Source: Minisyncoccota bacterium
GTDB lineage: Bacteria; Patescibacteriota; Minisyncoccia; UBA6257; 1-14-0-10-44-23
Length of the DNA stretch: 64,000 bases
Direction of reading: 5' to 3'
Assembly: GCA_041389085.1 (NCBI GenBank)
Contig: JAWKSL010000001.1
Location: 228,542-292,541 of the forward strand
Part shown: piece by piece, positions 1-64,000 of the stretch
How positions within the stretch are numbered: position 1 is the stretch's first letter
How the letters are laid out: each line of letters begins with the position of its first letter
Made by a program: the position numbers and the translations under genes
Notes under the pieces: model-generated
Databases searched by the model: none
Seen by the model: only the letters and a program-made list of their open reading frames with translations
What the model was told of the DNA's origin: nothing

Positions 1-143
1 TGCATTTTCCTCTGGTTTATTCTACTATTTGCCCTACACATGCCCGGTGGGACAAATTGGCCCTAAGGGTGTAAATATTAAAAAAGTGATTATTTTCTGG
101 ATTGAGGCAGAATGTCTTGTCCAGGCCAATTAGTACCACCGGG

Positions 144-401
144 ATGCCAAACGTAAAAGCAGCTAAAAAGGACCTTAAGCAAACAGCGGTGCGCACTGCG
201 CGCAATCTTGCTGCGAAGAAAGAGCTTAAAGAGACCATAAAAGACTATAAGAAAGCTCTTGAGGCCGACCAAAAGAAGGCTCAAGAACTTCTTCCTACTG
301 TATTTAAAAAGCTTGATAAGGCAGCTAAAAACAACCTTATAAAGGAAAATGCGGCATCTCGAATGAAGAGCCGCCTCAGCCGAAAGCTCGCAGTTAAGTA
401 A
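144..401 (+). CDS. rpsT: 30S ribosomal protein S20
   Basis: MPNVKAAKKDLKQTAVRTARNLAAKKELK... is basic and K/A-rich, typical of S20. The 102-start ORF extends upstream of the likely start MPNV. Confidence 0.85.
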   Translation: MPNVKAAKKDLKQTAVRTARNLAAKKELKETIKDYKKALEADQKKAQELLPTVFKKLDKAAKNNLIKENAASRMKSRLSRKLAVK

Positions 402-407
402 AGTAGA

Positions 408-432
408 AACCGCCCGGAAGGGCGGTTTTGCA
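408..432 (+). terminator. rho-independent terminator of rpsT
   Basis: Hairpin aaaccgcccggaagggcggtttt followed by a T-run. Confidence 0.6.
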
Positions 433-499
433 TTCTTGGCTCACACTTGCTAGCATTGCCCTAGATCTACCCCCCCCTACCGCGAAAGGTTCCATACCC

Positions 500-1096
500 A
501 TGGACATTCAAGCGATCACTCGCCTTATCTTTGAGTCTGGCACCTTGCGCGGCACTCCGCGTTCGCATCGCCAGCTCCTGCTCACACGCGACGACAGCGA
601 CAACATCGCCGCCCACTCATTCCAGGTTGCCGTCATTGGCTTCTTCCTGGCCCACCTTGAAGGAGTTGACCCCTACAAGGTAGTGGTGATGTGTCTCTTT
701 CATGACCTTGGGGAGACGCGCACTGGAGACAAGAACTGGGTTCATCGCCCCTATGTTGTTGAGGATGAGCCGGCCATCGTCCGCTCCCAGTTTGGGCCTT
801 TTGAGGAGATTGGGCTGCCAGCCCTTATGCTCGAACAGCTCGAACACAAATCTCCCGAGGCTCGCGTAGTCAAGGACGCTGATGTGCTCGGGCAGATCTT
901 GCTACTTCTTGAGTACGCGCGCGCCGGAAACAAGGAGGCCGAACAATGGCTTGGTGGGCGGACCGAAAAGCGCCCCTACGCCTATGTTGACTATCTTCGA
1001 ACCCCTTCTGGGCAAGCGCTTGGTCGGTCCCTCTACGACACACCGGTGAATGACTGGTGGGCGCAGCTCTATAGCGGCGAGAAACGCAAGAAGTAA
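500..1096 (+). CDS. HD-domain phosphohydrolase (YfbR-like 5'-deoxynucleotidase family)
   Basis: Motifs AAHSFQVA...LFHDLGETRTGD match the HD superfamily. The ORF opens at 428; MDIQ at 500 is the likely start. Codon third positions are GC-rich compared with neighbours. Confidence 0.6.
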   Translation: MDIQAITRLIFESGTLRGTPRSHRQLLLTRDDSDNIAAHSFQVAVIGFFLAHLEGVDPYKVVVMCLFHDLGETRTGDKNWVHRPYVVEDEPAIVRSQFGPFEEIGLPALMLEQLEHKSPEARVVKDADVLGQILLLLEYARAGNKEAEQWLGGRTEKRPYAYVDYLRTPSGQALGRSLYDTPVNDWWAQLYSGEKRKK

Positions 1097-1102
1097 CGCA
1101 TT

Positions 1103-1126
1103 GGCGCCTTCCTAGGAAGGCGCCTT
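1103..1126. terminator. bidirectional terminator between the HD gene and holA
   Basis: Palindromic hairpin ggcgccttcctaggaaggcgcc flanked by T and A runs. Confidence 0.5.
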
Positions 1127-1133
1127 TACATTT

Positions 1134-1892
1134 CTAGCTTAGGACTATGTCGAGGAGAACCTCGGGATATTCTAGCTTCCCCGCCTTTATAAGCAGGTCG
1201 TAGTTTGCCATCTTTTCCTTTGCTTGTGGCGCGGAGAGCGCAGCTATCATGTTGAATATAGCTGCTGGGTCTTCGTTTTTAAGCAAGGTGTTTAAAATTT
1301 TGAGTTTCTTCTCTTGCGGGAGTGAGCCTCTGAGTGCGTTTATACTTGGGAAGAAATCTAGACTTTCTTTTATATTTAGCCCGTCTTTCGCTCCGAGGGC
1401 CCACTTCTCTATATCGTTTGTTGTTGCAAAAAGATCACCTCCATTTGCTTCTATAAGCTCGGCAATGTGCTCGTCTGAAATTTTAAAGTCTCTTTTTTCG
1501 GCCTCTTTTTTAATAAAGGTTTTTAGTTGAGCTCCTTTTAGCTCTTCAAATTCTTGCGATATAGCTGGCTTTGTAAGTAGAAACTTGAACTTTGCAGGAA
1601 GTTTCTTTTCAGAAACTACTACCAGGGTAGTATTTTTATCTTCGAGGAAGTTTTTCAAAAACTTTGTGGTTTCTGTGGGGCCTTTTTCTATGTCGAAAAC
1701 TACTGCGAGCGTCTTCTTCGCAAAAAGGCTCGTGTCTGAACAGAAAGTGAGTAGTTTATCGAAGTCGTCTTTTGCACTCAAAGCAAAGGTTGCGTATTTA
1801 CCCTGGGGATTTTTTTCTTTAAAGCTTGCTACAAGCTCAGCTGTCTTCTGCTGCCTGCGGTAAGCATCTTTTCCAAATAGGTATATGAGCAT
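1134..1892 (-). CDS. holA: DNA polymerase III delta subunit
   Basis: MLIYLFGKDAYRRQQKTAELVASFKEK... matches holA N-terminus; 252 aa, short form. Confidence 0.65.
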   Translation of the reverse strand: MLIYLFGKDAYRRQQKTAELVASFKEKNPQGKYATFALSAKDDFDKLLTFCSDTSLFAKKTLAVVFDIEKGPTETTKFLKNFLEDKNTTLVVVSEKKLPAKFKFLLTKPAISQEFEELKGAQLKTFIKKEAEKRDFKISDEHIAELIEANGGDLFATTNDIEKWALGAKDGLNIKESLDFFPSINALRGSLPQEKKLKILNTLLKNEDPAAIFNMIAALSAPQAKEKMANYDLLIKAGKLEYPEVLLDIVLS

Positions 1893-1953
1893 GCTCGTCT
1901 ATTTATAGGGTAAGGATAGCCCAGAACTAATGCGTAAGGCAAAGCCTGGCTTT

Positions 1954-1987
1954 GCTCTAGAGCTAACTCTAGAGTTAGCTCTAGAGC
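1954..1987. repeat. palindromic element built on the CTCTAGAG core (cassette A 5' element)
   Basis: gctctagagctaactctagagttagctctagagc. A related perfect palindrome sits at 31244-31265 in the same position relative to a promoter and a small ORF. Confidence 0.6.
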
Positions 1988-2009
1988 AGTGTGTGGAGGC
2001 TTGGGTTTT

Positions 2010-2038
2010 TTGACAAAAATTTCTTTTTGTTTTATTTT
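2010..2038 (+). promoter_or_regulatory. sigma70-like promoter of cassette A
   Basis: TTGACA at 2010, 17-nt spacer, then tatttt. Confidence 0.4.
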
Positions 2039-2083
2039 TGGATAGAGAAAAGTGCCTTAAAAGGCGCTAGAAAGGAGGCCTTG

Positions 2084-2317
2084 ATGCGAAACTGCCTTGC
2101 GTACATTTCGCGGCACTGGGGAGAGCTCCTTCTGGCGCCCCTCCTCGGAGCTCTCAATCTGGTGTACGCGGCTCACCAGGATGTGCCGCCTTGGCTGCAC
2201 AAAGTGCTATGCATCCCGGGGTGTGTGATCCTCGCAATCCCTCTCGTCCTCATCGATGACCTCATCGTCTGGAAGAGAGAAAGAGCGCTCCAGAAGACTC
2301 TCGATGTCTTCAATTGA
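2084..2317 (+). CDS. small (77 aa) two-TM membrane protein, GC-rich (cassette A)
   Basis: SD aggagg sits 5 nt upstream of the ATG. The protein is hydrophobic and carries a PPWL motif. The 1991-start ORF upstream is a read-through of the promoter region. Confidence 0.55.
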   Translation: MRNCLAYISRHWGELLLAPLLGALNLVYAAHQDVPPWLHKVLCIPGCVILAIPLVLIDDLIVWKRERALQKTLDVFN

Positions 2318-2330
2318 GCTCCCCGCCTGA

Positions 2331-2368
2331 CCCCAGCGACTCGTAGTCGCTGGGGTTCAACTTTTTTG
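2331..2368 (+). terminator. conserved terminator hairpin (family shared with 31590-31626)
   Basis: ccccagcgactcgtagtcgctgggg followed by ttcaacttttttg. Confidence 0.7.
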
Positions 2369-2398
2369 TCTTGTTACGTAGCAAGCTAGGTAACATGC
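2369..2398. repeat. palindromic element TTGTTACGTAGCAAGCTAGGTAACAT (cassette A 3' element)
   Basis: Matches 24 of 26 positions to the element at 44101-44126 (reverse complement), which also lies just past a terminator of a small peptide gene. Confidence 0.55.
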
Positions 2399-2519
2399 TC
2401 CTGAGCAATGTAAGGAGCAGCTCAAAGAACTAATCGGATCCCTCCCTCTGCACTATGCCAAGGCATAGCATGGAATGCTGGTGAGGGCTTTCTAAAATCT
2501 AAGATCGAAAATCTAGAAT

Positions 2520-4148
2520 CTATTTTCTTTGCTTTGCGGCTTTTATAAGCCCGCTAAAGAGTGGGTGTGGGCTTAGTGGTCGGCTTAGAAACTCTGGGTG
2601 AGCCTGAGTTGCTACAAAATATGGGTGGCCCTTTAACTCAATAAACTCCATAAGTTTCCCATTTGGAGATTTGCCTGAGAAAATAAGGCCTTTCTTTTCT
2701 ATCTGCTCTACATATGCGTTATTTACTTCGTAGCGGTGGCGGTGGCGCTCGATAACGCGTGGCTTTTTATACAAACTTTCGACAAGGCTTCCTTTTTTGA
2801 GCTTTGCTGGGTAGTTTCCAAGACGCATTGTCCCGCCATAGTGCTTCTTTGCGAGCTTTTCTTTTTGGCTTTCCATAACGTCTATTACTACGTGTGGAGC
2901 TTTCTTATCTATCTCTGCAGTGTGTGCGCCCTCAAGGCCGACTACGTTTCTCGCGAACTCTACAACTGCAAGTTGCATGCCGTAGCAAAGGCCAAGATAT
3001 GGGATCTTGTTTTCTCTACAGAACTTTATAACGTTTATTTTCCCCTCTATCCCCCTGCTTCCAAATCCTCCTGGCACGATTATTGCGTCGCACTTCTTAA
3101 GTTCTGCGAAGCTTGCCTTTTTGTTTTCAAAATCTGAACTATTAAGCCACCCTATTACTGGCTTAAGCTGCTTTTCATAGGCTGCGTGCTTTACCGCTTC
3201 GATAACAGAAATATATGAGTCGGTAAGAGTAAACTCTCCCGTAGCAAAATACTTCCCAACTATTCCTACCGTAACTTCGCCTTTTGGATTTTTAATGCGA
3301 GATACAAAACGGCGCCAATCTGAAAGGTTTGGTTTTCGTTTTCGTAAATTGAGCTTCTCTATTATTCGGTCTCCTAGGCCGTCGCGCTCAAAGTTGAGCG
3401 GAACTTCGTAAATACTGTCTACGTTTGGCGCTGAAATAACGTCTTGCCCTTGAAGGCCGCAGTTGAAGGCTATTTTCTCCTTTCGCACCTTGTCGAGCGA
3501 CACGTCTGCGCGCGCAATAATTATGTCTGGCTGAATTCCCACTGCGTTTGCTTGGCGTACTGCATTTTGAGTTGGCTTACTCTTAAGCTCTCCGTCCTTT
3601 TGCAACGGAAGAAAGCCAACTAAAACAAACAGGGCGTTTTGTGGGTTTTTAATTTTGAGCATTCTGTAAGCCTCAAGGAAAAGAATGTTTTGATACTCAC
3701 CTATTGTTCCTCCTACCTCTACTACAACAAAGTCGCTTTTGTGTTTTGCAGCACTCGCTTCGAGTTTGTCGATAACAAGCATTGGGATTTCTGGTACTAC
3801 ACTTACGCACTTTCCTTTGTATTCTAAGTTCCTCTCCTTTCTTATCATTTCAAGATAGAGAGAGCCTGTTGTCATATAGTCGCTGGTGTAGAGCTCAGTG
3901 TTTAGGAAGCGCTCGTAGTTCCCCATATCTTGGTCTGTTTCAAGACCGTCTGATAAAACAAAAACCTCACCGTGTTCGGTGGGGTTCATAGTTCCTGCAT
4001 CAACGTTTACGTACGGGTCTATCTTTATTGCGCTGACAGAAAATCCACGTGCTTGTAAAATTTTGGCTACTGAAGACGCGGTTATTCCTTTTCCGATTCC
4101 GCTCATCACTCCTCCGGCAACGAATATAAATTTGGTTGACTTATCCAT
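2520..4148 (-). CDS. pyrG: CTP synthase
   Basis: N-terminal KFIFVAGGVMSGIGKG and a C-terminal glutamine amidotransferase domain (GLCYGMQ). The likely start is MDKSTKFIFV. Confidence 0.9.
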   Translation of the reverse strand: MDKSTKFIFVAGGVMSGIGKGITASSVAKILQARGFSVSAIKIDPYVNVDAGTMNPTEHGEVFVLSDGLETDQDMGNYERFLNTELYTSDYMTTGSLYLEMIRKERNLEYKGKCVSVVPEIPMLVIDKLEASAAKHKSDFVVVEVGGTIGEYQNILFLEAYRMLKIKNPQNALFVLVGFLPLQKDGELKSKPTQNAVRQANAVGIQPDIIIARADVSLDKVRKEKIAFNCGLQGQDVISAPNVDSIYEVPLNFERDGLGDRIIEKLNLRKRKPNLSDWRRFVSRIKNPKGEVTVGIVGKYFATGEFTLTDSYISVIEAVKHAAYEKQLKPVIGWLNSSDFENKKASFAELKKCDAIIVPGGFGSRGIEGKINVIKFCRENKIPYLGLCYGMQLAVVEFARNVVGLEGAHTAEIDKKAPHVVIDVMESQKEKLAKKHYGGTMRLGNYPAKLKKGSLVESLYKKPRVIERHRHRYEVNNAYVEQIEKKGLIFSGKSPNGKLMEFIELKGHPYFVATQAHPEFLSRPLSPHPLFSGLIKAAKQRK

Positions 4149-4294
4149 GTTCTTTCTCTTGCTTGCTCTACCGCCCACCACTCTTTCTTTGCTGCGTTCT
4201 CAGTCTCGATGATAAATTTCTTTATCGCCTGCGCCTTCGCGCCTTGCAAAGAAAATGCTGTGCGCTATCCAAACAAAAAAAGAACACGGACAAA

Positions 4295-5254
4295 TCAACT
4301 GTTTCTTTTCCTGCTTTTATAGAGCCTACTTTCCTTCTGACATTTCGGGCACAAGTGCGTGCCTCTCCCACCTACTTTAATGCGTTTGATGGTAGTTTGG
4401 CAACTTTGACAACTTTCCCCTTGTCTGCCATAAACAAGTCGCCATTTTGTATACCCTCCCTCCTTTCCTTCGGTGTCGCGAAAGTCGCTTGTAGATGTAC
4501 CTCTAAGCCTTACTGCTTTGCGAAGTATGCTTTTTATTGCTCCGTGAAGCCTTTTTAGCTCATCTTTGGTGAGTTTCTTGGGGTTTTGCTGCGGATGAAT
4601 TTTTGCTCTGTGTAAACTTTCGTCGGCGTATATGTTTCCTATGCCTGAAATGAGCTCTGGTTTTAAAAGCGCCTGCTTTATTGTCGGCCCTGAGGTTTTT
4701 ATAAGCTCTTCAAACTTTTTTAGGGTGAGGTCTGGGCTCAGTGCGTCTATGCCGAGGCTCGCTATGTCTTTTGTAGCGTGTATTTGCCCGACGCTTGCAA
4801 CCATCGCCTTAGCAAACTTGCGCATGTCTGAAAGTGCGAGCTGCGTTTTATCTGAAAACGTTATGATGAGGTGAATAAATCCGTTGAATGGATCGTTTTT
4901 TATCGCTTCTGGCTCTAGGCCTTTTGGTCTTCCCTTTTTTATTTCCCATTTCCCAAAGAGAAGGTGTCCCGTCATCTTTTGGTGTATAAGCAAAAGCTTG
5001 TTTGAGCTTAAGTAGACTAAAACATTTTTACCCTTTCTCTCTGCGCGCAATATTTTTTCTCCTACAAGATCGCGTTTGAAGTGGCGAAAGTTTTTTTGCG
5101 CCTCTTTTATGTCTGCGTCTGAAATTCTCCTACTTGGGTGTAGGTGGTCGCGTACAAGCTTTGGGTTGTCGGTCCACACATCTTTAATGCGCTTGCCTGC
5201 AACCTTTTTATTTAAGTCGTTTACGACTGTTTGCACTTCGGGGAGTTCGGGCAT
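4295..5254 (-). CDS. mutM: formamidopyrimidine-DNA glycosylase
   Basis: MPELPEVQTVVNDL start and a C-terminal CPKCQ zinc finger. Confidence 0.8.
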   Translation of the reverse strand: MPELPEVQTVVNDLNKKVAGKRIKDVWTDNPKLVRDHLHPSRRISDADIKEAQKNFRHFKRDLVGEKILRAERKGKNVLVYLSSNKLLLIHQKMTGHLLFGKWEIKKGRPKGLEPEAIKNDPFNGFIHLIITFSDKTQLALSDMRKFAKAMVASVGQIHATKDIASLGIDALSPDLTLKKFEELIKTSGPTIKQALLKPELISGIGNIYADESLHRAKIHPQQNPKKLTKDELKRLHGAIKSILRKAVRLRGTSTSDFRDTEGKEGGYTKWRLVYGRQGESCQSCQTTIKRIKVGGRGTHLCPKCQKESRLYKSRKRNS

Positions 5255-5366
5255 ACCTCTAGTTAAAAGTTTGTCTCTGCAAAAGTCAAAGTTTTGACTT
5301 TTAGCTCTGCTTGTTTTTAAATATCGATAGATCAACACAGTCCTTAGCTCCATTGGAGGAAAGATC

Positions 5367-5879
5367 GTGAAAGCTGCAATCCTTTGCCTTCTTGGCGCCC
5401 TTGTTGGCGTCTATCTCGTTGGTGTGCACGGCCTCCCTGCAACGAAGCTTGCGCACGTACTCGTGCTAGGAGGCATCGTCCTCGCGGCCGCTTTCTCTCT
5501 CCACTTTGCGACTCGTGCGAATTGCGGAGTGCCCATCTGCGACGATTCAGGCGATCCTCCGCTTGGCATTGTCGAGGTCGTTTCGGCTACGCGCGTTGAC
5601 TTTGATACTATGGGAGTCTTCATCAAGAAACCCAATGGAGAGTTTGATGAGCGCCTCTATCTTGAGGTGAATGAACGCTTGTTTGACCCCGCTATTAGTA
5701 AGTTCGCCCACCTTGAGTACCAGGCCCTACCCCACTCACTGACACCTCACTGGCGACGGCTTGCGCTCGTGAGCATCCCTGACGACCTCAGCACTGAGCC
5801 CATCGACTTTACTGAAGATGAGCCGGTGGCGCTCCCGCGGGCCGACAAGCCTCACGCTACCGCCCCTAAGGTGCCGTAG
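5367..5879 (+). CDS. hypothetical membrane-anchored protein, GC-rich (cassette C)
   Basis: GTG start preceded by ggagga; hydrophobic N-terminus; own terminator. No recognisable domain. Confidence 0.4.
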   Translation: MKAAILCLLGALVGVYLVGVHGLPATKLAHVLVLGGIVLAAAFSLHFATRANCGVPICDDSGDPPLGIVEVVSATRVDFDTMGVFIKKPNGEFDERLYLEVNERLFDPAISKFAHLEYQALPHSLTPHWRRLALVSIPDDLSTEPIDFTEDEPVALPRADKPHATAPKVP

Positions 5880-5885
5880 TACCGT

Positions 5886-5930
5886 ATCAGCCGCCGTTTG
5901 CACATGCGAATGGCGGCTGATTGCTTTTTA
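5886..5930. terminator. bidirectional terminator
   Basis: Hairpin atcagccgcc...ggcggctgat followed by ttgcttttt. Confidence 0.6.
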
Positions 5931-7259
5931 GTCTTGCCCAAAGGTGCCCACCTCGCGCTGAGGGATAAGGCCCGAATCTGTAGGAAGCGTAAAGTGGAAG
6001 GTAGAGCCTCTACCAAATACTGACTCTACCCATATTTGCCCGCCGTGCTGGCGGATAATGTTTTTCGCTATATAAAGTCCAAGACCACTTCCGGTGGTGT
6101 CTTTTTTTGTAACTGTTTCACTGCGGTAAAACTTTGTAAAAAGCTTATCTACCTCGTCTTGCTTAACTCCTACCCCGGTATCTTCAACAGTAATTTCTAC
6201 AAATGGCGCAGCTTCCTTTTCTTTTATTCTTACTATTACCTGCCCGTTTTCCACGTTGTACTTTATTGAGTTGTCGAGCAGGTTTGAAAGAACCATGGCT
6301 ATTTTTGAGGCGTCCATTGTTATCTGAATTTGCTTGTCTGGCTTTTCAAAAAACACATTTACCTTGCGCTGCATAGCTACTGGCGCTGCCTCGTCTACAA
6401 CTTTTTGGATAAAGCTGGTTATCTCTTCTTCCTTAAACTCAAAACCAAAGCGACCCTCCTCAATTTTGGTGACGTCTAAAAAGTCGCGAACTATGTTGCT
6501 AAGCTTCTGCGCTGCCTGTGAGCCTGCGGTAAATACACTGCGGCGAGTTGCATCGTCCAAATCTGGCTTTGCAAGCTCTTGGAAGGCCCAATTTATAGCG
6601 CTGAGTGGGGTGCGCAACTGGTGGCTTGCTACGGTAATGAATTCGTTTTTGCTTCGCGCGAAATTTACTGCACGCGTTCTGTCGTGGATGATTTTTACAA
6701 AAGCTCCCTGGCCGCTTTCTCCGCTAATTGGGATAGTTATAGACTGAAGCTCCATAAACGGATTTTCAAAAGAAAGATTTACTACCTGCGGATACTCGCC
6801 TGGTTTTGAAATTGGGTGAATAGATGGGGCAAGCGATGGGAACATAACCTGCCTAAGCAGGGTAAGGCTTGGGTTGCTTGCACTTGTTTGTATAGAAAAT
6901 ATCTTCCCCACTATCTCAGACTCCTTCACCTCGAAAAGAGTTTCGGCTTTTTTGTTGAAATTGAGCACTTTAAAATCGCTATCGTAGGCAATAACCGCAT
7001 CGTTTAGGTTTCGCACTATTGAGGTAAGAAGGTCGTGTTCAAGGTTGAGCTTTCCTTTTGTTTTTGCGCGGCCAAATGTAGCAGCAAAGAATATCGCAAC
7101 AAGAGAAGTAAGTAGAATGCCGGCTATTGCTTTAAATATAGCTGGCATATAGATAAGACTGAGCACGAGGAGCGCAACAATGACAAGAAGGGCTACGTAA
7201 AAGAAACGAGCGCTTTTGCTTTTAAGAAAAATTTTGGCTTCTCTGAGTATCTTTTTCAT
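5928..7259 (-). CDS. sensor histidine kinase (two TM helices, PAS-like, HisKA, HATPase_c)
   Basis: HQLRTPLSAI H-box, and DTGVGV...GSGLGL G-boxes. Confidence 0.8.
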   Translation of the reverse strand: MKKILREAKIFLKSKSARFFYVALLVIVALLVLSLIYMPAIFKAIAGILLTSLVAIFFAATFGRAKTKGKLNLEHDLLTSIVRNLNDAVIAYDSDFKVLNFNKKAETLFEVKESEIVGKIFSIQTSASNPSLTLLRQVMFPSLAPSIHPISKPGEYPQVVNLSFENPFMELQSITIPISGESGQGAFVKIIHDRTRAVNFARSKNEFITVASHQLRTPLSAINWAFQELAKPDLDDATRRSVFTAGSQAAQKLSNIVRDFLDVTKIEEGRFGFEFKEEEITSFIQKVVDEAAPVAMQRKVNVFFEKPDKQIQITMDASKIAMVLSNLLDNSIKYNVENGQVIVRIKEKEAAPFVEITVEDTGVGVKQDEVDKLFTKFYRSETVTKKDTTGSGLGLYIAKNIIRQHGGQIWVESVFGRGSTFHFTLPTDSGLIPQREVGTFGQD

Positions 7260-7289
7260 TCCTGCTACTAGTATACAGGAATGAAGCGC

Positions 7290-8168
7290 TTAGTTTGTGA
7301 GCGCAAGCGCGTCGAGCTCAGATATAAGGCTTACGAAACCGAGGTGGTTGAAGTAATTCTTAATCTCCTCAATGTTGAGCGGCACTGTCTTTAGGTCTTC
7401 GAGACTGTCGGTGTAGATAGGGGCGTTTGTTTCTATGGTTGCAAGCTTTTTTGAGAGTAGCGCTATGTCTTTTTGCCCTTCGAGCTTCTTGGCTATCTTT
7501 GGGTTGATAATCACTAGGTTTTCAAAAATTTCTTCTACGCTTCCCCACTCTTTTATAAGCGGCGCGGCACTTTTAGGCCCGATGCCTTGCACTCCCGGAA
7601 TATTGTCGCTTGTGTCGCCAGTGAGCCCCTTTAGGTCTATTATCTGCTCTGGCTTAATTCCAAACTCCTCTTCTACGAGCGCTTGGTTGTACTGCTTAAC
7701 TTCGCCCCTTGGGCGGATAAGGTCTACAACTACGTCGTTGTCTTTCACAAGCTGGAGCAGATCTTTATCTCCTGAGAAAATAACTGTTTGTAGGCCCTTT
7801 TCGTCTTGGTAGCGTTTTGCGAGCGTACCGATAAGGTCGTCGGCTTCAAAGCCAGCAGCTTCAAAACTTTTAATCTTAAACAAGTCAAAAAGGGTCGATA
7901 TATTTTCTATCTGCCAGATAAGGTCGTCGTCCGCTTTTGTGCGCGTAGCCTTATACTCGCTGTACTGCTCCGCACGAAAGGTTGGCTCTGGTCTATCGAA
8001 GCAGGCGGCAATATACTCTGGGCGCACCTCTTTCCGGATTTTAAGAAATATTTTTGCCAGTCCATAAATAGCGCCTACTGGCTCGTTGTTTGGCCCGGTA
8101 AGTGGCGCCATCGCATGGTACATGCGGTGGATAAGGGCGTGGCTGTCTATAAGAAGAAGGTGCTTCAT
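7290..8168 (-). CDS. 5'-3' exonuclease (FEN-like, stand-alone Pol I N-terminal domain homolog)
   Basis: MKHLLLIDSHALIHRMYHA... matches 5'-3' exonuclease N-terminus, and there is an H3TH region. Confidence 0.8.
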   Translation of the reverse strand: MKHLLLIDSHALIHRMYHAMAPLTGPNNEPVGAIYGLAKIFLKIRKEVRPEYIAACFDRPEPTFRAEQYSEYKATRTKADDDLIWQIENISTLFDLFKIKSFEAAGFEADDLIGTLAKRYQDEKGLQTVIFSGDKDLLQLVKDNDVVVDLIRPRGEVKQYNQALVEEEFGIKPEQIIDLKGLTGDTSDNIPGVQGIGPKSAAPLIKEWGSVEEIFENLVIINPKIAKKLEGQKDIALLSKKLATIETNAPIYTDSLEDLKTVPLNIEEIKNYFNHLGFVSLISELDALALTN

Positions 8169-8171
8169 TGG

Positions 8172-8606
8172 TTAGTATTTTATCTCAAAATTTCGCGCTT
8201 CGCCTTTGTGCTCTATTTTCACCCAGATAGCATCTTCTGGTAGTAAATCTTTTGCTCTCTCTGCCCACTCTACGAGCACGAGAGCATCTTTTTCTTTTAA
8301 TATTTCTTGTAGTTGTAGAGCATTGAGCTCTCCTGTGTCCTCAAGGCGATACGTATCTATGTGGTAGGCCTTCTTAAATCCTTTCGCCTTCTCTTGGTCG
8401 AGCTGGTACTCCTTTATAAGAAGGAATGTTGGGCTAATGATTGGCTCATTTACTCCGAGGCTCTGAAGCAGCCCTTTGCTAAAGGTCGTTTTCCCTGCGC
8501 CTAGGTTTCCCTCAAGCCCAATAACTACCGCTTTCTCCTGTGGCCCTATCTTTTCTGCCACCTCTTTGGCAAACGCTACTGTTTCTTGTTCTGAATTTAA
8601 AATCAT
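8172..8606 (-). CDS. tsaE: tRNA t6A37 biosynthesis protein TsaE
   Basis: GLEGNLGAGKTTFSKGL P-loop; 144 aa. Confidence 0.8.
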   Translation of the reverse strand: MILNSEQETVAFAKEVAEKIGPQEKAVVIGLEGNLGAGKTTFSKGLLQSLGVNEPIISPTFLLIKEYQLDQEKAKGFKKAYHIDTYRLEDTGELNALQLQEILKEKDALVLVEWAERAKDLLPEDAIWVKIEHKGEARNFEIKY

Positions 8607-9127
8607 TGTATTGGGTTTTCTTTTTCGAACTGCTCAAACATTATCTCCTCTCTGGATTTTGGTATGTTTTTTAGCACATAGAGAGACACTGTGGCAACAA
8701 GTAGCCCGAGGAATATTGCTGTTGGCACAAGGGTGTTGTTTGCCTGTACTATTTCGCTTGGAGCGGCGCTAAAAGCGTTTGCTTGGAAAATGTTCTCTTT
8801 TATTTCTTGTGTGAGTGTTGGAGTTTTCTCTATTAGCCTACCCTCGAGAGCGGAGCCAGCATACCCAAGCTCGTCTACCACCTCTCCGCTTGGGGTGATT
8901 AGATACAAAGTTTCACCATTGTTGTTTAGTGGGAACTTTGAGCCAGCCTCAAACCTTTTCTCCTGCCCCGCCTCTAGCACTCCGGTTAAGAAGTAGGCCT
9001 TCCCCGACAGATCTTTAACGTGCCAGCCTGAAAGACTTTGTGTTTGACTACTATTGTTTTCTACTACGAAAAACTCTCCGCTTGCATCTGAGCCTTCAGG
9101 GTTTGGGAGGAAGGCTTTGATCTGCAT
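8603..9127 (-). CDS. lamin-tail-domain (LTD) protein with C-terminal TM anchor
   Basis: FLPNPEGSD...FFVVEN...LSGWHVKDLSG matches the LTD signature. Confidence 0.55.
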   Translation of the reverse strand: MQIKAFLPNPEGSDASGEFFVVENNSSQTQSLSGWHVKDLSGKAYFLTGVLEAGQEKRFEAGSKFPLNNNGETLYLITPSGEVVDELGYAGSALEGRLIEKTPTLTQEIKENIFQANAFSAAPSEIVQANNTLVPTAIFLGLLVATVSLYVLKNIPKSREEIMFEQFEKENPIQ

Positions 9128-10104
9128 TAGAGGCGCGTAGCTTTTAGGTGCTCAATCCCCGCCTCGGTAATGCGCCTGCCCTGCGGGGTTCTATTAAGAA
9201 GCCCGAGGCTTATTAGGTATGGCTCATACACCTCTTCGAGGATACTTTTATCTTCGTTTAATGCTGCCGCAAGTGTTGAAAGCCCCACTGGCCCGTAGTT
9301 GAACTTGTCGGCTATAGCCTCAAGCACCCTTCTGTCGTGCGGGTCGAGCCCAAGACTATCTACCTCGAGCATCTCAAGCGTCTTTCCTGCCACTTCAGCG
9401 TCTACCGACGCTATGTCGTGCACCTGAGCATAGTCTCTTACTCTTCTTAGGAGCCTGTTGGCTACACGAGGGGTGCGCCTACTTGCTTTTGCAACTATTT
9501 TCAGCGCATCTTCTTTTATATCTACCCCGAGAAGCGCTGCATTCCTGCGCAAAATGTCTTCAATATCTTTCTCTTCGTAGTAGTCGAGCTTAAAGCTTGC
9601 TCCAAAACGAGAGCGAAGGGGGTTTGAAAGTAGGTTTGGCCTGGTTGTCGCGGCAATAATAGTAAATGGAGGGAGGTCTAAGTTGAGTGTGCGAGCTCCT
9701 GGGCCCTTTCCTACAATGAGGTGAAGTTTTCTCATCTCCATTGCAGGATAAAGGACCTCCTCGATCAATCTATTTATGCGGTGTATCTCGTCTATAAATA
9801 AAACGTCGTTTGAATTTAAGTTTGTGAGCACCGCTGCTAAGTCCCCCATTTTTTCTAGTGCTGGGCCAGAGGTTATTTTGAGATTTGCTCCCAACTCGCT
9901 TGCCACAAGGTTTGCGAGCGTAGTTTTACCAAGCCCTGCACCTCCGAAGAATAGTAGATGGTCGCAAGCATCGCTTCTTTTCTTTGCTGCGTCGATAATA
10001 ATGCGAAGATTTCTCTTTGCTTTTTCCTGCCCTACGTAGTCTTCCCAGGTTTGGGGCCTTAGTATGGCGTCTATGGCTCTTTCTGGCTCTTTTTCTTCGC
10101 TCAT
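9127..10104 (-). CDS. ruvB: Holliday junction branch migration ATPase RuvB
   Basis: LLFFGGAGLGKTT Walker A and a characteristic RuvB C-terminus. Confidence 0.9.
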   Translation of the reverse strand: MSEEKEPERAIDAILRPQTWEDYVGQEKAKRNLRIIIDAAKKRSDACDHLLFFGGAGLGKTTLANLVASELGANLKITSGPALEKMGDLAAVLTNLNSNDVLFIDEIHRINRLIEEVLYPAMEMRKLHLIVGKGPGARTLNLDLPPFTIIAATTRPNLLSNPLRSRFGASFKLDYYEEKDIEDILRRNAALLGVDIKEDALKIVAKASRRTPRVANRLLRRVRDYAQVHDIASVDAEVAGKTLEMLEVDSLGLDPHDRRVLEAIADKFNYGPVGLSTLAAALNEDKSILEEVYEPYLISLGLLNRTPQGRRITEAGIEHLKATRL

Positions 10105-10197
10105 TTGCTTTGAACTATACCAGAATTAGGGTTTTTTGAGGACGATTTAGCTTCGAGCCCGCCTAACCGCCCTAACGGGGCTTGGGCGGGTAAAGGG

Positions 10198-10228
10198 TTG
10201 ACAAATCTGACATATGTGCTAGTATATG
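10198..10228 (+). promoter_or_regulatory. sigma70-like promoter (TTGACA, 17 nt, tagtatat)
   Basis: Consensus -35 hexamer and an AT-rich -10, on the strand opposite to the flanking ruvB and pilB genes. Confidence 0.4.
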
Positions 10229-10234
10229 CTGCAT

Positions 10235-10424
10235 ATTTGATCTTTCAACATATAAAACGCCCGTTTCGTTGTGGGCTTGGATTAGATACTTAGCACTCGG
10301 AAGAGCTGGTTTCGGCTGGCCCTCTCCTCGGTTCTATTCTGGATTCTCTTTTTATAAGAGTCTTTTTAATCGGTATCCCCCCAGGTGCTGGTTGTGCCCA
10401 CAACGAAACGGGTGTTTTTATTTA
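10235..10424 (+). ncRNA. candidate structured sRNA (~190 nt) closed by a 23-bp stem plus U-tract
   Basis: 10254-10276 aaaacgcccgtttcgttgtgggc pairs with 10396-10418 gcccacaacgaaacgggtgtttt (one G.U), followed by tttatt. There is no ORF. The family is undetermined; 6S-like or SRP-like are possibilities. Confidence 0.3.
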
Positions 10425-12086
10425 CTCTAAAGGGCCGGTAACCTTCTCCAATTCGTCGAGAGTGCTCACTCCTGCAACTACTTTTAGCAGTCCATCTTGC
10501 TGAAGAGTGACGAGGCCATTTTCCTTCGCAAACTTTTGTATCTCTGCCTCGCCGGCATTTTTTTGTATAAGAAATTCTATCTCTTCTCCCATTTTTAATA
10601 TCTCGAATATACCTACTCTACCTCTGTAGCCTGTCTGTCCGCATGTAGCGCACCCCCCTTCCTTCGCTTTCATTACTCTTAGCGCCTCTGGTTTTTTAAC
10701 GCGCTCAGGCAGGGCTGCGATAATGGCTTTTACCTTCTCAATTCTTGGGTCGTTAGTAGCCTCTTCTTTGCAGTTTTCACAAATTTTTCTTATAAGGCGC
10801 TGAGCTATTACTATATTGAGCGCTGGGCCAATAGAGCTTACGGGCGCTCCAAGATTTATGAGGCGTGGAATAACCCCGCTTGCTGAGTTTGTGTGCAGTG
10901 TTGAAAAAACTAAATGGCCGGTAAGCGCCGCCTGCATAGCAGTGTTCGCTGTTTCGGTGTCGCGAATTTCTCCGACAAGAATCACGTCGGGGTCTTGGCG
11001 CATTATTGCCTCTAGCCCACTCGCAAAGGTGTAATTTTTTCTTTTATCTACCTGTGTTTGCTCTATGCGATCAAGGTGGTACTCGATTGGGTCTTCGATG
11101 GTAATGATTTTTATCTCTGAGCTCGCAATGGTTTTTAGAAATGCGTAAAGCGTAGTGGTTTTACCGCTTCCGGTAGGCCCAGTATTTAGAATCATGCCGT
11201 TTGGCCTTTTAATTTCCTGACTTAAAACCTCAAGGTCATCCTCTCTTAGCCCTAGGTCTTTTAATGTTAGTTGAATAACTCGTGGGTCGAGTATTCGCAG
11301 CACGAATGTTTCTCCAAACTCTGACGGAATAGCGCTTACACGAAGGTCGATAGCTGAGTCTCCTACTGAAAAACTAAACCTTCCGTCTTGTGATTTGTTT
11401 TGAACGTTTAGCCTAAGCCCTGATAGAAGCTTTATTCTGCTTACTACGAGCTTGTATGCGCCTTCCGTAAGCTCTGCGTTAATGTCTTGTAGCGCTCCGT
11501 CTACTCGGTAGCGCACTCTCGCTCCTCCCTTCTCTGCCTCAAAGTGAATGTCTGAGGCGCGAAGAGCTAGCGCTCCTGCCAATACAATCTCGAGCACTCT
11601 TCCGATTGATTTTGAATGAATAGCTGACTGTATGCTTTCTGCGATGTCTTCTCTGTTTTTGAATTTACTTGCAAACTCCTCAATTTGAGTATCGATCGCG
11701 TCCATGCGACCAGTCGATATGGTCTTCACCTTAGGCACAAACTTATAAAAGCTCCATGCGTAGACGAGGCTATCTTCTGATGCAAGGAAAATCTTTGCTC
11801 TGTAGCCCTGGCGCAGCAACTTTTGAACTGCAACTTTTGTTTCTTGCGTTGCAGGGTCTGCTGCGGCTACATACACCTCCTTATTTTTGCTTGCGAATGC
11901 AGCAACTTGGGCACTCTTTGCCTCTTGTTCTGGGATAAGAGCAAGGGCCTCGGTTGAGACTGGTAGTGAGTGAAGGTCTACATACCCACTATTCCCTCTT
12001 ACTGCCTGGGCTTTTGTAAGGCGCTCTTGGGAATTTTCCCAAGCCTTTTTAATTCGCTCGTTTATTTCGTTATTGTTTGAGAGCAT
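10422..12086 (-). CDS. pilB: type IV pilus/type II secretion assembly ATPase (PilB/GspE family)
   Basis: GPTGSGKTT Walker A and a C-terminal CxxC zinc tetracysteine. The ORF opens at 12335, but MLSNNNE at 12086 is the likely start because the extension overlaps yebC. Confidence 0.8.
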   Translation of the reverse strand: MLSNNNEINERIKKAWENSQERLTKAQAVRGNSGYVDLHSLPVSTEALALIPEQEAKSAQVAAFASKNKEVYVAAADPATQETKVAVQKLLRQGYRAKIFLASEDSLVYAWSFYKFVPKVKTISTGRMDAIDTQIEEFASKFKNREDIAESIQSAIHSKSIGRVLEIVLAGALALRASDIHFEAEKGGARVRYRVDGALQDINAELTEGAYKLVVSRIKLLSGLRLNVQNKSQDGRFSFSVGDSAIDLRVSAIPSEFGETFVLRILDPRVIQLTLKDLGLREDDLEVLSQEIKRPNGMILNTGPTGSGKTTTLYAFLKTIASSEIKIITIEDPIEYHLDRIEQTQVDKRKNYTFASGLEAIMRQDPDVILVGEIRDTETANTAMQAALTGHLVFSTLHTNSASGVIPRLINLGAPVSSIGPALNIVIAQRLIRKICENCKEEATNDPRIEKVKAIIAALPERVKKPEALRVMKAKEGGCATCGQTGYRGRVGIFEILKMGEEIEFLIQKNAGEAEIQKFAKENGLVTLQQDGLLKVVAGVSTLDELEKVTGPLE

Positions 12087-12141
12087 TGCAATAATTATAG
12101 CGGAATTGAAGCGGATGCGCTGGTTTGCTATGTTGGTACAT

Positions 12142-12669
12142 ATGGCTGGACACAATAAGTGGTCAAAAATCAAACATAAAAAAGCCGCTGCAGACTCAAA
12201 GCGTAGTGGTTTATTTTCTAAACATATTGCTGCAATATCGGTAGCAGCGCGTGAAGGCGCAAACCCAGAGACAAATGCAAAGCTCCGCGCTGTTATCGAC
12301 CGCGCAAAGGCGGCAAATGTTCCGAAGAGCAACATTGAGAGCGCTTTGTCTAAGGCTGGGGCCGAGAAAGATCTTGCCGAGCTTGTACTTGAAGCTTACG
12401 GACCTGCTGGGGTTGGAATTTTAATAAGCGTTATAACTGACAATACTAATCGCAGTATTTCTGAACTTAAAAAACTTATTGCGGATGCGGGTGGGAAGTT
12501 TGCCGACGTAGGAAGTGTGAAGTGGGCTTTTGAACAATCTCAAGACTATCAGTGGGTCGCAAAGTTCCCGCAGACAGTTGATGCTGCAGCTAAATCAGAC
12601 CTTGAAAGAATTGTTTCTGAGATAGAACAACACCCTGATGTTCAGGGTGTTGTAACAAGCGCTGCTTAG
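12142..12669 (+). CDS. yebC: YebC/PmpR family transcriptional regulator (short form)
   Basis: MAGHNKWSKIKHKKA start. At 175 aa it is shorter than the typical ~240 aa. Confidence 0.7.
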   Translation: MAGHNKWSKIKHKKAAADSKRSGLFSKHIAAISVAAREGANPETNAKLRAVIDRAKAANVPKSNIESALSKAGAEKDLAELVLEAYGPAGVGILISVITDNTNRSISELKKLIADAGGKFADVGSVKWAFEQSQDYQWVAKFPQTVDAAAKSDLERIVSEIEQHPDVQGVVTSAA

Positions 12670-15167
12670 TTTTCTTTTCGTAGTGTAAGTTCTGCTTCGT
12701 AAGTATCCCTATCTTCGTCGCGCACCCTTACTCGCAGGGTGTTTTTGGTTTTTAGTATATCTTCGTCGAACTGAACTGTTTGATTGTAGGTATAGCTTTC
12801 CTCAAAGAATCCCTGCTGCTCATCGATAAGATTGTTGTTGAGATACACCTTTATCTCTTTTATTTTTTTCTCCAGCACTATGCTCATCTGTAGATTGATT
12901 GAGTCACCTGAAATTGTGCCGTTGTTTTCAGGGCTAATAATCACCACTGATTGGTCCTCTGATATCTGGCTTATTTTGCTTGGGTCATACGGCTCAGGTA
13001 TTGAGCCTGGCGGAATCGTTTGGTTGTACTGGCCTGAGTCAAATCCTGGCACGTTTTCTTTTGCCCATTGATTTACTGAGCTCTCCCAGTTTGCATACTG
13101 CGGATCTGCTGCGCGCTGTGGCTCTAGCCCAAGAGGGTTGTTTTTGTCGATGTAGAAAAGGATGTTGTGCACCTGTGGGTAGTCGTCTCCTCCATCTTTA
13201 TAGTTTACGATTGGCGATCCGTTCAGTATTGGTTTGTCTGTTTGCGGAGCCTCAACTATGGCAAAGTTTTCACTTTCTGTTTCTGGAAGTGCCTCTCTTA
13301 GGAATGCGCTCCACATTGGAATAGCAGAGAATACGTATCCCCCGTTTGGACTCATTGGCTTATTGTCGTTGTTTCCTGTCCAAATACCGACAGCAAAGTT
13401 TGGTGTATATCCAAACGCCCATACATCGCGGTAGTCATTACTTGTTCCAGTCTTAAGAGCTACGTCGTAGCCTGGAAATACTGTGAGTCCAAGGCTATTC
13501 CTAAATAGCCCTGATCGGAGCTCGGCGCTTGAAAGAATGTTGTTTATAAGACGTGGATATTCTTTTGCTACCACTCTTTTTTCTTCCGGCTCAAATTCTT
13601 CGAGGATGTTTCCGTCTCTATCTTCAATGCGTAAAATATAGCTTTGTGGGTGGTAAACTCCTTCCTCTGCAAGAGTGGCATATGCTCCTACAAGCTGCTT
13701 CAGCGTTACCTCTCCTCCTCCAAGCACCAGAGAAAGCCCAATCCTGTCTTTATCCTCAAGTGTTGTGACTCCAAAGTCTCTTAGGGTTTGAATGACATTG
13801 TCGATTCCTGCTATGTAAAGTGTTTTTACTGCTGGGATGTTCATTGACTGGGCAAGCGCAACCTCAAGCTGTACTGGCCCTCTAAATGCAAAGTCAAAGT
13901 TTTTTGGCTGGTAACTTTTTGCTCCTGCTGCAGCAAACTCTGTAAGCACATCAAACACAACCGTCTTAGGGGTTAACCCTTTCTTAAAGGCAGTCATATA
14001 GGTAAATGGCTTTGTTGCAGATCCTGGCTGTCTTAGCCCCTGAGTGGCTACGTTAAAGTTTCCATCTATATCTTCACTAAAGTAGTCCTTCGAGCCCACC
14101 ATGGCTAAAATTTGGCCAGTGTTGGTGTCTTGGGCAACGAGCGCAGCATTTGTTCCTCCGTAAAGCTCAGTGTTTCTTTCAACCCCTTCAGCAATTACCT
14201 TCTCTGCTATTTGTTGTATGTCCCAGTCGAGAGTTGTTATGACTTTTAGCCCTGAGCGGCGCACAAAATCCTCTCCGTATTTATCGATTAAGTATTCTTG
14301 AACTTCTATAGAAAAGTGAGGCGCCTTCAGCGCTCCTTTTGATTTCTCAAACTCAAATTCGTACTCCTGTGCGTCTACTTTTTCTTCGAGAGTTATGTAC
14401 CCAAGATCGTACATTCGCTCAAGCACATAGTTTTTTCTATTTAGTAGGTCCTCTACGTGTGAACCCCATGGTGAGTAGTAGGTAGGTGCTTGCGGAAGGC
14501 TTGCCAAAAGTGCTGCTTGAGGGAGATTTAACTCGCTTGCTGACATATTGAAGTATGTTTGCGATGCTGACTCTATTCCGTAAGCGTTTCCCCCGTATGG
14601 AATTTGGTTTAGGTAGAGGTGGAGAATTTCATCTTTTGTAAATTGCTTTTCAAGGCGCATTGCTAAAATGAGCTCCTTAATTTTTCGGATATAGCTCTTT
14701 TCTGGTGTTAGGAATGCGTTTTTTGCGAGCTGTTGCGTGATAGTTGATCCTCCTTGCTGCTTGCTGCCGGCCATAATATTTGCCACTACTGCACGTGCAA
14801 TAGCTGGAAGATCGATAGCTCCATGCTCATAGAAGCTCTCGTCTTCTATAGCAATCGTTGCGTTGCGCACGTAGTCTGGAACCTCGTCTTTTGATATAAC
14901 CGTTCGACGTTCTTCTTCAAAGAGCTCATACAGAAGGGTTTCTTCTGTTCGGTCGTATATTTTTGTTGACTCGATAACTTGTTGCTCTCCGAGTTCCTGC
15001 GGCGAAGGAAGGTCGTAGGTGAAGAAAAGGAAAATTCCGGCAAAAATAATACCGCACAAAACAGCGGTTAAAAATGAAAATAAGAAGATATGTTTCATTA
15101 TCTTCTTTTTTGTTCCTTCGGTAATAAATTTTCGGCGCTTAAACATGCGCCCAAAGAGGCTCTTCAT
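12666..15167 (-). CDS. class A penicillin-binding protein (transglycosylase + transpeptidase) with long C-terminal extension
   Basis: EDESFYEHGAID...GGSTITQQLAKN matches the GT51 domain; SATKP transpeptidase motif. Confidence 0.8.
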   Translation of the reverse strand: MKSLFGRMFKRRKFITEGTKKKIMKHIFLFSFLTAVLCGIIFAGIFLFFTYDLPSPQELGEQQVIESTKIYDRTEETLLYELFEEERRTVISKDEVPDYVRNATIAIEDESFYEHGAIDLPAIARAVVANIMAGSKQQGGSTITQQLAKNAFLTPEKSYIRKIKELILAMRLEKQFTKDEILHLYLNQIPYGGNAYGIESASQTYFNMSASELNLPQAALLASLPQAPTYYSPWGSHVEDLLNRKNYVLERMYDLGYITLEEKVDAQEYEFEFEKSKGALKAPHFSIEVQEYLIDKYGEDFVRRSGLKVITTLDWDIQQIAEKVIAEGVERNTELYGGTNAALVAQDTNTGQILAMVGSKDYFSEDIDGNFNVATQGLRQPGSATKPFTYMTAFKKGLTPKTVVFDVLTEFAAAGAKSYQPKNFDFAFRGPVQLEVALAQSMNIPAVKTLYIAGIDNVIQTLRDFGVTTLEDKDRIGLSLVLGGGEVTLKQLVGAYATLAEEGVYHPQSYILRIEDRDGNILEEFEPEEKRVVAKEYPRLINNILSSAELRSGLFRNSLGLTVFPGYDVALKTGTSNDYRDVWAFGYTPNFAVGIWTGNNDNKPMSPNGGYVFSAIPMWSAFLREALPETESENFAIVEAPQTDKPILNGSPIVNYKDGGDDYPQVHNILFYIDKNNPLGLEPQRAADPQYANWESSVNQWAKENVPGFDSGQYNQTIPPGSIPEPYDPSKISQISEDQSVVIISPENNGTISGDSINLQMSIVLEKKIKEIKVYLNNNLIDEQQGFFEESYTYNQTVQFDEDILKTKNTLRVRVRDEDRDTYEAELTLRKEN

Positions 15168-15194
15168 TTCTTGTTAATACTAGCGCGGGTTTAT

Positions 15195-15677
15195 CTAATT
15201 TTCTAGCTTCCTCGCTTTATACTCCATCGCTGATGCGATAGCAATAGCGACTGCGTCTGCAGTATTGTCTTCCTTAATTTCTTCTTTAAGGTTTAGAATT
15301 CTTGCTGTTATTTTAGAAACTGCTTTTTTATCTGCAGATCCATATCCGACTACAGTGCTTTTTACCTGCATCGGTGTTAGTTCAACAAGATTTTTTTGAA
15401 CACTGAGCGCTTGCGCTACTATTACTCCCCTTGCTTGAGCCACCTCGATAGCAGTTTTTTTATTTTTAGCGAAAAATAATTTTTCTACCCCAATTATATC
15501 TGGTTTGTATTCTTCGATTATTTTATTTATCTCGTTTTTAATTTCGAGAAGTTTATAGCTTGGATCTTTTTCTTTTATCTCTAAAAGCCCACAGTCTTCT
15601 AACGTAAATACCCCCTCATCTCTTACTAACGCATACCCTATTAGAGTACTTCCTGGATCTATACCAAGTACGCGCAT
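15195..15677 (-). CDS. ruvC: Holliday junction resolvase RuvC
   Basis: MRVLGIDPGS start. Confidence 0.85.
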   Translation of the reverse strand: MRVLGIDPGSTLIGYALVRDEGVFTLEDCGLLEIKEKDPSYKLLEIKNEINKIIEEYKPDIIGVEKLFFAKNKKTAIEVAQARGVIVAQALSVQKNLVELTPMQVKSTVVGYGSADKKAVSKITARILNLKEEIKEDNTADAVAIAIASAMEYKARKLEN

Positions 15678-15678
15678 C

Positions 15679-16788
15679 TTAGCTTTCAAGCGGCATTACG
15701 ATGTAAAACATTGAGTCGTCTCCTTGTGGTTTTATCATCGCTGGTTTTTGGGTTGAGTTTAGACTAAATACTATTTCTTCTTGTGAAATTGACTGAAGTC
15801 CTGCTAAAAGATAGCGCCAGTTAAAGGTTATTTCGTTTATATCTTTTCCTTCGCGCTTTACTGGGATTTTATAGTTATTTTCTCCAAGAGATTGAGTACT
15901 TGAATATATTTCTAGGAAATTTGTGTCTTCTTTTAGTGAAAGTTTCACCTCTGTTGTTTTCCCTGAAAAGCTACTTACTAGCCGCATAGCATTTATAAGC
16001 TCAGATCTGTCGATGTGGAGTGTTGTAGTGAAGTCTTTTGGAATTATTCCTTGATAGTCTGGGTACTCCCCACTAATTACGCGTGAGATAACACTACTAC
16101 TCTCTGACTCAAATAGAACTTGGTTTTCATCTTTCGCTATTGTTACCTCTTCGCTGTTTTCAAAAACTTTTATAACCTCATTTACTGTCATTAGAGGAAT
16201 AATCACTCTAAACCCTTCATCGAAAGTCGATTCAAAATCGGTATTGAGAAGGGTTTTTTCTGCGAGACGGAAGCTGTCGGTTGCTGCGAGCTTTAAAATT
16301 CCTATTTGATAGTCAAAAAGTATACCTGAGAGCTCTGGTTTAAGCTCTGAAATTTGCGCTGCGTTTATAACTTGTGAAATTGCTGACTTAAGAGTTTCTG
16401 TTTTTATCTTTATGTTTTTCTCGCGCTCCTCTATTTTAGGAATTATTGGAAACTCATCTGCTTTTAAGCCCTGAATCTTCGCTTCATAGTTATCGGTTTT
16501 CACATTTAAAACCTCTCCGTCTAGCTGGAGTGTTACTCTTTCTGACTGAGTGTTGTTTACGATGCTAAATAGTGGATGAAATGGAATTGTTATCTCCCCT
16601 GTTTCAACAACTTTGCATGCAGCTTTTGTTTTTATCGCGAGTTCAAGATTTGTACTCGTGATAGTAAGACTTTTATCTGCACTTAATAAAACATTTTTCA
16701 GTATTGGAAGGTTTGAATTTTGAGTTACTGCTCGTTCTGTTTTTATAAGAGCTGTTTTTAAATTGTCTTTAAGTATTATCAACTGCAT
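15679..16788 (-). CDS. dnaN: DNA polymerase III beta sliding clamp
   Basis: MQLIILKDNLKTALIKTERAVTQNSNLPIL... is a good match to DnaN N-terminus; 369 aa. Confidence 0.85.
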   Translation of the reverse strand: MQLIILKDNLKTALIKTERAVTQNSNLPILKNVLLSADKSLTITSTNLELAIKTKAACKVVETGEITIPFHPLFSIVNNTQSERVTLQLDGEVLNVKTDNYEAKIQGLKADEFPIIPKIEEREKNIKIKTETLKSAISQVINAAQISELKPELSGILFDYQIGILKLAATDSFRLAEKTLLNTDFESTFDEGFRVIIPLMTVNEVIKVFENSEEVTIAKDENQVLFESESSSVISRVISGEYPDYQGIIPKDFTTTLHIDRSELINAMRLVSSFSGKTTEVKLSLKEDTNFLEIYSSTQSLGENNYKIPVKREGKDINEITFNWRYLLAGLQSISQEEIVFSLNSTQKPAMIKPQGDDSMFYIVMPLES

Positions 16789-17011
16789 AGGTTTGGTTAT
16801 TTAAGTTAAAAAGAATAGTAGTTGTAGTAGGGCTTGTTAATTTGTGGATGAGTTAGTCGCAATGTTGATGAATACTAGTTTAAATTGCTGTTTGGGGTGT
16901 GGGTTTCTTGTGGGGAAAACCTTGGTGATTTTGTGAATAACTTTGGATGTTTTAATTTTCCTCCTTTTTTATCCCCACCACTATCCTCTCTATCAATAAT
17001 TTATACCCACC
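16789..17011. promoter_or_regulatory. candidate oriC segment (dnaA-dnaN intergenic) with DnaA-box-like 9-mers
   Basis: tgtggatga, ttatccccac and tgtgaataa are each 1-2 mismatches from TTATCCACA; an AT-rich tract (tatttaagttaaaaagaatag) is present. Confidence 0.5.
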
Positions 17012-18427
17012 TTATTCCTTGCCAATATGGTCTTTAATCAGCATTATCTTCTGATTTAAGACTTGGTTTTTCCCGACCTCTTTTGAAATCTTTTCATATG
17101 CATAAATTGCTGTTGTGTGGTCTCTTTTACCCATTTTTTCACCAATAGCTGGGTAACTAAGGTTTAGTAGGTCGCGAAGAAGGTACATAGCTATCTGACG
17201 AGGCTCTACAACCTCCTTTTTTCTACTCTGGCCGGTGATGTCGGTGAGAGACATATCAAAAGACTCAGCCACCGCTTTAATAAGGGCTTGAGGAGAGATG
17301 TTTTTAGTAGGTTCTTGAACTATTTCGTTGATAATTTCTTCCGCTATCTTCGGACTTATCTTGGTGTTTTTTATGTTTTGGTAAAAAGTGAGTCTGTTTA
17401 TCACCCCTTCAAGCTCTCGGAAGTTCTTCTGAATACGATTTGCGATAACCTGCACTACCTCATCAGAAAGATTTACCTGTTTTTCATCAAGCTTAGCTTT
17501 AAGAATTGCAAAACGAAGCTCGTAGTCTGGTGGAGCTATATCTACAATCATTCCCCCTTCGAATCGTGAGCGAAGACGCTCAGCGAGATCGGGCATAAAC
17601 TTCGGCGGCTTATCAGAAGATATGATTATCTGCTTATTGTTCTCGTAAAGGGCGTTAAAAGTGTGGAAAAATTCCTCCTCAGTTGAAGCCTTACCCATAA
17701 TAAACTGGATATCGTCGATTATAAGGAGGTCTACAAGGCGATATTTTTCTTTCATAGTGTCCATTCGCTTGTTACGAATAGCCCAAATAACGTCGTTAGT
17801 GAATTTTTCACTCGAAACATAACGAACCCTTACTGTATTGTTGTATTTTTTCTTAATCGCGTTACCAACGCCTTGAATAAGGTGGGTTTTCCCAAGCCCT
17901 ACTCCCCCGTAAATAAAGAGCGGGTTGTATTTTGTACCCACATTATCTACAACAGCGCTCGCTGCCGCGTGGCTGAGCTCATTTGCCTTTCCAACCACAA
18001 AAGAATCGAGTGTATAACGCGGATTGAGGTTTGTTTCTGGGTCGATTTTAAACTCAGGGAAGGCTTGTTGGTTGGCGCTTACTACTTGCTTAGCCTCTTT
18101 TGCTCTCTTCGCCTTAATTCTTTGTGCAAGTTTTGAGCTATGAACTACAAACTCGATTTTTGTGATCGTTCCATCGAGATTTCTTAGTGCTGCAAAAACA
18201 ATTTTTGAATATTTGTTTTCAATCCACTCCTTCGCAAAGGTGTTTGGGAGGGCAACAAACCCACAGTTATCTTTTTTCTCAATAAGTTGGGTGTTTTTAA
18301 ACCACGTAACAAAGTTTGGTTTAGAGATTTGCATTTCAATCTCAGCAAGCGCCTGATCCCACAACCCATTTAGGTCGGTGAGCTCTTTCTCTGCTGTTGT
18401 CTGGGCGCTTGTCTGTTTTGGTGACAT
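17012..18427 (-). CDS. dnaA: chromosomal replication initiator DnaA
   Basis: GGVGLGKTHL Walker A and a C-terminal DNA-binding domain. Confidence 0.9.
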   Translation of the reverse strand: MSPKQTSAQTTAEKELTDLNGLWDQALAEIEMQISKPNFVTWFKNTQLIEKKDNCGFVALPNTFAKEWIENKYSKIVFAALRNLDGTITKIEFVVHSSKLAQRIKAKRAKEAKQVVSANQQAFPEFKIDPETNLNPRYTLDSFVVGKANELSHAAASAVVDNVGTKYNPLFIYGGVGLGKTHLIQGVGNAIKKKYNNTVRVRYVSSEKFTNDVIWAIRNKRMDTMKEKYRLVDLLIIDDIQFIMGKASTEEEFFHTFNALYENNKQIIISSDKPPKFMPDLAERLRSRFEGGMIVDIAPPDYELRFAILKAKLDEKQVNLSDEVVQVIANRIQKNFRELEGVINRLTFYQNIKNTKISPKIAEEIINEIVQEPTKNISPQALIKAVAESFDMSLTDITGQSRKKEVVEPRQIAMYLLRDLLNLSYPAIGEKMGKRDHTTAIYAYEKISKEVGKNQVLNQKIMLIKDHIGKE

Positions 18428-18598
18428 TGAAATGGTGTTGGTTTTAGCTAGTATGCCTTTGATTCTAATGAAATAGCAAGGGGGGTGTAAAACACTAAAG
18501 TTCGGACAATCTGTGAGTAAGCTGTGGAAAACATTTTAACACTTCTTCTCGACTTGAAAAAATTCGGAATACCTTGTATAGTTTGGGAAATTCAAATT
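18428..18598. promoter_or_regulatory. dnaA upstream / rpmH promoter region with a DnaA-box-like motif
   Basis: ctgtggaaaac (reverse complement ttttccacag). Divergent dnaA and rpmH promoters are expected here. Confidence 0.4.
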
Positions 18599-18733
18599 TA
18601 TGAGTCAGACATACAACCCAAAGAAGCGTAAAAGGGCTCGAACTCACGGTTTTCGCAAGCGAAACAGCACTAGCAATGGTAAAAAGGTAATTGCGCGCCG
18701 CCGTGCAAAAGGTAGAAAGCGAGTTACTGTATA
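18599..18733 (+). CDS. rpmH: 50S ribosomal protein L34
   Basis: [21 protein letters not shown]...; 44 aa, below the ORF-track length cutoff. Confidence 0.85.
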
Positions 18734-18739
18734 AAGCCC

Positions 18740-19060
18740 ATGTTGGCGAAGAAATACCGACTTCCAGTTCAATCCACCCTTAAAAAGAGGGCAGAGACGA
18801 CAGCGCGAGGACGGTATTTTTTGATTAAAAAATACAAAGCTTCTCACTCCTATGCTCGGATAGCCTTTGTGGTATCCACAAAGGTCTCTAAAAAAGCTGT
18901 TGAGAGGAACAGGGTGCGCCGTGCTTTGTATAGCGCAGCAGGTACGGTTCTTGATTCCGTTAAGGTATTTGATTATGTTGTTATAGCCTCCCCTACCATG
19001 CCTAGTCTTTGCGAAGAAGGTGAGAGTGCTATAGTTAATGAACTTAAAAAACTACTATAA
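18740..19060 (+). CDS. rnpA: RNase P protein component
   Basis: Position after rpmH; basic 106-aa protein. Confidence 0.7.
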   Translation: MLAKKYRLPVQSTLKKRAETTARGRYFLIKKYKASHSYARIAFVVSTKVSKKAVERNRVRRALYSAAGTVLDSVKVFDYVVIASPTMPSLCEEGESAIVNELKKLL

Positions 19061-19752
19061 TGAGCAATTTATTTCACATACTACTTATTCAGCCGCTATT
19101 TAACGCCCTTATTGGCTTTTACAACACCATCGCTTTTAGAGACATGGGGCTTGCTATCATCCTTCTCACTATTGCGGTGAGATTTGTGCTTTATCCCCTC
19201 TTTTACCATGGGCTTAAAAATCAGGCGATGATGCAGAAAATTCAGCCTCATATAGAAGAAATACAAAAGAAGCATAAGGACGATAAGGAGAAGCAGGCGC
19301 TTGAGATGATGGCGCTTTGGAAAGAGCATAAAGTAAACCCTTTTTCAGGGTTTCTCCTTCTTCTCGTACAGCTCCCGATAATTCTTGCTATCTACCGCGT
19401 GTTTCTTGATGGAGTGAGTGAAAAGGCTCTCGAAGGACTCTACTCCTTTGTTTCAGCGCCTGAGGTGCTCAACAATACCTTCTTGGGCGTCGTAGACCTT
19501 AGTTCAAAAAGCATGATTATAGTGGTTTTGGCTACCGCGGCAGCCTATATTCAGGGCAGAATGGCCATACCAAAAGGTAATAGTAAGAGTGCTGAGATAG
19601 GGAAAAAGATGAGCCTTATTGCTCCGGCTATAATTCTTGTAATTTTACTAAACTTTTCAAGCGCGATCGGATTGTATATTCTTACTACAACGGTCTTCTC
19701 TATATTCCAGCAGGCCGTTATAAACAAGAAGATACATGGATCTACAGCTTAA
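19060..19752 (+). CDS. yidC: membrane protein insertase YidC (short Oxa1-like form)
   Basis: Multi-TM protein in the conserved rnpA-yidC context; 230 aa. Confidence 0.8.
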   Translation: MSNLFHILLIQPLFNALIGFYNTIAFRDMGLAIILLTIAVRFVLYPLFYHGLKNQAMMQKIQPHIEEIQKKHKDDKEKQALEMMALWKEHKVNPFSGFLLLLVQLPIILAIYRVFLDGVSEKALEGLYSFVSAPEVLNNTFLGVVDLSSKSMIIVVLATAAAYIQGRMAIPKGNSKSAEIGKKMSLIAPAIILVILLNFSSAIGLYILTTTVFSIFQQAVINKKIHGSTA

Positions 19753-20167
19753 AGACTTTATAGAGGGAATAGTGACACGAATGGGCTTTGCAGACGCCCA
19801 GGTTAGCGTTGATGAAGAAGGCCGAAGAATATCAGTTATTATCGACGATGGTGACTGGGTGGCGAAAAAAGTTCCCGACCTTGTTTCTGCCCTTCGACAG
19901 CTTACACGAGGGCTTGCGCGAAAGAATTCACTCGAGAATTACTTTATCGACATAAACAACTACAAGAAGGAAAGAGAGCGTCTCATTGTTGAGATAGGCC
20001 AGGCGGGTGCAAAGAAGGCAGTATTTGAAAAAGTAGAAGTGGCCCTGCCAGCAATGAACTCTTACGAAAGAAGGCTTGTACACGCAGACCTGTCTATGAG
20101 GCCCGATGTAAAGACTGAGAGCGCCGGAGAGGGCAAAGAAAGACACATAATAATAAAACCGCTGTAA
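19736..20167 (+). CDS. jag: Jag/KhpB-like KH/R3H RNA-binding protein
   Basis: Position after yidC, with a C-terminal R3H-like region. Confidence 0.65.
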   Translation: MDLQLKDFIEGIVTRMGFADAQVSVDEEGRRISVIIDDGDWVAKKVPDLVSALRQLTRGLARKNSLENYFIDINNYKKERERLIVEIGQAGAKKAVFEKVEVALPAMNSYERRLVHADLSMRPDVKTESAGEGKERHIIIKPL

Positions 20168-20195
20168 GCGGTTTTATTATTGAGCTGCTCGATAT

Positions 20196-21371
20196 TTAGT
20201 CTACCCAGGTTGTTATTCCCCCACTCTCTTTTATCTGATTGTAGGCTGTCTCTGTTTGATCCGAGCCATTACTGTATTGAGAAAACATCTGGTCTCTTCC
20301 CGCGAGATACCCAGCGCGCGACTGCTCTACCCATGGATGTGCAGTGTTGTCTGCTAAGTAACTTCTCTGTTCTATTTCAATGAGTTGGCGGGCCACCTGT
20401 TGAGGGGTTTCATTATTGCCCTGTGTTACCACTTCATTTACCACTCCCTCTCTCCTCATTTGGTAAAATTGCTGCTCGGCATACTCATTGAATCCTGTTG
20501 GGTATTCGCTGTTCGCCTCCTGCCATGAGATGTATCCATCTGCTTGGTAGGAAATACGGTTTCCTTCGCTAAAGTTGTATGGGTTTTGATAGTTTCCTGT
20601 ATCGAGGGCGCTTATTCTCTCGGAAAAATAATGAGCTCGAAGAGCGGGATATTGGTTGAATAGAGCTTCTTGCGCTGCGGCAAACGCTGCATAATTTTCT
20701 GAAGAGAGAATTGTAGACTCATCTCTTAGCATTCGTCGTGCGGCTTGAAGCGCCCTACGGTCATCGTTGAGGTTGAACTCGTGTTTATAGCCATTTATAT
20801 ATGACTCTGTTTGGTTCGCTTGTCTGCTCGCCTGTGAGTTTTGTATAGCTTCTAGCTCGGCATCTCTTGCCTCAGCATTTCTTTGCTCTCGCATAGCCTC
20901 GAGCTCACGAATTGGTTCATCTGAGCTCCCAATGTTTAATATGCGCGGATTAATAGTGTAAAGAAGCACAGCAGCTCCAATAAGAAGCACAAGGCCAATA
21001 ATAGCGTCGAATATCCACCCCTTTGCGTCTGCCTGCACAGCTGGCTTCCCTGCTGAAGCTACGTAGCGCACTCCGGCAAAAACAATAATCGCGAGAGCTA
21101 AAAGAGCTCCGATGCCAATAGCCCAGCGATAGATAATGTTTATGTAGTTTCCTAGTCCTTGATGTGCATTTACCGAACCACCTGTTCCTGGAATGTCTAC
21201 AATTAGGTCTACGGTTCCGTCTGGGGTAGTTTTTGCGGCGGCGTCTACAGCGTCAGCATTTGCTTCTTGTGGTGTGGCCTCATCCTCAGCAGAAACACTC
21301 GCCGTGAGTGGGGCTAGTGCGATTAGTCCTGCAAAAAGCGCAGCGAAGAATGTCTTAGTTTTTAGGCTCAT
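20196..21371 (-). CDS. secreted VirB2/TrbC-pilin-like domain fused to a ~240-aa Q/N/Y-rich C-terminal domain
   Basis: A signal peptide is followed by two hydrophobic helices (YINIIYRWAIGIGALLALAIIVFAGV and WIFDAIIGLVLLIGAAVLLY), as in conjugative pilins. The family is not certain. Confidence 0.4.
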   Translation of the reverse strand: MSLKTKTFFAALFAGLIALAPLTASVSAEDEATPQEANADAVDAAAKTTPDGTVDLIVDIPGTGGSVNAHQGLGNYINIIYRWAIGIGALLALAIIVFAGVRYVASAGKPAVQADAKGWIFDAIIGLVLLIGAAVLLYTINPRILNIGSSDEPIRELEAMREQRNAEARDAELEAIQNSQASRQANQTESYINGYKHEFNLNDDRRALQAARRMLRDESTILSSENYAAFAAAQEALFNQYPALRAHYFSERISALDTGNYQNPYNFSEGNRISYQADGYISWQEANSEYPTGFNEYAEQQFYQMRREGVVNEVVTQGNNETPQQVARQLIEIEQRSYLADNTAHPWVEQSRAGYLAGRDQMFSQYSNGSDQTETAYNQIKESGGITTWVD

Positions 21372-23076
21372 TGCTTAATTGTTGGGCGATTAACTCTTCT
21401 GGGTTTGTGGTTATTATCTCATGCTCTGGATAGGACGCTACTATTTGAATAGCAACGTGGTTTAGTCCGGCAAAGAATAGCCCTTGTCCCACCTCTCCTT
21501 CAAGGAGAAGTGATTTTTCTCCATCTGAAAGATCAAATGTCTTGGTGATAGTGTCTATCATCGCTGGTGATTGGCGCAGAAGCAGCTGGAGGCTTGAGTT
21601 TGTGATTATCGGGCGCCCGTATGGCGAGAGAAGAAAGTCTTCTACGTCTTGAGTAATAGTAGTTACCCCAAGGTAGTACTTGCGTGCTCGTTTTACGAGG
21701 CCAAATAGGAATGTTGCACTGTCTTGGTTTTTCATTAAGAGCCACGCTTCGTCGATAACAACAACGCGGCGCTTTAGCTTTGAGCGAATAACTGCCCAGA
21801 TGAAGTTAAGAATTACATACATCGCTATTGGGCGAAGCTCTTCTTCAAGGTCGCGAAGAGAAAATACAATCATGCGGTTTGCGATGTCGATGTTGGTAGC
21901 CTGGTTTGCAAACCCTGCAAAGCTACCTTCGGTAAAGCGGTAGAGTCTGTCTGCAAGCCCCTCCCCTCCTTCAAACCCACGCAAGACGTTTTCCAGGTCT
22001 TTTAATACTGGTGGCTCTGAGTTGCTAAAGTCTTTTCCTGGGATGATGTCGCGCGCTGCATATGTTTCAGTAATAGCGCGGTCGATAAGAGCCTCTTCTT
22101 CTGGGCTAATTTCCCCTACCATGAGGCGGATAAGGCCGGCGAGGTTTACAATGTGGCTGCGAAGAGTTTCTGCTGGATCGTCTCCTTCAGGAATAACTGG
22201 GATTTGAAATGGGTTGATGTGGTCTTTTGATGAAAGTGAAATTCTAAAGTAGCTTCCTCCAACTGCGCGTGTAAGGCGCTCATATTCGTTTTCAGGGTCT
22301 ACAACAAGCACGTCGGTGCCTGTCATTAGAAGGCGGAGAATTTCGAGCTTTGCAGCGTATGATTTTCCAGATCCAGACTTTGCAAAGATAACCATGTTTG
22401 CGTTTTCAAGCTTGAAGCGGTCGAAGATGATCAAGCTGCTGTTGTGGCGGTTTATTCCATATAGGATTCCTTCTTCACTTGTAAGGTTGAGAGAAACAAA
22501 TGGGAAAGAAGAGCTGAGCGGCCCTGAGTTTAGCGGTGTAGTTACTTGCAGCTGATCTTTTGCGGTTGGGAGCGTAGTGTTAAAGCCTTCTACTTGCTGG
22601 AAGAGTGCTGGCTTTGCGTATACAAGGCGGCTTTCAAGAAGATTGGTTATTTCTGACTCTACTTTCTTAAGCTCTTTTAGAGAGTCTGCGTACATCGTTA
22701 TATACACTGCTGATTGAAAAAGGTGCTCGCGCGATTGCTGAAGTGAGTCTCGGAGAGATTCTACATCTTGGTGTGCTGTTTCAAGGAGTGGGCTTCGAAT
22801 GAGGCCTTTTTCTTGTTGCTCGATAAGTTGCGCTTCTATCTGAGTAGCTTTACGGCGAAGTTTTTTGAGTGCGAGCGAAGTCTCAACAGGAGCTACATAT
22901 ATACCTATATCGAGTAGGCCTGGAAAATTTACAATTGGGCTAAACCACCCTGTTGCTAAGTAGCGTGGGTATGAAAATACGAAGATTGTTTTTGCGAACT
23001 TGTTTCCTATTTGAAGGTGGTCGCTGCTGAGCTTTATCGCTGCTGGAGCGATGATGTTTTTTATCTGTTCGTTCAT
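21355..23076 (-). CDS. virB4: VirB4/TrbE/CagE-family T4SS ATPase (C-terminal ATPase part)
   Basis: FAKSGSGKSYAAK Walker A and VVVIDEAWLL Walker B; 573 aa. Confidence 0.75.
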   Translation of the reverse strand: MNEQIKNIIAPAAIKLSSDHLQIGNKFAKTIFVFSYPRYLATGWFSPIVNFPGLLDIGIYVAPVETSLALKKLRRKATQIEAQLIEQQEKGLIRSPLLETAHQDVESLRDSLQQSREHLFQSAVYITMYADSLKELKKVESEITNLLESRLVYAKPALFQQVEGFNTTLPTAKDQLQVTTPLNSGPLSSSFPFVSLNLTSEEGILYGINRHNSSLIIFDRFKLENANMVIFAKSGSGKSYAAKLEILRLLMTGTDVLVVDPENEYERLTRAVGGSYFRISLSSKDHINPFQIPVIPEGDDPAETLRSHIVNLAGLIRLMVGEISPEEEALIDRAITETYAARDIIPGKDFSNSEPPVLKDLENVLRGFEGGEGLADRLYRFTEGSFAGFANQATNIDIANRMIVFSLRDLEEELRPIAMYVILNFIWAVIRSKLKRRVVVIDEAWLLMKNQDSATFLFGLVKRARKYYLGVTTITQDVEDFLLSPYGRPIITNSSLQLLLRQSPAMIDTITKTFDLSDGEKSLLLEGEVGQGLFFAGLNHVAIQIVASYPEHEIITTNPEELIAQQLSNEPKN

Positions 23077-23077
23077 G

Positions 23078-23770
23078 CTAGGCGTTTGGTTGGTCTGTAG
23101 TTAAGACAAGACCTTTCTTTTCTATAGCCTCTGGGTTGTAGAGGTTGTAGAAAAGTTCAGTGGTTTCTTCGTCGTTGAGGGGTACTGCGCGAAGACCTAT
23201 CTGGTTTAGTGAAGACACTACTTCGTCAGTTCTTTGCTTGAGCTGACTCACGTATTCGCGAATGTTTTCGTCTCCTGATGTCTTTGTGAGAGGGTCGAGC
23301 TTATCCTTCGATATGAGTTTAAACAGTCCTCCAGCAGCCTTTTTGCCTGCTTGTGAGAGCTGCACTGGGTCGTATGGTACTACAACGAAGAACGATTTAT
23401 GCATGATAATGTTCTCGTTTACAAGGGTGCGGATAAACTCGCGATACTCTGCTATTTGTGTGCGAAGAAGCGGGTTTGGCTCCTTTACCTCTATTTGAGA
23501 AAGCCCTTCAATGTATCGGTCTACGTTTATCTTGCGTGAGTGTACGAAAATTTGAATTGGAAAGTCGAGTGAGTTGAGGAAGTTTTGATATCCAAATATA
23601 AGAGCCTCCTTCTCTTCTTCACTTTTTAGGTCGAAGTTTATACCAGAAACCATAACGATCTGGCGCAAAGCTCCGTTTTTAAGAATAGCTATACCATCCT
23701 TCACTTCTTTTACTTCAACAAACGATTGTGTTGGAAGTGACTGTTTTGGATTCACTTTTTCCTCTTGCAT
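23078..23770 (-). CDS. probable N-terminal domain of VirB4, encoded as a separate ORF
   Basis: Its stop (TAG) is 1 nt before the ATG of the ATPase ORF. 230 + 573 aa is about the length of a full VirB4. Confidence 0.4.
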   Translation of the reverse strand: MQEEKVNPKQSLPTQSFVEVKEVKDGIAILKNGALRQIVMVSGINFDLKSEEEKEALIFGYQNFLNSLDFPIQIFVHSRKINVDRYIEGLSQIEVKEPNPLLRTQIAEYREFIRTLVNENIIMHKSFFVVVPYDPVQLSQAGKKAAGGLFKLISKDKLDPLTKTSGDENIREYVSQLKQRTDEVVSSLNQIGLRAVPLNDEETTELFYNLYNPEAIEKKGLVLTTDQPNA

Positions 23771-23794
23771 ATATAAAAGTATAACAGGCTTAAG

Positions 23795-24310
23795 CTAGCG
23801 ATAATCGACGCGCTTGTATACGCGGCGTTCACCAGTAAGCTTTCTTTGTACTTCGAACTGCTCTACTGGCTCTTTAATTCGGTTAAATATCTTTAATCCC
23901 CCCTTCTCTCTTAACTTTATTGGCTGAGTTGTGGTGTTGAGCTTATCCCAAAGGTTTTCGAGCGGTTTTATCTGAGCTTCTTTCTCGCGAACCACCTTTA
24001 TATCAGGAAGGTTTGGAAGAAGTTCCTTTGTTTCTTCTTTTTTCCAAATATAAAACTTCGGTTGCCAGGTGAATTTGACTGCTGAAACGAGCAAGATAAT
24101 AAACGGGCGGCCATTTACCTTTATAAATGCAAAAGAGCTGGCAAGTGTGCCAACTACTACGGTGATTATAAGCCAGAGCCAGAGTTCAAAAAGGAAGAAA
24201 AAAAGAAAACTCGCGAGAGCTGCTATTGCGATGTAGATAAACTGCTTGAGCGTAAGAGGCCCAACTATCTTGTCTTCTATTTCGATAAATTGAGGTACTT
24301 GGAACTGCAC
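23795..24310 (-). CDS. PrgI/VirB3-like small membrane protein
   Basis: Two N-proximal TM helices (FIYIAIAALASFLFFFLF / LWLIITVVVGTLASSFAF) and a position next to VirB4. Confidence 0.45.
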   Translation of the reverse strand: MQFQVPQFIEIEDKIVGPLTLKQFIYIAIAALASFLFFFLFELWLWLIITVVVGTLASSFAFIKVNGRPFIILLVSAVKFTWQPKFYIWKKEETKELLPNLPDIKVVREKEAQIKPLENLWDKLNTTTQPIKLREKGGLKIFNRIKEPVEQFEVQRKLTGERRVYKRVDYR

Positions 24311-24334
24311 AAAATTAGAGTTAAGAGGTAAGAA

Positions 24335-24721
24335 TTAAGAATTAAGAGTTTTGGTCTTTTTTATCAACCCATTTAGTAGTTTACTACATTCAATCGCCAT
24401 GTCTGCTAGGTTTTTAAAACCATTTTCTTTTATATGTCCTAAGTCTCTAGCTATAAGTAGTTGGCTTTGTAGTTCAGTTAGAGACCCTAAGCTCATAGAG
24501 TAAAAATGCTGCCTGTCTTTCGGGGAGTGCCTACTAAAGCCCTCTGCTATATTTGAACATGTAGACACCGAGGCTCTTCTCATTTGGCTTGTAAGTGTAA
24601 ACATCTCTTCTTTCGGGAAAGCCGATGTGGCTTTGTATATTGCTAAGGTCAGCGAATGACATCTCCTCCACGCGATAAGGTCTGTGAACGATTTAATTTT
24701 CCCTGTGTTTTCTTTTTTCAC
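24335..24721 (-). CDS. four-helix-bundle protein (23S rRNA intervening-sequence protein / Avd-like family)
   Basis: 128 aa; the ...AEGFSRHS...FYSMSLGSLTELQSQL pattern is typical of this family. Confidence 0.7.
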   Translation of the reverse strand: MKKENTGKIKSFTDLIAWRRCHSLTLAIYKATSAFPKEEMFTLTSQMRRASVSTCSNIAEGFSRHSPKDRQHFYSMSLGSLTELQSQLLIARDLGHIKENGFKNLADMAIECSKLLNGLIKKTKTLNS

Positions 24722-24753
24722 TCTTACGTCTTATCTCTAAACTCTCGCTTCTA

Positions 24754-25590
24754 TTATTTCGGTAAGTTGTCTTTGTCTCCTAATATTGTTCTAAATGCGC
24801 TGTAGTGCACTACTTTTGGCTCTTCGTGCCTACTTTCAACCCTGCCTGGCTGCACCTGGGCTTCATTTTTATTTATGCCCTTAAAGAAGCTTCCGAAGCG
24901 GGCTTTTTCTTGCGGAGCTTGTTCTTGCTTCTGGGGTTGGCTTGCTGAGTGTGGGAGCTCAAAGCGAAACGCAGGGCCCGCGCTTTCTGCCGAAGGCTGC
25001 TTTGGTGCCTCTTCGTGAAGCATAAAAGGTTTCTCGGTTGTTTGCTGGTTTGTGTCGCTCTTTAAGTCTGGCTTTTGTGGTTGCTGCTTTGGCGCAAGGT
25101 CCGGCACAACACTTCCTTGTGCTGGTGTGGCTTGTCCTTCCAGCTGGGTTGTTGGTGCTGAGTCGGCTAAAGATCCTTTTCTTGCTTGCGCAAAGGCTGA
25201 AATAGAAGGCTTCTGTTGCGAAAGTGAATCTACTCCCCCTCTCGGTGTACTGATTTTTTCTATATCAACGCCCTGTACTGTTTTTAGGCCGATTGTAATC
25301 GGTGCCAGTACTTTATCTTTCAATATTGCTGCAATTTCTCCTGCTTTGTCTTCAGATATCTTTAAATCAGTAGCAAGCGCCTTTGTGAAGGCTTCTGGCG
25401 GGGTTAGCGTGAGTACGAGGCGCGTAATGTCGCGCGCGATTACAGGTAGGCGCTCTCCAAAAAACTGGTTTTCCTTGTTGATGTGTTCGATGACTTCTAC
25501 CACTCGGTCTGAAGTAAGCCAGTTCTTAATAGCCTCTGGAAGAAGGTAGAAAGTTTTTTGAGCTGTTTGTTGGCTAGAGAGAATATCCAT
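24754..25590 (-). CDS. hypothetical protein, Q/P-rich low-complexity C-terminal half
   Basis: ORF only; lies inside the T4SS-like cluster. Confidence 0.3.
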   Translation of the reverse strand: MDILSSQQTAQKTFYLLPEAIKNWLTSDRVVEVIEHINKENQFFGERLPVIARDITRLVLTLTPPEAFTKALATDLKISEDKAGEIAAILKDKVLAPITIGLKTVQGVDIEKISTPRGGVDSLSQQKPSISAFAQARKGSLADSAPTTQLEGQATPAQGSVVPDLAPKQQPQKPDLKSDTNQQTTEKPFMLHEEAPKQPSAESAGPAFRFELPHSASQPQKQEQAPQEKARFGSFFKGINKNEAQVQPGRVESRHEEPKVVHYSAFRTILGDKDNLPK

Positions 25591-25592
25591 CT

Positions 25593-28079
25593 TTAAGTGT
25601 AGCTTTGGTGTGTGTCTGCTCCTGCGTTATAATTTTGTTTTTTTGAGGATGGCTTTTGACCGGCCCCTGGGTCTCCTGGTGTTTGCATTAGTTTGTGCCA
25701 AGCCACTACCATGTCGCGGTCTTGTGTTAATTTCGCGATCTGCTCCTTCTGCTGCTTGCTGTCACCCCCCTGAGAGCGAATGGCGTTTATCTGGGTTTGT
25801 ATTTGAGCAGCGGCTGCTTCAGGACTTGCAGTTTGCCAGCTACCCTTTCCAAGACTTTCTTCTATAGCCTGTATCCAAGCCTCTTGTGTTGATGCTTTTG
25901 CATTCATTATCATCGCAGTTGCGCCTCTTACCTTCATGGCTTGTGCCAAGGCATATTTCTGCGCTGTATCGCCTAGGTCTTTAATAGGAAGATCGGCGAT
26001 CTTCTTTGCATCCAAGGATTCAAAGATACCTTTAATGATTTTATTTTCCGCCTCGGTGAGGTCGCTAGGCATGTCATTGCGTGCTTTTGCAAGGAATCCT
26101 TTAGCAATTTTGCGACTCTCTTTCTGGTCTTCAGTGCGAGCTTTTGTATTTTTATCCTTGAGCGCTTTCGCTATAGCCGCAAATTCAGGGTCCTTTTCGG
26201 AGAGCCCTCGAGCGATACTTTCTGCTAACTGTACACTTCCATTTGCGTAAGCGGCCTCAAGAAGTGCTTTTTTGTTCTTAAAGCTACTATCTCCGCTCGC
26301 TGCGCCCACATCGCTAAGAGCATTTGTTTTCGACAGGAGCATGCCAAGTGCAGCTTTTTCTTTGCTCGACATGGTGTCAATCTTGCTGAGCATGTCGAGA
26401 GCCTCTGGTTTTGATTTATCTTTATATTGATCGTTGAAGAACTTTAGGGTTGCCTCCTGGCTTGCCTTTTCTCCAAACGGAATAGATTTCTTTCCTACCG
26501 CGAAGTCTTCGGTCCACGCAAGCTTATCTTCTGCTATTTTTGGAATGTCTTTTAGGCGCGACTTTGAATCGAGGACTTCCCCTAGGGCTTTGCGCGGTGC
26601 AGCGGAAATTTTTCCTGCCCCCTTACCGAACCGTGCTATACCGCTTCCTACTGTTGCGAGTTTGTTAAATCCAAACTTAGAACCGGCTGCCCCAAGCCCC
26701 GATCCAATACCGGCAACAGCACCGGTGCTTGTTGCTTCAAATGCCTTTAAGGTTCCCCGCGTTGCTCCTCCTAGACCAACCTTACCAAGTGTTTTTGGTA
26801 TGCGTGAGCCGATAAATGCGCCGACTCCAAATGCGAGGCCTGCGCCCATAACTCCTCCAGCCTTTCCTGCCTTCATGGCTGCCCAAAGGAGCCCGAGAAG
26901 GACGAGGATTTGCATAACGTTGTTAAAGAAGTCGGTTCCGAGTAGTCCTCCGCTTCGTGAAGTGACGAGCATGGTACTAATCGCGAGGAAGACAAAGAAG
27001 GTTACCGTTGGTAGATAAATAAGCCACTTTATAAAGTTGTCCCACCACTTCTTTTGATATTCGCTTAGGCGAGGAATGAGTCCGAGTGCCCATACGAGTG
27101 GCATAAATATGAGAAGCGTTGCTATCCAAATGTTTCGCACAAGGACCATAATTCCAATTGCAACAAGGACCCCTGCCATAAGCCAGGTGATGATGTCGGC
27201 AAGAATCAGAGCTTGTACAAGTTTAAACCACACCGACCAACCTGTTTCGTCATTGTTTATATTGAATTTTAAGTCTTTACCGAGTTTAAATGCCTCTTCG
27301 TCTTCTACAAGTCCGCTTGATACCTTTGTGCCTTCATCGTTTAGCTTCACCGACTTATACTCAAAGTCCCCTGCATTTTTAATGCTTAGCAAACTTTGAG
27401 GTTGAAGCGCACCTCCGATTTTATCCGGGTGGATAGATTGGAGGAAGTTTGCTGTAAGTACATTTGATACATCGATAAATAGCCCAGCAATGAGGAAGCT
27501 GAAGTTTACGAGAATAGCTGCGAAGATGAGGCGTTTAAGTTGATTTTTGATATTGTAGCTCTTGCTTCGAAGCATGGTGCCAAAAGCCATAACGATTATG
27601 GCGATGACGAAGAAGAGGTTTGTAAGACTAAGGCTTACTTTAAAGCCGGCGGTGATTATCGGTAGCGTGATGATCGTGATTCCATACTTCACCATTGTGT
27701 ACACCATCCATGATCCAAAAGTGAGGATAAGTGCCCCTATTTTACCCACGAGGCTTAAGAAGAGCATGGTCACCGACTTAAAGCCAACCAAGATCCAGCA
27801 GTAGACGTCTGTTACTGATTTATCGCACTGGCCATACTTAATGTCGATACCTTCAAGATCAAAAAATCCATTCCCTTCTCCTATGCCAGGTACTGATGTC
27901 CCCGCAAAGTCTGCTGCTGAGGGTGGGTTGATGTTTGCACTTGCAGATGCTCCCTCCTCAGTTTCGTCATCTGCGAGCGCAACATTCACCCATGGTGTTG
28001 AAATAGGCAGGAGCGACAGTAGCACAAGCGCGATCATCGCTGCGGCAAATATTTTTTTTGTGATTTTTTTAGCTAGCAT
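25593..28079 (-). CDS. polytopic membrane protein, VirB6/TrbL-like, with long hydrophilic C-terminal extension
   Basis: Signal sequence, six or more TM helices, and cluster context. Confidence 0.5.
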   Translation of the reverse strand: MLAKKITKKIFAAAMIALVLLSLLPISTPWVNVALADDETEEGASASANINPPSAADFAGTSVPGIGEGNGFFDLEGIDIKYGQCDKSVTDVYCWILVGFKSVTMLFLSLVGKIGALILTFGSWMVYTMVKYGITIITLPIITAGFKVSLSLTNLFFVIAIIVMAFGTMLRSKSYNIKNQLKRLIFAAILVNFSFLIAGLFIDVSNVLTANFLQSIHPDKIGGALQPQSLLSIKNAGDFEYKSVKLNDEGTKVSSGLVEDEEAFKLGKDLKFNINNDETGWSVWFKLVQALILADIITWLMAGVLVAIGIMVLVRNIWIATLLIFMPLVWALGLIPRLSEYQKKWWDNFIKWLIYLPTVTFFVFLAISTMLVTSRSGGLLGTDFFNNVMQILVLLGLLWAAMKAGKAGGVMGAGLAFGVGAFIGSRIPKTLGKVGLGGATRGTLKAFEATSTGAVAGIGSGLGAAGSKFGFNKLATVGSGIARFGKGAGKISAAPRKALGEVLDSKSRLKDIPKIAEDKLAWTEDFAVGKKSIPFGEKASQEATLKFFNDQYKDKSKPEALDMLSKIDTMSSKEKAALGMLLSKTNALSDVGAASGDSSFKNKKALLEAAYANGSVQLAESIARGLSEKDPEFAAIAKALKDKNTKARTEDQKESRKIAKGFLAKARNDMPSDLTEAENKIIKGIFESLDAKKIADLPIKDLGDTAQKYALAQAMKVRGATAMIMNAKASTQEAWIQAIEESLGKGSWQTASPEAAAAQIQTQINAIRSQGGDSKQQKEQIAKLTQDRDMVVAWHKLMQTPGDPGAGQKPSSKKQNYNAGADTHQSYT

Positions 28080-29536
28080 GAGAATATTTTGCTATCGATA
28101 TAGTCGTCTGCCTGGTTGTATGAAGCTTGAGCTTCCATCTTTTTGCTTTGTACGAGTGGTGGAGTTGCAAGTGAGCCTATTTCTACCTGAAGGCGAACAA
28201 TCTCTCTCCATGCACTTGCCCCTTCGTCGGTGCTTAGCTCTTCTATTTCTACTTTGTAGGCTTCAAGCGATTGAATGTCAGCGAGGATAGAAGCATCTTT
28301 TGCTGCAAGGATGGCGATGTTTGCCTGCACGGCTTCTCTTTCATCGTCTACATCGCAAATGCTTTGCTTACCATCAAGGTCGTCGTCGTAGTCTTCCCAA
28401 AGTGCTTTTTCTGCACGCACAATTTCAACCATCTCTTCGTAGAGGGCGATGCTTGCGTCTATGTTTGCTACCATGTCTTCTTTTGCATTCTCAAACGGCG
28501 CGCCAATACTTGTTTGGTAAGCTTGGCAGGCTGCGAGCGCGTCTGAGCTTAGACCTGAGCACGGATTTGCATTTGTATTTACAAAGTCTGCACCGCGGTT
28601 GTCGTTTCGGCTAAGGCCACGAAGCCCTTCTACTCCGGTGCGTACAAGACGGTTGAAGAGCGCGTTCGCTATAGCTCCCGCGTATTCTGAAAGTTGGTCT
28701 GCATTTACGATAAAGTCGAAGTCTATTCCTACTGCATCCTTCACGAGATCGCCCACCACTGATCCTGGGGTGGTAATTGTACACTTTACGTCTCCTGGTA
28801 TACCGTCTCCGTCTATGTCTGGGCCGGTGCCTCCTTCCTCTTGGCAACTTTTTGTTCCGATAAATCCATCTCCAGCTCGGGCGTCTTCAAGCGCGGTGAA
28901 CTGAGCGGCAGATATTCTTCTGTGCTTCTCTTCCTCTAATAGAATGTAGCTACCAAAGATATTGTTTTGCGGCTCCCATGCAGCTTGGTAAGCAACCCAA
29001 CTTCCGTTTTCAAAGTCGGCGTAGAAGTTTTCGATATTTCCAACTATGTCGTCGAGCGTACATCTTGCTTGGTTTTGGAAGCGAGACTCTGGTGCGAGTG
29101 CAATTCGTAGCTGCGCGCTAAATGGGCTGCAGAGAAAGCCGAGCCCTATTTCTTGCGCCAAATCTCCCACTGCTTGGCTAGCGATGTCGTCAAGAAATGC
29201 GCTCCAGTCGGTTACGAAGCGTGGTTCGTCTCCTCCGTTTATCCATTGAATAATGTCGTCTACCATCATGTCTAAAAGACGCTTTTTGAGCGTCTCGAGG
29301 ATAAATGACTGAGCCCATTCAAAGCTTTGTTGAGTCGTTTCTGCCGTTGTCGCTGCTGCGATTGTTGCGATACTTCCGTCTATTGATGGAAGGCTACTGA
29401 TAAAGTCGAGGTGTCCGCCTACTACGTGTACGGTGAGCGCTTGGGCCTTTTGTGGCTTGAGAGTGAGAGAAAGTGGCGCAAGCGTAGCTACTACGAGAAG
29501 AGTGGCAGTAAGTTTTTTAAGTGTTTCAAAATTCAT
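28073..29536 (-). CDS. secreted hypothetical protein (T4SS-cluster associated)
   Basis: Signal peptide MNFETLKKLTATLLVVATLAPLS; no recognisable domain. Confidence 0.35.
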   Translation of the reverse strand: MNFETLKKLTATLLVVATLAPLSLTLKPQKAQALTVHVVGGHLDFISSLPSIDGSIATIAAATTAETTQQSFEWAQSFILETLKKRLLDMMVDDIIQWINGGDEPRFVTDWSAFLDDIASQAVGDLAQEIGLGFLCSPFSAQLRIALAPESRFQNQARCTLDDIVGNIENFYADFENGSWVAYQAAWEPQNNIFGSYILLEEEKHRRISAAQFTALEDARAGDGFIGTKSCQEEGGTGPDIDGDGIPGDVKCTITTPGSVVGDLVKDAVGIDFDFIVNADQLSEYAGAIANALFNRLVRTGVEGLRGLSRNDNRGADFVNTNANPCSGLSSDALAACQAYQTSIGAPFENAKEDMVANIDASIALYEEMVEIVRAEKALWEDYDDDLDGKQSICDVDDEREAVQANIAILAAKDASILADIQSLEAYKVEIEELSTDEGASAWREIVRLQVEIGSLATPPLVQSKKMEAQASYNQADDYIDSKIFSC

Positions 29537-30309
29537 TAGAATGTGATGCCGTTGTCCTCGATGTATTTATTCATTTGGTTTGAAAGTGTGATGAACTCAT
29601 CGTCTACCGAGTCTGCAAAATCGAGTGCGAGGAGTGCCTGAAGCGGATCGGTCTGATAGTTTGCGAGGAGCGCATATATGTTTCGCTGCGTAAGAAAGAG
29701 CTCTATAAGGTTTGCGTGAAACCCTGAGATAACGCGCGGAACAGGGAGTGCGTATAAATCGGCGATAATTTTTTCGTAGGTGCTTACAAACACTGGGAAG
29801 TTTGTCGCTTCGGGTTTTTCATAGTTTATAGACAGCCCTTTAAGGTTTTTCTTTATTAGGCTGTTCATTTCTTCAAAGTAGTCGGCTTGCGCCTCCTTGT
29901 CTGAAGTAGAGGTAAAAACTATTTGACCCTCATCTACCTTCCCGCGTAGCGCACTTGCATCAAATTCTTCAATAGCTTTTTGAAGAGTGGTTGCTACAAG
30001 CTGGTCTGGGTCTATCGCTGCGATCTGTGCGCCGCTCTCAGTCTGGAGTGGTCCGTCTGGGTTTTTGTCGACAAGATCTTTCGCAAGTGCCTTGCTTATC
30101 TCTTGTGTTAAGTTCCCATCAGTCGGACTCTTTACTGAGTTGAGGCTTTCAACGGTAGAAAAGCTTGGGACTTTTACTATTTCAGTCTCAATTATTTCTT
30201 TGTCGCCAAAGGCCCATACTGTTGCGGCAAACACAAGACACAAAGCAATCAAGGCGGTAAGAGTTGCCTTTAAAATTCGCTTTGCTGATACCTGGTTAGT
30301 CTGCAACAT
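29536..30309 (-). CDS. membrane-anchored hypothetical protein (T4SS-cluster associated)
   Basis: N-terminal TM helix; its start overlaps the stop of the next ORF. Confidence 0.3.
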   Translation of the reverse strand: MLQTNQVSAKRILKATLTALIALCLVFAATVWAFGDKEIIETEIVKVPSFSTVESLNSVKSPTDGNLTQEISKALAKDLVDKNPDGPLQTESGAQIAAIDPDQLVATTLQKAIEEFDASALRGKVDEGQIVFTSTSDKEAQADYFEEMNSLIKKNLKGLSINYEKPEATNFPVFVSTYEKIIADLYALPVPRVISGFHANLIELFLTQRNIYALLANYQTDPLQALLALDFADSVDDEFITLSNQMNKYIEDNGITF

Positions 30310-30377
30310 GAAAAGACGCGAAGACAGGACGCCTCCACTGCTTTATTTTAGCACCGATTATGCGTAAAAATGCTGCT

Positions 30378-31163
30378 TTATTTGTTCACAAGCTTAAGCT
30401 TTTTTGAAAGCTCGTATAGTTGCTCTACCGTAAGCTCTGAAGCGCGAACATTTTCTTCAAATTTGAGAGCTTTTAGGGCTTTGGCCGCATCCTGTTTTTC
30501 TACTCCTGCCTGGTTTAGGTTGTTGAGTAGTGTTTTGCGTGGCTGCTTGAATGAAGCTTTGAGAAAATCGAAGTAGCTTTGGTCTACTTCGGGCATTTTT
30601 TCTTTCTTTGTGAGCTTAATAACGGCAGATTTTACCTTTGGGGCTGGGTCGAAGTCGTTCTCGCTCAGATTCATCACGATTTCAGTGTCTGCCCATACCT
30701 GCACCGATGCAGCTATAAGGCTGAGCTTCTTTTTGTTGCATATTCTTTGAGCAACTTCTTTTTGAAGCATTAAAACTGCGGTTTCTGGCTTGTTTTGAAG
30801 GTCGGTGATGGTGCGCAAAATTTTTCCGCTGATGTAGTAGGGCAGGTTTCCTACAATGTGGTAGCGCTTTGGGCTTTTTTCTTCCATGAGCTTTGGGAGC
30901 TCTTTGAGCAAGTCTTTGTCGCGCACTTCAAAGCTACTCTCCTTTTTTTGAATGCTTTGGTAGAGCTTAAGGGCGAGGTTTCTGTCTTTTTCTATCGCTA
31001 CAAGCGTAGCGCCTGCTTTTTTGCACTCCTCAAGCAGAGGGTACGTAAGAGCTCCGGTGCCGGGCCCAAGCTCTACAACAAGGTCCCCCGCTTCTAGCTT
31101 TGGGGTAGATATAATGCGGGCTATAGCGTCTATGTTTATTAGAAAGTGTTGGCCTAAATACAC
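30378..31163 (-). CDS. rsmA: 16S rRNA (adenine1518/1519-N6)-dimethyltransferase
   Basis: FLINIDAIARI...GPGTGALT SAM-binding motif. Confidence 0.85.
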   Translation of the reverse strand: MYLGQHFLINIDAIARIISTPKLEAGDLVVELGPGTGALTYPLLEECKKAGATLVAIEKDRNLALKLYQSIQKKESSFEVRDKDLLKELPKLMEEKSPKRYHIVGNLPYYISGKILRTITDLQNKPETAVLMLQKEVAQRICNKKKLSLIAASVQVWADTEIVMNLSENDFDPAPKVKSAVIKLTKKEKMPEVDQSYFDFLKASFKQPRKTLLNNLNQAGVEKQDAAKALKALKFEENVRASELTVEQLYELSKKLKLVNK

Positions 31164-31243
31164 AAGAGTTTAGAGATAAGAGTTACGACGTAAGAATAGC
31201 TCATAACGAAGCCTAAAGGCAAAACTTTGCGTTGCTCTAGAGT

Positions 31244-31265
31244 TAACTCTAGAGCTTAATATAGA
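31244..31265. repeat. perfect 22-bp palindrome gctctagagttaactctagagc (cassette B 5' element)
   Basis: Homologous to 1954-1987, including upstream context (aaggcaaa...ttgctctagag). Confidence 0.6.
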
Positions 31266-31300
31266 GCAGTAGTGCGCGAAGAGTTATTTCTTGACAATAA

Positions 31301-31329
31301 GGCTAATTTATTTTATTCTCTTGGCAGAG
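31301..31329 (+). promoter_or_regulatory. sigma70-like promoter of cassette B
   Basis: TTGACA, 17-nt spacer, tattct. Confidence 0.45.
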
Positions 31330-31356
31330 CGATGGTGCTCTTGAGGAGGTGTTGGG

Positions 31357-31605
31357 ATGTTCCGATCCACCACCTATTTGCTTCTCCTCGGCTTCTCTCT
31401 TGTTGGAGGGGCTGCGGTCATGACAGCTCTTCTGATGGTCAGCCTTGCGCTGACCGCGCACCTGCCGCCATGGCTTGAACTCGCGGCTCGCCTCGCGCTG
31501 GTTTTCTCAGTGCTGCGCTGGGCAGGCCCGGCCCTCGGGAGGCTTCTCATTCCGATGTTCCGAGCTTACATTTCAGCTCGGAACGCCAACCCTAGCGACT
31601 TGTAG
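31357..31605 (+). CDS. small (82 aa) membrane protein, GC-rich (cassette B), weak paralog of 2084-2317
   Basis: SD gaggagg; hydrophobic; shares an AHxPPWL motif with the cassette A protein. Confidence 0.5.
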   Translation: MFRSTTYLLLLGFSLVGGAAVMTALLMVSLALTAHLPPWLELAARLALVFSVLRWAGPALGRLLIPMFRAYISARNANPSDL

Positions 31606-31626
31606 TCGCTGGGGTTCAACTTTTCT
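31590..31626 (+). terminator. conserved terminator hairpin (~90% identical to 2331-2368)
   Basis: ccctagcgacttgtagtcgctgggg followed by ttcaactttt. Confidence 0.7.
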
Positions 31627-31680
31627 ATAATCTGATGGCAAAAAACACCCGAATTAATTCATAATTAATTCGGGTGTTTT

Positions 31681-33501
31681 TTATTCTATGTACATGTCGT
31701 CTTCGTCGGGTAGCCAGCCGCTGCCTCCATCTGCTGAGAGTACGTCGCAGTTTTCTTGCGGTATTTCGTAGAGGAAACGCGAAGGGTAGGAAAAGTACGA
31801 TATGTAGAGCTTTTTGCGTGCCCGCGTCATAGCTACGTACATAAGGCGCCTCTCTTCTTCTACCCCGTCCATTTCTTGGTAAGCCTTTTGGTGGGGCATG
31901 TTTCCGTCGTTTACTCCTACGATAAATACGGTGTCGAACTCAAGCCCTTTAGCTATGTGTACGGTCATAAGCTTTAGCTCAGACATCTTTTGCCCTTGCG
32001 GGTGCTTTGTTTGGTCGTCGTTTGCCTGCAAAAGGAGCACTTGGTCTAAAAATTCTCCCAAACTTTCAAAGCTGCTGGCGAAGTTTACTAACTCGGCTAT
32101 GTTTTCGATGCGCTCGTGCGCATTTTGCATCTTTTGCGCGAGGTATTCTGGGTATTCTGTGCTGGTGAGGAATATGTTTATTAGCTCAACTGCCGAGGTT
32201 GTTTGCACTTCCTTCATCGCAAGGACGTAAGCTGCCGTGCGTCTTTTGCCAAGGCTTTTTTCAAGGCGCTCAATCGATGCGGTATCTTTTTCATTGTGCG
32301 CAACGGTGAGCGCTGCGACTATATCTTTTATTTCTTTTCGGTCGTAAAAGCGAAGCCCTCCGTATATCTTATATGATATATGAAAGCTTAAAAGTGCTTG
32401 CTCGATAGAGCGGCTTTGCGCGTTGGTTCGATAGAGTATTGCAATGCTTTGGCTTGGGTCTTTTCTTCGCAACGACTGTATTTCGCTCGCTAGCCACAAC
32501 GCTTCCTCTTCTGCGCTGCTGCTTTGCACAAGAGTTATTGGCTGGCCTTCTTCGTTGTCTGTCCAAAGTTCTTTCTTTGCCTGCGTCTTATTGTTTTTTA
32601 TTAGTGCGTTTGCACTTTCAATTATTTTCTTTGTACTTCGGTATGATTGCTCAAGCTTTACTACTTTTGCGCTTGGCCAGTCGCGCTGAAAGTTGAGAAA
32701 GTTTCTAAAGTTTGCACCGCGAAAGCCATATATAGCTTGCTGATCGTCGCCTACTACGTTTACGTTTTTGTGTTTGTGCCCCAGAAGACGAATGAGTTGG
32801 TACTGCGCGTTGTTTATGTCTTGATACTCGTCTACCAAAATGTAGTCGAACATATCTTGGTATTTTTGTAGTACATTTTTGTGTGCAAGAAAAAGTTGCA
32901 CTGGTTTTTGAATGAGATCGTCGAAGTCGAGCGCATTATTTTCTTGGAGTTGTCTTTCGTACTCTGCGTAGACTTTGTAGATAAGAACGTCGCGTTCATA
33001 TTCACTGTCGATGAGCTCAGTTTCGTCTCTTAATTCGTTTTTTATCTTTCCGATTGCGCTTAGAGCTTGCGGTGGGCTTAATCTCTCTTTTGATATATCG
33101 AAAGACTTTAAAATCTTCTTTACGATCGACGCACTTTTATCGTTGTCGTAGATAGAAAGGTTTGGTGTGCGCTGCAAAAGAGCTACTTCTTGTTTTAAAA
33201 TTCGTAGGCCAAAAGAGTGGAAGGTTCCGATAAAAGGAGCGCCATCGAGCGGAAGCCCTGGGGAAAGCTTCATTTTTGCGCTCCCAAATACGCGCTCGCG
33301 CATCTCGTCTGCTGCCTTGTTGGTAAAGGTTATAGCAACTATGCGCTGTGGAGGTACGTTGTGTGCTTCAATCAGGTGCTTTAGGCGGCTGGTAAGGGCT
33401 CTGGTTTTACCACTTCCTGCCCCTGCAGACATAAGAAGAGGGCCGCTTCCGTGTTGAACAGCCTCTTTTTGAGGCTCGTTTAGGTTTTCGAGGTGTTTCA
33501 T
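31681..33501 (-). CDS. pcrA: UvrD/PcrA-family DNA helicase
   Basis: GAGSGKT Walker A and helicase motifs (VDEYQD); 606 aa, short form. Confidence 0.85.
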   Translation of the reverse strand: MKHLENLNEPQKEAVQHGSGPLLMSAGAGSGKTRALTSRLKHLIEAHNVPPQRIVAITFTNKAADEMRERVFGSAKMKLSPGLPLDGAPFIGTFHSFGLRILKQEVALLQRTPNLSIYDNDKSASIVKKILKSFDISKERLSPPQALSAIGKIKNELRDETELIDSEYERDVLIYKVYAEYERQLQENNALDFDDLIQKPVQLFLAHKNVLQKYQDMFDYILVDEYQDINNAQYQLIRLLGHKHKNVNVVGDDQQAIYGFRGANFRNFLNFQRDWPSAKVVKLEQSYRSTKKIIESANALIKNNKTQAKKELWTDNEEGQPITLVQSSSAEEEALWLASEIQSLRRKDPSQSIAILYRTNAQSRSIEQALLSFHISYKIYGGLRFYDRKEIKDIVAALTVAHNEKDTASIERLEKSLGKRRTAAYVLAMKEVQTTSAVELINIFLTSTEYPEYLAQKMQNAHERIENIAELVNFASSFESLGEFLDQVLLLQANDDQTKHPQGQKMSELKLMTVHIAKGLEFDTVFIVGVNDGNMPHQKAYQEMDGVEEERRLMYVAMTRARKKLYISYFSYPSRFLYEIPQENCDVLSADGGSGWLPDEDDMYIE

Positions 33502-33664
33502 CTGGTTTGTAGAGATACGATTAAGGATAGCACGGCATTTTTGTGGGGATAAGTTGTGTGTAATAGGCCTAAAATGTGTCGCAAAATAGTGGTTGACAGG
33601 GGTTTTTATGCTGGTATATTTGGCATATTCGGGTCTACGATAGTCTTTTCTGAGAGGCCCTGAG

Positions 33665-34777
33665 ATGCATCAAAATGGACGGTTTTCCCTTCAGAATGAC
33701 GCATCAGAATCAAATTTGAACTCACACACTACAGGCCAAGGGAATGGCGACGACGCTCCCTATAGATGGCCTTCAAAACTTAAAAATCTCGTAAAATCCC
33801 CTCTTTTCGGGGTCGGGGCTCTTTTTGTAATTTTGGGTATCGTGTTTACTCCAAGCGCGAGTTCTCAGGTAAGTTTTAGCGAGCCTACTTATTCTTTCGA
33901 TGATGGGGCTCTTAGCCTTGTAGTCGCAAGCGATGTGCCAGACGGCGTTGTTTTGGCAAACGATCCTCTTGAAGTAGCAGGGTTTGTTATCCTTGAGGAG
34001 TCTGTAGCTCTTGGTAGCGATAGCCCTGTGTTTATGGAGGGGGCAGATGGGCAAAAGCTTACGCGCGACGAAGTTATAACCTACACCGTTGCTGAAGGCG
34101 ACACCCTTTCTACCATCGCTGAGCAGTTCGGTATTTCCCTTTCTACCGTGCTTTGGGCAAACGAAGGCGTTGATGCAAAGCGTGTGCGTATAGGGCAGAA
34201 GATCGTTATCTTGCCTGTTTCTGGCGTGCGCCACACTGTGAAGAGCGGCGACACTCTTTCTAAAATCGCTTACAACTACAAAGTTTCAGCTGCAAAGATT
34301 ATGGAGTTTAATGACCTTGATGACGACGTAGTGCGCATTGGTCAAGAACTTCTCATTCCTGGCGGAAAGAAAACTTCAACCGCTTCTTCTGGCTCTGTTT
34401 CAAACAACATGCCAAGCTACGCTGGCTACTATGCAAAGCCTGCAAGCGGATACAACTGGGGCTCTCTACACGGAAACAACGGAGTAGACATTGCAAACGC
34501 TTGTGGCGCTACCCCTATCTACTCAGCTGCAGCCGGAACTGTTAAGGACGCAAAGTTTGGATGGAACGGTGGATATGGAAACATGGTCAGCGTTTCACAC
34601 GACAACGGAACCTGGACTCTCTACGCACACCTTAGCGATATTTCAGTAAGCTCTGGACAGAGCGTTTCACAAGGAAGCCTTCTTGGATACATGGGTAACA
34701 CTGGAAAGGTTTCTGGTGCTACCGGATGCCACCTTCACTTCGAGGTGCGCGGTGCCGCAAACCCATTTGCACATTAG
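33665..34777 (+). CDS. LysM-LysM-M23 peptidoglycan endopeptidase
   Basis: Two LysM repeats (YTVAEGDTLSTIA and HTVKSGDTLSKIA) and an M23 HxH motif (GCHLHFEVRG). Confidence 0.8.
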   Translation: MHQNGRFSLQNDASESNLNSHTTGQGNGDDAPYRWPSKLKNLVKSPLFGVGALFVILGIVFTPSASSQVSFSEPTYSFDDGALSLVVASDVPDGVVLANDPLEVAGFVILEESVALGSDSPVFMEGADGQKLTRDEVITYTVAEGDTLSTIAEQFGISLSTVLWANEGVDAKRVRIGQKIVILPVSGVRHTVKSGDTLSKIAYNYKVSAAKIMEFNDLDDDVVRIGQELLIPGGKKTSTASSGSVSNNMPSYAGYYAKPASGYNWGSLHGNNGVDIANACGATPIYSAAAGTVKDAKFGWNGGYGNMVSVSHDNGTWTLYAHLSDISVSSGQSVSQGSLLGYMGNTGKVSGATGCHLHFEVRGAANPFAH

Positions 34778-35020
34778 CCTCCTCTCCTTCCTTAATTTTC
34801 TTAGTTTCCTAACTTTTCAGCTCTTTGTTTTTCTTTTCGAAAAATGCTCAATGATACACTTCGTAGTATCACCTGCGCTTTTTCGCCTTGAAAACAAAAA
34901 CTAAAAAGAGAAACCTAAATAACTAAGGAAGGAAGAGAAGGCTGGGGGGGCGCAGCGGCAGTTTCTCATAGCTGGCGCTTTTTGTTTTGGTTTGCTACCG
35001 TGGGCTTGAAGGAGGTTCAC

Positions 35021-35284
35021 ATGAACGCAGTCCCTGTGAGTTTGAAGTGGCTGAAGGTGCGCCTTGCGGTGCTTGAAACAGGCGAGCTTTTGGCCTGGTA
35101 CACCGGTCTGGTTGTGCTTGCCGCCGCATTCTTCCAAGCCATGATGTACGGCCTTTGGCCTTACTTCTACCTCTGGTTCGCTGCAGGGGCTCTGTGGTGG
35201 ATCGGGAAGGGGCTTGGGGCGCGCGCAGACGCTTTGCGTCACATTGTGCGCCCTGAGCTCAACGCAGGCGCCAGTCGAAGATGA
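35021..35284 (+). CDS. small (87 aa) membrane protein, GC-rich (cassette E)
   Basis: SD aaggagg sits 6 nt upstream of ATG (MNAVPV); W/L/A-rich TM helices. The stop codon lies inside the terminator hairpin. Confidence 0.45.
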   Translation: MNAVPVSLKWLKVRLAVLETGELLAWYTGLVVLAAAFFQAMMYGLWPYFYLWFAAGALWWIGKGLGARADALRHIVRPELNAGASRR

Positions 35285-35299
35285 CTGGCGCCTTTAATT
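35267..35299 (+). terminator. terminator ggcgccagtcgaagatgactggcgcc followed by tttaatt
   Basis: Perfect 10-bp stem. Confidence 0.55.
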
Positions 35300-35319
35300 A
35301 TTTGCTATACTTTCTATGT

Positions 35320-35664
35320 ATGGCATTAACACAAGAACAAATAGAGAAAGCGAAGGCTCGCCTCGAGGAGTTGCGCGCTGAGCTCGAAAAAGACATAGAC
35401 TACCTTGAGTCTCCGGTAGACTATGGCGACGACATTGATAGTGGAGATGAGGAGGCTGATGAAGCAGAAGAGTTTTCTGCAAACGCTGGGCAAGCTCTCG
35501 ATGTGCACGCACGGCACGAAGCAGTAGTAACTGCGCTTTCAAAAATTGATCGCGGTGTGTACGGCACGTGCGAAGAATGCAGTGGGCAGATAGAAGAAGA
35601 AGTGCTGCTTGTAAACCCAGAAGCTCGATACTGCAAAAAAGACATTGCTAAAAAGAATTCTTAA
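35320..35664 (+). CDS. DksA/TraR-family C4 zinc-finger protein
   Basis: CEECSGQIEEEVLLVNPEARYC four-cysteine finger after a coiled-coil region. Confidence 0.6.
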   Translation: MALTQEQIEKAKARLEELRAELEKDIDYLESPVDYGDDIDSGDEEADEAEEFSANAGQALDVHARHEAVVTALSKIDRGVYGTCEECSGQIEEEVLLVNPEARYCKKDIAKKNS

Positions 35665-35666
35665 CG

Positions 35667-37217
35667 ATGAGTGGGCGCGTAGCAAAGCTGTATTCTGCTG
35701 AGCTTGAGGGAATACAGGCGCGTCTTGTTGAAGTGGAGGCCGACGTAAGTGTTGGCCTCCATTCGTTTTCTATCGTTGGCTTGGCCGACAAGGCCTTAAA
35801 CGAGGCTAAGGAGCGCGTAAATGCAGCTCTGAAACACGCTGGAGTAAATCCGCCTAGTAAAGAAAACAGGCGGATTGTTGTAAACTTGGCGCCGGCTGAT
35901 TTAAAAAAGACTGGTACACACTACGATTTAGCTATCGCTATCGCCTACTTGGCGGCGACAAATCAGATAAAGGATTTTGATTTTTCTAAAACACTTTTCT
36001 TAGGCGAGCTTTCTCTTTCTGGTGAACTTAGGCCGGTGTCGGGAGTTTTGAGCATTGCTTCTTTTGCTAAGAGAAGGAAAATGAAGCGCATTATACTTCC
36101 CTATTCAAACGCACGCGAAGCTGCGCTTATCGACGGTGTCGATATCATTCCGGTAAAGACACTTACTGAGCTCATTGGCTTCCTAGAAGGGAAGCTGGCG
36201 ATAACGCCGCAGGAAAAAACCACTATTTCTACCGATTTTGAAAGCAGGAGCGAGGTAGACTTTGCCGATGTGTATGGGCACGAGGCGGTAAAGCGCGCTC
36301 TTTTAATAGCAGCTACTGGTGGGCACAACGTACTTTTGAGCGGGCCTCCAGGCACAGGGAAGACTATGCTTGCTCGTGCTTTTTCTACCATACTGCCTGA
36401 GCTTTTGGAGCAGGAAGTTTTAGAGCTTACAGAAATTTATAGTAGTGCTGGGCTTTTGGGCGAGTTTGGCTACGTAGCTTCCAGGCCTTTTCGCAGCCCA
36501 CACCAAAGTGCCTCCGCTGTAGCTCTTATGGGCGGTGGGCAAATGCCAAAGCCTGGGGAGATAAGCTTGGCGCACAAGGGAGTTTTGTTTCTAGATGAAG
36601 TTGCTGAGTTTCGAAAAGATGTGCTTGAAAGCTTGCGCCAGCCTATCGAGAGCGGGCGCGCGATTATTAGTAGAGCGCGCGCACGGTTGGAGTTTCCAGC
36701 AAACTTTGTACTTGTGCTTGCTATGAATCCTTGCCCATGTGGGTTCTATCAAGATGAGGAGCGCGCATGCAAATGTAGTGCGCACGAAGTTTTGCGCTAT
36801 CAGAAAAAGCTTTCAGGTCCCCTACTCGACAGAGTCGACATACAGGTAGAAGTGCCGCGCATTTCCATTGAAGAACTTTCTGCGCGCAATGCAAAAGAAG
36901 GCAGCGCAAGTAGTTCTATTCTTCGCGCACAAGTGAAAAAGGCGCGCGCGTTTTCACACGAGCGCATGGAGGAGTTTGGCGTTGAGAAAAAACAAAACAG
37001 TGATTTGCAAAATAAAGAGCTTGAAAATATAGCTCAGCTCGATGAGGATGCACACAACTTTGTGCAGAGAGTTTTTGATAAGAGCCTGGTGAGTCCGCGC
37101 GGATATTATCGAATTTTGAAAGTAGCGCGCTCTATCGCCGACCTAGAAGGAAGCGATACGGTGAAGCGTTCACACATTTCCGAGGCATTTGGATACAGAG
37201 TGAGGCAGGCTGACTAA
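35667..37217 (+). CDS. yifB: YifB/ComM-family Mg-chelatase-like AAA+ ATPase
   Basis: LLSGPPGTGKTMLA Walker A and a C-terminal ChlI-like domain. Confidence 0.85.
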   Translation: MSGRVAKLYSAELEGIQARLVEVEADVSVGLHSFSIVGLADKALNEAKERVNAALKHAGVNPPSKENRRIVVNLAPADLKKTGTHYDLAIAIAYLAATNQIKDFDFSKTLFLGELSLSGELRPVSGVLSIASFAKRRKMKRIILPYSNAREAALIDGVDIIPVKTLTELIGFLEGKLAITPQEKTTISTDFESRSEVDFADVYGHEAVKRALLIAATGGHNVLLSGPPGTGKTMLARAFSTILPELLEQEVLELTEIYSSAGLLGEFGYVASRPFRSPHQSASAVALMGGGQMPKPGEISLAHKGVLFLDEVAEFRKDVLESLRQPIESGRAIISRARARLEFPANFVLVLAMNPCPCGFYQDEERACKCSAHEVLRYQKKLSGPLLDRVDIQVEVPRISIEELSARNAKEGSASSSILRAQVKKARAFSHERMEEFGVEKKQNSDLQNKELENIAQLDEDAHNFVQRVFDKSLVSPRGYYRILKVARSIADLEGSDTVKRSHISEAFGYRVRQAD

Positions 37218-37525
37218 TTTTGTACCTCAAGAGTTGCTTCTGGCCCTGTTGATCCTTGGCCGAATTTGAAAAAGAGAAATGCGCCGGCAGCTCCGGCAAC
37301 GACTACGAGAAGAGAGATGAGAATTATGAGCTTTTTCGAGCTCTTTTTTTGTGGCTTTGGTGTACCAACAGTTGCAACTTGTGGAGCGCTTACCCTTTGC
37401 GGTTGTACAAGCTGTGGTTCTGGTACTGCAAGGCCGCGTGCAACGCTTTGGGCGTCGCTACTAAGTGTGCGCAGAGAAACTTCTGGTACTGGCGGTGGGC
37501 CTACTTGCTGTGTTTCATTTGGCAT
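37214..37525 (-). CDS. proline-rich protein with C-terminal TM anchor, hypothetical
   Basis: ORF plus a C-terminal hydrophobic helix. Confidence 0.3.
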   Translation of the reverse strand: MPNETQQVGPPPVPEVSLRTLSSDAQSVARGLAVPEPQLVQPQRVSAPQVATVGTPKPQKKSSKKLIILISLLVVVAGAAGAFLFFKFGQGSTGPEATLEVQN

Positions 37526-37593
37526 GTTGGTTGTAGTATAGCAAAAAAAGAATACCGCCGGGCCCTGGGTGGGCACGGCGGTAAGCTGGTGGT

Positions 37594-37806
37594 TCAGGGG
37601 AAGGCAACGAGATCGTCGTCGCTTGCATGCCCTGCACGCTTCGTACGCTCCGCAAGCTCGTTGATGTCGGTCTTCTTGAAGACCATCTGGCCTCCGTCTC
37701 TGAAGGCGCGGATCTCCCCTTCCGTAACGAGGCGCTTGAGGCGATTCTCGTCGATACCGAGCACTTCCATTGTCTCGTCAAAGCTGTAGTAGGCGGACCC
37801 TTCCAT
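37594..37806 (-). CDS. small HTH DNA-binding protein (excisionase/MerR-like), GC-rich
   Basis: METLGIDENRLKRLVTEGEIRAF helix-turn-helix; 70 aa. Confidence 0.5.
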   Translation of the reverse strand: MEGSAYYSFDETMEVLGIDENRLKRLVTEGEIRAFRDGGQMVFKKTDINELAERTKRAGHASDDDLVAFP

Positions 37807-37926
37807 TTCTGAGCTCCTTTCGTTTTGGGTATGAGCTTACATTTTATCGCTTTGCTTGGCAAGGAATTGCTTTTTTTGAAACCAAAAACGGCCTACGCAT
37901 ATACGTAGGCCGTTTTTCTCAATCTT

Positions 37927-40071
37927 CTATTTCTTCGGTTCCTCTTTCTTTGGCTCGAGGGCCTTCATTGAGAGGCCGATTTTTCCGCCTTCTACCTTTA
38001 TGATTTTGGCTTTTACTACTTGGCCTTCTTTTACTACGTCGGTAACGTTTTTCACAAACCCGTTTTTGAGCTCGCTTACGTGTATCATACCGTCTCTACC
38101 TCCTCCGAAGTCTACTATAGCTCCGAACTCAAGTATGCGGCTGATAGGGCCTTCTATAATCTCCCCTACTTGGAACTCGCGCGCAATCATTTCTACTTGC
38201 TTGAGAGCAGCTTTTCCTGCTTCTTGATTGTCGGCGCTGATAAATACGAGTCCGTCTTCTTCTATGTCGATAGCAAGTGCTCCGGTTGAAGCGATAATGC
38301 CGTTGATGTTTTTACCACCTGGGCCGATAAGCTCACCAATCTTATCTACTGGGATTCTGGTCTTAAGAATGAGTGGAGCGTATTGGCTGAGCTCTTTTGG
38401 AGCTGCGAGTGTAGCTTTCATGTGCTCGAGTATTTGAAGGCGAGCTTTCTTTGAAGCTTCCATAGCATCTTTAAGCATTGGTGCGGTTAGCCCTTCTATC
38501 TTCACGTCCATCTGCATAGCAGTTACTCCTTCTGAAGTTCCCGCTACCTTGAAGTCTGCATCTCCGAAGTGGTCTTCTGGGCCCTGGATGTCGGTAAGTA
38601 TTTTGTACTGGCTCGCATCTTCGCTGCTGATAAGGCCCATAGCGATTCCTGCTACTGGCTTCTTGAGCGGAACTCCAGCGTCGAGGAGTGAGAGAGTGCT
38701 TGCACATACGGTAGCCATAGAAGAGCTTCCGTTTGAGCTTACGATTTCAGAAACGGTGCGCACTGCATATGGGAAGTCTTCAAGACTTGGCATCATGTTC
38801 TCAAGCGCCTTCTTTGCAAGAGCTCCGTGTCCTACTTCGCGGCGGCCTGCTCCTCTAAACATACCAACTTCTCCTACTGAGTATGGAGGGAAGTTGTAGT
38901 GAAGCATAAAGCGGTTCTTTCCTACCTTGAAAGTGTTTTCAACTATCTGGTCTTGGCCTGGAGGTGCGATAGTGGTTATAGCGAGAGACTGAGTTGTTCC
39001 TCGTGAGAAGAAAGCGCTTCCGTGAGTTCGCGCAAAGAGCCCTACTTCAGAGTAGAGTGTGCGAATTTGGTCTAGCGGGCGGCTGTCTACACGCTTTTCT
39101 TCTGCAAGAATGCGCTCGTGCATACGCTTGTCGATAAGCTTGTCTACAAAGCCGTTTGCAAACGCACGCTGGCCTTCGTCTACTCCTTCAGCTTCGAGGT
39201 GCGCTGCAAGCTCCTCTTCTATTCCCTTTATATTTTTGGTTCGCTCTGAGTTGTCTTCGCAGTAAATCGCTGCATCTATTTTTTCTGCAGTTACAAACGC
39301 GCTAATTTTCTGTTTGTTTTCTTCGGTAAGGTCTTTGAATGCAACTTCTTCCTTTGGCTTTCCAATTTCTTTAACAATTTTTTCTTGGAAAGCTACAAGA
39401 GTTGCGATTTCTTTTTGTGCTGCTTCAAAAGCTGCTTGAATGTTTTCTTCCTTTGCATCGATACCTTCAAGCTCGATCATATTTATCTTCTCTTTGGTTC
39501 CTGCTACGAAAGCATCGAACTCAAACTCATCTTTTACTTCTACAGCATCGATAGACTTTGGAAGTGAAGGCTTATTTGCGTTTATGAGAAGCTTGCCATC
39601 TTTGTGGGTAAGCTTTACTCCGGCTACTGGGCCAGCCCATGGCACATTTGAAATAGAGAGTGCTACTGAGGTGGTAATAAGGCCAAGGAAGTCGCTCTCT
39701 TGCTCTGGGTCGAGGCTGAGCGGGGTAATAACTACCTGAATTTCTCGGCGGAGCTTGTCGTCGAAAAGTGGGCGCACGGTGCGGTCGATAACGCGACCTG
39801 CAAGAATGCTCTCGTCGCTTGGTCGGCCTTCGCGGCGGATAAAGCGAGCTCCCATAATGCGGCCTGCAGCGTAAAAACGCTCTTGGTACTCAATACGAAG
39901 TGGGAAGTAAGGAAGGTCTACGTCCTTACTATCCATAACTACTGTTACTAATATTGCGCTGTCGCCGTAGCGGCCGATAACGCTGGCGTTTGCCTGGCCT
40001 GCTAGGTCTGATGTTTCAAAACTTAGTTTCTTTCCTGCAAATTCTGTTTCAAATACTTTCTGGTTTAACAT
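37927..40071 (-). CDS. pnp: polyribonucleotide nucleotidyltransferase
   Basis: Two RNase PH domains plus KH and S1 domains; 714 aa. Confidence 0.9.
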   Translation of the reverse strand: MLNQKVFETEFAGKKLSFETSDLAGQANASVIGRYGDSAILVTVVMDSKDVDLPYFPLRIEYQERFYAAGRIMGARFIRREGRPSDESILAGRVIDRTVRPLFDDKLRREIQVVITPLSLDPEQESDFLGLITTSVALSISNVPWAGPVAGVKLTHKDGKLLINANKPSLPKSIDAVEVKDEFEFDAFVAGTKEKINMIELEGIDAKEENIQAAFEAAQKEIATLVAFQEKIVKEIGKPKEEVAFKDLTEENKQKISAFVTAEKIDAAIYCEDNSERTKNIKGIEEELAAHLEAEGVDEGQRAFANGFVDKLIDKRMHERILAEEKRVDSRPLDQIRTLYSEVGLFARTHGSAFFSRGTTQSLAITTIAPPGQDQIVENTFKVGKNRFMLHYNFPPYSVGEVGMFRGAGRREVGHGALAKKALENMMPSLEDFPYAVRTVSEIVSSNGSSSMATVCASTLSLLDAGVPLKKPVAGIAMGLISSEDASQYKILTDIQGPEDHFGDADFKVAGTSEGVTAMQMDVKIEGLTAPMLKDAMEASKKARLQILEHMKATLAAPKELSQYAPLILKTRIPVDKIGELIGPGGKNINGIIASTGALAIDIEEDGLVFISADNQEAGKAALKQVEMIAREFQVGEIIEGPISRILEFGAIVDFGGGRDGMIHVSELKNGFVKNVTDVVKEGQVVKAKIIKVEGGKIGLSMKALEPKKEEPKK

Positions 40072-40085
40072 TCTTTTTGTTTATT

Positions 40086-40694
40086 CTACTTTTCTGATGA
40101 TTCTTTCTTTGGCTTGTGAGCTGACTTTGGTTTCTTCGCTCCCCTCTTTCGACGAATTTTTGTAAGGGCTTGCGGTATTTCTTCGATAGCTATGAAGCGG
40201 TCGGCTACTTCTTTGAGCTGGTTGTTTGAGCTCTTGCTAAACGCTGCTACCCATACCTCTTTTCCTTTTCCGAGCTGGAGATAGTCGAGAAGTGGGAGGA
40301 AGTCTCCGTCTCCGGTCATGAGCACAATTATATCGAGGTCTTGGCTCATGCGCACGGCGTCTATCGCCATACCTACGTCCCAGTCTGCCTTTTTAACTCC
40401 GCCTTGGAAAACTTGGATGTCTTTTATACGAAGAGTGAGCCCAGTCTTTTCGAGTGCGTCGAAAAAGCTCGCTTCAGTCTTTCCGGTAACTGTTTCAAGT
40501 CCTTTTTCTGTTCCTGGGAGAACTTTTTCACTTTGTACTACGTATGCAAATGCGCGAACGAGCTTTTTGTCTTTTGCTATTTCGCCAATAAGTTCTTTGT
40601 AATTAACTCTGCTGTCGTAAATGTTTTTAGCGCTGTGGTAGAGGTTTTGAACGTCTATAAAAATTCCAATGCGCTGATCTTTGTATTCAATCAT
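40086..40694 (-). CDS. NYN/LabA-like (PIN-fold) domain protein with lysine-rich tail
   Basis: RIGIFIDVQNLYHSAKN...LMTGDGDF motifs; lies between rpsO and pnp. Confidence 0.65.
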   Translation of the reverse strand: MIEYKDQRIGIFIDVQNLYHSAKNIYDSRVNYKELIGEIAKDKKLVRAFAYVVQSEKVLPGTEKGLETVTGKTEASFFDALEKTGLTLRIKDIQVFQGGVKKADWDVGMAIDAVRMSQDLDIIVLMTGDGDFLPLLDYLQLGKGKEVWVAAFSKSSNNQLKEVADRFIAIEEIPQALTKIRRKRGAKKPKSAHKPKKESSEK

Positions 40695-40730
40695 ATATAA
40701 AAATGTAAAGCCCCGAAGAGGGGCCCTACC

Positions 40731-40994
40731 TTACTTCTTAAGTCCGATTTTTTTAATGAGAGCTTTGTAGTCCTTTGAGCTCTTCTTTTCGAAGTAGCTT
40801 AGGAGTCTGCGGCGCTTTCCTACCATCATAAGTAGTCCGCGACGGCTGTGGTTGTCCTTAGGGTTTTTCTTAAGGTGAGAGGTAAGCTCAGTAATCCTCT
40901 TACTCAAAAGTGCAACTTGAACTGGAACAGAACCGGTGTCTTTGTCAGCGGTTTTGTACTCGTTTATTGCTCTTTTCTTCTTTTGCTTAGTTAA
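40731..40994 (-). CDS. rpsO: 30S ribosomal protein S15
   Basis: LTKQKKK...HLKKNPKDNHSRRGLLMMVGKRRRLL. Confidence 0.85.
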   Translation of the reverse strand, partial: LTKQKKKRAINEYKTADKDTGSVPVQVALLSKRITELTSHLKKNPKDNHSRRGLLMMVGKRRRLLSYFEKKSSKDYKALIKKIGLKK

Positions 40995-41034
40995 CATACT
41001 ATTTTTCAATTATACCTTATTTTGTCTTCTTTGT

Positions 41035-41898
41035 CTAGCCCCTCTCGTTTCCATATATTTCGTCGACTATTTCGACATCTTTCCCGCTCTGTTTGAGAAG
41101 ATCGATGTTTTTCTCCTCTATCGAGCGAAGAAGCTCTATACCCTTGCTGTCGTCTTTGCATGTTCTTTCATATAAGTCGCGAAAGGCTGCAAAATCTTTC
41201 AAAAGGCAGACTCCTCCGGCTCCTCTTCCCTCTGTTTTGCCGCTTCCGATGTCTGGGGTCTTAGTCCACTCCTCTCCTATGCGCGGGTCGTGCACTATAG
41301 CTTCTCTGAGCGCGTGCCAATCGGCACCAATTTCTTTTGAAAGCTCGTAGAGAAGGTTGAAATAGACTACTTTTGTATATCCGAAACAGTTGCTGGCGTA
41401 CTTTATAAGCTCGGCCTCTTTTGCAGAGCACACTTTTTCGTAGGGAGCTTTCGGAAGGAGCTTGAGTATTTCGTTTGCTCTTTCTTTATAGCTCTCTTCG
41501 TCTTTCGCGCAGCCGACGATGTTTCGCTGTGGGTTTTTCGCATCTTCCTTTGCTCTCCGTGCAGTTAGAAACTCTGGTGAGTGGAAAATGTATTTGTTTG
41601 GGAATTGAGATTGTAGCTTCTCAGTTGTTCCTGGGATGAGCGTAGACTTTATGACGACGCTTGCACCATCTTTTGCAAGCTCTACCGCTGAATATACAGC
41701 GCTTGGGTCGAACCCTTCCTTTGTAGTTGGTGTCGGCACTGCTACAAAGACAATGTCGGCTTCGCTTACCTTTTGCTTGTTTTGCACATATGGCTCCTCG
41801 AGGCCGTAGCGGATGACGCTTATGCCTCTTTCCTCAAATTCATCTGAGTAGGCTTTACCAATAAAGCCCTGGCCGATAAATGCAATTGTTTGCGACAT
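41035..41898 (-). CDS. UDP-glucose/GDP-mannose dehydrogenase-family protein (truncated form, no C-terminal domain)
   Basis: IAFIGQGFIGKA Rossmann fold, ADIVFVAVPTP, and GGVCLLKD catalytic Cys motif. Confidence 0.55.
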   Translation of the reverse strand: MSQTIAFIGQGFIGKAYSDEFEERGISVIRYGLEEPYVQNKQKVSEADIVFVAVPTPTTKEGFDPSAVYSAVELAKDGASVVIKSTLIPGTTEKLQSQFPNKYIFHSPEFLTARRAKEDAKNPQRNIVGCAKDEESYKERANEILKLLPKAPYEKVCSAKEAELIKYASNCFGYTKVVYFNLLYELSKEIGADWHALREAIVHDPRIGEEWTKTPDIGSGKTEGRGAGGVCLLKDFAAFRDLYERTCKDDSKGIELLRSIEEKNIDLLKQSGKDVEIVDEIYGNERG

Positions 41899-41919
41899 TG
41901 TCTTTGAGCGTTAGCGCTT

Positions 41920-42993
41920 CTATTTAGAAGCGAGTTTGAGAATAATTCTCTTTTCTTCTGGCTTGATGAGCTCGATAGTGAACTCATAACCCTTTCCGAG
42001 TTCAAGCTTTTCTTTCATAGCTTCTACTGATCCGAACTCTGAAACGTGGATGAGCCCTTGGATGTCTTCATCGAGAGCTACGAATGCTCCAAATGGGTTG
42101 AAGCGAGACACCGTTCCTTTGATAGTCTGGCCTTGGGCGTACTTTTCTCCGATTTTCTCCCATGGGTTTTCCTTGAGAGCTTTGAGTGAAAGGCTTACGC
42201 GGCCGTTTTTGATTTCTACTACTTTTGCCTTTACGCTGTCGCCTACTTTGAGAACTTCTTTCGGGTTTTCGATAAGGCGGTGGTCTATTTCACTGATGTG
42301 AATGAGTCCTTCAACTTCTGGCTGGTCTGCAAACTTTATAAATGCTCCAAAGTCTGCAACTCCTGATACAACTCCGTCGATAATGTCTCCTTCGTTGTAC
42401 TTGTTGAGAAGTGCTTTTACGCTTTCTCCCGCAACTTCTTTTTCTGAGACGATGAGCTTGTTTGAGCCTTGGTTTGAGTTGATAATCTTTACCTTTATCT
42501 TCTTACCAATAAGCTTCTTAAGTTCTTCAAGGATTTTTTCCTTGCTCCCGTCTTCAACGCGTGGGTAGTTGTCTGGTCCAAGCTGGCTTGCTGGAAGGAA
42601 TGCCTTTACTCCGGCAACTTCGGTCATAAGACCTCCAGAGTTTGCTCCCATTATTTCTACTTCGATAGCCTCGTCTTTTTCCTCAACTTCTTTTACTTCG
42701 CTCCAAAGCTTCTGGTTTCCTACTTCAGAAAGTGAAAGGTCTATATATCCGTCTTCATCTTCCTGTGTGAGAACCTTGATGCTTGTGGTGTCGCCCTCTT
42801 TGAGAGCCTTTAGTGCCTCAGATGCGTTGGTAAACTCTATTCCGTAAAGGCGTCCTGTTCCAAAGCGTCCAAGGTTGAAGAATGCTGCGCGCTTTTCTTT
42901 CTTTATAAGCACAGCGTCTACGAAGTCACCTTCTTTTATCTTCTTAAGGTCTTCGCTCTTATCTTTTAGTATCTTGTTTAGTAGTTCTGACAT
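41920..42993 (-). CDS. rpsA: 30S ribosomal protein S1 (four S1 domains)
   Basis: Repeated S1-domain pattern (G.V.GTV...FGAFV). Confidence 0.75.
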   Translation of the reverse strand: MSELLNKILKDKSEDLKKIKEGDFVDAVLIKKEKRAAFFNLGRFGTGRLYGIEFTNASEALKALKEGDTTSIKVLTQEDEDGYIDLSLSEVGNQKLWSEVKEVEEKDEAIEVEIMGANSGGLMTEVAGVKAFLPASQLGPDNYPRVEDGSKEKILEELKKLIGKKIKVKIINSNQGSNKLIVSEKEVAGESVKALLNKYNEGDIIDGVVSGVADFGAFIKFADQPEVEGLIHISEIDHRLIENPKEVLKVGDSVKAKVVEIKNGRVSLSLKALKENPWEKIGEKYAQGQTIKGTVSRFNPFGAFVALDEDIQGLIHVSEFGSVEAMKEKLELGKGYEFTIELIKPEEKRIILKLASK

Positions 42994-43215
42994 ATTGTTT
43001 TCTTCGCGATCTCTTTGCCTACTCGCCTAATTCCTTCGCTTTGCTCAGGATTTGGGCGGGTTATTTCACTGCGTGAAATAAAAAACAAACCTTCTGTTAA
43101 TTGTAATAAGATCTTCCGGCAGTAGGTTTGTTTAAGACTGGTCGGAAGCTCTTTAAAAGGTAGATAAATACTAGGTTAAATGCGCCTTTTGGTCAAGGCG
43201 TGTTAATATCGTTAT

Positions 43216-44100
43216 ATGAAAACACTACAGGAGGCCCTTGCATGGGCTAGTGAGAAGAAAGTAGCTATTGGGCACTTTAACGTAGCGAACATCGAAGCCC
43301 TCAAAGCTATATTTGAAGCGGCTCAGGAACTATCGACTGAAGCTGGGTTTAAAATTCCGGTAATCATTGGTCTTTCTGAGGGAGAGAGAAAGTTTGTCGG
43401 CGAGCACGCAGCAGTTGCGCTTATAAAACACATGCGCGAGCGCTACGACTACCCTATTTTCCTCAACGCTGACCACACGTATGACGATGAAATGGCGAAG
43501 GAAGCGGTACGTGCTGGATACGACAGCGTGATAATCGATGGGGCAAACCTTTCTTACGACGAAAACCTAGAAAAGACGAAGCGATTTGTAGAGTTTGCTC
43601 GCACACAAAACCCAGATTGTTTGGTAGAGGCTGAAGTTGGCTACATCGGTAGCGGGTCAAATATAAAAGAGGCTCTTCCTGAGGGTGCGGCTATAACTGA
43701 AGATACGGTAACTAAAGTTGATGAAGCGGTGCGCTTTGTAAATAAAACTGGCGTAGACTTGCTCGCTCCTGCAGTTGGGAACATTCATGGAATGCTGAAG
43801 GGGGCTAAGAACCCAAACCTTATAATTTCGCGCATTAAGGAAATAGCTGAAGCTACTGGGAAGCCACTCGTGCTTCACGGAGGAAGTGGGATTTCAGACG
43901 AAGACTTTAGTGCTGCTATCGAAGCTGGTATACGCATCGTGCACATTTCTACAGAACTTCGACGTGCATATAAAGAAGCTTTGGATGCATCTCTTGCCGC
44001 TTCCCCTTCTGAGCTTGCGCCGTACAAGATAATGGCGCCTGTAGTAGATGCTATGAAAGCTGTTGTAACAGCACGGCTTAAACTTTTTACGAATTTGTAG
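43216..44100 (+). CDS. fba: class II fructose-bisphosphate aldolase
   Basis: IGHFNVANIEALKAI...LHGGSGISDED. Confidence 0.8.
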   Translation: MKTLQEALAWASEKKVAIGHFNVANIEALKAIFEAAQELSTEAGFKIPVIIGLSEGERKFVGEHAAVALIKHMRERYDYPIFLNADHTYDDEMAKEAVRAGYDSVIIDGANLSYDENLEKTKRFVEFARTQNPDCLVEAEVGYIGSGSNIKEALPEGAAITEDTVTKVDEAVRFVNKTGVDLLAPAVGNIHGMLKGAKNPNLIISRIKEIAEATGKPLVLHGGSGISDEDFSAAIEAGIRIVHISTELRRAYKEALDASLAASPSELAPYKIMAPVVDAMKAVVTARLKLFTNL

Positions 44101-44126
44101 TTGTTACGTAGCTTGCTACGTAACAA
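44101..44126. repeat. perfect 26-bp palindrome ttgttacgtagcttgctacgtaacaa
   Basis: Same element as 2369-2398; lies just past the terminator of the minus-strand mini-gene. Confidence 0.55.
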
Positions 44127-44127
44127 G

Positions 44128-44160
44128 AAGTGAAGAGGCGCGACTCAGGGAGAGTCGCGC
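44128..44160. terminator. bidirectional terminator (fba on +, mini-gene on -)
   Basis: ggcgcgactcagggagagtcgcgcc followed by tttcg. Confidence 0.55.
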
Positions 44161-44303
44161 CTTTCGCGTGTGAGGCTGTCGCCGCTTACGAAGAAGAGAA
44201 GGGCGGCAGTGAAGGCAGCTACGAGGAGCCCGACCCACCACAGGCCAGTTCCCTTTGCGACTCCGAAACCAAGCGCAGATCCGATGATGAGGTCGCAGTG
44301 CAT
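44145..44303 (-). CDS. unannotated 52-aa hydrophobic mini-protein, GC-rich (cassette D)
   Basis: Perfect SD aggagg sits 5 nt upstream of ATG. Sequence MHCDLIIGSALGFGVAKGTGLWWVGLLVAAFTAALLFFVSGDSLTRERRDSP. A TTGACC promoter lies upstream; the stop codon is inside the terminator hairpin. Confidence 0.45.
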   Translation of the reverse strand: MHCDLIIGSALGFGVAKGTGLWWVGLLVAAFTAALLFFVSGDSLTRERRDSP

Positions 44304-44390
44304 GGGGCCTCCTTTTACTATTATTCAGCCAGCTTTTTTGCCTCTGGTCAATACTTTTAAACCTGCCGTAATTTAACTACACTAGCTTTA

Positions 44391-44837
44391 ATGATTAGTT
44401 TGATTGTTGCGATGGACAAGGAGCGATGCATTGGCAAGAACGGTTCTTTGCCGTGGCATCTTCGCGCTGATTTGCAGCGCTTAAAAGATATAACTACTGG
44501 GAACGCAATTATTATGGGGCGCGCAACTTTTGAATCGATTGGTAAGGCGCTGCCAAATCGGCAAAACATTGTTCTTACCTCTGATAAGAACTTTTCTTTT
44601 CCTGGTGTTGAGGTTGCAAATTCTCTCCAGGAGGCTTTTGGGCTTGTGGAAGATGGCCGGGAGGCAATTGTGTTTGGCGGAGCTTCTGTCTATGAAGCTG
44701 CGCTGCCGCAGGTTGCCGTCGACATCGTAACGCCAAAAGTCGAGCTATGCGAAGTGGAAACTTTTAGCATGATCAAACCAGACGTTGTTGTAATTTCTCA
44801 ATCAACAAAAGCACACGACAGGAGAAACAGTTGCTGA
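44391..44837 (+). CDS. folA: dihydrofolate reductase
   Basis: MISLIVAMDKERCIGKNGSLPWHL...TTGNAIIMGRATFESIG. Confidence 0.8.
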   Translation: MISLIVAMDKERCIGKNGSLPWHLRADLQRLKDITTGNAIIMGRATFESIGKALPNRQNIVLTSDKNFSFPGVEVANSLQEAFGLVEDGREAIVFGGASVYEAALPQVAVDIVTPKVELCEVETFSMIKPDVVVISQSTKAHDRRNSC

Positions 44838-45375
44838 TCTGGGAAGGTTTCAGGTGCTGAAGTTGCTTGTTTTCAAAACCACAAGCGACTACTTCAACAA
44901 TTGCAAAGCTTCGTCTTATGCAGATTTCTACTGCAAAGAAGTTACGGAAACACTTCCACAAAAGATGGCTCAGCTCATTGAAGAGCTGGCGGGCGGAGAA
45001 GTTTCTAAGAGCCGAAAAAAGAAATGAAAATAGTTCTTTGCTACTTGCCAGTTTTGCACGAAGAAGAATTATTATCAGTTTCAAAACCTACAAAGACACT
45101 GGTATTTGTATTCTTGGGGAAAACTTTTTTGAAGACAAGCCTCTTTCAAGGAGCATCCCCGCGCACTCGGCCTGTTTTAGCTAAAAAAGCTCTTAAAGGC
45201 TGGGCAATCTTCCCAGCAGTGCGCATAGTCGAAAAAGCCGACGTGCTAAACCTTGATAAAGAAGGGGCTCTGATAGTAATGCCAAACGATGAGTTGTGAG
45301 TGACGCGATCTTACGACTTCTGAGCTCAACTTTCCTTCGACTCTATCTTTTTGCGTTGGGATAAGCACCGCGCTA

Positions 45376-45837
45376 TGGAAATGAAACCAGTAGAAGTTGA
45401 CCAAACGCTTTCAGCTGAAGATTTCCTGCGTGGATTCTTTCAAGTTTAAAAATGAAGCAGAAGAAAAAGGCTCTAAGACATTTGGCGCCGCATTGGTGCG
45501 GCGATCGTGAAGAGACGGTGAAATTGTTTCGCAACGTACAATAAGCATGTACCAAGTGAGCACGCCCATTTAGCCTCTGGTGATCCGAAATAATTTTCAA
45601 AGGAGTTTGCGTTGAACTCTCTGTTTTTGCATGCAGAGTCTGCATGTTGCGCAGGCTGCCAAAAATGGAGTTTCTCTTGAGGGTGCAGACATGTATCTGG
45701 CGGGTGTTTCCTTGCCGCCCTGCGCTAAGGGCTGTTGCTTATTCGGGCGTAAAGACACTACTCCTGGTGGGTACAGAGTTCTCAGCAGTGCTGACATACT
45801 CAAGGCTCAAGGAGTGGAAATAATATACGTAGGCTAG
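45376..45837 (+). pseudogene. dCMP deaminase (ComEB-like) pseudogene, frameshifted
   Basis: Pieces in different frames: FGAALVRRS (VGAVIV-like), then an intact C-terminal half in-frame, ...GADMYLAGVSLPPCAKGC (PCxxC zinc motif). Confidence 0.5.
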
Positions 45838-47056
45838 ATTCGTAAATGAGAAAGGCGCGCAACACTTGCGCAGCCAATCGCGCCTTTCACGTGCTAACCG
45901 TTAGGCCTTCTTCATCCTGCCCTCGAGCAGCTGGAGCTCTTCTTGTAGTGGGCGCATGACTGCTTCAACGGCTCAGTGCTGCCGCCACGCTGAGCTCGTA
46001 AGGCGTCTCGGAAGACCTCTACGAGGCTCCTTTCTCCTCGAGCTTCTCACGGCGTCTGCCTTGAAGAGAGGCAGACGCCTCTGCGCTGCCATTCGGCACG
46101 AGCACGTTCTGTGTCACAGGTGGCGGATGGTGCCTGCGATCGAGGCGCACGGATCAGCCGAAGCGCATGAGCGAACCACCACCAGGAAGGTTGATGCCCT
46201 TGATGAACCCTCCACTCATCATCTGCCTCCGGGAAGGTGCCGATCCCTCTCCAGTGGCTCGGCTCCACCAGGGGCCGAGTCAGTCTTGTGTTCACGGGGA
46301 GCCATGACCGGTGGCGGCAGTACCCTTCGCTGGGTAGAGTTGGCCCAGAAGCTCTCCATCCGGAGTGCTCGACGAACACGCCTTGTTCTTCTCGGGGTCG
46401 AGGTTGCAGAAGGGCACTCTCCTGCCTGCAGCATGTTGCGCATGGCAACAGTACTGGGTAGCATGAAAGTACTTGCAGCGCAGCGGTCTTCATGATCCTG
46501 TGGTTGAAATTCGCAGCTCTTGGGGTGCACGAGATTATCCTCGCTGGGGTTCCTAGTTCTTGGGTTCTTCTCGGTTTTCAACTATTTTCCCCGCTGTAGT
46601 CAAGCAGCTGCACGAGTTTTTACCTTGACTGACTGGTGGTTTGGCTGAAATCTACGTTTCCTTGTAGAAGTTGTGCGTGTATGTGCTTTACACTTCGCCG
46701 GTGTATTTTGTGTTTAAAGCGGACAAATGAAGGAGCACTACTTCCCCTGTGTTGTCCTGCGAGCCACTGCCAGTGCCTTCCGAAACTCTTCAAATTCCTG
46801 GCAAGGCCAGTTCACTGATATGCTCGGCGTGTCTTTTAAAATAAGGATGAAATGATTTGCTTTGTTCCTTCGTATGGCTTGCTGGTTTTTGTCGTAAGCC
46901 AGAGTCTCCTTCTTTGAGAATTGGTTCTTTGTGGTACTTATCCTAGGCTTTCTTTACAGAAAGGGCAATTGTCGTCTTCTACTATTTGCTGCATCACTTT
47001 TTTCTGCTCGTCGATGCGTGAATTTCAAATCTGCAAGTGTTTCTTTCGCTCATATT

Positions 47057-47507
47057 CTACAAGCAATAATTGTATTGGTTGGTTTCATCTGACTGATGGC
47101 ACTCTCTACTACTTTCTTGCCATTCACTCTCTTTTACTTCTGAGAAAAACTCATCGCCTTCTATTTCGCAGTCTACTTCGGTAGCTGGAACGTTTTATCC
47201 TACTCGGAAGAGCTTCTTTATATGCCTGCTCCGCCAAAAATGAATGGTTTTTGCCTTCCTCTACTTTTGTCAGGGCTTATCAGGCTGTGGGCGGCAAATA
47301 TCTGGGGCAGCAAATGCTTTGTCTGAAGTTGAGTACGATGTTTGTCTGTTTGGGAGCGCTTTGCCGATGGACTCCATTTTTTGCGTCCCATGATGGTGCA
47401 TTTCCTGTTGTGAGTTCTTTTACTCTTTGCATGTCACTTTTAGACGCAAGGTACTTGCCAGCTCCAATGCAGCGGTTTTTTGAGTATGCAACGATAAGAT
47501 AGAGCAT
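47057..47507 (-). pseudogene. second dihydrofolate reductase copy, pseudogene (inverted relative to intact folA)
   Basis: Pieces in different frames: LMLYLIVAYSKNRCIG...TTGNA...; PFIFGGAGIYKEALP; GDEFFSEVKESEWQESS...NYCL. Confidence 0.55.
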
Positions 47508-47617
47508 TAAATTGCTACTGGAATGTCTTTTATTCCTGGGTGTGGGTTGTGGTCGGTAGCTCAAAGTCGTCTTTTCTAAACTTAACAAATCGGTATTGTC
47601 GAGTGCCAGTTTGTTAT

Positions 47618-48368
47618 TTACAGTGGGCGCCCTCGCTCAAGCATTTGCTGCAACATCTTGGTCATATATGTGCGTCTGAAAAGCTGTGCAAATTCGCGGA
47701 ATATTTGTAAGCTTTGCGAAGCATCATTAGGGCGCATACTGCACCATGTTGCTTGGCACTCCGACTGGCACGTCGGCACTTCTTTGTATCATGTGCCGTC
47801 AAAAACACCGTCCTGCGGTAACGTGTGTACCCAGCCGTGACAAAGGACAAATTGCGCTTTTTGTGTCTTCCCCTCTCCCCTTCCAGTGTTGGGAGCCTGC
47901 AGGTTACAAAGTGAGTTCTTAGGGTGTGGAAATTCTTTTATCTGCTCAGCAACATAGCAGACAGTTATAGATCACCAGCAACTAGAAGACGGAGTATTGA
48001 ATGCTGCTCCGTGTGAGCCAGGGCCCAAATCTCCTGTTTCGATCACTTTTTGCGCCTCTTCCGTTGCCCATGGTCCCCACCAACCGTAGCTTTCAATTTC
48101 TTCTAGCGTTCTCGCTCCATTTATAAAAGCAATAATCTCGGCAATTGCTTGCTTCCATATAGTTACCGGCAATCGATCTGACTCTTTTGGGTATGTTGCT
48201 TTCATTGATGATTGGAAACCCGTTTCTAGTTTGAAGTGGAGGGATCGTGGTCCGATCCGGTAATAGCATCTACTCCTTGTTGTTTTCACGAATAGTTCCC
48301 TTGTCGAGAATTTCTTGAAGGAGCTCTTTATATTGTGTATCCGGGGTCCTTTGATCGATTGGGTTCAT
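47618..48368 (-). pseudogene. thyA: thymidylate synthase ThyA pseudogene (frameshifts, stops and substitutions)
   Basis: Pieces in different frames: MNPIDQRTPDTQYKELLQEILDKGT; RSLHFKLETGF...IWKQAIAEI...EEIESYGWWGPWATEE...GDLGP; YQRSADVPVGVPSNMVQYAP; ALMML; SDAHI; QQMLERGRPL. Confidence 0.6.
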
Positions 48369-48454
48369 GCTTTTGGGTGGGTTATTTTCTTAGTATATCA
48401 GTAGCTCTGGCCAATAAACTCTTGCCGGTAGAGCTTCTGGTATTCTCAGCTTCT

Positions 48455-49122
48455 ATGAAAGTAGAACTACAAAGCCAGCGTACGCGACATTTTGGAGTCG
48501 CAAGGTTGAGACACTTCGCTCTGAGGGCCTTATTCCTGCTGAGCTATATGGAAATGAAATTGAAAACCAGCACCTTAGTGTTGATGCAAAGAGCTTTAAC
48601 AAAGCTTTCGACCGAGCTGGAGAAAACACACGCAGACTATGCCATTGATGGAAGGTTTTGCCGGTGCTGCCCGCTGTACAGACCCACTACCTTAGTGGTG
48701 ACGTTATCGCTATCGACTTCTACGCGCCAAACTTGAAGAGGCGAAGAAGTTACTGTTTCTGTGCCAATAGTATTTAAAGGTGAGAGCCCTGCAGTAAAGG
48801 GAGGAGATGGATCTTCGTGCCTTCACTCGAAGAGCTCGAAGTTGAGTGTTTGCCTACCGCAATCCCTCACGAGTTTGAAGTAGACATTTCTTCACTCGCT
48901 AAAGTTGGAGACTCAATTCTTGTAAAAGATATTGCTGTTCCAGCTGGGGTAAAGGTAGCTGTTGAAGGCGAAACCTCAGTAGCAAGTATCGCTGCAAAGA
49001 TGACTGAAGAGGAAGACGCAGCTATGAGTGCTGAAGCGGACGTTGCAGCAGTGTCTGTAGAGGGAGAAAAGAAGGAAGACGAAGCTGCTGAAGGAGCTGA
49101 AAGCGCTGAAGCTTCTGAGTAA
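48455..49122 (+). pseudogene. rplY: ribosomal protein L25/Ctc with at least four frameshifts; every segment is still well conserved
   Basis: Segments in different frames: MKVELQSQRT | TFWSRKVETLRSEGLIPAELYGNEIENQHLSVDAKSFNKAFDRAGENT | ADYAIDG | KVLPVLPAVQTHYLSGDVIAIDFYAPNL | TVSVPIVFKGESPAVKGGDG | LEELEVECLPTAIPHEFEVDISSL... Confidence 0.6.
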
Positions 49123-49186
49123 GAAGAATCTCATATATACGTTTTAGAAAGACCCGCTGTCCATTCTTCATGTTATAATTTCTCTT

Positions 49187-50634
49187 ATGAGCGAGGAAAC
49201 CGCGTACATATTTTTGGATGTAAAAAGTGAGAGATTGCACAGTTTTTCTAACCGCGATAGGCAGGTTGCTCTTTCGGGTTCATATACTCACTCTCGTGTG
49301 TTTGGATTTGTGAAGTTTGCTGCGGTTCTCGTGGTTATTTTGACCTTTGTGCTTGGCTTCGCTATCGCCCCTCAGGGTTCTGAGAAGAGCCTGGCAGTTG
49401 CGGCAAATAAAACGAGCGAGCGAGCCGACCTTGAAAAGGAGCTTGCTGAGCTTGAAGCTCAAATGAAGGTGTATTCGGCTCAGGCTGCTCAGTATCGACA
49501 CCAAGGAAACACTCTTCAGAGCGAAATAGACAGGCTTGATGGGCAAATAGCTCAACTCGAGCGTCAGATCCGCACGATCACTCTTACCCTTGATAAGCTA
49601 AGCGATGAAATAGTGGAGACTGAAAGCACTATTATCACCACAGAAGAGCGCCTCGACCAAGCGCGCAGCGCGGTAGCAAACACGCTTCAGTACGTATACG
49701 AAAGATCAAAGAGAGCTTGGTAGCTGTGTTGCTTAAGAACCAAACTTAGAGCTTCTTCTCTGAAGTAAATGATTTGCTTGATGTGCAGGGCACTCTTTCA
49801 AACAAGATAAAGGAAATGACCAACCTTAGGGATAATCTTCTTGAAGAAAAGGAGCTTCTTGCGCTTCAGAAGGATGATGCGATAAGGCTTGCGCAGTTTC
49901 AGGCTGAGCAAAAAAAGTCTGTGTTGAGCACGAAGAGTCAGAAAGACGTTATTCTTGAGGAAACTCGCGGCAAAGAGGCTACCTACCAAGACCTTTATGT
50001 AAAAACTAAGCAGAGTGCAGACGAAATTCGATCAAGAATATTCCGTCTTCTTGGCGGAGGAGAGATGACCTTCGAACAGGCGTACAATTATGCCAAATAT
50101 TCAAATGGCCTCACTGGTATTCGCCCAGCGTTTCTTCTTGCGATTCTTCAGCAAGAGAGCGCGCTCGGAAAGAACGTAGGAAAGTGTAACTATCGAGACG
50201 CCATGGCTCCTGGCCCTCCAACGTCTCGTCGCGATGACATAACTCCATTTTTGCAGATCACGGCTGAGCTCGGTTTAGACCCTGACCAGACGCTTGTTTC
50301 TTGCGCTATCTCTACAGACGGTGCTTACGGAGGAGCTATGGGCCCAAGCCAATTTATTCCTACTACCTGGATGTACTACAAGGATAGAGTTTCAAAGCTT
50401 ACTGGCAACAGCCCCGCTAGCCCATGGAACAATGGAGACGCTTTCGTAGCTACTGGGCTTTACCTGTCTGATGCTATGAACTCATGCTCTCAATACAGCG
50501 GTACTGACCAAGAGCGTTGTGCCGCCGCCCGTTACTACGCAGGAGGAAACTGGCAAACCCACCTTTGGACTTATGGAGAGCGCGTAATAGCTCGAGCGGC
50601 TCAATTTGAGGCTGACATTGAGATAATCCGCTAG
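49187..50634 (+). pseudogene. coiled-coil + SLT_2/MltB-like lytic transglycosylase, split by frameshifts near 49720-49775
   Basis: The 49187 ORF (coiled coil) and the 49774 ORF (…GAMGPSQFIPTTW lytic-transglycosylase motif) are joined by an intermediate frame reading RKIKESLVAVLLKNQ. Confidence 0.5.
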
Positions 50635-50636
50635 TT

Positions 50637-51416
50637 TTGATTTTTAGGCCTGGTTTGGTTTATAGTAGCCATACTATGCCAGAGAACGATATACGCTCAC
50701 TGCTTATCGATGGGCTTAAACGTAAGCACCTTACCCCTGAAAGGCTTCAGGGGCTTACTGAAGTTCCTATGCACTACCTCGACAGTCTCCTCGCTGGAGA
50801 CTGGGCTGATTTGCCTGCGCGTCCATACGTTCGTGGCTACCTTATAAAAATTGCTCGTGAGCTCGATCTGGACGAAGACGATCTTTTAGATCGCTATCAA
50901 AACCAATTTCTTGCAGCTTCTGGATCTTTTGACTCACTTCCAGGCAATCGCTTTGCGCTCCCCTCTTTTAAATATCGAAAGCTTCTTATTCCTTTCGCGG
51001 TATTGGTAGTAATTATTTACGCTGTTTTCTTTACCATCTCTTCACGCACTCCTTATCTGGAGCTTGTAACTCCACCAAACGAAAGCCTGGAACCATATGC
51101 AGTAAACACGCCAGAAATAGTGCTCGAAGGTAGTGTTGAGGAGGGAGACAATGTTTTCATTAATGGCGACCAAGTAGAGGTAGATAGTACTGGCACGTTT
51201 CAATATCCATATACTCTCTCTTTAGGGCTTAACACTATAGAGTTTCGTGTAAGCCGCTTCTTGGGTAAGGAAATACGGGTTATAACCCAGGTATTTTTTG
51301 AACGCACACCGGTGATTATTGAGGATAGCAGCGACGATTCTCAGCTTTTAGAGGCTACTGATGAGCCTGCAAGTAGCTCGGTTGAGCTTGATAGTGAGGA
51401 TGATACAATAAATTAA
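50637..51416 (+). CDS. RodZ-like HTH membrane protein
   Basis: N-terminal HTH ([23 protein letters not shown]), one TM, and an acidic C-terminus. Confidence 0.45.
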
Positions 51417-51435
51417 ACAATTAAGAGCACATACT

Positions 51436-52461
51436 ATGGCAAAAACTAAAAAGAAAGCAGCTGACGAAGGGGAAGAAAAGAAGGGAAGCATCGCCGATTT
51501 GGTAGAAGAGCTTCAGGGAAAGTTTGGAGAGGGTGCGCTCATGACTCTTGGTGAGGCGCGCAAGGTAAACGTAGACGTTATCTCTACCGGATCTTTTTCT
51601 CTCGACCTTGCTCTTGGAGTAAATGGTTTACCAAAGGGAAGAATCATCGAAGTCTATGGGCCAGAGAGTAGCGGTAAGACTACTCTTGCTCTTAACGTAA
51701 TAGCGCAGGCGCAAAAGAAGGGAGAGCGCTGCGCGTTTGTCGATGCAGAACACGCGCTCGACCCTGTGTATGCTAAAAACCTTGGAGTGAAGGTAAACGA
51801 GCTTCTTATTTCTCAGCCTGACAACGGAGAGGAAGCTCTCAACATCGTAGACAGTCTTGTGCGTAGCGGAATGATTTCTGTAGTCGTTGTAGACTCTGTG
51901 GCTGCGCTTACTCCTCGTGCGGAAATTGAAGGAGAGATGGGAGCTCAGTTTATGGGGCTTCAGGCTCGTATGATGAGCCAAGCTCTTCGAAAGCTTACTG
52001 CTATCGCAGCTCGCCACAACGTACTTATCATCTTCATCAACCAGATTCGTATGAAGATTGGTGTGATGTTTGGTAGCCCTGAAACTACTCCTGGAGGAAA
52101 GGCGCTAAAGTTTTCTTCTTCGGTGCGTCTCGACATTCGCCGTATTGCTCAAATTAAGAAAGGAGAAGAAGTGGTCGGAGGGCGCATTAAGGTAAAGATC
52201 GTGAAGAATAAGGTAGCTCCCCCATTTAAAATCGCCGAGTTTAACATTATGTACGGCACAGGAATTTCTTATGAAGCCGATGTGTTGCAGGCTGGAATAA
52301 AGTATGGAGTTGTAGAGAAGAAAGCAGCGAGCTATTCGTTTAACGGAGAAAAAATTGCCGTTGGACTTGAGAAGGCAGCGGAGAGGCTTGTAGAAGACAA
52401 GAAGCTTTTGAAGGAAATAGAGAAAGCAACAACCAAGCAGGCGCTTGTAGCAGAAGAATAA
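51436..52461 (+). CDS. recA: recombinase RecA
   Basis: [12 protein letters not shown] Walker A and L2-loop motifs. Confidence 0.9.
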
Positions 52462-52464
52462 TTT

Positions 52465-52488
52465 AAAAACCGCCCAAGGGCGGTTTTT
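52465..52488. terminator. bidirectional terminator
   Basis: Hairpin aaaaaccgcccaagggcggttttt. Confidence 0.6.
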
Positions 52489-52491
52489 GTT

Positions 52492-52902
52492 TTAGCCTTT
52501 TACGGCAGTGATGCAGTCGAGTACCGTCTGGTAGTGTTCTTGGAAAATAAGATAGTGTGTTTCTACTTTCTCAGGGTTTCCGATGAGAATAGTTTTTTTA
52601 CCAAGAGCAAATGCCATTCCTGCTTCGATATGTGAACTGTTTCCTGCTGGGAGCAACATGATAAACACGTCGCTTTCCCTTAAGCCTTCAAGATCTTGCT
52701 CGTAGAGCTGGCGAATTTCAGCGTCGCTCTTCCAGTCTTTGTTTTTAAACTTTTCTTGATCGTCTTTGAGTTCGCTTTCCGGTACGAAGTTTCGCTTATC
52801 GCTTACATAGGAGAATACTTCGTTCCCAAGGGCACTCAGGTTTTCTGTAAGGAGCTGGACTTGTTTCATGTTTTTCCAGCTGCTGGCTATGAAATATTTC
52901 AT
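52492..52902 (-). CDS. nucleoside 2-deoxyribosyltransferase-like / YtoQ-like protein (136 aa)
   Basis: …VFIMLLPAGNSSHIEAGMAFALGKKTILIG… The ORF-track N-terminal Q-rich extension (to 53115) is the antisense reading of the next gene and is rejected. Confidence 0.4.
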   Translation of the reverse strand: MKYFIASSWKNMKQVQLLTENLSALGNEVFSYVSDKRNFVPESELKDDQEKFKNKDWKSDAEIRQLYEQDLEGLRESDVFIMLLPAGNSSHIEAGMAFALGKKTILIGNPEKVETHYLIFQEHYQTVLDCITAVKG

Positions 52903-52945
52903 ACCCTTAAGGATAGCAAATATAGGGCCTGGCCGGCTATAAAGT

Positions 52946-52968
52946 AAAACCCCCCTTTCGGGGGGTTC
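52946..52968 (-). terminator. terminator of the acidic mini-protein gene
   Basis: Hairpin aacccccctttcggggggtt followed by a T-run on the minus strand. Confidence 0.55.
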
Positions 52969-52972
52969 TGAT

Positions 52973-53149
52973 TTACATTGCTGCTGGTGTTTCTCCCTCT
53001 TGTGGAGCTTCTGGTGCAGCTGCTGGCATTTCTGCTGGCGCAGCATCTCCTCCTTCTGCTGGAGCTGCTGGTTCAGCTGCTGGCATTGCTGGTGCTGGAG
53101 TTGCGTTATCGTCACCTCCCATACCAGGGTTCATGTTTTGGTCGTCCAT
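52973..53149 (-). CDS. 58-aa acidic P/A/E-rich (disordered-type) mini-protein
   Basis: MDDQNMNPGMGGDDNATPAPAMPAAEPAAPAEGGDAAPAEMPAAAPEAPQEGETPAAM; internal DNA repeats (cagctgctggcatt x2); own terminator; lies 77 nt downstream of the ATP-grasp gene. Confidence 0.45.
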   Translation of the reverse strand: MDDQNMNPGMGGDDNATPAPAMPAAEPAAPAEGGDAAPAEMPAAAPEAPQEGETPAAM

Positions 53150-53229
53150 AACAAAAACAAAATAACGGATTTATATTTGACCTTTGGACTACATATAGAG
53201 TGTAGCAAAAAAATCCCTATAGCCCAACC

Positions 53230-54510
53230 TTATTTTGTTTTTATGACAATAAGTTGCTCGAGGCGACGAATGTCGGCAAGAAGCTTTGATCTATCTTTGT
53301 TGAACATTATGACGTTGGCAATGCTCTTGCCTCCGTTTTTTGCAAAGCGTGCCTTGTCCCCCACTTTTGCTTTTGAGTGGATGCTGTGGAAGGAAGCAAG
53401 CTTTTCTATACGTTTAATTCCTTTGAGCTGAGTGATAGTTCCTTCTTTCTTTGCAAAGAGCTTGAGTGCGGCTGTATAGCCTTTCTTTTTCTTCGTAAGA
53501 CGTGGTGTCTTTGGAATGCGGATAAGAATATCGTTCATTGAGTGGTCGATGCCAAACGAAAGCTTGTACATGTCTACTCTAAAGCCTCCGATGCGTGGTC
53601 CTATTTCAATCACCTTGAAGCCGTCTTCGGTGCGGATAAACTCGATGTGTACTGTAGTGCTTCTTAGCCCGATAGCTTTTACTGACTTTTCAGCAACTTC
53701 TTCGAGTGATTTTATAGACTTTGGCTTAAGTATTGTTGGCGTTATCTGCTGGTAGCCAAAGAAGTCGTCGAAGCCAATAGCTTTTCCTGTTTTGATGTGG
53801 CATGGAGGGCACCAGTAGGACTTTCCTCGAGAATTTACGTATCCGTCGATAGAGTACATATCGCCTTCCATAAACTGTTCAACAAGAACGCGTGGCTCCA
53901 TCTTTCTTCCCTCCTTCTTATATACACCCTTTATTCTCTTAAAGGTTTTCTTAAGCGTGTCTTTAAGTTCATCTTCGTGGTAGCAGATACTTACGAGCAA
54001 GCTTGCTCCAAGGTCTGCGGGTTTCAGTATGAGTGGGAAGCCTACCTTGTTGCTTATCTTTGAAAGGCTGCTCTTACTCATGTCTGAAACGATTGTGAAC
54101 TTTGGAGTAATAGAGCGGTCGTACGCTGTGAAGCGGCGGCGCATCATTATCTTGTCGATAGCCCAAAGAAGGCTGTCTTTAGTAGGGGTTCTTAGATATG
54201 GCACATGTGGCACTACGCGTGCCATGTGTGGCACGTCCTCTTCTCCACGTGTAGTGATAGCGATAAGCTCCTCTTCGTATGGGCGAAGAGCTTTGGTGAT
54301 TTTGTATGGATTGTGGAGGTCGCACTTTATGTCGATAACGCCCCACTCCTTAAGCTTCTTTCTGGTAGCGAGTGGAAGCTTCTTTTTTGAGTGTCTGATT
54401 GTAGCGATTCTGAACTTTTCTCCTGTTTTTTTCTCGTATTCACGGATAGACTTTACGGCGCTTGGAAGAATGCTTCCTACGTAAAGAATGATATTTCTTT
54501 TCTTTCGCAT
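53230..54510 (-). CDS. ATP-grasp family ligase
   Basis: …FPLILKPADLGASLLVSICYHEDEL…RVLVEQFMEGDMYSIDGYV… ATP-grasp core; MRKKRNIILYV is the likely start. Confidence 0.65.
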   Translation of the reverse strand: MRKKRNIILYVGSILPSAVKSIREYEKKTGEKFRIATIRHSKKKLPLATRKKLKEWGVIDIKCDLHNPYKITKALRPYEEELIAITTRGEEDVPHMARVVPHVPYLRTPTKDSLLWAIDKIMMRRRFTAYDRSITPKFTIVSDMSKSSLSKISNKVGFPLILKPADLGASLLVSICYHEDELKDTLKKTFKRIKGVYKKEGRKMEPRVLVEQFMEGDMYSIDGYVNSRGKSYWCPPCHIKTGKAIGFDDFFGYQQITPTILKPKSIKSLEEVAEKSVKAIGLRSTTVHIEFIRTEDGFKVIEIGPRIGGFRVDMYKLSFGIDHSMNDILIRIPKTPRLTKKKKGYTAALKLFAKKEGTITQLKGIKRIEKLASFHSIHSKAKVGDKARFAKNGGKSIANVIMFNKDRSKLLADIRRLEQLIVIKTK

Positions 54511-54629
54511 ACGTTTTATTAAACTACAAACCCGGCATATCACCGGGCTCTCGTTTTATTTATTGACTCTAGTATATTTCCTATTGAGGTGCTGGTCAAT
54601 GGCTTATATTTGCGCTAGATTGTGCCTAT

Positions 54630-55436
54630 ATGAATACCATTGCAGAGATATTATTGGTTGGATTTGGCATCATGCTCGTGAGCCTTTCAGGTGTTTTATT
54701 CCTTGGTGGGCTTACCCAGCGTTGGCTTTCGAAAAACCTGCCTCTTTTGCTTAGTTTTTCCGCTGGAGTGTTCTTTCTTACCGCCTTTGACCTTGTGCGA
54801 GAATCGTTTGAGCTTTTGAGCGCAACATTCGCTGGGCTTTCTGTTTTGGGAGGCTACCTTCTCTTTCTTTTGCTTCAGCGCGCTATACCGGAGAGCCATC
54901 ACCACCACGGAGCGGACGATTGCGACGATTCTCACAATGAAAGAAGCGCGCTCCGCATTCTCTTAGGAGACGCTATTCATAATGCTGGTGACGGCATTCT
55001 TCTCGTTCCTGCCTTCTTGGCAAGTCCTGCACTCGGCTTTGCTACTTCCATTAGTATCTTTGCTCACGAGTTCCTTCAGGAGATTTCTGAATTCTTCATC
55101 CTTAAAGGCGCTGGCTACTCTACCGGCAAGGCGCTCGCCCGAAACTTCTTTGCCTCTTCTACTATTCTTGTTGGTATCTTTCTTGGTTTTATTCTTCAGT
55201 CTTTGGGCGAGGTGCAGGGTGTGTTGCTCGGTGTTGCAGCAGGAGGATTTCTCTACATCGTTTTTCACGATTTAATCTTGCACCGATCAACTTCGCTTAA
55301 GGGAAAGAGGTTTGTGTTTCACGTTGTTGCCTTTCTCTTTGGTGCAGTTGCCATTCTTTATATTGGCTCGCTCTTTGTGCATGGGCATGGGGTTGAGTCT
55401 GACCAACACGATCAAGAAATTTTACATCTAGAATAA
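54630..55436 (+). CDS. ZIP-family metal (zinc) transporter
   Basis: Eight-TM-type hydrophobicity, a His-rich loop (SHHHHGADDCDDSHNE), and HNAGDG/HEF motifs. Confidence 0.6.
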   Translation: MNTIAEILLVGFGIMLVSLSGVLFLGGLTQRWLSKNLPLLLSFSAGVFFLTAFDLVRESFELLSATFAGLSVLGGYLLFLLLQRAIPESHHHHGADDCDDSHNERSALRILLGDAIHNAGDGILLVPAFLASPALGFATSISIFAHEFLQEISEFFILKGAGYSTGKALARNFFASSTILVGIFLGFILQSLGEVQGVLLGVAAGGFLYIVFHDLILHRSTSLKGKRFVFHVVAFLFGAVAILYIGSLFVHGHGVESDQHDQEILHLE

Positions 55437-55458
55437 AAGCCCCGTTGGGGCTTTTATT

Positions 55459-55848
55459 TTACTCTGTTGTTTGTCCGTCGAAGTGTTCTTCTTTCTCTTC
55501 TTCTTTTGTCTTGTGCACGGTTTGATCTTTGTGCTCTGGTGGAGAGTAGATTGAATAAATCTTCAGGTCAGTATCTGACTCGTTTATAACGTTGTGCCAG
55601 GTTTCGCGCGGTATAACGATGGCGAAATCCGCTTCTACGATGTGCTCTTCACTATTGTTGAGCACTACTTTTGCCCTCCCCTGCTCGACGCGGATAAACT
55701 GGTCGAGGTGGTGCATCTCATTTCCTATCTCCTGCCCTGGCTTGATGCACATAAGAACAAGCTGGCTGTACTTACTGGTGTACAGCACGCGACGATAGTC
55801 GGTGTTTTCAAGAGTTTCCTTCTCTATGTTTGTAATAAATCCTTTCAT
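55459..55848 (-). CDS. cupin-domain protein
   Basis: Two-His/Glu cupin motif pattern (…GNEMHHLDQFIRV…); 129 aa. Confidence 0.55.
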   Translation of the reverse strand: MKGFITNIEKETLENTDYRRVLYTSKYSQLVLMCIKPGQEIGNEMHHLDQFIRVEQGRAKVVLNNSEEHIVEADFAIVIPRETWHNVINESDTDLKIYSIYSPPEHKDQTVHKTKEEEKEEHFDGQTTE

Positions 55849-55891
55849 AGAAGTATTTTTTACTTTTAAAAGAGACCTTTTGCTCTGTTTG

Positions 55892-55963
55892 GGTGCCTGA
55901 CGGGAATTGAACCCGCGCCACCGCTGCCACAGAGCGGAGCTCTACCACTGAGCTACAGGCACC
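55892..55963 (-). tRNA. tRNA-His (GTG)
   Basis: Manual cloverleaf: G-1 present, anticodon loop CUGUGGC, T-loop TTCAATT, discriminator C; no CCA encoded. Confidence 0.8.
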
Positions 55964-55977
55964 ATAGTCTTCTTAGC

Positions 55978-56052
55978 TGGTGCCGCGGGGGTGAATCGAA
56001 CACCCGACACGACGCTCTTCAGGCGTCTGCTCTACCACTGAGCTACCGCGGC
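55978..56052 (-). tRNA. tRNA-Phe (GAA)
   Basis: Manual cloverleaf: anticodon loop CUGAAGA, T-loop TTCGATT, CCA encoded. Confidence 0.85.
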
Positions 56053-56347
56053 TTAATTTCTTCTAAAAAGATGATGCTTATTGTAGTTTGCTGGGGGTCA
56101 AAAAGCAAGCAATTTGGTGTTTCAAAATTTCATTTGGCAACCTATCCACATTGTGGTGAAAAAACACCCTTTTTCTATATTGACTGGCCCTCTATCGACC
56201 ACGCTACAATTGTACAACTGGGGGAAGGCTCGTTTCTTCGCAAGAGGAAACAAATCTTCTCCTTTATTTTCAAAATTAATTTATAAACGTTAGTTCATTA
56301 CAAACTCTATGACATCTCGCGCATCGCTGAAAAGCACGGATCTCAAA

Positions 56348-58633
56348 ATGATTAAAAAAATTTACCGCCGCAGTGGCGAACTTGTTGATTTCAACATCGA
56401 CAAAATTGAATCTGCGGTTATGAAAGCTTTTGAGGCTTCGAAAGAAGGAAGTCAAAAGCAGGCTGCGGAAATTGCTGCAGCAGTTTTCAAAGATTTACTC
56501 CGTCTTAGACGCGCTGCAAAGAATGATTCATTCATTCCAACAGTTGAAATGGTGCAGGACCTAGTAGAAGAGCAACTTGTTCACCACGACTTTGCTTCAA
56601 CTGCAAAAGCATACATTTTGTATCGTGAAGAGCGTGCGAAAGAGCGCAAGAGAATGGGCGCAATTCCACAAGAAGTGCGCGATGCTGTAGAGAAAAGCTC
56701 AAAGTACTTTGCGAGTCCGTACCAAGAGTTTATTTTTTACCGCACATACTCAAAGTGGCTTCCTGAACTTGGTCGTCGCGAGACATGGATGGAGGCAATT
56801 GATCGCTTCATGGACTTCATGAAAGAAAATCTTGGGAAAAAACTTTCCGAGAAAGAATACGACGAAGTTCGTGAAGGAATTTTGAAACAAGAAGTTTGTC
56901 CTTCAATGCGTTTGCTCTGGAGCAGTGGCGATGCCTGCCGAAAGAGTAACGTGTGGGCATACAACTGCTCATACACTGCGCCAACAAAGTGGCAAGACTT
57001 GGGAGAGATAATGTACGTACTCATGTGTGGAAGTGGACTAGGGTTTGCAGTTGAGAGCGAGAACGTGCAGCAGTTCCCACAAATCAAGAAGCAGACAGGA
57101 GAGAAGGCTAAGACTCACGTTGTTGCTGACAGTAAGGAAGGATGGGCAGACGCCTTTGTACACGGATGTGAAGTTTGGGCTAGTGGAAAGGATGTAGAGT
57201 TTGACTTCTCACAGGTGCGTCCTGCAGGAGCTCGTCTTAAGACCGCAGGAGGAACCGCGAGCGGCCCTCAGCCACTTATAGACCTTATAAAGTTTACTCG
57301 CGAAAAGATGCTTAGCCGCCAAGGAAAGCGTCTTCGAAACATCGACCTACACGACATTATCTGCCAAATCGGACTTATCGTAGTTGCAGGAGGAGTTCGC
57401 CGCAGCGCGCTTATTTCTCTCTCTGATCTTGATGACCCTGCTATGCGTGATTCAAAGAGCGGTCAGTTCTGGGTTGATAACGGACAGCGCAGCATGGCAA
57501 ACAACAGTGCCGTATATGAAGAGAAGCCAAGTGCTGACGTGTTTCTTAAAGAGTGGCTTTCATTGGTTAAAAGCGGAACAGGAGAACGTGGAATCTTTAA
57601 CCGCGGAGGTTTTGAAAAACAGATGCCAAAGCGCCGATGGGAAGTTGTAAAAGGAATTCCTCAGATTGGTGTAAACCCATGCGGAGAAATTTATCTTCAG
57701 AGCAAGCAGTTCTGCAACCTTACTTCTATAGTAGTTCGACCAAAAGACACAGCCGCTGATCTTAAGAGAAAGGTGCGCCTTGCAACCATACTTGGAACTT
57801 ACCAAGCAAGCCTTACCAACTACGGATATCTTTCAAAAGAATGGAAAAAGAACTGCGAGAAAGAAGCTCTTCTTGGAGTTTCACTCACCGGGTACTACGA
57901 CAACAAGACTATTCGAAACGATAAGGTGCTTCGTGATTTGAAGGCTGAGGCGATTCGCGTAAATAAAATGTACGCAAAGAAGATTGGAATCAACCCATCT
58001 ACCGCTATCACTACCGTAAAGCCGCACGGAAACAGTGGACAGCTTCTTAACGTAGGAAGCGGAATGCACCCATGGTACGCACCATACTTTATTCGCCGCG
58101 TACGCATCAGCACAAACGATCCTCTTTGTAAGCTTGCGATGGACCAAGGAGTTCCTGCAAAGCCTGAAGTTGGATACTCAACCACCAGTTCTACCGTTAT
58201 GGTGCTCGAATTCCCGGTAAAGGCACCAACAGGAGCAATCTTTAAAGACGATGTTTCTGCTATCGATCTTTTGCAGGAGTGGAAGCGCCTCAAGAACAAC
58301 TACGTAGAGCACAATCCAAGTGTAACCATCTACGTTGGTCCAGATGAGTGGCTCCAGGTAGGAAACTTCGTATATGAGAATTGGGACATTGTAGGAGGAC
58401 TTTCATTCCTTCCTCGCAGCGAGCACGTATACCAGCTTGCTCCATATGAAGAGATAACCAAAGAGCAGTACGAAGAGATGGCCTCAAAGATTAAGCTCGA
58501 CTTCTCAAAGCTTCTTTACTACGAAGCTGAGGATCACACTACTGGAGCAAAAGAATTCGCTTGTGTGTCAGGAGTATGCAGTATCGACGACGCGCTTGCT
58601 GAAGAGGCTCAGAAGGAGGCAGCAAAGAAATAA
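56348..58633 (+). CDS. nrdJ: class II (adenosylcobalamin-type) ribonucleotide reductase with N-terminal ATP-cone
   Basis: ATP-cone (IYRRSGELVDFNIDKI), catalytic NPCGEI…CNL motif, and C-terminal CxxC (CVSGVCS). The ORF opens at 56309. Confidence 0.7.
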   Translation: MIKKIYRRSGELVDFNIDKIESAVMKAFEASKEGSQKQAAEIAAAVFKDLLRLRRAAKNDSFIPTVEMVQDLVEEQLVHHDFASTAKAYILYREERAKERKRMGAIPQEVRDAVEKSSKYFASPYQEFIFYRTYSKWLPELGRRETWMEAIDRFMDFMKENLGKKLSEKEYDEVREGILKQEVCPSMRLLWSSGDACRKSNVWAYNCSYTAPTKWQDLGEIMYVLMCGSGLGFAVESENVQQFPQIKKQTGEKAKTHVVADSKEGWADAFVHGCEVWASGKDVEFDFSQVRPAGARLKTAGGTASGPQPLIDLIKFTREKMLSRQGKRLRNIDLHDIICQIGLIVVAGGVRRSALISLSDLDDPAMRDSKSGQFWVDNGQRSMANNSAVYEEKPSADVFLKEWLSLVKSGTGERGIFNRGGFEKQMPKRRWEVVKGIPQIGVNPCGEIYLQSKQFCNLTSIVVRPKDTAADLKRKVRLATILGTYQASLTNYGYLSKEWKKNCEKEALLGVSLTGYYDNKTIRNDKVLRDLKAEAIRVNKMYAKKIGINPSTAITTVKPHGNSGQLLNVGSGMHPWYAPYFIRRVRISTNDPLCKLAMDQGVPAKPEVGYSTTSSTVMVLEFPVKAPTGAIFKDDVSAIDLLQEWKRLKNNYVEHNPSVTIYVGPDEWLQVGNFVYENWDIVGGLSFLPRSEHVYQLAPYEEITKEQYEEMASKIKLDFSKLLYYEAEDHTTGAKEFACVSGVCSIDDALAEEAQKEAAKK

Positions 58634-58668
58634 GAAGGAGCACAAACAAATCCTGGGGGGATTTAACA

Positions 58669-58699
58669 AAAAAACTCGGCATCTAGCCGAGTTTTTTTG
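58669..58699. terminator. bidirectional terminator after nrdJ
   Basis: Hairpin aaaaaaactcggcatctagccgagttttttt. Confidence 0.6.
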
Positions 58700-58704
58700 T
58701 CTGC

Positions 58705-59055
58705 TTACCAAATAATCAATGAAACTATAGACCCAATAACCAATATCATACCAATAAGGAATGGTGTTGCTGGGTTGTTGGATGCTAGGGGTGATCCTGG
58801 TAAGAATGCACCTGCAAATATGAGCGCCGGTATCCATAAAAATAGACCTGCCCACCATGCAATTAAAACAAATCCAAGCACTATTTCTGCAACTAGCAAC
58901 AAAGTCGCGAGGATTGGAAGAGTAATCTTTGTTGTTTTTGACGAAAACCATAGAGGCGCATCTAATGGACTCACGCCTCCGGGCCCTGGCTGTTTGCCAT
59001 AAGCGCCTTGAACTAAGGCCGCGCCGAAGCAGAATATTAAGTATTTAATTAGCAT
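58705..59055 (-). CDS. hypothetical polytopic membrane protein
   Basis: Hydrophobic ORF only. Confidence 0.3.
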   Translation of the reverse strand: MLIKYLIFCFGAALVQGAYGKQPGPGGVSPLDAPLWFSSKTTKITLPILATLLLVAEIVLGFVLIAWWAGLFLWIPALIFAGAFLPGSPLASNNPATPFLIGMILVIGSIVSLIIW

Positions 59056-59091
59056 TGATCTAGTTTTTCAAAATGTTTGTATTTCTTTATG

Positions 59092-59163
59092 TGCCTCCGG
59101 CAGGAATCGAACCTGCATCAAGGGCTTAGAAGACCCTTGCTTTATCCATTAAGCTACGGAGGC
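59092..59163 (-). tRNA. tRNA-Arg (TCT)
   Basis: Manual cloverleaf: anticodon loop CUUCUAA, T-loop TTCGATT. Confidence 0.75.
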
Positions 59164-59205
59164 TAATGTGCCATTTATATCAGAGCAGCTCCTTATAGTA
59201 AATGC

Positions 59206-59520
59206 TTAGCTATACAAGAGCGCTCCAAGCACCATAGAGGCGTTTACGAGCACCCATAGGATGTTTGTAAGGACGATAGGTTTGTCGCGATGGAGGGCGC
59301 CGTAGAATATCCAAAATATGTTTAGGAAGATAAAGGTGGCCCATGTTATTGGCTCAATACTTGAGCCGTTTTTTTCAAAAAAGACTTTTGCTACTTGAGG
59401 CAGTGTTGCGACCGGACTTCCGATAGCGGCAACGTAGATGAGCTTGTCTACAACCCTAAAGCGATGTGTGTGCTTTTTTGCTCGTGATAGTTCGTGTTGT
59501 CCTTGTGGCATACCTTCCAT
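59206..59520 (-). CDS. hypothetical membrane protein
   Basis: ORF with two C-terminal TM helices. The longer ORF-track N-terminus overlaps the att-like repeat. Confidence 0.3.
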   Translation of the reverse strand: MEGMPQGQHELSRAKKHTHRFRVVDKLIYVAAIGSPVATLPQVAKVFFEKNGSSIEPITWATFIFLNIFWIFYGALHRDKPIVLTNILWVLVNASMVLGALLYS

Positions 59521-59532
59521 TGTAAACCATAA

Positions 59533-59583
59533 ATCAAAAACACGACGCAAGGTCGTGTCTCTGATTTTGTCGGGCCGCCGGGA
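59533..59583. repeat. 51-bp direct repeat copy 1 (tRNA-Pro 3' end + terminator hairpin)
   Basis: atcaaaaacacgacgcaaggtcgtgtctctgattttgtcgggccgccggga is identical to 59710-59760. Confidence 0.8.
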
Positions 59584-59709
59584 CGCTTCGCTATCTCACT
59601 CTCTGAAAACCCACGGTTTTCCAGCGCATGCTTCGCGTGCTGCCTTCCTACACGGGGAACTTCCGTTCCCCGACCCCCTCCCGTCCGATTCCCGGCCCGT
59701 ACTTTAGTA

Positions 59710-59760
59710 ATCAAAAACACGACGCAAGGTCGTGTCTCTGATTTTGTCGGGCCGCCGGGA
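59710..59760. repeat. 51-bp direct repeat copy 2 (includes the genuine tRNA-Pro 3' end and its terminator)
   Basis: Perfect match to 59533-59583. Confidence 0.8.
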
Positions 59761-59817
59761 ATCGAACCCGGGCCGCACGCTCCCAAAGCGCGCATACTAC
59801 CATTATACGACGGCCCG
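59747..59817 (-). tRNA. tRNA-Pro (TGG)
   Basis: Manual cloverleaf: anticodon loop UUUGGGA, T-loop TTCGATT; the D-stem is imperfect. Confidence 0.7.
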
Positions 59818-59850
59818 ATATAGGAAGTACCTTATTGGTACTTCCCTACT

Positions 59851-60453
59851 TTATTGCATTCGTACAATCTTATCAAACTCTCTCAGTGAGTTTGTGAACT
59901 CCTCGTTGAGTTTGTTTATTTCTTCAACTTCTTCGTTAAGCTGGTTTAGAGTACTTTCGATGGTGAGAATGTTTGGATCTTCTCCTTCGAGTTTACGCTG
60001 AATCTGCTCGTGTAGTCTGTCGAAGAAGTTGTTAAAGGCAAGCATGTGCGTTATTGCCGCAACTTGAGAGCTTACCGCTTCTACCGCTACTTCGCGCGCA
60101 TCGCTTGATTCTATCTGTTTTGATGCCTGAGCCATTTTGTCGATTGCTTTCGCAAGCTCAATTGCTGCATTGTTTCTCTCTGCAGAATTGTCTTTTTCTT
60201 CTTGGAGAAGATCAAGTGCGTCTTGAGTTTGCCCTTCTCTCTCGTAGCGAGCAATCACTGAAAGGTTGTCGAGTGATTTCTTAAAAAGTTTTGAAACTTG
60301 CTCAGATGCCTTTGCTGCCTCTTTTCTTCCGCTTACAAAATCTTGCGGGAGGTTTGCTGAGTTAAGATTTATTACTCCAGTTCCGATCAATGCGGCAAAG
60401 ACTATTGCGAGTGCAACAATTCCGATAAGTGCGTTTTTTGTGGTTTTAGTCAC
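59851..60453 (-). CDS. membrane-anchored coiled-coil protein, hypothetical
   Basis: N-terminal TM (ALIGIVALAIVFAALIG) and a charged helical C-terminus. Confidence 0.35.
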   Translation of the reverse strand: MTKTTKNALIGIVALAIVFAALIGTGVINLNSANLPQDFVSGRKEAAKASEQVSKLFKKSLDNLSVIARYEREGQTQDALDLLQEEKDNSAERNNAAIELAKAIDKMAQASKQIESSDAREVAVEAVSSQVAAITHMLAFNNFFDRLHEQIQRKLEGEDPNILTIESTLNQLNEEVEEINKLNEEFTNSLREFDKIVRMQ

Positions 60454-60558
60454 GGTATTTTTAAGATTAGTATATTGAAGTTAGCTGAAGTTGGCTAAAG
60501 AATCAAGATGCCTTGAAAAAGTCGCGCTCAGGTATTAGACTATCTCTACGTTAGATAT

Positions 60559-60630
60559 GCGGGTGTCGTATAGTGGCTATTATGGCTGCCTTCCAAGCAG
60601 CAGACGAGGGTTCGATTCCCTTCACCCGCT
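60559..60630 (+). tRNA. tRNA-Gly (TCC)
   Basis: Manual cloverleaf: anticodon loop CUUCCAA, T-loop TTCGATT; followed by the terminator aaaaatacctctggtattttt. Confidence 0.8.
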
Positions 60631-60726
60631 CAAAAATACCTCTGGTATTTTTGAGCGAGGCTCGCCTAGCGCTTTGCGCTAAAGGCGGCCCGCTCTTAAG
60701 TGCTGTAAATAGCCTATGATTAAAGG

Positions 60727-60957
60727 ATGATAGGGGTTTATATACTTTTAAGTATAAAGGATGGCCGTAGCTATATTGGCTCTACAGATAACCTTCTTCG
60801 CCGTCTCTCAGAGCATGAAGCAGGCCATGTTAGATCTACAAAACATAGGCGCCCGCTACGGTTAGTATTTTTTGAGGAATCTCCGAGTTTGTCGGTTGCT
60901 AGAAGAAGAGAGCTGTATTGGAAGAGTGGTGCTGGGCGCCGAAAACTCTCTTTTTAG
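60727..60957 (+). CDS. small GIY-YIG nuclease-family protein (YhbQ-like)
   Basis: MIGVYILLSIKDGRSYIGSTDNLLRRLSEH matches the GIY-YIG signature. Confidence 0.6.
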   Translation: MIGVYILLSIKDGRSYIGSTDNLLRRLSEHEAGHVRSTKHRRPLRLVFFEESPSLSVARRRELYWKSGAGRRKLSF

Positions 60958-61033
60958 TAGTTTTTTGTATAAAAGTGGCCATTTGCTCGTTTTACACATA
61001 GAATGTAACTACCGAGGTGGTTTTTCGTTCTAT

Positions 61034-61576
61034 ATGACAGAAAGCGAGCAACAACTTGTTGAAAGGGCCCAAAATGGCGATCAGGGCGCCTTTGCTGACC
61101 TTTATAAGGCTCACCATGGCGCTATTTACCGTTTTGTGGCTACAAAGGTGTCTTTCAGGCATGAGGCTGAGGATTTGACCCACGAGGTCTTCCTAAGCGC
61201 CTGGAAGAACGTTGCTTCCTTTAAAATGAAGGGTTTCCCCTTCTCTAGCTGGCTGTATCGTATAGCTCGAAATAAGGTAATAGACCACTATCGGGTGGCT
61301 AAGCAGACCGACGATATAGAAAAGGTCGATAAGCAATTTATCGCAATCAGTGAAGATATTGATCTTGCACTCGATCAGCGGACGGCCTTTGAAGACGTAA
61401 GCGCTAAGCTCAAACAGCTCCCAGCAGATCAGCAAGATGTTCTCACGCTTCGATTCGTTGAAGATATGGAGTACGAGGAAATTGCTGAAGTAATAAAGAA
61501 AAGTCCTGGCAACGTTCGAACGATACAACACAGAGCGATTGCAAAGCTTAAAAAGCTTTTAGAGGATGATAAATAA
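61034..61576 (+). CDS. ECF-type RNA polymerase sigma factor (sigma-70 family, regions 2 and 4)
   Basis: …AFADLYKAHHGAIYRFV… region 2; …DVLTLRFVEDMEYEEIAEV…TIQHRAIAKLKK region 4. The ORF opens at 60872; MTESEQQ is the likely start. Confidence 0.75.
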   Translation: MTESEQQLVERAQNGDQGAFADLYKAHHGAIYRFVATKVSFRHEAEDLTHEVFLSAWKNVASFKMKGFPFSSWLYRIARNKVIDHYRVAKQTDDIEKVDKQFIAISEDIDLALDQRTAFEDVSAKLKQLPADQQDVLTLRFVEDMEYEEIAEVIKKSPGNVRTIQHRAIAKLKKLLEDDK

Positions 61577-61934
61577 GACAATGGAAAAATATATTGAATC
61601 ACAACTAAAGAAGTTTAAGTCTCTCGCCTCTTCACCTGAAGTGGCTGAGAAGTCTTTGTATTCAATTCTTTCTAGTGAACAAAAGCTTCCGTTTCGACTT
61701 GGATTCCGATCTCCTGCGTTTTCAGGAGTATTTGCTGTTGTTGCACTTTTCGTTGTTCTTGCTACTACGCAGTTTAATGCAGCCCCTTCTACGGAAGTTG
61801 CCGCTCTTCAAGATGAAAGCCTTACACAGGAAGTTGAAAGCAGTGAAGACTTCCAAATTCAGCTCGAAGAAGCTCGCTACTTTAGCGAGCGCGCTGATCG
61901 CGTAGCAGCTGCTCTCGATCAGGTTTCTCGATAG
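61566..61934 (+). CDS. candidate anti-sigma factor (single TM)
   Basis: Its start overlaps the sigma-factor stop by 11 nt, suggesting translational coupling; central TM helix VFAVVALFVVLATT. Confidence 0.35.
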   Translation: MINKTMEKYIESQLKKFKSLASSPEVAEKSLYSILSSEQKLPFRLGFRSPAFSGVFAVVALFVVLATTQFNAAPSTEVAALQDESLTQEVESSEDFQIQLEEARYFSERADRVAAALDQVSR

Positions 61935-61944
61935 TTCTTCAACT

Positions 61945-62754
61945 ATGAAAAAAATATTTCTAGGAACAGCTTTGTCTCTCGCATTTTTCGCCCTCGCATT
62001 TCAGGCGAGCTTTGCTATGGAGGCTGTTGCCGTTGGTGAGCTCGAGGGACTTCCTACCTTCCCTGAAGTAACTGAAGGGGTTGATATAGGAAACCTTGAG
62101 AGCAGAGTTCTTGTTTTAAATCAGGTTCTAGACTTCACCGAGGAAGAAGTTCTTTCTCTTTTAGAGAAGCTTCGCGCGCTTAAGAAGGCCGACGGAGACT
62201 CTTTCCTCTTCGATTTGTATGAATATTTTGAAGACCATGGTGCTGCCGCGCTTACCAGTATTGCGGACTATCGCGAGGATGTAGCGGCTCTTAACGGCGT
62301 TGATCAAGCGCGCGACCTTGCACTCGACATTCGCCTTTGGCGCTCAAGCACGTACGATGTGCGAAACAAAATGTTGGTAAACTTTTTGCTTCTTGGTAGA
62401 AGCGAGTCTGCTATCGCTATTGCTGAAGCACGTAGTGAAAAAATAGATCGCGACATTGCTCGCCTTCAGGATGCGTTTGGTGAAGCTGGCTCTTTGAGGC
62501 TGCAAACACTTTTTACTCGCGCACTTTTGGAAATCGAGCAAGCACGAGCTGAGCAAAGCAGCGCTCGTGTACTCTTCCGTAGCTATATGATTGCTCCTGA
62601 GGGGCAGACCGCGGTAGAAGCCTCTCTTATGAGTAGTGAGGACGAGGTTGTATATCAAGAGGCTCTTACCGACGCTCTTTCTCATGTTGGCCAGGCCTAC
62701 CGATACTTCATCGAGATGAGCCGTCTTGCGAACGATCTTTTGCAAGCGAACTAG
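61945..62754 (+). CDS. secreted hypothetical protein (third gene of the sigma module)
   Basis: Signal peptide MKKIFLGTALSLAFFALAFQASFA. Confidence 0.35.
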   Translation: MKKIFLGTALSLAFFALAFQASFAMEAVAVGELEGLPTFPEVTEGVDIGNLESRVLVLNQVLDFTEEEVLSLLEKLRALKKADGDSFLFDLYEYFEDHGAAALTSIADYREDVAALNGVDQARDLALDIRLWRSSTYDVRNKMLVNFLLLGRSESAIAIAEARSEKIDRDIARLQDAFGEAGSLRLQTLFTRALLEIEQARAEQSSARVLFRSYMIAPEGQTAVEASLMSSEDEVVYQEALTDALSHVGQAYRYFIEMSRLANDLLQAN

Positions 62755-62827
62755 TTTTGCTTTTTGAGGTGGGCATAATATAATTGGGTAACAAACAGCT
62801 TGTTAGCTCTATTTTTTTATTTCAACT

Positions 62828-64000
62828 ATGAAAACTTTCTCAAAAAACATCTTCTACGCCGTCGGATTTCTTGTGCTTATAACTCTTATTTTTTCTTACT
62901 TTGCTTCCAGCTCAGATGAGATTGCGCAGTTTTCACTTTCTGATGTTGCCGAGAAAATAGAGGCAAATGAAGTAGTGAGCATAGTTGTGCAGAGCAACGA
63001 TCTTGATATTGAGCTTGCTGACGGCTCTAAGGCGCGTGCGAAAAAGGAGCGAGAAGCGAGCCTTTCTGAAACGCTGGCAAACTACGGAGTTACCGGTGCT
63101 GCCCTTTCAGAAGTTTCTATATCAGTGCAAGAAGAGAGTGGGATGCGTGCTTTGATGGGAATATTGATTCCTACTCTTCTTCCGTTGATAATTTTGATCA
63201 TCTTTTTCTGGTTTATATTCCGCAACGCGAAGGGTGGGGCAAACCAGATGATGAGCTTTGGAAAGAGCCCTCTTAAAATGGCCGGCGGGAAGCAGAAGTA
63301 CACCTTCGCTGACGTGGCTGGGCTTAAAGAAGAGAAGCAAGAGCTCATGGAGATTGTAGAATTTCTTAAAGAGCCGCAAAAGTTTATTCGCATGGGAGCA
63401 AAAATTCCTCGCGGAGTTTTGCTGATGGGTTCACCAGGAAGCGGAAAAACTCTTCTTGCGCGAGCGGTTGCTGGAGAAAGCGGTGTCCCCTTCTTCCATG
63501 TAAGTGCGAGTGAGTTCGTAGAAATGTTTGTTGGAGTTGGAGCGAGCCGTATACGCGATGCGTTTGCAACTGCAAAGCGCCACAGCCCTTCTATACTTTT
63601 CATCGATGAAATCGATGCAGTTGGTCGCCAGCGCGGAACTGGTATGGGTGGGGGTCACGATGAGCGTGAACAAACTCTTAACCAAATACTCGTAGAGATG
63701 GATGGATTTGATCGCGACACTCAAGTTATCGTACTTGCAGCTACAAACCGACCAGATATTCTTGATCAAGCTCTTCTTCGTCCTGGCCGCTTTGATCGCC
63801 GAGTCCTTATCGACCTTCCCGACATAAAGGAGCGTGAGGCAATACTTGAGCTACACGCAAAGAATAAGCCGATAGAAGGCAGTGTAGACTTTGCACGTAT
63901 TGCAGCGCGTACTCCTGGTTTTTCAGGAGCTGACCTTGAAAGCTTGGTTAACGAGGCGGCTATCTTAAGCAGCTCGTGTTGGAAAGCGCAGCATAAATCA
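62828..64000 (+). CDS. ftsH: ATP-dependent zinc metalloprotease FtsH (partial; runs off the window end)
   Basis: Two TM helices, then AAA+ ([22 protein letters not shown]), Walker [16 protein letters not shown] and SRH motifs. Not in the ORF track because there is no stop inside the window. Confidence 0.85.

What the first reader, a model, noticed from the sequence alone, without database searches (positions are those of the whole stretch)
35021..35299. Cassette E: another GC-rich small membrane peptide with strong SD and a terminator that contains its stop codon
An 87-aa W/L/A-rich two-TM peptide (MNAVPV...) with aaggagg SD lies between the LysM-M23 hydrolase and dksA-like genes. Like cassette D, the stop codon is embedded in the terminator stem; the terminator hairpin overlaps the dksA-like ORF's annotated 5' end. 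Its G/C-ending codon usage contrasts with the neighbours.
Basis: seen in the sequence. Interest (0 to 1): 0.5.

Follow-up and report, generated by a model that had tools for sequence, protein, structure and literature searches.

The report
Orphan GC-rich membrane-peptide gene cassette
A small gene for an 87-residue, two-helix membrane peptide sits between two copies of a duplicated transcription terminator in a Paceibacterota (CPR) genome; its codon usage and perfect ribosome-binding site are unlike any native gene there, and it has no relative in any database searched, so it is a lineage-private accessory gene, not a known system.

Summary
ATG 35021 to TGA 35284 encodes 87 aa. AAGGAGGT lies 4 nt upstream. 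An 11-bp perfect hairpin plus T-tract (35266-35303) contains the stop codon. GC3 is 0.68 against 0.47 expected (z 4.5).

New findings:
1. None of 51 native genes has a Shine-Dalgarno motif, but 6 of 7 GC3-rich ORFs in the window do (p = 2e-7).
2. The SD and ORF body lie between two copies of a ~48-nt direct repeat (terminator, T-tract, TTTGCTA). A relative at 88-90% nt identity has the same repeat.
3. Two sister cassettes (A and D) are absent from the same loci in that relative.
4. Stop-in-terminator also occurs at native genes, so it is a habit of this genome.
5. The dksA-like gene starts at 35320, so the hairpin does not overlap it.
6. The peptide has no homologue in any of the protein, metagenome, viral, plasmid, phage or syntenic-locus searches.

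Best reading: a genuine, lineage-private small membrane protein carried on a foreign-looking insert, similar to a phage moron. Its function is unknown. Conservation of the ORF body could not be tested, because the relative's assemblies break at both inner repeat edges.

The parts
34778..34945 (+). AT-rich (35% GC) long imperfect hairpin that starts right after the M23 stop codon. Whether it belongs to the cassette is uncertain. It may be the M23 3' UTR or terminator region.
   Evidence: The 34765-34960 fold gives -58.1 kcal/mol, z -4.4, with 0 of 200 shuffles as good. Inverted repeats I1-I3 lie here. Only window 34911-34997, whose first 35 nt (34911-34945) are the hairpin's 3' end, is conserved in the relative (82%). 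The relative instead carries a canonical terminator, GAGTCGGC-TTT-GCCGACTC followed by T5.
34950..34997 (+). Left copy of the direct repeat: a decayed terminator hairpin (GCGCAGC...GCTGGCGC), then TTTTTGTTTTGG, then TTTGCTA.
   Evidence: Local alignment with 35262-35307 scores 14, against a shuffle mean of 6.8 and maximum of 13 (0 of 2000 as good). The equivalent pair in the relative scores 17 (0 of 2000) and shares an exact ATGACTGGCGCTTTT.
35009..35016 (+). Shine-Dalgarno sequence AAGGAGGT, 4 nt before the ATG.
   Evidence: None of 51 native genes has even a 5-mer SD before its start.
35021..35284 (+). pepE ORF, 87 aa, a two-helix membrane hairpin with basic N- and C-termini. Its last 6 codons and the stop (GGC GCC AGT CGA AGA TGA) lie inside the terminator hairpin.
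35266..35303 (+). Intrinsic terminator: 11-bp perfect stem, 6-nt loop, T-rich tail. It contains the stop codon at 35282-35284.
   Evidence: In the relative, 26 of 27 bases are conserved, against 87.7% for the whole dksA-comM contig. The single change gives a G-U wobble pair.
35262..35307 (+). Right copy of the direct repeat: the intact terminator, T-tract and TTTGCTA.
35306..35322 (+). TATACT -10-like box (35306-35311), 8 nt before the true dksA-like start codon ATG at 35320. This is where the downstream dksA-comM unit restarts.
   Evidence: Homologues in L032, L059 and L007 begin at the equivalent Met. The NCBI protein MEZ4156636.1 is 114 aa. The same -10-next-to-ATG layout is seen at many native genes.

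Best explanation
Cassette E is a genuine, lineage-private accessory gene. About 270 nt of GC-rich DNA (34998-35265) carries a canonical Shine-Dalgarno site and the first 81 codons of an ORF. This segment sits between two copies of a pre-existing M23/dksA intergenic terminator. The ORF reads on into the right-hand terminator copy and stops in its loop.

The product is an 87-residue alpha-helical hairpin. By the positive-inside rule, both ends should face the cytoplasm (N-in/C-in).

Expression (inferred). No promoter of its own is visible. Transcription therefore probably comes by read-through from the consensus M23 promoter at 33593-33620, or from a weak -10 at about 34914. Translation initiation would be SD-dependent, unlike every native gene in the window. 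Transcription ends at the strong hairpin, which insulates the dksA-comM unit; that unit restarts from its own TATACT box.

Origin (inferred). The codon regime, the SD and the GC-rich terminator style are shared with 5-6 other ORFs in the window and are foreign to the host genome. The unit is therefore best read as imported or mobile DNA, similar to a phage moron, that was fixed at a rearrangement junction.

Biochemical role (inferred, weakly). A membrane-active small protein, holin-like, toxin-like or envelope-modulating.
For: Coding signal. An 8-nt SD lies at optimal spacing. The frame is open (5.6% of shuffles) and is more hydrophobic than composition predicts (p 0.003), while the five other frames are not hydrophobic. 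Codon position 1 is G-rich and position 2 is T-rich. The AlphaFold2 model is a helical hairpin with pLDDT 78.6. NCBI annotates the gene.

Foreign character. GC3 z is 4.5. The per-codon log-likelihood ratio for the 'GC3-rich pool' against native usage is +0.077, against a native mean of -0.221, sd 0.082 and maximum -0.052. An SD is present in 6 of 7 GC3-rich ORFs and 0 of 51 native genes, Fisher p 1.7e-7. SD-like motifs are at chance level in 70 related Paceibacterota loci, median 0.11. This agrees with the report that the anti-SD motif is detected in only 48% of Parcubacteria 16S rRNAs (PMC9297842).

Insert architecture. The ~48-nt flanking direct repeat beats 2000 of 2000 shuffles in the window and in the relative.

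Accessory behaviour of sister units. Cassette A is absent in L085 and cassette D is absent in L090, at otherwise collinear loci with 82-90% identity. Applying the same filter found 4 such SD+TM GC-rich ORFs in the 64-kb window, against 1 doubtful case in about 870 kb of related loci.

Junction. Relatives have dksA-comM followed by M23(-) and uvrD(+). The window has uvrD(-), M23(+), pepE, dksA, comM and p120(-), which is one inversion away, and pepE sits on the new junction.

Terminator.. It is more conserved than its surroundings in the relative.
Against: There is no homologue anywhere, so neither purifying selection nor a donor can be shown.

The ORF body could not be read in the only close relative, because its contigs stop at window-equivalent 34997 and restart at 35266.

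No promoter of its own was found. A terminator-like left repeat copy lies in the leader, so expression is unproven.

A 100-codon open frame in 60% GC DNA is not rare by chance (about 4-6% per frame), and the antisense strand also has a 113-codon ORF.

One GC3-rich gene, the HD-domain gene at 500-1096, keeps GC3 of 0.66 in a relative with 77% aa identity. The codon regime can therefore be old and stable rather than a sign of recent import.

If this lineage lacks the anti-SD, the SD would not work in cis.
Confidence: 0.55

Rival explanations
1. Native origin. The ORF arose or diverged in place after a tandem duplication of the terminator region at the inversion junction. This would be a de novo or very fast-evolving lineage-specific gene. 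Its GC3 and SD would reflect a special expression class, with SD-dependent translation reserved for a few small membrane proteins, and not horizontal transfer.
For: The flanking repeat is a duplication of local sequence. The ORF's last six codons and its stop are supplied by the native-type terminator. There is no donor homologue anywhere. The GC3-rich HD gene keeps its GC3 (0.66) and its terminator in a relative with 77% aa identity, so this codon regime can persist vertically. The repeat arrangement is already present in the 88-90% relative.
Against: A 270-nt segment at 60% GC, with synonymous choices opposite to native ones, is hard to generate from local 46% GC sequence. For example, CCA falls from 0.57 to 0.05 and GTA from 0.43 to 0.08. 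Self-BLAST finds no local source for the body. Sister cassettes A and D behave as presence/absence insertions.
Confidence: 0.15
2. The ORF is not functional. Under this reading the segment is a decaying fragment of imported DNA, or a chance open frame in GC-rich sequence, and only the terminator matters to the cell.
For: It is an orphan. No promoter was found. A terminator-like repeat copy lies just upstream of the SD. Open frames are common in GC-rich DNA, and there is a 113-aa antisense ORF. The host clade does not use SD motifs (PMC9297842). Three sister ORFs are not even in the protein collection.
Against: Several independent features coincide: a perfect 8-nt SD at 4-nt spacing, an ATG, an open frame, frame-specific hydrophobicity (p 0.003) and a two-helix model. 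The same architecture recurs in four unrelated ORFs.
Confidence: 0.15
3. It is a membrane-damaging peptide. One option is a type I toxin controlled by an antisense RNA or a structured leader. The other is a class II holin-like partner of the adjacent LysM-M23 peptidoglycan hydrolase.
For: It is small, has two transmembrane helices and a charged basic C-terminal tail. It lies directly downstream of a peptidoglycan hydrolase. Several unrelated copies sit in intergenic positions and the taxonomic range is very narrow, as is typical of type I toxins (background knowledge). The mRNA is more structured than shuffles, z -2.8 for the ORF body. A weak promoter-like site on the minus strand at 35326-35297 faces into the 3' end.
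Against: At 87 aa it is longer than most type I toxins. No antisense RNA gene or terminator was identified. There is no hit to PHROGs, Pfam, NCBIfam or PADLOC. The M23 gene is a conserved housekeeping neighbour of uvrD in about 29 relatives that have no such peptide. There is no phage context.
Confidence: 0.1
4. The GC-rich segment is a structured non-coding RNA, and the ORF is incidental.
For: It is a GC-rich island in a 46% GC genome. The plus strand folds better than shuffles, z -3.4 with the terminator and -2.8 without it.
Against: There is no Rfam match at the gathering threshold or at E below 1. The leader (34930-35030) is not more structured than shuffles, z -0.24. Frame-specific coding signals are present. 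No covariation test is possible.
Confidence: 0.03

Closest known systems
Phage 'morons': extra genes in prophages carried as independent units with their own terminator, and usually promoter, and with atypical base composition
   Same: A single small gene sits between genes that are adjacent or differently arranged in relatives. Its composition is distinct (GC3 z 4.5). It has its own strong intrinsic terminator. Sister units A and D carry consensus TTGACA-17-TATNNT promoters and are present or absent between close relatives.
   Different: It is not in a prophage. No phage or viral homologue or context was found. Cassette E has no visible promoter of its own. It is flanked by a ~48-nt duplication of a host terminator. 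It also differs from its host in translation-initiation signal (SD against SD-less), which is not part of the moron concept.
Integron gene cassettes and isolated attC-bearing cassettes
   Same: A short ORF with its own SD is followed by a hairpin-forming site that overlaps the stop codon. Cassettes A and D share ends but carry unrelated ORFs.
   Different: The hairpin is a 28-nt perfect stem-loop with a T-tract. It is not an imperfect attC of 55-140 nt with extrahelical bases and R''/R' cores. No integrase is adjacent, there is no array, and the units are dispersed singly.
Type I toxin-antitoxin toxins and class II holins (small hydrophobic membrane-active proteins)
   Same: Size class, two predicted transmembrane helices, a charged C-terminal tail, orphan status, and multiple unrelated copies in intergenic DNA.
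   Different: No antitoxin RNA was found. The peptide is longer than most type I toxins. There is no lysis-cassette or phage context and no family match.
Intrinsic terminators that abut or overlap stop codons, used as a proxy for uncoupled ('runaway') transcription (Johnson et al. 2020, as summarised in PMC7858274)
   Same: The stop codon lies inside the terminator hairpin. A ribosome at the stop would mask the 5' arm, so the hairpin can only form when transcription runs ahead of translation.
   Different: Here this is not a property of the cassette. Native genes in the same window show it too (20149-20181, 55429-55461, 31640-31682), so it describes the genome and not this element.

Membership tests
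Rho-independent (intrinsic) terminator | A G+C-rich stem with a short loop, directly followed by a T/U-rich tract, on the coding strand at the end of a transcription unit | tested here: met
   The stem is 11 bp and perfect, with 8 G-C pairs in the tool's 12-pair count that includes the flanking A-T pair. The loop is 6 nt and the tail is TTAATTATTT. Folding energy is -23.9 kcal/mol, z -5.3. The T-tract is interrupted by A residues.
SD-led bacterial protein-coding gene | A Shine-Dalgarno complement 4-9 nt before a start codon that opens an ORF with coding-type composition | tested here: met
   AAGGAGGT, then 4 nt, then ATG. The ORF is 87 codons. Position-specific composition and hydropathy are frame-specific.
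SD-led bacterial protein-coding gene | Purifying selection or conservation of the reading frame in relatives | not testable with these tools
   No homologue exists in any collection. The contigs of the only close relative stop at the repeat edges.
SD-led bacterial protein-coding gene | The host 16S rRNA carries the anti-SD (CCUCC) | not testable with these tools
   There is no rRNA gene in the window. The literature reports the anti-SD motif in only 48% of Parcubacteria 16S rRNAs (PMC9297842).
Phage moron / horizontally acquired single-gene island | Base composition and codon usage distinct from flanking genes | tested here: met
   GC3 is 0.678 against 0.466 expected, z 4.5. The codon log-likelihood ratio lies outside the native range.
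Phage moron / horizontally acquired single-gene island | Inserted between genes that are contiguous in related genomes (empty site observed) | tested here: inconclusive
   The M23|dksA junction exists only in this lineage among the loci compared. The 88-90% relative has the same repeat-flanked arrangement, but its middle segment is unassembled. Empty sites were observed for sister cassettes A and D only.
Phage moron / horizontally acquired single-gene island | Own promoter | tested here: not met
   No sigma-70-like site scoring at least 8 of 12 lies on the plus strand in 34700-35020. Cassettes A and D do have one.
Phage moron / horizontally acquired single-gene island | Located in a prophage, or with an identifiable donor | tested here: not met
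   No PHROG hit. Nothing was found in IMG/VR, phage or plasmid collections. The neighbours are housekeeping genes.
Integron gene cassette | An attC site: an imperfect palindrome of 55-140 nt with R''/L''/L'/R' boxes and extrahelical bases | tested here: not met
   By inspection, the 3' hairpin is a 28-nt perfect stem-loop with a T-tract. No GTTRRRY core is seen at the boundaries.
Integron gene cassette | Integron integrase and an attI site or cassette array nearby | tested here: inconclusive
   The adjacent genes are M23, DksA-like, ComM and UvrD. The only recombination-related gene seen is a 70-aa excisionase-family HTH at 37594-37806. The whole window was not scanned for integrases.
Class II holin | A small protein with two transmembrane helices and a charged C-terminus | tested here: met
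   Helices are at 6-43 and 46-85 in the model, with hydrophobic cores at about 23-45 and 48-66. The C-terminal tail is ARADALRHIVRPELNAGASRR.
Class II holin | Part of a phage lysis cassette with an endolysin, or membership of a holin family | tested here: not met
   The M23 neighbour is a conserved chromosomal gene paired with uvrD in relatives. There is no Pfam, PHROG or NCBIfam hit.
Type I toxin-antitoxin | A hydrophobic toxin, usually under 60 aa | tested here: not met
   The peptide is 87 aa.
Type I toxin-antitoxin | A cis- or divergently encoded antisense RNA antitoxin | tested here: inconclusive
   Only a weak promoter-like site (9 of 12) on the minus strand at 35326-35297, with no terminator for such an RNA. 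There is no Rfam hit.

The most novel reading that the evidence does not exclude
The window may reveal an undescribed kind of mobile single-gene cassette in CPR bacteria. These would be roughly 270-480-nt GC-rich units, each encoding a different two-helix membrane peptide. Each brings a canonical Shine-Dalgarno site, and often a consensus sigma-70 promoter and a GC-rich terminator, into a clade whose own genes do not use SD-dependent initiation. The units would insert at or next to intrinsic terminators or palindromes, duplicating them, and would vary between close relatives and possibly within populations. In that case pepE would be one allele of a replaceable slot between the two terminator copies. 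The expression signals could even be tuned for a different translation apparatus, such as specialised ribosomes or the host cell of this presumed epibiont.
Probability: 0.15. Interest if true: 0.75.

Novelty: new variant of a known kind. Interest (0 to 1): 0.5.

Why it matters
CPR/Patescibacteria genomes are small and mostly syntenic, and the sources of their accessory genes and host-interaction factors are poorly known. Here a set of small membrane-peptide genes stands apart from the host genome in three independent ways: synonymous codon choice, use of a Shine-Dalgarno site in an SD-less clade, and terminator style. Two members are shown to be present or absent between close relatives. If these genes are expressed, they pose a testable question about whether SD-dependent initiation still works in Parcubacteria, which are reported to have often lost the anti-SD. 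They would also be candidates for envelope-active factors in an episymbiont. If they are not expressed, they are a clean example of how foreign DNA lodges at terminators in a streamlined genome. For annotation, three of the four peptide ORFs are missing from the public protein set.

Tried and rejected
Homology searches for the peptide (all negative):
- The word-seeded search of 5.8 billion clusters found only the peptide itself.
- Exhaustive phmmer against 1.84 billion representatives found only itself.
- The JGI metagenome scan gave two hits, both antisense to a glutaminase gene in a low-GC organism, so they are spurious.
- IMG/VR gave nothing, and tblastn against plasmids and phages gave nothing.
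- Pfam, PHROGs, NCBIfam and PADLOC gave no hits; the only sub-threshold line was an 11.7-bit match to the NCBIfam lctP permease family, E 0.084 against a 341-bit cut-off, treated as noise.
- PDB sequence search and Foldseek gave nothing significant.
- tblastn against 80 syntenic ComM loci gave no hit.

Non-coding RNA: Rfam at the gathering threshold and at E below 1 found only tRNAs elsewhere in the window, and ARAGORN found no tmRNA.

Relatedness to the other cassettes: there is no DNA repeat shared with cassette E, and the peptide comparison with cassette D gives E = 22. Cassettes A and D share flanks but not ORFs.

Cassette D peptide: no homologue was found.

Exact-match terminator patterns in viral contigs: none.

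Attempts to recover the relative's version of the ORF body: exact look-ups of pepE, of longer-start variants and of the relative's DksA all failed.

Rejected ideas:
- Translational coupling of pepE to dksA through the ATGA overlap at 35281. That ATG is not the conserved start.
- Stop-in-terminator as a hallmark of the cassettes. Native genes share it.
- F-type ATPase subunit c. There is no GxGxG motif and no acidic residue in helix 2 (by inspection).
- attC/integron membership. See the membership table.
Full report
**1. What is at the coordinates**

The plus strand carries AAGGAGGT at 35009-35016, followed by 4 nt, then ATG at 35021. An 87-codon ORF ends at TGA 35282-35284. An 11-bp perfect inverted repeat (35266-35276 and 35283-35293) has the loop GAAGAT and the tail TTAATTATTT. 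It folds at -23.9 kcal/mol, with z -5.3 and 0 of 200 shuffles as good. The stop codon straddles the last loop base and the first two bases of the 3' arm.

The ORF is annotated at NCBI as MEZ4156635.1, a hypothetical protein with locus tag R3B52_01475. It comes from a Candidatus Paceibacterota MAG with a 312,629-bp contig.

The neighbours are:
- a LysM+Peptidase_M23 protein (33665/33716-34777) upstream;
- a DksA/TraR-type zinc-finger protein downstream;
- a YifB/ComM ATPase downstream;
- UvrD further upstream on the minus strand.

**2. Is it more than chance?**

GC3 is 0.678. The value expected from the peptide sequence and native synonymous usage is 0.466 +/- 0.048 (z 4.5, 0 of 3000 simulations). 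Only 0.026% of 88-codon windows in 40 native genes reach 0.67.

Codon choice fits a pool of the other GC3-rich ORFs better than it fits native usage. The per-codon log-likelihood ratio is +0.077. Native genes have a mean of -0.221, sd 0.082 and maximum -0.052.

An open 87-codon frame alone is weak evidence, since 5.6% of shuffles are open and there is a 113-codon antisense ORF. The frame is, however, much more hydrophobic than its composition predicts: mean Kyte-Doolittle value 0.55 against -0.15 +/- 0.26, p 0.003. None of the other five frames is hydrophobic.

Only 8 of 1,496 ATG triplets in the window have a 7-mer SD core upstream. Four of these belong to the GC-rich small membrane ORFs.

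A single-sequence AlphaFold2 model gives two helices, 6-43 and 46-85, that break at G44-L45, just before W46-P47. Mean pLDDT is 78.6. Both termini are basic, which predicts an N-in/C-in hairpin (inference from the positive-inside rule).

**3. The translation signal is foreign to the genome**

None of 51 native ORFs has even a 5-mer SD before its start. Only 5 of 51 have one before any in-frame start candidate in the first 60 codons. Many native genes instead have a TATAxT box 6-10 nt before the ATG, including the dksA-like gene (TATACT at 35306-35311).

The same absence of SD motifs holds in 70 related Paceibacterota loci, where the median fraction is 0.11. It also agrees with the report that the anti-SD motif is detectable in only 48% of Parcubacteria 16S rRNAs (PMC9297842).

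In contrast, 6 of the 7 GC3-rich ORFs in the window carry SD motifs of 6-8 nt (the orf5367 count is by inspection). These are pepE, pepD (31357), pep2084, pep44145, the HTH_17 ORF at 37594-37806 and orf5367. Fisher p is 1.7e-7.

**4. Stop-in-terminator is a habit of the genome**

Native genes show the same layout:
- the stop at 20165-20167 lies inside the hairpin 20149-20181;
- the stops at 55434-55436 and 55459-55461 lie inside the hairpin 55429-55461;
- the uvrD stop overlaps the hairpin 31640-31682.

This pattern has been used as a proxy for uncoupled ('runaway') transcription (Johnson et al. 2020, as summarised in PMC7858274). It describes the organism and not the cassette.

**5. The dksA start**

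Homologues in L032, L059 and L007 begin at the Met that corresponds to ATG 35320. The NCBI protein is 114 aa. The ATG at 35281, which overlaps the pepE stop as ATGA, opens an unconserved extension. The hairpin therefore lies in a 35-nt spacer and not inside dksA.

**6. Context in distant relatives**

Eighty loci were retrieved using ComM as the query (39-59% aa identity; the Paceibacterota-type loci 46-59%, four Actinobacteria 38-41%). Of these, 68 keep the dksA-like gene directly upstream. M23 (29 loci) lies downstream on the opposite strand, followed by uvrD (45 loci). In L032, a p120-like membrane protein precedes dksA.

The window order is uvrD(-), M23(+), pepE, dksA, comM, p120(-). This is one inversion of the dksA-comM block away from that consensus, and pepE sits on the new M23|dksA junction. 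None of the 80 loci encodes a pepE-like peptide.

**7. Context in close relatives**

Cluster look-ups found Logan contigs from samples SRR23004066, SRR23004069, SRR23004071, SRR23004074 and SRR23004075. They carry M23 and uvrD at 88-90% nt identity (L090-L094) and dksA-comM at 87.7% (L086). In comM, 166 codon differences are synonymous and 19 are non-synonymous. This relative shares the inverted arrangement.

Four M23 contigs end at exactly the base equivalent to window 34997. The dksA contig begins at exactly the base equivalent to 35266. The hairpin is conserved at 26 of 27 bases, and the single change gives a G-U pair.

Aligning the two flanks shows that pepE is bracketed by a direct repeat of about 48 nt: the whole terminator, the T-tract and TTTGCTA. 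The window copies are 34950-34997 and 35262-35307. The local-alignment score beats 2000 of 2000 shuffles in both genomes, and the relative's copies share an exact ATGACTGGCGCTTTT.

The SD and codons 1-81 therefore lie between two copies of a local terminator. The last six codons and the stop come from the right-hand copy. The body itself could not be recovered from the relative. Why four assemblies break at the same left edge (window-equivalent 34997), and the one dksA-comM contig recovered starts at the right edge (35266), is unexplained. Population heterogeneity of the inter-repeat segment is one possibility (inference).

**8. Sister units**

The window holds at least three other SD-led, GC3-rich ORFs that each encode a two-helix peptide:
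- 2084-2317 (cassette A);
- 31357-31605 (cassette D);
- 44145-44303 on the minus strand.

Cassettes A and D share an 81-nt 5' flank at 78% identity, which includes a GCTCTAGAG-YTAAC-TCTAGAGC palindrome. They also share a 36-nt terminator at 94% identity. Their ORFs are unrelated apart from an AH..PPWL patch. Both have TTGACA-17-TATNNT promoters.

Cassette A (1893-2371) is absent in relative L085. Cassette D (31274-31690) is absent in relative L090, at otherwise collinear loci. The same filter finds 4 such ORFs in the 64-kb window, against 1 doubtful case in about 870 kb of related loci.

Cassette E shares no sequence with these units and lacks a promoter of its own.

One caution applies. The GC3-rich HD-domain gene (500-1096) keeps GC3 of 0.66 and the same terminator in a relative with 77% aa identity, where its neighbours have GC3 of 0.39-0.49. 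The codon regime can therefore be long-lived.

**9. Interpretation**

The best-supported reading (confidence about 0.55) is a real, lineage-private small membrane protein gene. It is carried on a foreign-looking insert lodged between duplicated terminators at a rearrangement junction.

- Shown: the anatomy, the compositional and SD anomaly, the flanking repeat, and the accessory behaviour of sister units.
- Inferred: expression (probably by read-through from the M23 promoter at 33593-33620), SD-dependent translation, membrane insertion, foreign origin, and any function.

The rivals are:
- in-place origin of a fast-evolving native gene (0.15);
- a non-functional relic (0.15);
- a specific toxin or holin-like role (0.10);
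- a structured RNA (0.03).

**10. Novelty**

The individual ingredients are known kinds: an orphan small membrane protein, a moron-like island, and a terminator that overlaps a stop codon. The combination does not match anything I could name: several unrelated GC-rich, SD-led mini-genes in an SD-less CPR genome, one bracketed by a duplicated terminator and two that vary between close relatives. Two full-text searches pairing 'Shine-Dalgarno' with 'Patescibacteria' or 'candidate phyla radiation' listed no title or abstract describing it. I rate it a new variant of a known kind, with moderate interest (0.5). The decisive test is read-level recovery of the inter-repeat segment in the relatives.

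Noticed in passing
whole window (for example upstream of 7259, 10104, 23770, 35320 and 49187): Native genes have no Shine-Dalgarno motif (0 of 51). Many have a TATAxT box 6-10 nt before the start codon, which suggests leaderless or SD-independent initiation. Related Paceibacterota loci show the same lack of SD motifs.
   Followed up: yes
window 1893-2371: Cassette A has a TTGACA-17-TATTTT promoter (2010-2038), AAGGAGG, a 77-aa two-helix ORF (2084-2317, GC3 0.70) and a terminator (2329-2357). It is absent at the collinear site in relative L085 and absent from the public protein collection.
   Followed up: partly
window 31274-31690: Cassette D has a promoter (31291-31319), AGGAGGTG, an 82-aa ORF (31357-31605) whose TAG stop lies in the terminator loop (31588-31616), and a 20-bp AT-rich hairpin at the uvrD end (31640-31682). 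The relative L090 has only about 49 nt in place of the whole segment.
   Followed up: partly
window 1953-1988 and 31234-31255; L090 about 3590-3611: Perfect palindromes of the form GCTCTAGAG(C/T)TAACTCTAGAGC lie upstream of the holA-like and ksgA genes. The ksgA copy is also present in the relative, where there is no cassette. They could be an operator or an insertion hot spot.
   Followed up: partly
window 2373-2394 and 44103-44124; L085 about 1997-2018: The palindrome GTTACGTAGC..GCTACGTAAC recurs 3' of cassette A and of the unit at 44145, and also in the relative at the empty cassette A site, in inverted orientation.
   Followed up: no
window 44145-44303 (-): A 52-aa GC-rich (GC3 0.69) two-helix ORF has AAGGAGG 4 nt upstream. 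A TTGACC / extended -10-like element was seen by eye only; the strand-matched scan lists no promoter there. A hairpin GGCGCGACT..AGTCGCGCC begins just before the stop. The ORF is not in the protein collection.
   Followed up: partly
window 37594-37806 (-): A 70-aa HTH_17/excisionase-family ORF has GC3 of 0.74 and AAGGAG upstream. It lies between PNPase and the p120 membrane protein and has no counterpart in the 80 related loci.
   Followed up: partly
window 500-1096 and 1103-1124; L083-L085: An HD-domain (YfbR-like) gene has GC3 of 0.66 and a GGCGCC...GGCGCC terminator. A relative with 77% aa identity keeps both, while its neighbouring genes have GC3 of 0.39-0.49.
   Followed up: yes
window 5367-5879: A 170-aa GC3-rich orphan ORF (MEZ4156607.1) has GGAGGA upstream, two N-terminal hydrophobic segments and a 16-bp terminator at 5886-5921. 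A 99.6% identical copy occurs in Logan sample SRR32608987.
   Followed up: partly
window 34778-34945: A long AT-rich imperfect hairpin (z -4.4) lies between the M23 stop and the GC-rich leader. The relative has a different sequence here with a canonical terminator. Only the block at 34911-34997 is conserved.
   Followed up: partly
window 33665-37576 compared with L001-L080: The dksA-comM block is inverted relative to the consensus Paceibacterota order (p120, dksA, comM, then M23 on the opposite strand, then uvrD). The 88-90% relative shares the inversion.
   Followed up: yes
L090-L093 ends and L086 start (window-equivalent 34997 and 35266): Independent Logan assemblies break at the inner edges of the direct repeat that brackets pepE: four contigs end at the left edge and the one dksA-comM contig starts at the right edge. 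The segment between the repeats is on no retrievable contig.
   Followed up: partly
window 45841-46540 and 44837-48800: A 700-nt island at 60-64% GC has no Rfam match and no credible ORF. The surrounding 4 kb lacks long ORFs and contains a DHFR-like fragment (47280-47588, minus strand) and what looks, by eye only, like a ThyA fragment (47972-48289, minus strand); neither was searched. These suggest pseudogenes.
   Followed up: no
window 59532-59583 and 59709-59760: An exact 52-nt direct repeat overlaps the 3' part of tRNA-Pro (59746-59817). This is a partial tRNA duplication, as is left by integration at a tRNA gene.
   Followed up: no
window 35732-35763: A 14-bp terminator-like hairpin followed by a T-rich tail lies inside the first 100 nt of the comM coding region.
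   Followed up: no

Follow-up and report, generated by a model that had tools for sequence, protein, structure and literature searches.

A GC-rich mini-gene and a 26-bp palindrome in an fba-folA spacer of a Patescibacteria genome

The fba-folA spacer and its mini-gene

The window analysed here, a stretch of 64,000 nucleotides from a Minisyncoccota genome, contains fba (43216-44100) and folA (44391-44837), both on the plus strand, and the spacer between them houses a 52-codon open reading frame, ORF B, which runs on the minus strand toward the 3′ end of fba. The original prediction of an unannotated hydrophobic ORF at this place holds, as does its description as GC-rich (GC 61%, GC3 0.68). The spacer also contains a hairpin around the stop codon of ORF B and, next to fba, a palindrome of 26 nucleotides. 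The positions of these features, together with those of the related features elsewhere in the window, are given in Table 1.

Table 1. Mini-genes, their signals and palindromes in the window (positions count from its first nucleotide)
Feature	Position	Strand	Remarks
34-nt perfect palindrome GCTCTAGAGCTAACTCTAGAGTTAGCTCTAGAGC	1954-1987		5′ edge of cassette A; common to cassette D, not B
Cassette A ORF	2084-2317	plus	77-aa orphan TM protein; GC-rich; SD AAGGAGG
Cassette A terminator	2329-2357		
Second, degenerate copy of the 26-nt palindrome, TTGTTACGTAGCAAGCTAGGTAACAT	2371-2396	.	24/26 identical to 44101-44126
Cassette D, paralogue of A	31190-31624	plus	without 26-nt palindrome
CTCTAGAG palindrome in the 5′ region of cassette D	31234-31255		common to A
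Cassette D ORF	31357-31605	plus	82 aa; AH..PPWL common with A
Cassette D terminator	31589-31624		94% identical to that of A
Cassette C	35021-35284	plus	87-aa GC-rich TM ORF; SD AAGGAGG; own terminator; without 26-nt palindrome
Cassette E	37594-37806	minus	70-aa GC-rich ORF; SD; terminator; without 26-nt palindrome
26-nt palindrome TTGTTACGTAGC-AA-GCTACGTAACAA	44101-44126	.	perfect 12-nt arms; directly 3′ of the fba stop codon
GC-rich hairpin GGCGCGACTC-TCCCT-GAGTCGCGCC	44137-44161	minus	10-bp stem, 5-nt loop; terminator-like
ORF B, 52 codons	44145-44303	minus	hydrophobic orphan peptide; ATG start
Shine-Dalgarno sequence AAAGGAGG	44308-44315	minus	4 bases 5′ of the ORF B ATG
Promoter-like TTGACC ... 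TGAATAAT	44320-44351	minus	non-canonical spacing; absent from promoter-scan calls

The translation of ORF B is MHCDLIIGSALGFGVAKGTGLWWVGLLVAAFTAALLFFVSGDSLTRERRDSP. The N-terminal part of this peptide is glycine-zipper-like, a transmembrane (TM) helix spans roughly residues 21-39, and the tail at the C-terminus is charged. It had been described as a double-glycine-zipper-like TM peptide: the zipper pattern (G8xxxG12xxxA16xxxG20) is indeed present in the sequence, but a single-sequence AlphaFold model consists of one long helix (residues 4-49, pLDDT 74, with the highest confidence at residues 21-40) and has no hairpin. The product is most likely a single-pass membrane peptide of the glycine-zipper type with a cytoplasmic charged tail; this product might serve as a small accessory or toxin-like membrane peptide.

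Upstream of ORF B, the Shine-Dalgarno (SD) sequence is found before the ATG as predicted. As for the proposed minus-strand promoter, the hexamers exist (TTGACC at 44346-44351 and TGAATAAT at 44320-44327) and both are kept in the one relative described below, but they are spaced by 20 nt when AATAAT is counted or by 17 nt when the poor CTGAAT is counted, and a promoter scan of both strands from 43900 to 44600 called zero promoter-like sites. At the other end, the TGA stop codon (44145-44147) does lie within the hairpin, at the boundary between the loop and the 3′ arm; the designation of this hairpin as a strong terminator fits less well. It is followed by TCTTCACTTC on the minus strand and by TTTCGCG on the plus strand, neither of which is a real U-tract, so that it is terminator-like but non-canonical, and a terminator scan made no call on it.

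Coding capacity and origin of the GC-rich mini-genes

Is ORF B a gene? It starts with ATG behind a strong SD. Among the six frames, that of ORF B has the best codon-usage log-odds (+14.3 bits), whereas a 76-aa ORF overlapping it on the opposite strand scores +6.3 and has no SD. In leave-one-out tests on other GC-rich genes of the window, each of HD, orf5367, A, C and D also scores best in its own frame. Moreover, the window contains at least six GC-rich, SD-bearing and self-terminated mini-genes, each standing alone in an intergenic spacer, with a GC3 of about 0.61-0.69 as compared with 0.41-0.48 in native genes. An SD core is found in all six of these GC-rich mini-genes but in only 3 of 38 long ORFs. 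Four small TM or helix-turn-helix (HTH) mini-genes with an architecture like that of ORF B are also present in the window; of the four TM mini-genes, three run antisense to flanking genes that are themselves co-directional. The product of cassette E matches Pfam HTH_17 (excisionase-type), which shows that GC-rich mini-genes can be genuine genes in this genome. Since at least six GC-rich, SD-bearing mini-genes occur in a genome whose native genes hardly ever have an SD, ORF B is probably a real, horizontally acquired gene for an orphan membrane peptide. The mini-gene would be a lineage-specific unit made up of a promoter-like region, an SD, the 52-codon ORF and a GC-rich hairpin at the stop codon.

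The homology search envisaged in the original prediction was run on the peptide, and the sole relative found is peptide P0001 of locus L001, in which ORF B is intact with 98% identity. No further homologue was found in 5.8 billion proteins, and a remote-homology search of 1.84 billion representatives returned only P0001 and one low-complexity match. No family match for A, B, C or D came from Pfam, NCBIfam or PHROGs, phage and plasmid collections searched by blastn with cassette B gave zero matches, and exact look-ups in public assemblies returned no record of the 52-aa peptide, fba, S20 or the DksA-like protein. Spacers lacking the cassette were sought through metagenomic relatives of fba, the best of which was 59% identical, and none of these had folA or S1 adjacent to it. 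ORF B and its relative differ by three substitutions, two synonymous and one K to R, too few from a single relative to give a synonymous/nonsynonymous test adequate power. In the same comparison, dS of ORF B is 0.05 against 0.27-0.47 in the neighbouring genes, a roughly sevenfold stronger synonymous conservation. For an ordinary protein gene this dS is low, and nucleotide-level constraint or a recent transfer would account for it better, although the 5′ spacer of fba is likewise about 96% conserved.

Such conservation at the nucleotide level also bears on the idea that ORF B is untranslated and that the GC-rich segment of 230 nt is a structured non-coding RNA or a cis-antisense/terminator complex for fba and folA, the ORF being incidental to the high GC content. 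In favour of this idea are the orphan status of the peptide, the ease with which DNA of 61% GC yields ORFs, as exemplified by the 76-aa ORF on the other strand, and the predicted RNA fold of the segment (z = -3.4), which pairs the SD with a downstream GCCUUC. Much of this z-score is, however, contributed by the terminal hairpin and the palindrome, and an Rfam search recovered only tRNAs at the gathering score and nothing credible for cassettes B and A even at E <= 5. The frame preference described above, a perfect SD at the right distance from the ATG where SD cores are rare, and an architecture shared with five other mini-genes, one of them with a Pfam domain, also speak against an untranslated segment, which we regard as unlikely.

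The same features raise the question of whether B, and perhaps A and D, could be type I toxin-antitoxin-like, with a membrane-damaging peptide restrained by an antisense RNA that would arise by read-through from the upstream housekeeping gene, fba or pyrG. Like the type I toxins Hok, TisB, Ldr and Fst, the product of ORF B is small (52 aa, below 60 aa), with one hydrophobic helix and a charged C-terminus, and its gene is intergenic and lineage-restricted, with a promoter-like region and a hairpin. It stands among several similar mini-genes; the antisense arrangement of three of the four TM mini-genes, the conservation at the nucleotide level and the predicted sequestration of the SD would also suit such a system. 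It differs from these toxins in having no family similarity (no known toxin family was matched in Pfam, NCBIfam or PHROGs), no identifiable antisense RNA gene and a short 5′ UTR, unlike the hok or aapA-type mRNAs. In addition, no antisense promoter was found in the scan of 43900-44600, read-through from fba being conjectural, and cassette E of the same class encodes a soluble HTH protein. A toxin-antitoxin role therefore appears improbable. A foreign orphan membrane-peptide gene is still the probable reading of ORF B. Taken alone, it is one more orphan small membrane protein; its value lies mainly in belonging to a sharply defined class of foreign genes, GC-rich and SD-bearing in a nearly SD-free genome of the Patescibacteria (CPR).

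The 26-bp palindrome in the window and in other Patescibacteria

The original prediction also pointed to a 26-bp element, identical at 24 positions to one past the terminator of cassette A. This second copy is confirmed; it lies 14 nt past that terminator and 124 nt past the 3′ end of pyrG, and one of its mismatches is located within the conserved TACGTA core of the right arm. The number of matches expected in shuffles of the window is zero. Both copies lie where transcription units converge, fba with orfB and orfA with pyrG, and the local hairpins there have no good U-tracts. Between the two copies lies oriC, 16 kb from one and 26 kb from the other. Both also abut foreign-looking cassettes, which may not be a matter of chance.

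Does the element then belong to the mini-genes? From its presence, B and A had been placed in one modular family. This does not hold: the true paralogue of A is D, and the two share a 5′ region containing CTCTAGAG (78% identity) and a 3′ terminator, ACCCYAGCGACTYGTAGTCGCTGGGGTTCAAC (94%), neither of which is found in cassette B. Besides the 26-nt palindrome, B and A have only a generic strong SD in common. The A/D family is itself an orphan, as a profile built from A and D gave zero matches in 5.8 billion proteins, and a search for the CTCTAGAG palindrome in viral contigs found no occurrence.

In its general form, TTGTTACGTAGC-WW-GCTACGTAACAA (core TACGTAGCATGCTACGTA), the palindrome occurs at no fewer than 117 sites with unrelated flanks in at least 60 Patescibacteria assemblies, including one SAG, which span 28-63% GC; copy numbers and taxonomic limits are both lower bounds. 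It is sparse, with two copies per 64 kb here, at most nine per MAG among the matches listed and a single one across 403 kb of other CPR contigs. A search of 2.9 million viral contigs yielded none. Among the 117 sites listed, 81% lie outside crude ORFs, as compared with 21% of random positions. A convergent small hydrophobic ORF is found at 9 of the 117, against 5.6% of random positions, so that, by the refuting condition set in the original prediction itself, the proposed tie between the palindrome and small ORFs does not survive; more than 90% of the sites listed have no small hydrophobic ORF adjoining them. The GC content of the flanks in other genomes is not elevated, and the neighbouring genes show no functional theme. 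Judged by this distribution, the palindrome is an element independent of the mini-gene, a conserved DNA word of Patescibacteria.

These results bear directly on the rival view that B and A form one cassette family, of which the palindrome is the 3′ module, for example an attC-like site for recombination or capture of foreign mini-genes. In the window, each palindrome follows, at a distance of 10-14 nt, the terminator hairpin of a mini-gene that is GC-rich and carries an SD; as about 7 of about 60 spacers contain such mini-genes, the probability of two out of two by chance is estimated at roughly 1-2%. In other genomes, too, the palindrome or the AbrB-like gene described below often adjoins mobile or defence genes, such as a large serine recombinase at a distance of 17 nt (L004), hsdM (L020, L101 and L199), and islands with DinD, PD-(D/E)XK and restriction-modification (RM) genes. 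Integron cassettes resemble the mini-genes in being small single-gene units with a 3′ palindromic element. They differ in that the mini-genes have their own putative promoters, SDs and terminators and are scattered singly rather than in an array, in that neither an integron integrase nor attI was seen, and in that the palindrome mostly occurs without cassettes. No integrase adjoins either palindrome in the window. D, the paralogue of A, lacks the palindrome, as do C and E, B and A have no common 5′ module or terminator, more than 90% of the 117 sites elsewhere have no small hydrophobic ORF beside them, flank GC is not raised, and the copies inside miaA, prmC and murG discussed next adjoin no foreign DNA. 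We consider this view improbable.

Some copies are located within genes. In miaA, prmC, murG, MTAP and Mur-ligase genes the palindrome is read in frame as LLRSMLRN or CYVACYVT, and exact copies are found at orthologous codons in miaA of four genomes, prmC of three, murG of two and MTAP of two as well as in Mur ligases. In miaA, prmC and murG the flanks of these copies share only 52-66% identity, whereas the two MTAP genes, with flanks of 87-90%, are close relatives. The miaA orthologues bearing the palindrome read (V/L)LRSMLRNK, whereas the motif-free miaA of L036 reads IIRKKLEKL at the same position, in an alignment with a single 1-residue gap, and its DNA agrees with the palindrome in no more than 11 of 26 bases. 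From this one comparison, the length, equal to within one residue, indicates that the copy in miaA is not an insertion. The other proteins that host a copy presumably carry similar LRxxL-type helical stretches at the corresponding place, as their E. coli and human counterparts would suggest. Exact in-frame copies amid diverged flanks are evidence for selection on the DNA word itself, even though the loci were collected by exact-match search, to which the exactness of the motif among them is partly owed.

A dispersed word of this kind could also be a selfish or structural repeat, like REP/RAYT or RPE elements, or a site for handling the chromosome, like parS, Ter or an uptake sequence, rather than an operator. 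It is mostly intergenic, occurs in frame inside genes and has no theme among its neighbours. Like parS/ParB, Tus-Ter and RTP-Ter, it is present in a few conserved palindromic copies per genome that are tolerated within coding sequence, the gene of a candidate binding protein adjoins one copy, and the copies of the window flank oriC. The tus and rtp genes similarly adjoin one of about 10 sites. The parS consensus is TGTTNCACGTGAAACA, from which the palindrome differs, and we take only its outer part, TGTTAC/GTAACA, to resemble the outer part of parS. Ter sites are polar, unlike the symmetric palindrome, and a symmetric barrier to replication forks, placed 16-26 kb from oriC, would be detrimental. 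The putative partner, moreover, is AbrB-like and not ParB, Tus or RTP. In the contigs of other genomes, nothing points to sites gathering around the origin as with parS: dnaA is present in only 1 of 117 palindrome blocks, and a contig of 1.3 Mb has sites 563 kb apart, which speaks against a tight cluster there.

The uptake sequences USS and DUS are comparable in that the word occurs in frame at permissive positions and also beside terminators, but they occur about once per kb, whereas the palindrome is about 100-fold sparser and common to very divergent lineages. RPEs are much longer than 26 bp, and the palindrome, as judged from the one comparison with the motif-free miaA, adds no residues and replaces a stretch of the same length. 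With REP and RPE elements it shares being a short dispersed palindrome with GTAG, some copies of which lie in ORFs without breaking the frame, and its core GTAGCATGCTAC starts with GTAG, like the GTAG-tagged REPs of PMC3733652. REPs exist as hundreds of species-specific extragenic copies, whereas the palindrome is present in few copies, across phyla, and no RAYT was seen in the loci. Its low copy number, its lack of species specificity and its absence from viral contigs all argue against this alternative, and each version of this alternative leaves the consistent link with an AbrB-like gene unexplained. A repeat or chromosome-handling site is accordingly rather unlikely.

An AbrB-like protein as the candidate reader of the palindrome

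What could keep such a word constant? That its sequence stays unchanged in 60 or more assemblies of 28-63% GC, also at orthologous codons of essential genes with flanks down to about 55% identity, implies a conserved trans-acting reader. A stand-alone gene for a 52-aa protein of the AbrB-N type is present in 13 of the 117 palindrome blocks, about 0.9 being expected. In all 17 loci of other genomes in which this gene was examined, 13 of them reached via the palindrome and four via the protein, the full or a partial motif lies upstream of it; the motif or tandem half-sites are located 8-100 nt 5′ of the ATG, and one abuts TATAAT. This position implies autoregulation. The protein, of which P0003 is one example, has the sequence pattern MEKYIRKVTR.GKRSL..IPAEIV... 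and matches Pfam PF04014 (MazE_antitoxin, E = 7e-7), and the profile of its family matches the AbrB N-domain 1z0r over the whole domain (E = 0.006) and also 1yfb end to end. Its AF2 model has a beta-beta-alpha-beta-beta topology, for which the top Foldseek matches are MazE, AbrB, SpoVT and VapB, with weak E-values as the domain is tiny. The Pfam match, the AbrB-N profile match and the model together assign it to the swapped-hairpin AbrB type of fold. From its placement upstream of the gene in 17 of 17 loci, its spread across CPR and the in-frame constraint, the palindrome is most likely the cognate DNA site of this AbrB-like protein.

The pair resembles AbrB/MazE/SpoVT systems, such as the N-domain of B. 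subtilis AbrB or the MazE of E. coli at the mazEF promoter, in the fold, in PF04014 and, as with antitoxins that regulate themselves, in a palindromic site 5′ of the gene for the protein. It differs in that the CPR protein is a bare DNA-binding domain without a toxin-binding tail or a conserved toxin neighbour and in that its putative site of 26 bp is almost invariant, dispersed and found in frame in housekeeping genes. To our knowledge, AbrB itself has no clear consensus site. By tblastn the gene is absent from the 64-kb window and from L001, and the protein would thus act on the palindromes of the window in trans, from elsewhere in the genome. Searches of the literature for the motif, by sequence string and by topic, returned only matches to RACE primers and unrelated papers, and the protein-palindrome pair is not described in the literature searched.

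How would such a protein act at its sites? As a palindrome lies at each of the two convergent junctions of the window, a bound protein might most likely be a roadblock or insulator for transcription. This role is conjectural, since promoter and terminator contexts are not significantly favoured among the dispersed sites (52/18/7 observed, 53/13/10.5 expected, p = 0.2) and the adjacency of these sites to terminators is only marginally enriched (17 of 117 against 8.6%). An apparent preference for convergent junctions (18 against 7) did not reach significance with a length-weighted control (p = 0.11 to 0.2) and was discarded. A simple insulator would also not readily explain the copies inside genes.

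Taken together, we somewhat favour the reading that two unrelated things stand side by side in the fba-folA spacer, a probably foreign mini-gene and a CPR-wide palindrome that would be the site of an AbrB-like protein. More tentatively, and as a possibility that we hold to be somewhat less likely than not, this palindrome of 26 bp and the 52-aa AbrB-N-type protein may form a cis/trans pair of CPR that acts as a roadblock or insulator or as a chromosome-organising signal. Under that tentative reading, the word would be under strong selection at a handful of positions per genome, namely in frame inside essential genes (miaA, prmC, murG, Mur ligases) and at the borders of RM/defence islands and of foreign mini-genes, and might mark or silence acquired DNA. 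Gene regulation and chromosome biology of CPR have so far seen almost no experimental exploration. This candidate pair of protein and site could open a way into the global DNA transactions of Patescibacteria, and it could serve as an operator/repressor part for the emerging genetics of CPR.

The fba-folA spacer and orfB

The fba-folA spacer contains a 52-codon minus-strand ORF, orfB (cassette B), and the features originally predicted around it, namely a Shine-Dalgarno (SD) sequence, a stop codon within a hairpin and a palindrome beyond, are all present in the sequence (see the table). The predicted promoter and terminator stand in part: TTGACC and TGAATAAT both exist, but their spacing is non-canonical and a promoter scan calls none; likewise, the GC hairpin holds the stop codon, but a U-tract is absent on either strand and a terminator scan calls none.

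Features of the window, and genes of other genomes (L, fetched loci) that carry the palindrome in frame
Feature	Position or locus	Strand	Remarks
HD-domain gene	428-1096		
Cassette A	1910-2365		
Cassette A ORF	2084-2317	+	77 aa, TM
Palindrome, copy beyond cassette A	2371-2396		
orf5367-5879	5367-5879		170 aa, membrane-anchored
PilB/T2SSE ATPase	10422-12335		
Origin region	15195-20167		ruvC, dnaN, dnaA minus; rnpA, yidC, jag (R3H) diverging, plus
T4SS-pilin-domain protein	20196-21371		
Cassette D	31190-31624		
Cassette D ORF	31357-31605		82 aa, TM
Cassette C ORF	35021-35284		87 aa, TM
Cassette E ORF	37594-37806	minus	70 aa, Pfam HTH_17/excisionase-like
fba	43216-44100	+	
Palindrome TTGTTACGTAGCAAGCTACGTAACAA	44101-44126		ten bases past hairpin, immediately after fba stop codon
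GC hairpin	44137-44161		10-bp stem; orfB TGA at loop/3'-arm boundary
orfB	44145-44303	minus	52 codons, MHCDLIIGSALGFGVAKGTGLWWVGLLVAAFTAALLFFVSGDSLTRERRDSP; both strands read
SD of orfB, AAAGGAGG	four bases 5' of ATG	minus	
folA start	44391	+	
dCMP-deaminase-like fragment	45631-45837		C-terminal
GC-rich island	45846-46500		
52-nt direct repeat	59532-59583, 59709-59760		
tRNA-Pro	59746-59817	minus	
miaA	L064, L087, L106, L010		same codon position in 4 genomes
prmC	L031, L046, L112		same codon position in 3 genomes
murG	L093, L006		same codon position in 2 genomes
MTAP	L003, L088		same codon position in 2 genomes
Mur ligases	L007, L069		
GT4 glycosyltransferase	L042, L019		
PFOR-like gene			
Further in-frame loci	L027, L022		

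Among 5.8 billion proteins the orfB peptide has one relative, P0001, which is 98% identical and is encoded on the Logan contig L001, where the gene order S1-fba-orfB-folA is the same as in the window. No further homologue emerged when 1.84 billion representatives were searched exhaustively with HMMER, and no family in Pfam, NCBIfam, PHROGs or Rfam fits orfB. The two orfB sequences differ by two synonymous changes and one K to R replacement, with the frame kept; three substitutions are too few for a dN/dS test. The dS of orfB is 0.05 compared with 0.27-0.47 for fba, S1, ugd and the NYN gene, and this low value points to nucleotide-level constraint or recent transfer. In the S1-fba spacer (window 42994-43215, L001 4250-4600), which is 129 nt longer in L001, the 150 nt adjoining fba are also about 96% identical, exceeding the conservation of synonymous sites in the flanking genes. 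Thus, high spacer conservation is not peculiar to the orfB segment.

When codon usage is scored as log-odds with a model built from the remaining GC-rich genes of the window, the orfB frame comes first of six (+14.3 bits), compared with +6.3 for a 76-aa ORF across it on the opposite strand; applied leave-one-out, the scoring also picks the annotated frame for HD, orf5367, A, C and D. A single-sequence AlphaFold model of the peptide is one helix at residues 4-49, with the highest confidence at 21-40. We consider it rather likely, with an appreciable margin of doubt, that orfB is a real small membrane-peptide gene. On its own it is an ordinary orphan.

Cassettes A and D and the GC-rich mini-genes

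The original prediction placed orfB and cassette A in one modular family, linked by the SD and the palindrome. A palindrome copy identical at 24 of 26 positions does lie 14 nt past the cassette A terminator, zero such matches being expected by chance. Both genes have an SD, but merely a generic strong one. The family itself is rejected: both A/D modules are missing from B, and D has no 26-nt palindrome. Nor is the palindrome tied to small ORFs, as had been supposed. A convergent small hydrophobic ORF is found at 9 of 117 listed palindrome sites compared with 5.6% of controls, and occurrence without such ORFs is what the original prediction itself took to speak against the link.

Judged from their sequences, A and D are true paralogues. 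They have in common a 5' end of about 100 nt with GCTCTAGAG(Y)TAACTCTAGAG palindromes and terminators that are 94% identical, and their ORFs retain an AH..PPWL motif and are otherwise diverged. Ends far better conserved than the intervening ORFs suggest exchangeable cargo or constrained ends. An A+D profile found no homologue in the protein database, and the CTCTAGAG palindrome of A/D was found in none of the fetched loci or viral contigs.

A fine-scale GC scan revealed short islands of 57-65% GC within the 45% GC window, several of which are single small genes, each with its own SD and hairpin; besides orfB these are A, C, D, E, orf5367-5879 and the HD-domain gene. The GC3 of these mini-genes (E left out) is about 0.61-0.69 compared with 0.41-0.48 in housekeeping genes, and an SD core precedes any candidate start in 6/6 mini-genes compared with 3/38 long ORFs. 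By composition the mini-genes look like horizontally acquired accessory genes, and most translation in this genome seems to start without SD, yet foreign SD-dependent genes reside in it. In a further island, of 650 nt and 61-65% GC, both strands carry ORFs, with no match in Pfam. The window folA departs from the L001 sequence after 44715. L001 continues 3' of folA with thyA, dcd and dCMP deaminase (window 44838-46600, L001 1-3077), in place of which the window has some 800 nt lacking a good ORF, only a dCMP-deaminase-like fragment, and the 650-nt island; this looks like gene loss or replacement. The closest fba match in metagenomes is 59% identical. Elsewhere in the window, a perfect 52-nt direct repeat, its copies 177 nt apart and the second overlapping the 3' end of tRNA-Pro, may reflect a local tandem duplication, or else the att-like duplication that integration at a tRNA gene typically leaves.

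The palindrome across Patescibacteria

An exact-pattern scan of GTDB, one genome per species, found the palindrome in at least 117 stretches of at least 60 assemblies. All listed assemblies with a credible lineage name are Patescibacteria (CPR): Moran-, Falkow-, Buchanan-, Campbell-, Kaiser- and Staskawiczbacteria, Paceibacteria, UBA bins and one single-cell genome. Several 'binchicken' bins with non-CPR names have flanks orthologous to named CPR bins, and therefore those labels were treated as unreliable. Among the listed matches, locus GC ranges from 28 to 63% and the flanks are unrelated; the majority of copies form a perfect 26-nt palindrome whose centre is AT, and at about 14 loci additional half-sites GCTACGTAACAA recur with a period of exactly 12 nt. 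The palindrome was absent from 2.9 million viral contigs, and no description of it was found in the literature by sequence or by topic. It lies outside a crude ORF set at 81% of listed sites compared with 21% of random positions. It occurs once in 403 kb of other CPR contigs, and is much too sparse for an uptake sequence or REP.

Most of the 22 listed sites inside ORFs leave the ORF uninterrupted, the palindrome being read as LLRSMLRN(K) or, in a second open frame, CYVA(C/S)YVT; TAG stops close the remaining frame. The 60-nt flanks of these copies are 52-66% identical in miaA, prmC and murG, and 87-90% in the closely related MTAP pair. Since exactness of the core is partly a product of the exact-match search, the informative point in these alignments is recurrence at orthologous positions of diverged genes. 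A motif-free miaA (L036) has IIRKKLEKL at this position, equal in length to within one residue and encoded by unrelated DNA; thus, the in-gene copies would have arisen by replacement where the protein has a compatible amphipathic helix rather than by insertion, and on this one comparison a transposing repeat was rejected. This is the pattern expected of a DNA word shaped by selection or biased conversion, of which parS and uptake sequences are examples, and we reinterpret the palindrome as a putative CPR-wide protein-binding word.

An AbrB-like protein and the role of the palindrome

A protein of 51-54 aa with the consensus MEKYIRKVTRVGKRSLSIVIPAEIVDELKIREKQKL....G..I.I.DWK is encoded in 13 of the 117 listed 8-kb blocks (about 0.9 expected by chance), and 13/13 of these genes have a complete or partial palindrome (core TACGTAGCATGCTACGTA) 8-90 nt 5' of the ATG. 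A protein-first check of four independent loci found the motif or tandem half-sites upstream in 4/4, giving 17/17 loci in total; in L201 the motif abuts TATAAT. The family comprises at least 241 clusters at 90% identity, which the sources call AbrB/MazE/SpoVT from Patescibacteria. It matches PF04014, its profile aligns full-length with the AbrB N-domain (1z0r/1yfb, E = 0.006), and its AlphaFold model is beta-beta-alpha-beta-beta, closest to MazE, AbrB, SpoVT and VapB. In L199 (10001-10177, P0024) gene callers run the ORF into the palindrome, so that the called protein begins with MLRNKK...; several 58-aa database entries are probably the 51-52-aa protein mis-started.

Of the known systems, autoregulated AbrB/MazE-type repressors with palindromic operators come closest. 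In contrast to these, the protein here is a bare DNA-binding domain without a conserved toxin partner, and the site is long, invariant across the whole radiation, dispersed over genomes and maintained inside essential genes. Three of the four protein-first loci are in RM or defence islands, and the motif also lies 5' of hsdM in three genomes (L020, L101, L199). The gene and/or palindrome are often found in RM or defence contexts (L199, L203, L204/L205, L020, L101, L004), among them type I RM (half-sites 5' of hsdM), Mrr, SocA/Panacea, Zeta, Fic and PIF1. In L004, 17 nt separate the palindrome from a gene for a large serine recombinase.

The window holds dnaA, dnaN, rnpA-yidC-jag and a cumulative GC-skew minimum (at about 16 kb, with an AT-rich stretch of 36% GC), and its two palindromes flank oriC at 16 and 26 kb. 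A parS-like site is nevertheless not supported, as dnaA is in only one other listed block (L005) and two sites lie 563 kb apart on a 1.3-Mb contig. The pilin-domain protein and PilB/T2SSE ATPase near the origin would fit a surface or competence apparatus of the CPR type.

Orientation of the listed palindrome spacers (tandem/convergent/divergent 52/18/7) does not differ significantly from the length-weighted expectation (53/13/10.5), and no shared theme links the genes 3' of the listed sites. At 17 of 117 listed sites the palindrome adjoins a terminator hairpin, compared with 8.6% of controls, a marginal enrichment, and the TTGTT of the palindrome often doubles as part of the terminator T-tail. 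Both window copies are just past hairpins with poor U-tracts, at convergent junctions (fba -> <- orfB, orfA -> <- pyrG), and both adjoin foreign-looking cassettes, for which the chance is about 1-2% by rough estimate. This coincidence would also suit a capture point for foreign DNA or a mark on such DNA, to which we give a low probability. The AbrB-like gene was not found within the 64-kb window; if the organism makes such a protein, its most plausible role when bound as dimer or tetramer would be that of a roadblock or insulator between housekeeping gene and foreign mini-gene. The main significance of this region is the palindrome, not the orfB peptide.

Follow-up and report, generated by a model that had tools for sequence, protein, structure and literature searches.

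Gene content of the block

The DNA analysed here, a 64,000-nucleotide stretch (hereafter the window) of a 312,629-bp contig in the GenBank MAG of a Minisyncoccota bacterium (Paceibacteria, CPR; locus tags R3B52_), is densely coded, with open reading frames (ORFs) of typically ~300 aa, except in one block at positions 44716-49750. Within 44838-49773 the longest ORF reaches at most 179 aa, and a coding-potential profile finds no other low-coding run of more than ~1 kb in the window. Homopolymers are depleted in the block, but too slightly to be decisive. At its left edge lies the 5' part of a native folA gene (44391-44715, + strand, codons 1-108), with which the base-perfect native sequence ends at the left junction. 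This part is fused in frame to an aberrant tail resembling a DHFR C-terminus (44716-44837, + strand), in which the EGDxFFP motif is degenerate; the resulting 148-aa protein is annotated in GenBank and is identical to P0121 at NCBI. The Pfam DHFR profile matches the ORF (44391-44837) only at positions 1-114 of 159, leaving its last third aberrant, and alignment to its nearest homologues (P0122 and P0123, 160 aa each) is limited to residues 1-114.

A 91-aa ORF follows (45024-45299, + strand; MEZ4156648.1, R3B52_01540), annotated as a hypothetical protein according to an exact look-up. Among 1.84 billion representatives it retrieves only itself and two spurious repeat matches, and it has no Pfam match. 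The next recognizable feature, a dCMP-deaminase-like remnant (45466-45837, + strand), spans three reading frames and is visible only when these are stitched together. The stitched protein matches the T4 dCMP deaminase (PDB 1vq2, E=6.5e-6), gives a Pfam match under the cut-off, and is identical to the native dCMP deaminase at 34 of 88 residues with four frame jumps. Beyond it, ~1.17 kb (45890-47057) cannot be assigned. Its GC-rich core (45900-46500, 58-62% GC) contains a perfect 10-bp hairpin at 46051-46079. Six-frame scans of 45880-47060 return no Pfam or NCBIfam match, a 1,963-aa six-frame concatenate of the same interval has no match among 5.8 billion proteins, and 45890-47057 shows no 3-base periodicity, although neither this measure nor GC3 was informative. 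A structured non-coding RNA was considered for the GC-rich stretch and gained no support: there is no Rfam family, only a sub-threshold palindrome match on both strands, and the fold z-score relative to shuffled controls is about -2.2 on both strands.

Two overlapping genes on the opposite strand complete the unfamiliar part of the block. The first, folA' (47057-47507, - strand), is homologous to the native folA but frameshifted and diverged; its Pfam DHFR match improves from 8.9e-9 in a single frame to 4.7e-26 when stitched. Its product is 49% identical to the same-strain FolA across 8-10 frame jumps, and local +1/-1 pairs, read directly from the sequence, recover the exact native peptide QNIVLTSDK. 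The peptide ESIGKALPNRQ is also common to both genes, and its codons differ at 9 of 11 positions. A recent inverted duplication of folA is thus ruled out, as the two genes share no DNA similarity and use different codons. Even when stitched, folA' scores 92 bits against the profile, compared with 182 bits in intact relatives. The second gene, thyA' (47507-48368, - strand), is a heavily degenerate thymidylate-synthase homologue whose stop codon overlaps the start codon of folA', as in real operons. Its stitched match to PF00303 reaches 72 bits versus 167 bits for an intact relative, with 8-14 frame jumps, and it is 37% identical to the native ThyA-like protein, with a KK(K/R)N motif in both. 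A 105-aa in-frame piece of thyA' has no PDB match; it is colinear with ThyA but highly substituted, an appearance that fits genuine divergence or decay better than noise from indels. Frame jumps occur in folA' and thyA' at 1-2 per 100 nt, a density similar to that of the rplY patch with proven lesions described below.

To the right, native sequence resumes with the upstream region and gene of rplY (48426-49122, + strand; ATG at 48455), in which Pfam L25p and TL5_C domains are matched over 48455-49122, followed by a terminator hairpin (49140-49170, + strand) and a gene for a coiled-coil lytic transglycosylase (49187-50634, + strand) split into ORFs of 178 aa (49187-49723) and 286 aa (49774-50634). 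The initial annotation had named rplY, thyA, a second folA, dCMP deaminase and the transglycosylase, and all are located here by Pfam or PDB matches and split ORFs. Its description of a block in which nearly all genes are broken also holds. The limits it gave, 44850-49780, shift to 44716-49750, the start being earlier because the 3' third of the first folA is aberrant; that same damage speaks against its view that the flanks are intact. The 1.1-kb GC-rich stretch it reported as lacking coding signal is indeed unassignable, over ~1.17 kb, while the GC-rich portion itself amounts to only ~600 bp.

The segment at 44716-48425 and its site in related contigs

The deposited sequence can be compared with Logan assemblies from SRA runs, whose source samples may differ from that of the MAG. 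Same-strain contigs from two such runs carry an intact island of folA, thyA-like, dcd, dCMP deaminase, tmk and rplY genes. One of them, L012 (1,208 nt; SRR28338161), is 100.0% identical to window positions 43508-44715, and another, L013 (544 nt; SRR26387399), is 100.0% identical to 44172-44715. Both matches stop exactly at 44715, beyond which the contigs complete folA with an intact 3' end and enter a ThyA-like gene, both missing from the window. In three contigs of relatives (L014-L016, 89-94% nucleotide identity) the genes are intact and run ald, folA, thyA, dcd, dCMP deaminase, tmk, rplY, transglycosylase; the similarity of these contigs to the window likewise ends exactly at 44715, resuming at 48426-48428. 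Exact-protein look-ups of four flanking genes, P0001 and P0244 gave no match in the contig index, and no literature was found on runs SRR26387399 and SRR28338161 or on the locus-tag prefix R3B52_.

The window therefore holds a non-native segment of 3,710 bp (44716-48425) in place of a 3,086-bp resident island comprising the folA 3' end and the thyA-like, dcd, dCMP deaminase and tmk genes. No similarity between the segment and L012, L014 or L015 is detected by blastn (word size 7) or nhmmer, even when sequences are reversed or complemented, which rules out that the segment is the native island in noisy, reversed, complemented or inverted form. Frameshift-tolerant alignment finds no dcd, tmk or NDT in the segment above a reversed-sequence null, and tmk is absent from the window altogether. 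Both junctions are sharp, ruling out a gradual fade of similarity, and the right one has ~5-6 nt of microhomology (CTTGCC). The initial annotation had taken thyA and folA' for resident genes in old decay. This cannot be upheld, as the 3.7-kb segment is absent from contigs of the same strain and close relatives, which hold a different, intact island. The comparison of orthologous loci that it proposed bears out DNA orthology for rplY and the transglycosylase and denies it for 44716-48425. Judged by sequence comparison, the window lacks the resident island altogether and does not hold it in decayed form.

The site itself varies. Between the aldolase gene and rplY, thyX-tmk is found in one relative (L001), another set of folA, thyA, dcd, dCMP deaminase and NDT in a second (L003), and nothing in seven loci, so that the sharp junctions fall at a site variable among relatives. 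Thymidylate-synthesis genes have a hotspot at the aldolase-rplY junction, with contents that vary by strain and lineage. The segment scores low under the native codon model. It has no DNA match in plasmids, phages or E. coli genomes, its hairpin pattern was not found in JGI metagenomes, and its ORFs occur in no protein cluster outside the NCBI MAG, none of the independent datasets searched carrying the block allele. Searches near the block revealed no tRNA and no integrase or transposase match, and no direct or inverted repeats flanking it.

What the segment does contain is frameshifted, strongly diverged homologues of the resident-island families (the DHFR tail, the dCMP deaminase remnant, folA' and thyA'), together with ~1.8 kb lacking a homologue in any collection searched, for which error alone is an insufficient explanation. 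With its synonymous codon differences, thyA'/folA' stop/start overlap and perfect hairpins, the segment looks like real DNA from some organism, and a real variant allele therefore probably underlies it.

Lesions in rplY, its terminator and the transglycosylase gene

Right of the segment, the damage can be read against a same-strain reference. Contig L017 comes from the run that also yielded L013; over window positions 48426-49158 it matches perfectly except for 19 clustered events. Approximately 11 substitutions and 7 indels are found in 341 nt of rplY, and 14 events lie inside 58 nt (48614-48671: 11 substitutions plus deletions of 2, 1 and 3 nt). The others in rplY are +A at 48471, +A at 48496, +AGAG at 48737 and -A at 48811. 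Relative to this reference the frame shifts at 48471, 48496, 48632, 48652, 48737 and 48811. Half of the indels (4 of 8) are one-base changes in homopolymer length. For comparison, natural divergence in the left flank consists mostly of substitutions (173 in 3 kb), with gaps only in alignment-paired form. Once its frame is corrected, the TL5_C domain of rplY scores 82 bits versus 79-89 in intact relatives; as this score is undiminished, rplY is free of background substitution decay. Intact L25 proteins are encoded by a second contig of the MAG (P0252) and by Logan contigs (P0253, P0251). This second contig, of 1,162 bp, encodes an intact L25 (MEZ4157026.1) and an intact transglycosylase N-terminus (MEZ4157025.1), and differs at two L25 residues from the main contig and L017.

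The lesions also strike conserved features beyond rplY, including the terminator stem and the transglycosylase NLSDFF motif. The terminator reads GGGCCCGC-TTGC-GCGGGCCC in L015 and GACCCGCTGTCCATTC in the window, which amounts to -G and G>A relative to L017 and to -6/+3 relative to L015. In the transglycosylase gene, +1 and +2 indels at 49195 and 49205 turn MSEKPR into MSEETAY (compared with L015 and the MAG's own P0244), and a -1 change is located around 49706-49711. Further on, the position of a conserved Leu is taken by an in-frame TAG (49747-49749) and NLSDFF lacks a conserved Asp codon; from 49774 on the gene is clean. Lesions occur only on this side of the non-native segment, the left flank being perfect. 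That 4,096 nt separate 44716 from the final lesion in rplY (48811) is taken as coincidence, since proven lesions go on at 49151-49205 and ~49708-49750.

Frameshifts had been placed in the initial annotation at roughly 48480, 48640, 48700 and 48790. The breaks in rplY are real, and L017 re-sets their places to 48471-48811. For rplY and the transglycosylase it had offered local error, in sequencing or in assembly, as one possibility, and this is supported by L017 and by the intact second contig of the MAG.

Origin of the block and comparison with known systems

The deposited sequence does contain this series of broken genes, which is most likely an assembly or consensus error. Because independent same-strain contigs carry intact genes at the site, the block is no evidence of gene decay in the organism. 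Rather than biological decay of resident genes, it probably reflects a non-native path of low fidelity that the assembly took at the strain-variable hotspot. The MAG conflicts here with independent same-strain assemblies amid otherwise identical sequence, its bin holds a redundant intact copy in the 1,162-bp contig, and its lesions are indel-rich, clustered and error-like. At the hotspot, the assembly would have taken a path unsupported by the dominant strain. A candidate origin of that path is a variant or related genome with a different island, brought in through a noisy long read or by gap filling. Having no counterpart in the dominant strain, 44716-48425 would have escaped correction and would carry raw-read-like errors atop genuinely different thyA-folA and dCMP-deaminase genes. 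The stretch from 48426 to ~49750, common to the dominant strain, would have been mostly corrected to a perfect match with clusters of indels and substitutions left over. The technical cause would lie in the platform or in the assembly, gap-filling or polishing history, and the variability of the locus is probably why assembly failed.

A genuine strain-specific allele, in which horizontal transfer swapped the resident thymidylate island for an already decayed one from a more distant relative and rplY and the transglycosylase were truly inactivated, would account for the sharp junctions with their CTTGCC microhomology, the variability of the site, the foreign codon score and GC-rich core, and the presence of true diverged homologues with synonymous differences in an operon-like layout. 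It is nonetheless unlikely. Over 1,208 nt to the left, and between the lesions to the right, the flanks agree with the intact allele base for base, whereas rplY has 19 changes in 341 nt at a substitution-to-indel ratio near 1.6:1. Gradual or single-event mutational processes are not known to yield such a clustered pattern. Such an allele would also entail the loss of conserved genes, with tmk missing from the window, and it appears in no independent assembly and is accompanied by neither mobility genes nor flanking repeats in the searches above. It is distinctly improbable that the block is the true allele of a co-occurring strain in which recombination exchanged the whole de novo dTMP-synthesis island (folA 3' end, thyA, dcd, dCMP deaminase, tmk) for a dead xenologous one and simultaneously inactivated rplY and a conserved cell-wall transglycosylase. 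If true, the block would capture a CPR episymbiont in the midst of abrupt, localised gene loss, with an unexplained mutation shower beside the junction.

Single-base insertions at 48471 and 48496, as well as +AGAG and -A, sit in otherwise identical sequence instead of in tracts of a divergent allele. They make it quite doubtful that the block is a chimeric graph path free of read noise, in which the segment and lesion patches are the accurate sequence of a second, more divergent population, spliced into the contig of the dominant strain, and switching out of register between the two causes part of the breakage. At least two haplotypes are present in the sample, given the two residues at which the L25 of the 1,162-bp contig differs, and in a shifted frame 48614-48671 encodes HADYAIDGR, similar to the native LVDLTVDGK and with the look of a divergent allele. 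A functional donor allele could not, however, hold such frame offsets across 100%-identical stretches, and the genes of the segment would remain pseudogenes in the donor. In-situ decay, with the organism's own thymidylate genes as old pseudogenes, is scarcely tenable. The low scores of thyA' and folA' even after frame correction fit it; the resident genes, however, as known from same-strain contigs, have the reverse orientation, another order and unrelated DNA, identical peptides are written in different codons, and on the left 100% identity holds until it breaks off sharply. Orthology extends only to rplY and the transglycosylase, and in the comparison with L017 all changes are clustered and the rest is identical, instead of showing an even spread of substitutions. 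The lesions are not seen in independent samples, and L012, L013, L017 and the MAG's second contig are intact.

The main value of reading the block as an assembly artefact is quality control. Taken at face value, the MAG describes a Paceibacteria lineage without thymidylate synthase, tmk, L25 and a conserved transglycosylase, all of which are intact in independent same-strain data. In GenBank, the block has given rise to a chimeric 'dihydrofolate reductase' of 148 aa as well as to several 'proteins' that are fragments. A modest biological point survives, namely an aldolase-rplY hotspot with alternative modules by lineage: none, thyX-tmk, or folA-thyA-dcd-dCMP deaminase with tmk or NDT.

Indel-rich consensus errors in long-read and hybrid (meta)genome assemblies are described as truncating genes (proovframe preprint, 10.1101/2021.08.23.457338; Sereika et al. 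2022, PMC9262707). The block resembles these in its clean frame jumps in conserved genes, its roughly equal indels and substitutions, its persistence where polishing reads cannot align, and the recovery of an intact version from other data. Instead of being scattered, the errors of the block are confined to one ~5-kb locus adjoining 3.7 kb of different sequence, not a noisy copy, and only half of the indels are in homopolymers. In MAGs, assemblies commonly break or are misjoined at flexible, strain-variable genomic islands in conserved hotspots. The differing thymidylate modules at aldolase-rplY, the sharp junctions and the redundant short contig in the bin are all in keeping with such islands, whereas the block is without integrase, tRNA or flanking repeats and the window's island genes are broken where those of relatives are intact. 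In reductive evolution, as in Mycobacterium leprae and recent symbionts, pseudogenes are scattered, substitution-dominated and DNA-orthologous to intact relatives. The block shares with them frameshifts and stops in recognisable genes, but its breakage is local, indel-rich and partly non-orthologous. Finally, thyA-folA operons and thyX are alternative modules for thymidylate synthesis. As its sequence stands, the window's pair is non-functional, and it is inverted with respect to the native island (thyA then folA, as opposed to folA then thyA); it nevertheless retains the stop/start overlap of a thyA-folA operon, at a site where relatives carry thyX-tmk or folA-thyA-dcd-dCMP deaminase-tmk.

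Bounds and content of the broken block

The initial annotation placed a localized block of interrupted genes at 44850-49780 and read it as a mixture of old decay and of very recent indels or local error. Such a block is present, with no open reading frame (ORF) longer than 179 aa between ~44838 and 49773 and dense coding over the rest of the 64 kb, although its limits are better set at 44716 and ~49750. Searches of six-frame and stitched translations against Pfam, NCBIfam and the PDB bear out the named genes: rplY and a weak dCMP-deaminase-like remnant lie on the + strand, thyA' and folA' (primes denote broken homologues) lie on the - strand, and the gene for a coiled-coil lytic transglycosylase is split in two. 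Of the 1.1-kb uncoded GC-rich stretch also described, an unmatched ~1.17 kb (45890-47057) holds up, for which neither the frames searched nor Rfam gave a match, but 58-62% GC is confined to a 600-bp core. A perfect 10-bp palindromic hairpin in this stretch (46051-46079) resembles a viral frameshift element in Rfam below threshold, but the resemblance, seen on both strands, is a palindrome artefact.

The window is part of a 312,629-bp contig of a Paceibacteria (Parcubacteria/CPR) metagenome-assembled genome (MAG) in GenBank. ORFs from the block region are identical to the GenBank proteins MEZ4156648.1, MEZ4156650.1, MEZ4156651.1 and MEZ4156652.1 (locus tags R3B52_01540 to _01560), and the 148-aa folA ORF at 44391-44837 to P0121, an NCBI dihydrofolate reductase (DHFR) from the same contig. 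This chimeric ORF is labelled 'dihydrofolate reductase' in GenBank, where the L25 and transglycosylase pieces stand as separate hypothetical proteins without a pseudogene flag.

The foreign segment and the aldolase-rplY junction

The 148-aa folA, intact in appearance, matches the DHFR profile over positions 1-114 of 159 only, and alignment to its nearest homologues, 160-aa proteins from Logan assemblies, is confined to the same 114 residues. Two same-strain contigs, L012 (SRR28338161) and L013 (SRR26387399), match the window at 100.0% identity for 1,208 and 544 nt, respectively; both matches end exactly at 44715/44716, mid-folA, beyond which the contigs complete folA with a regular 3' end and go on to a ThyA-like gene that is intact. 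Three relatives at 89-94% identity (L014-L016) carry, all on the + strand, ald, a 52-aa ORF, folA, thyA-like, dcd, dCMP deaminase, tmk, rplY and the transglycosylase gene, and their similarity to the window stops at 44715 and returns at 48426-48428, the end of tmk. The window's own 52-aa ORF (44145-44303, - strand), between the aldolase gene and folA, is hydrophobic with a strong native coding score; L014 likewise has a 52-aa gene call at the equivalent position.

Between these limits, 3,710 bp (44716-48425) take the place of 3,086 bp in the native island, and blastn (word size 7) and nhmmer detect no similarity between the two, nor do reverse-only and complement-only transforms resemble the native island; chunk-wise alignment adjoining either junction likewise found no similarity. 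The native island is intact in same-strain and related contigs and the segment is dissimilar to it, so neither thyA' and folA', for which the initial annotation suggested old decay, nor the deaminase remnant can be decaying resident genes; in situ decay is contradicted and merits almost no credence. The resident island is simply absent from the window's contig.

Frameshift-tolerant alignment to the native island proteins identifies the recognisable pieces as diverged homologues of the same gene families. folA' has 49% identity to the same-strain FolA, with 8-10 frame jumps; thyA' has 37% identity to the native ThyA-like protein, with a common KK(K/R)N motif; and the deaminase remnant has 39% identity to the native dCMP deaminase. 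The peptide ESIGKALPNRQ is identical in native and foreign versions and is encoded with different codons at 9 of 11 positions; the foreign genes are not noisy copies of the native ones. The stop codon of thyA' and the start codon of folA' overlap, as they do in real operons, and the segment's first 122 nt extend folA in frame into a degenerate DHFR C-terminus. Correcting the frames still leaves thyA' at 72 bits and folA' at 92, where intact relatives reach 167 and 182, respectively; a 105-aa in-frame, highly substituted piece of thyA' has no PDB match. Neither dcd nor tmk is detectable, and for the remaining ~1.8 kb, which includes an annotated 91-aa ORF, searches of 5.8 billion proteins and of 1.84 billion representatives gave no homologue.

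The aldolase gene is followed directly by rplY and the transglycosylase gene in seven of 11 more distant relatives. One relative has thyX-tmk inserted at this junction (L001, 6292-8547), another folA (- strand), thyA-like, dcd, dCMP deaminase and deoxyribosyltransferase genes (L003, 5222-8599), and the closest relatives folA, thyA-like, dcd, dCMP deaminase and tmk (L015, 1599-5013; window counterpart 44100-48455). Since different modules occupy it among relatives, the fructose-bisphosphate aldolase-rplY junction is a hotspot for thymidylate-synthesis modules in this Paceibacteria lineage. Near the hotspot, just downstream of recA, lies a further nucleotide-salvage gene (52492-53115, - strand), encoding a protein that resembles nucleoside 2-deoxyribosyltransferase and has a long, low-complexity N-terminal extension rich in Q, H and K.

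Lesions in rplY and the transglycosylase gene

The same-strain contig L017, from the same run as L013, spans the tmk 3' end and rplY and is identical to window 48426-49158 outside the following events: +A at 48471 and at 48496, 11 substitutions plus indels of -2, -1 and -3 within 48614-48671, +AGAG at 48737, -A at 48811, and -G and G>A in the terminator stem (49151-49152). Relative to L015 and to P0244, a protein from the second contig (1,162 bp) of the same MAG, indels of +1 at 49195 and +2 at 49205 turn the transglycosylase N-terminus from MSEKPR into MSEETAY. Its frame then shifts by -1 near 49706-49711, an in-frame TAG (49747-49749) replaces a conserved Leu, and the NLSDFF motif lacks its conserved Asp codon; the sequence is clean from 49774 on.

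The suspicion of error in these two genes is supported by the clustered, indel-rich lesions, seen in rplY relative to L017, and by the 1,162-bp contig, which encodes both an intact L25 (P0252, MEZ4157026.1) and the intact transglycosylase N-terminus. The rplY lesions, with a substitution-to-indel ratio of ~1.6:1, are tightly clustered in a sequence that otherwise matches the intact same-strain copy base for base, whereas natural divergence in the neighbouring 4.6 kb consists mostly of substitutions. The frame-corrected L25 TL5_C domain scores on par with intact relatives.

Two C-terminal residues (AVEGSES versus AAEGAES) distinguish the L25 of the 1,162-bp contig (MEZ4157025.1, MEZ4157026.1) from that of both the window and L017, implying that the bin mixes at least two closely related haplotypes. 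L017 itself has one extra A at ~975-980 (A5 versus A4; window 48924) that puts the end of its own predicted L25 (P0253) out of frame, a hint that run SRR26387399 may contain homopolymer-error-prone reads.

Origin of the block

The block is probably an artefact of assembly or consensus, for which we infer a technical cause. Accurate dominant-strain reads would have corrected an error-prone backbone wherever they aligned, and errors would have stayed elsewhere. The 3.7 kb next to it would come from a variant strain or a related genome with a truly different island and would have kept a fidelity like that of raw reads. Such fidelity is consistent with the segment's 1-2 frame jumps per 100 nt, a density close to that of the proven rplY patch, and with closely spaced +1 and -1 shifts in folA' that cancel out to give the native peptide QNIVLTSDK, as read from the sequence.

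Against an artefact stand the real-DNA features of the foreign segment, the 105-aa thyA' piece that is in frame yet highly substituted, and the restriction of lesions to the segment's right side. A genuine replacement specific to this strain, in which rplY and the transglycosylase gene would really be inactivated, is nevertheless unlikely: gradual decay would spread substitutions over the flanks, and we know of no single mutational event that gives ~5% change in patches. Slightly less likely again is a chimeric path, free of read noise, that joins two populations occurring together, although the bin does mix haplotypes. An assembly or consensus artefact remains the best explanation. Biological novelty is low, and the useful outcomes are the flagging of a mis-assembled locus and of the spurious GenBank proteins derived from it, and the recognition of the aldolase-rplY junction as a hotspot for thymidylate modules. 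Frameshift-rich consensus is described as a known problem of long-read metagenome assemblies in two reports (10.1101/2021.08.23.457338; PMC9262707).
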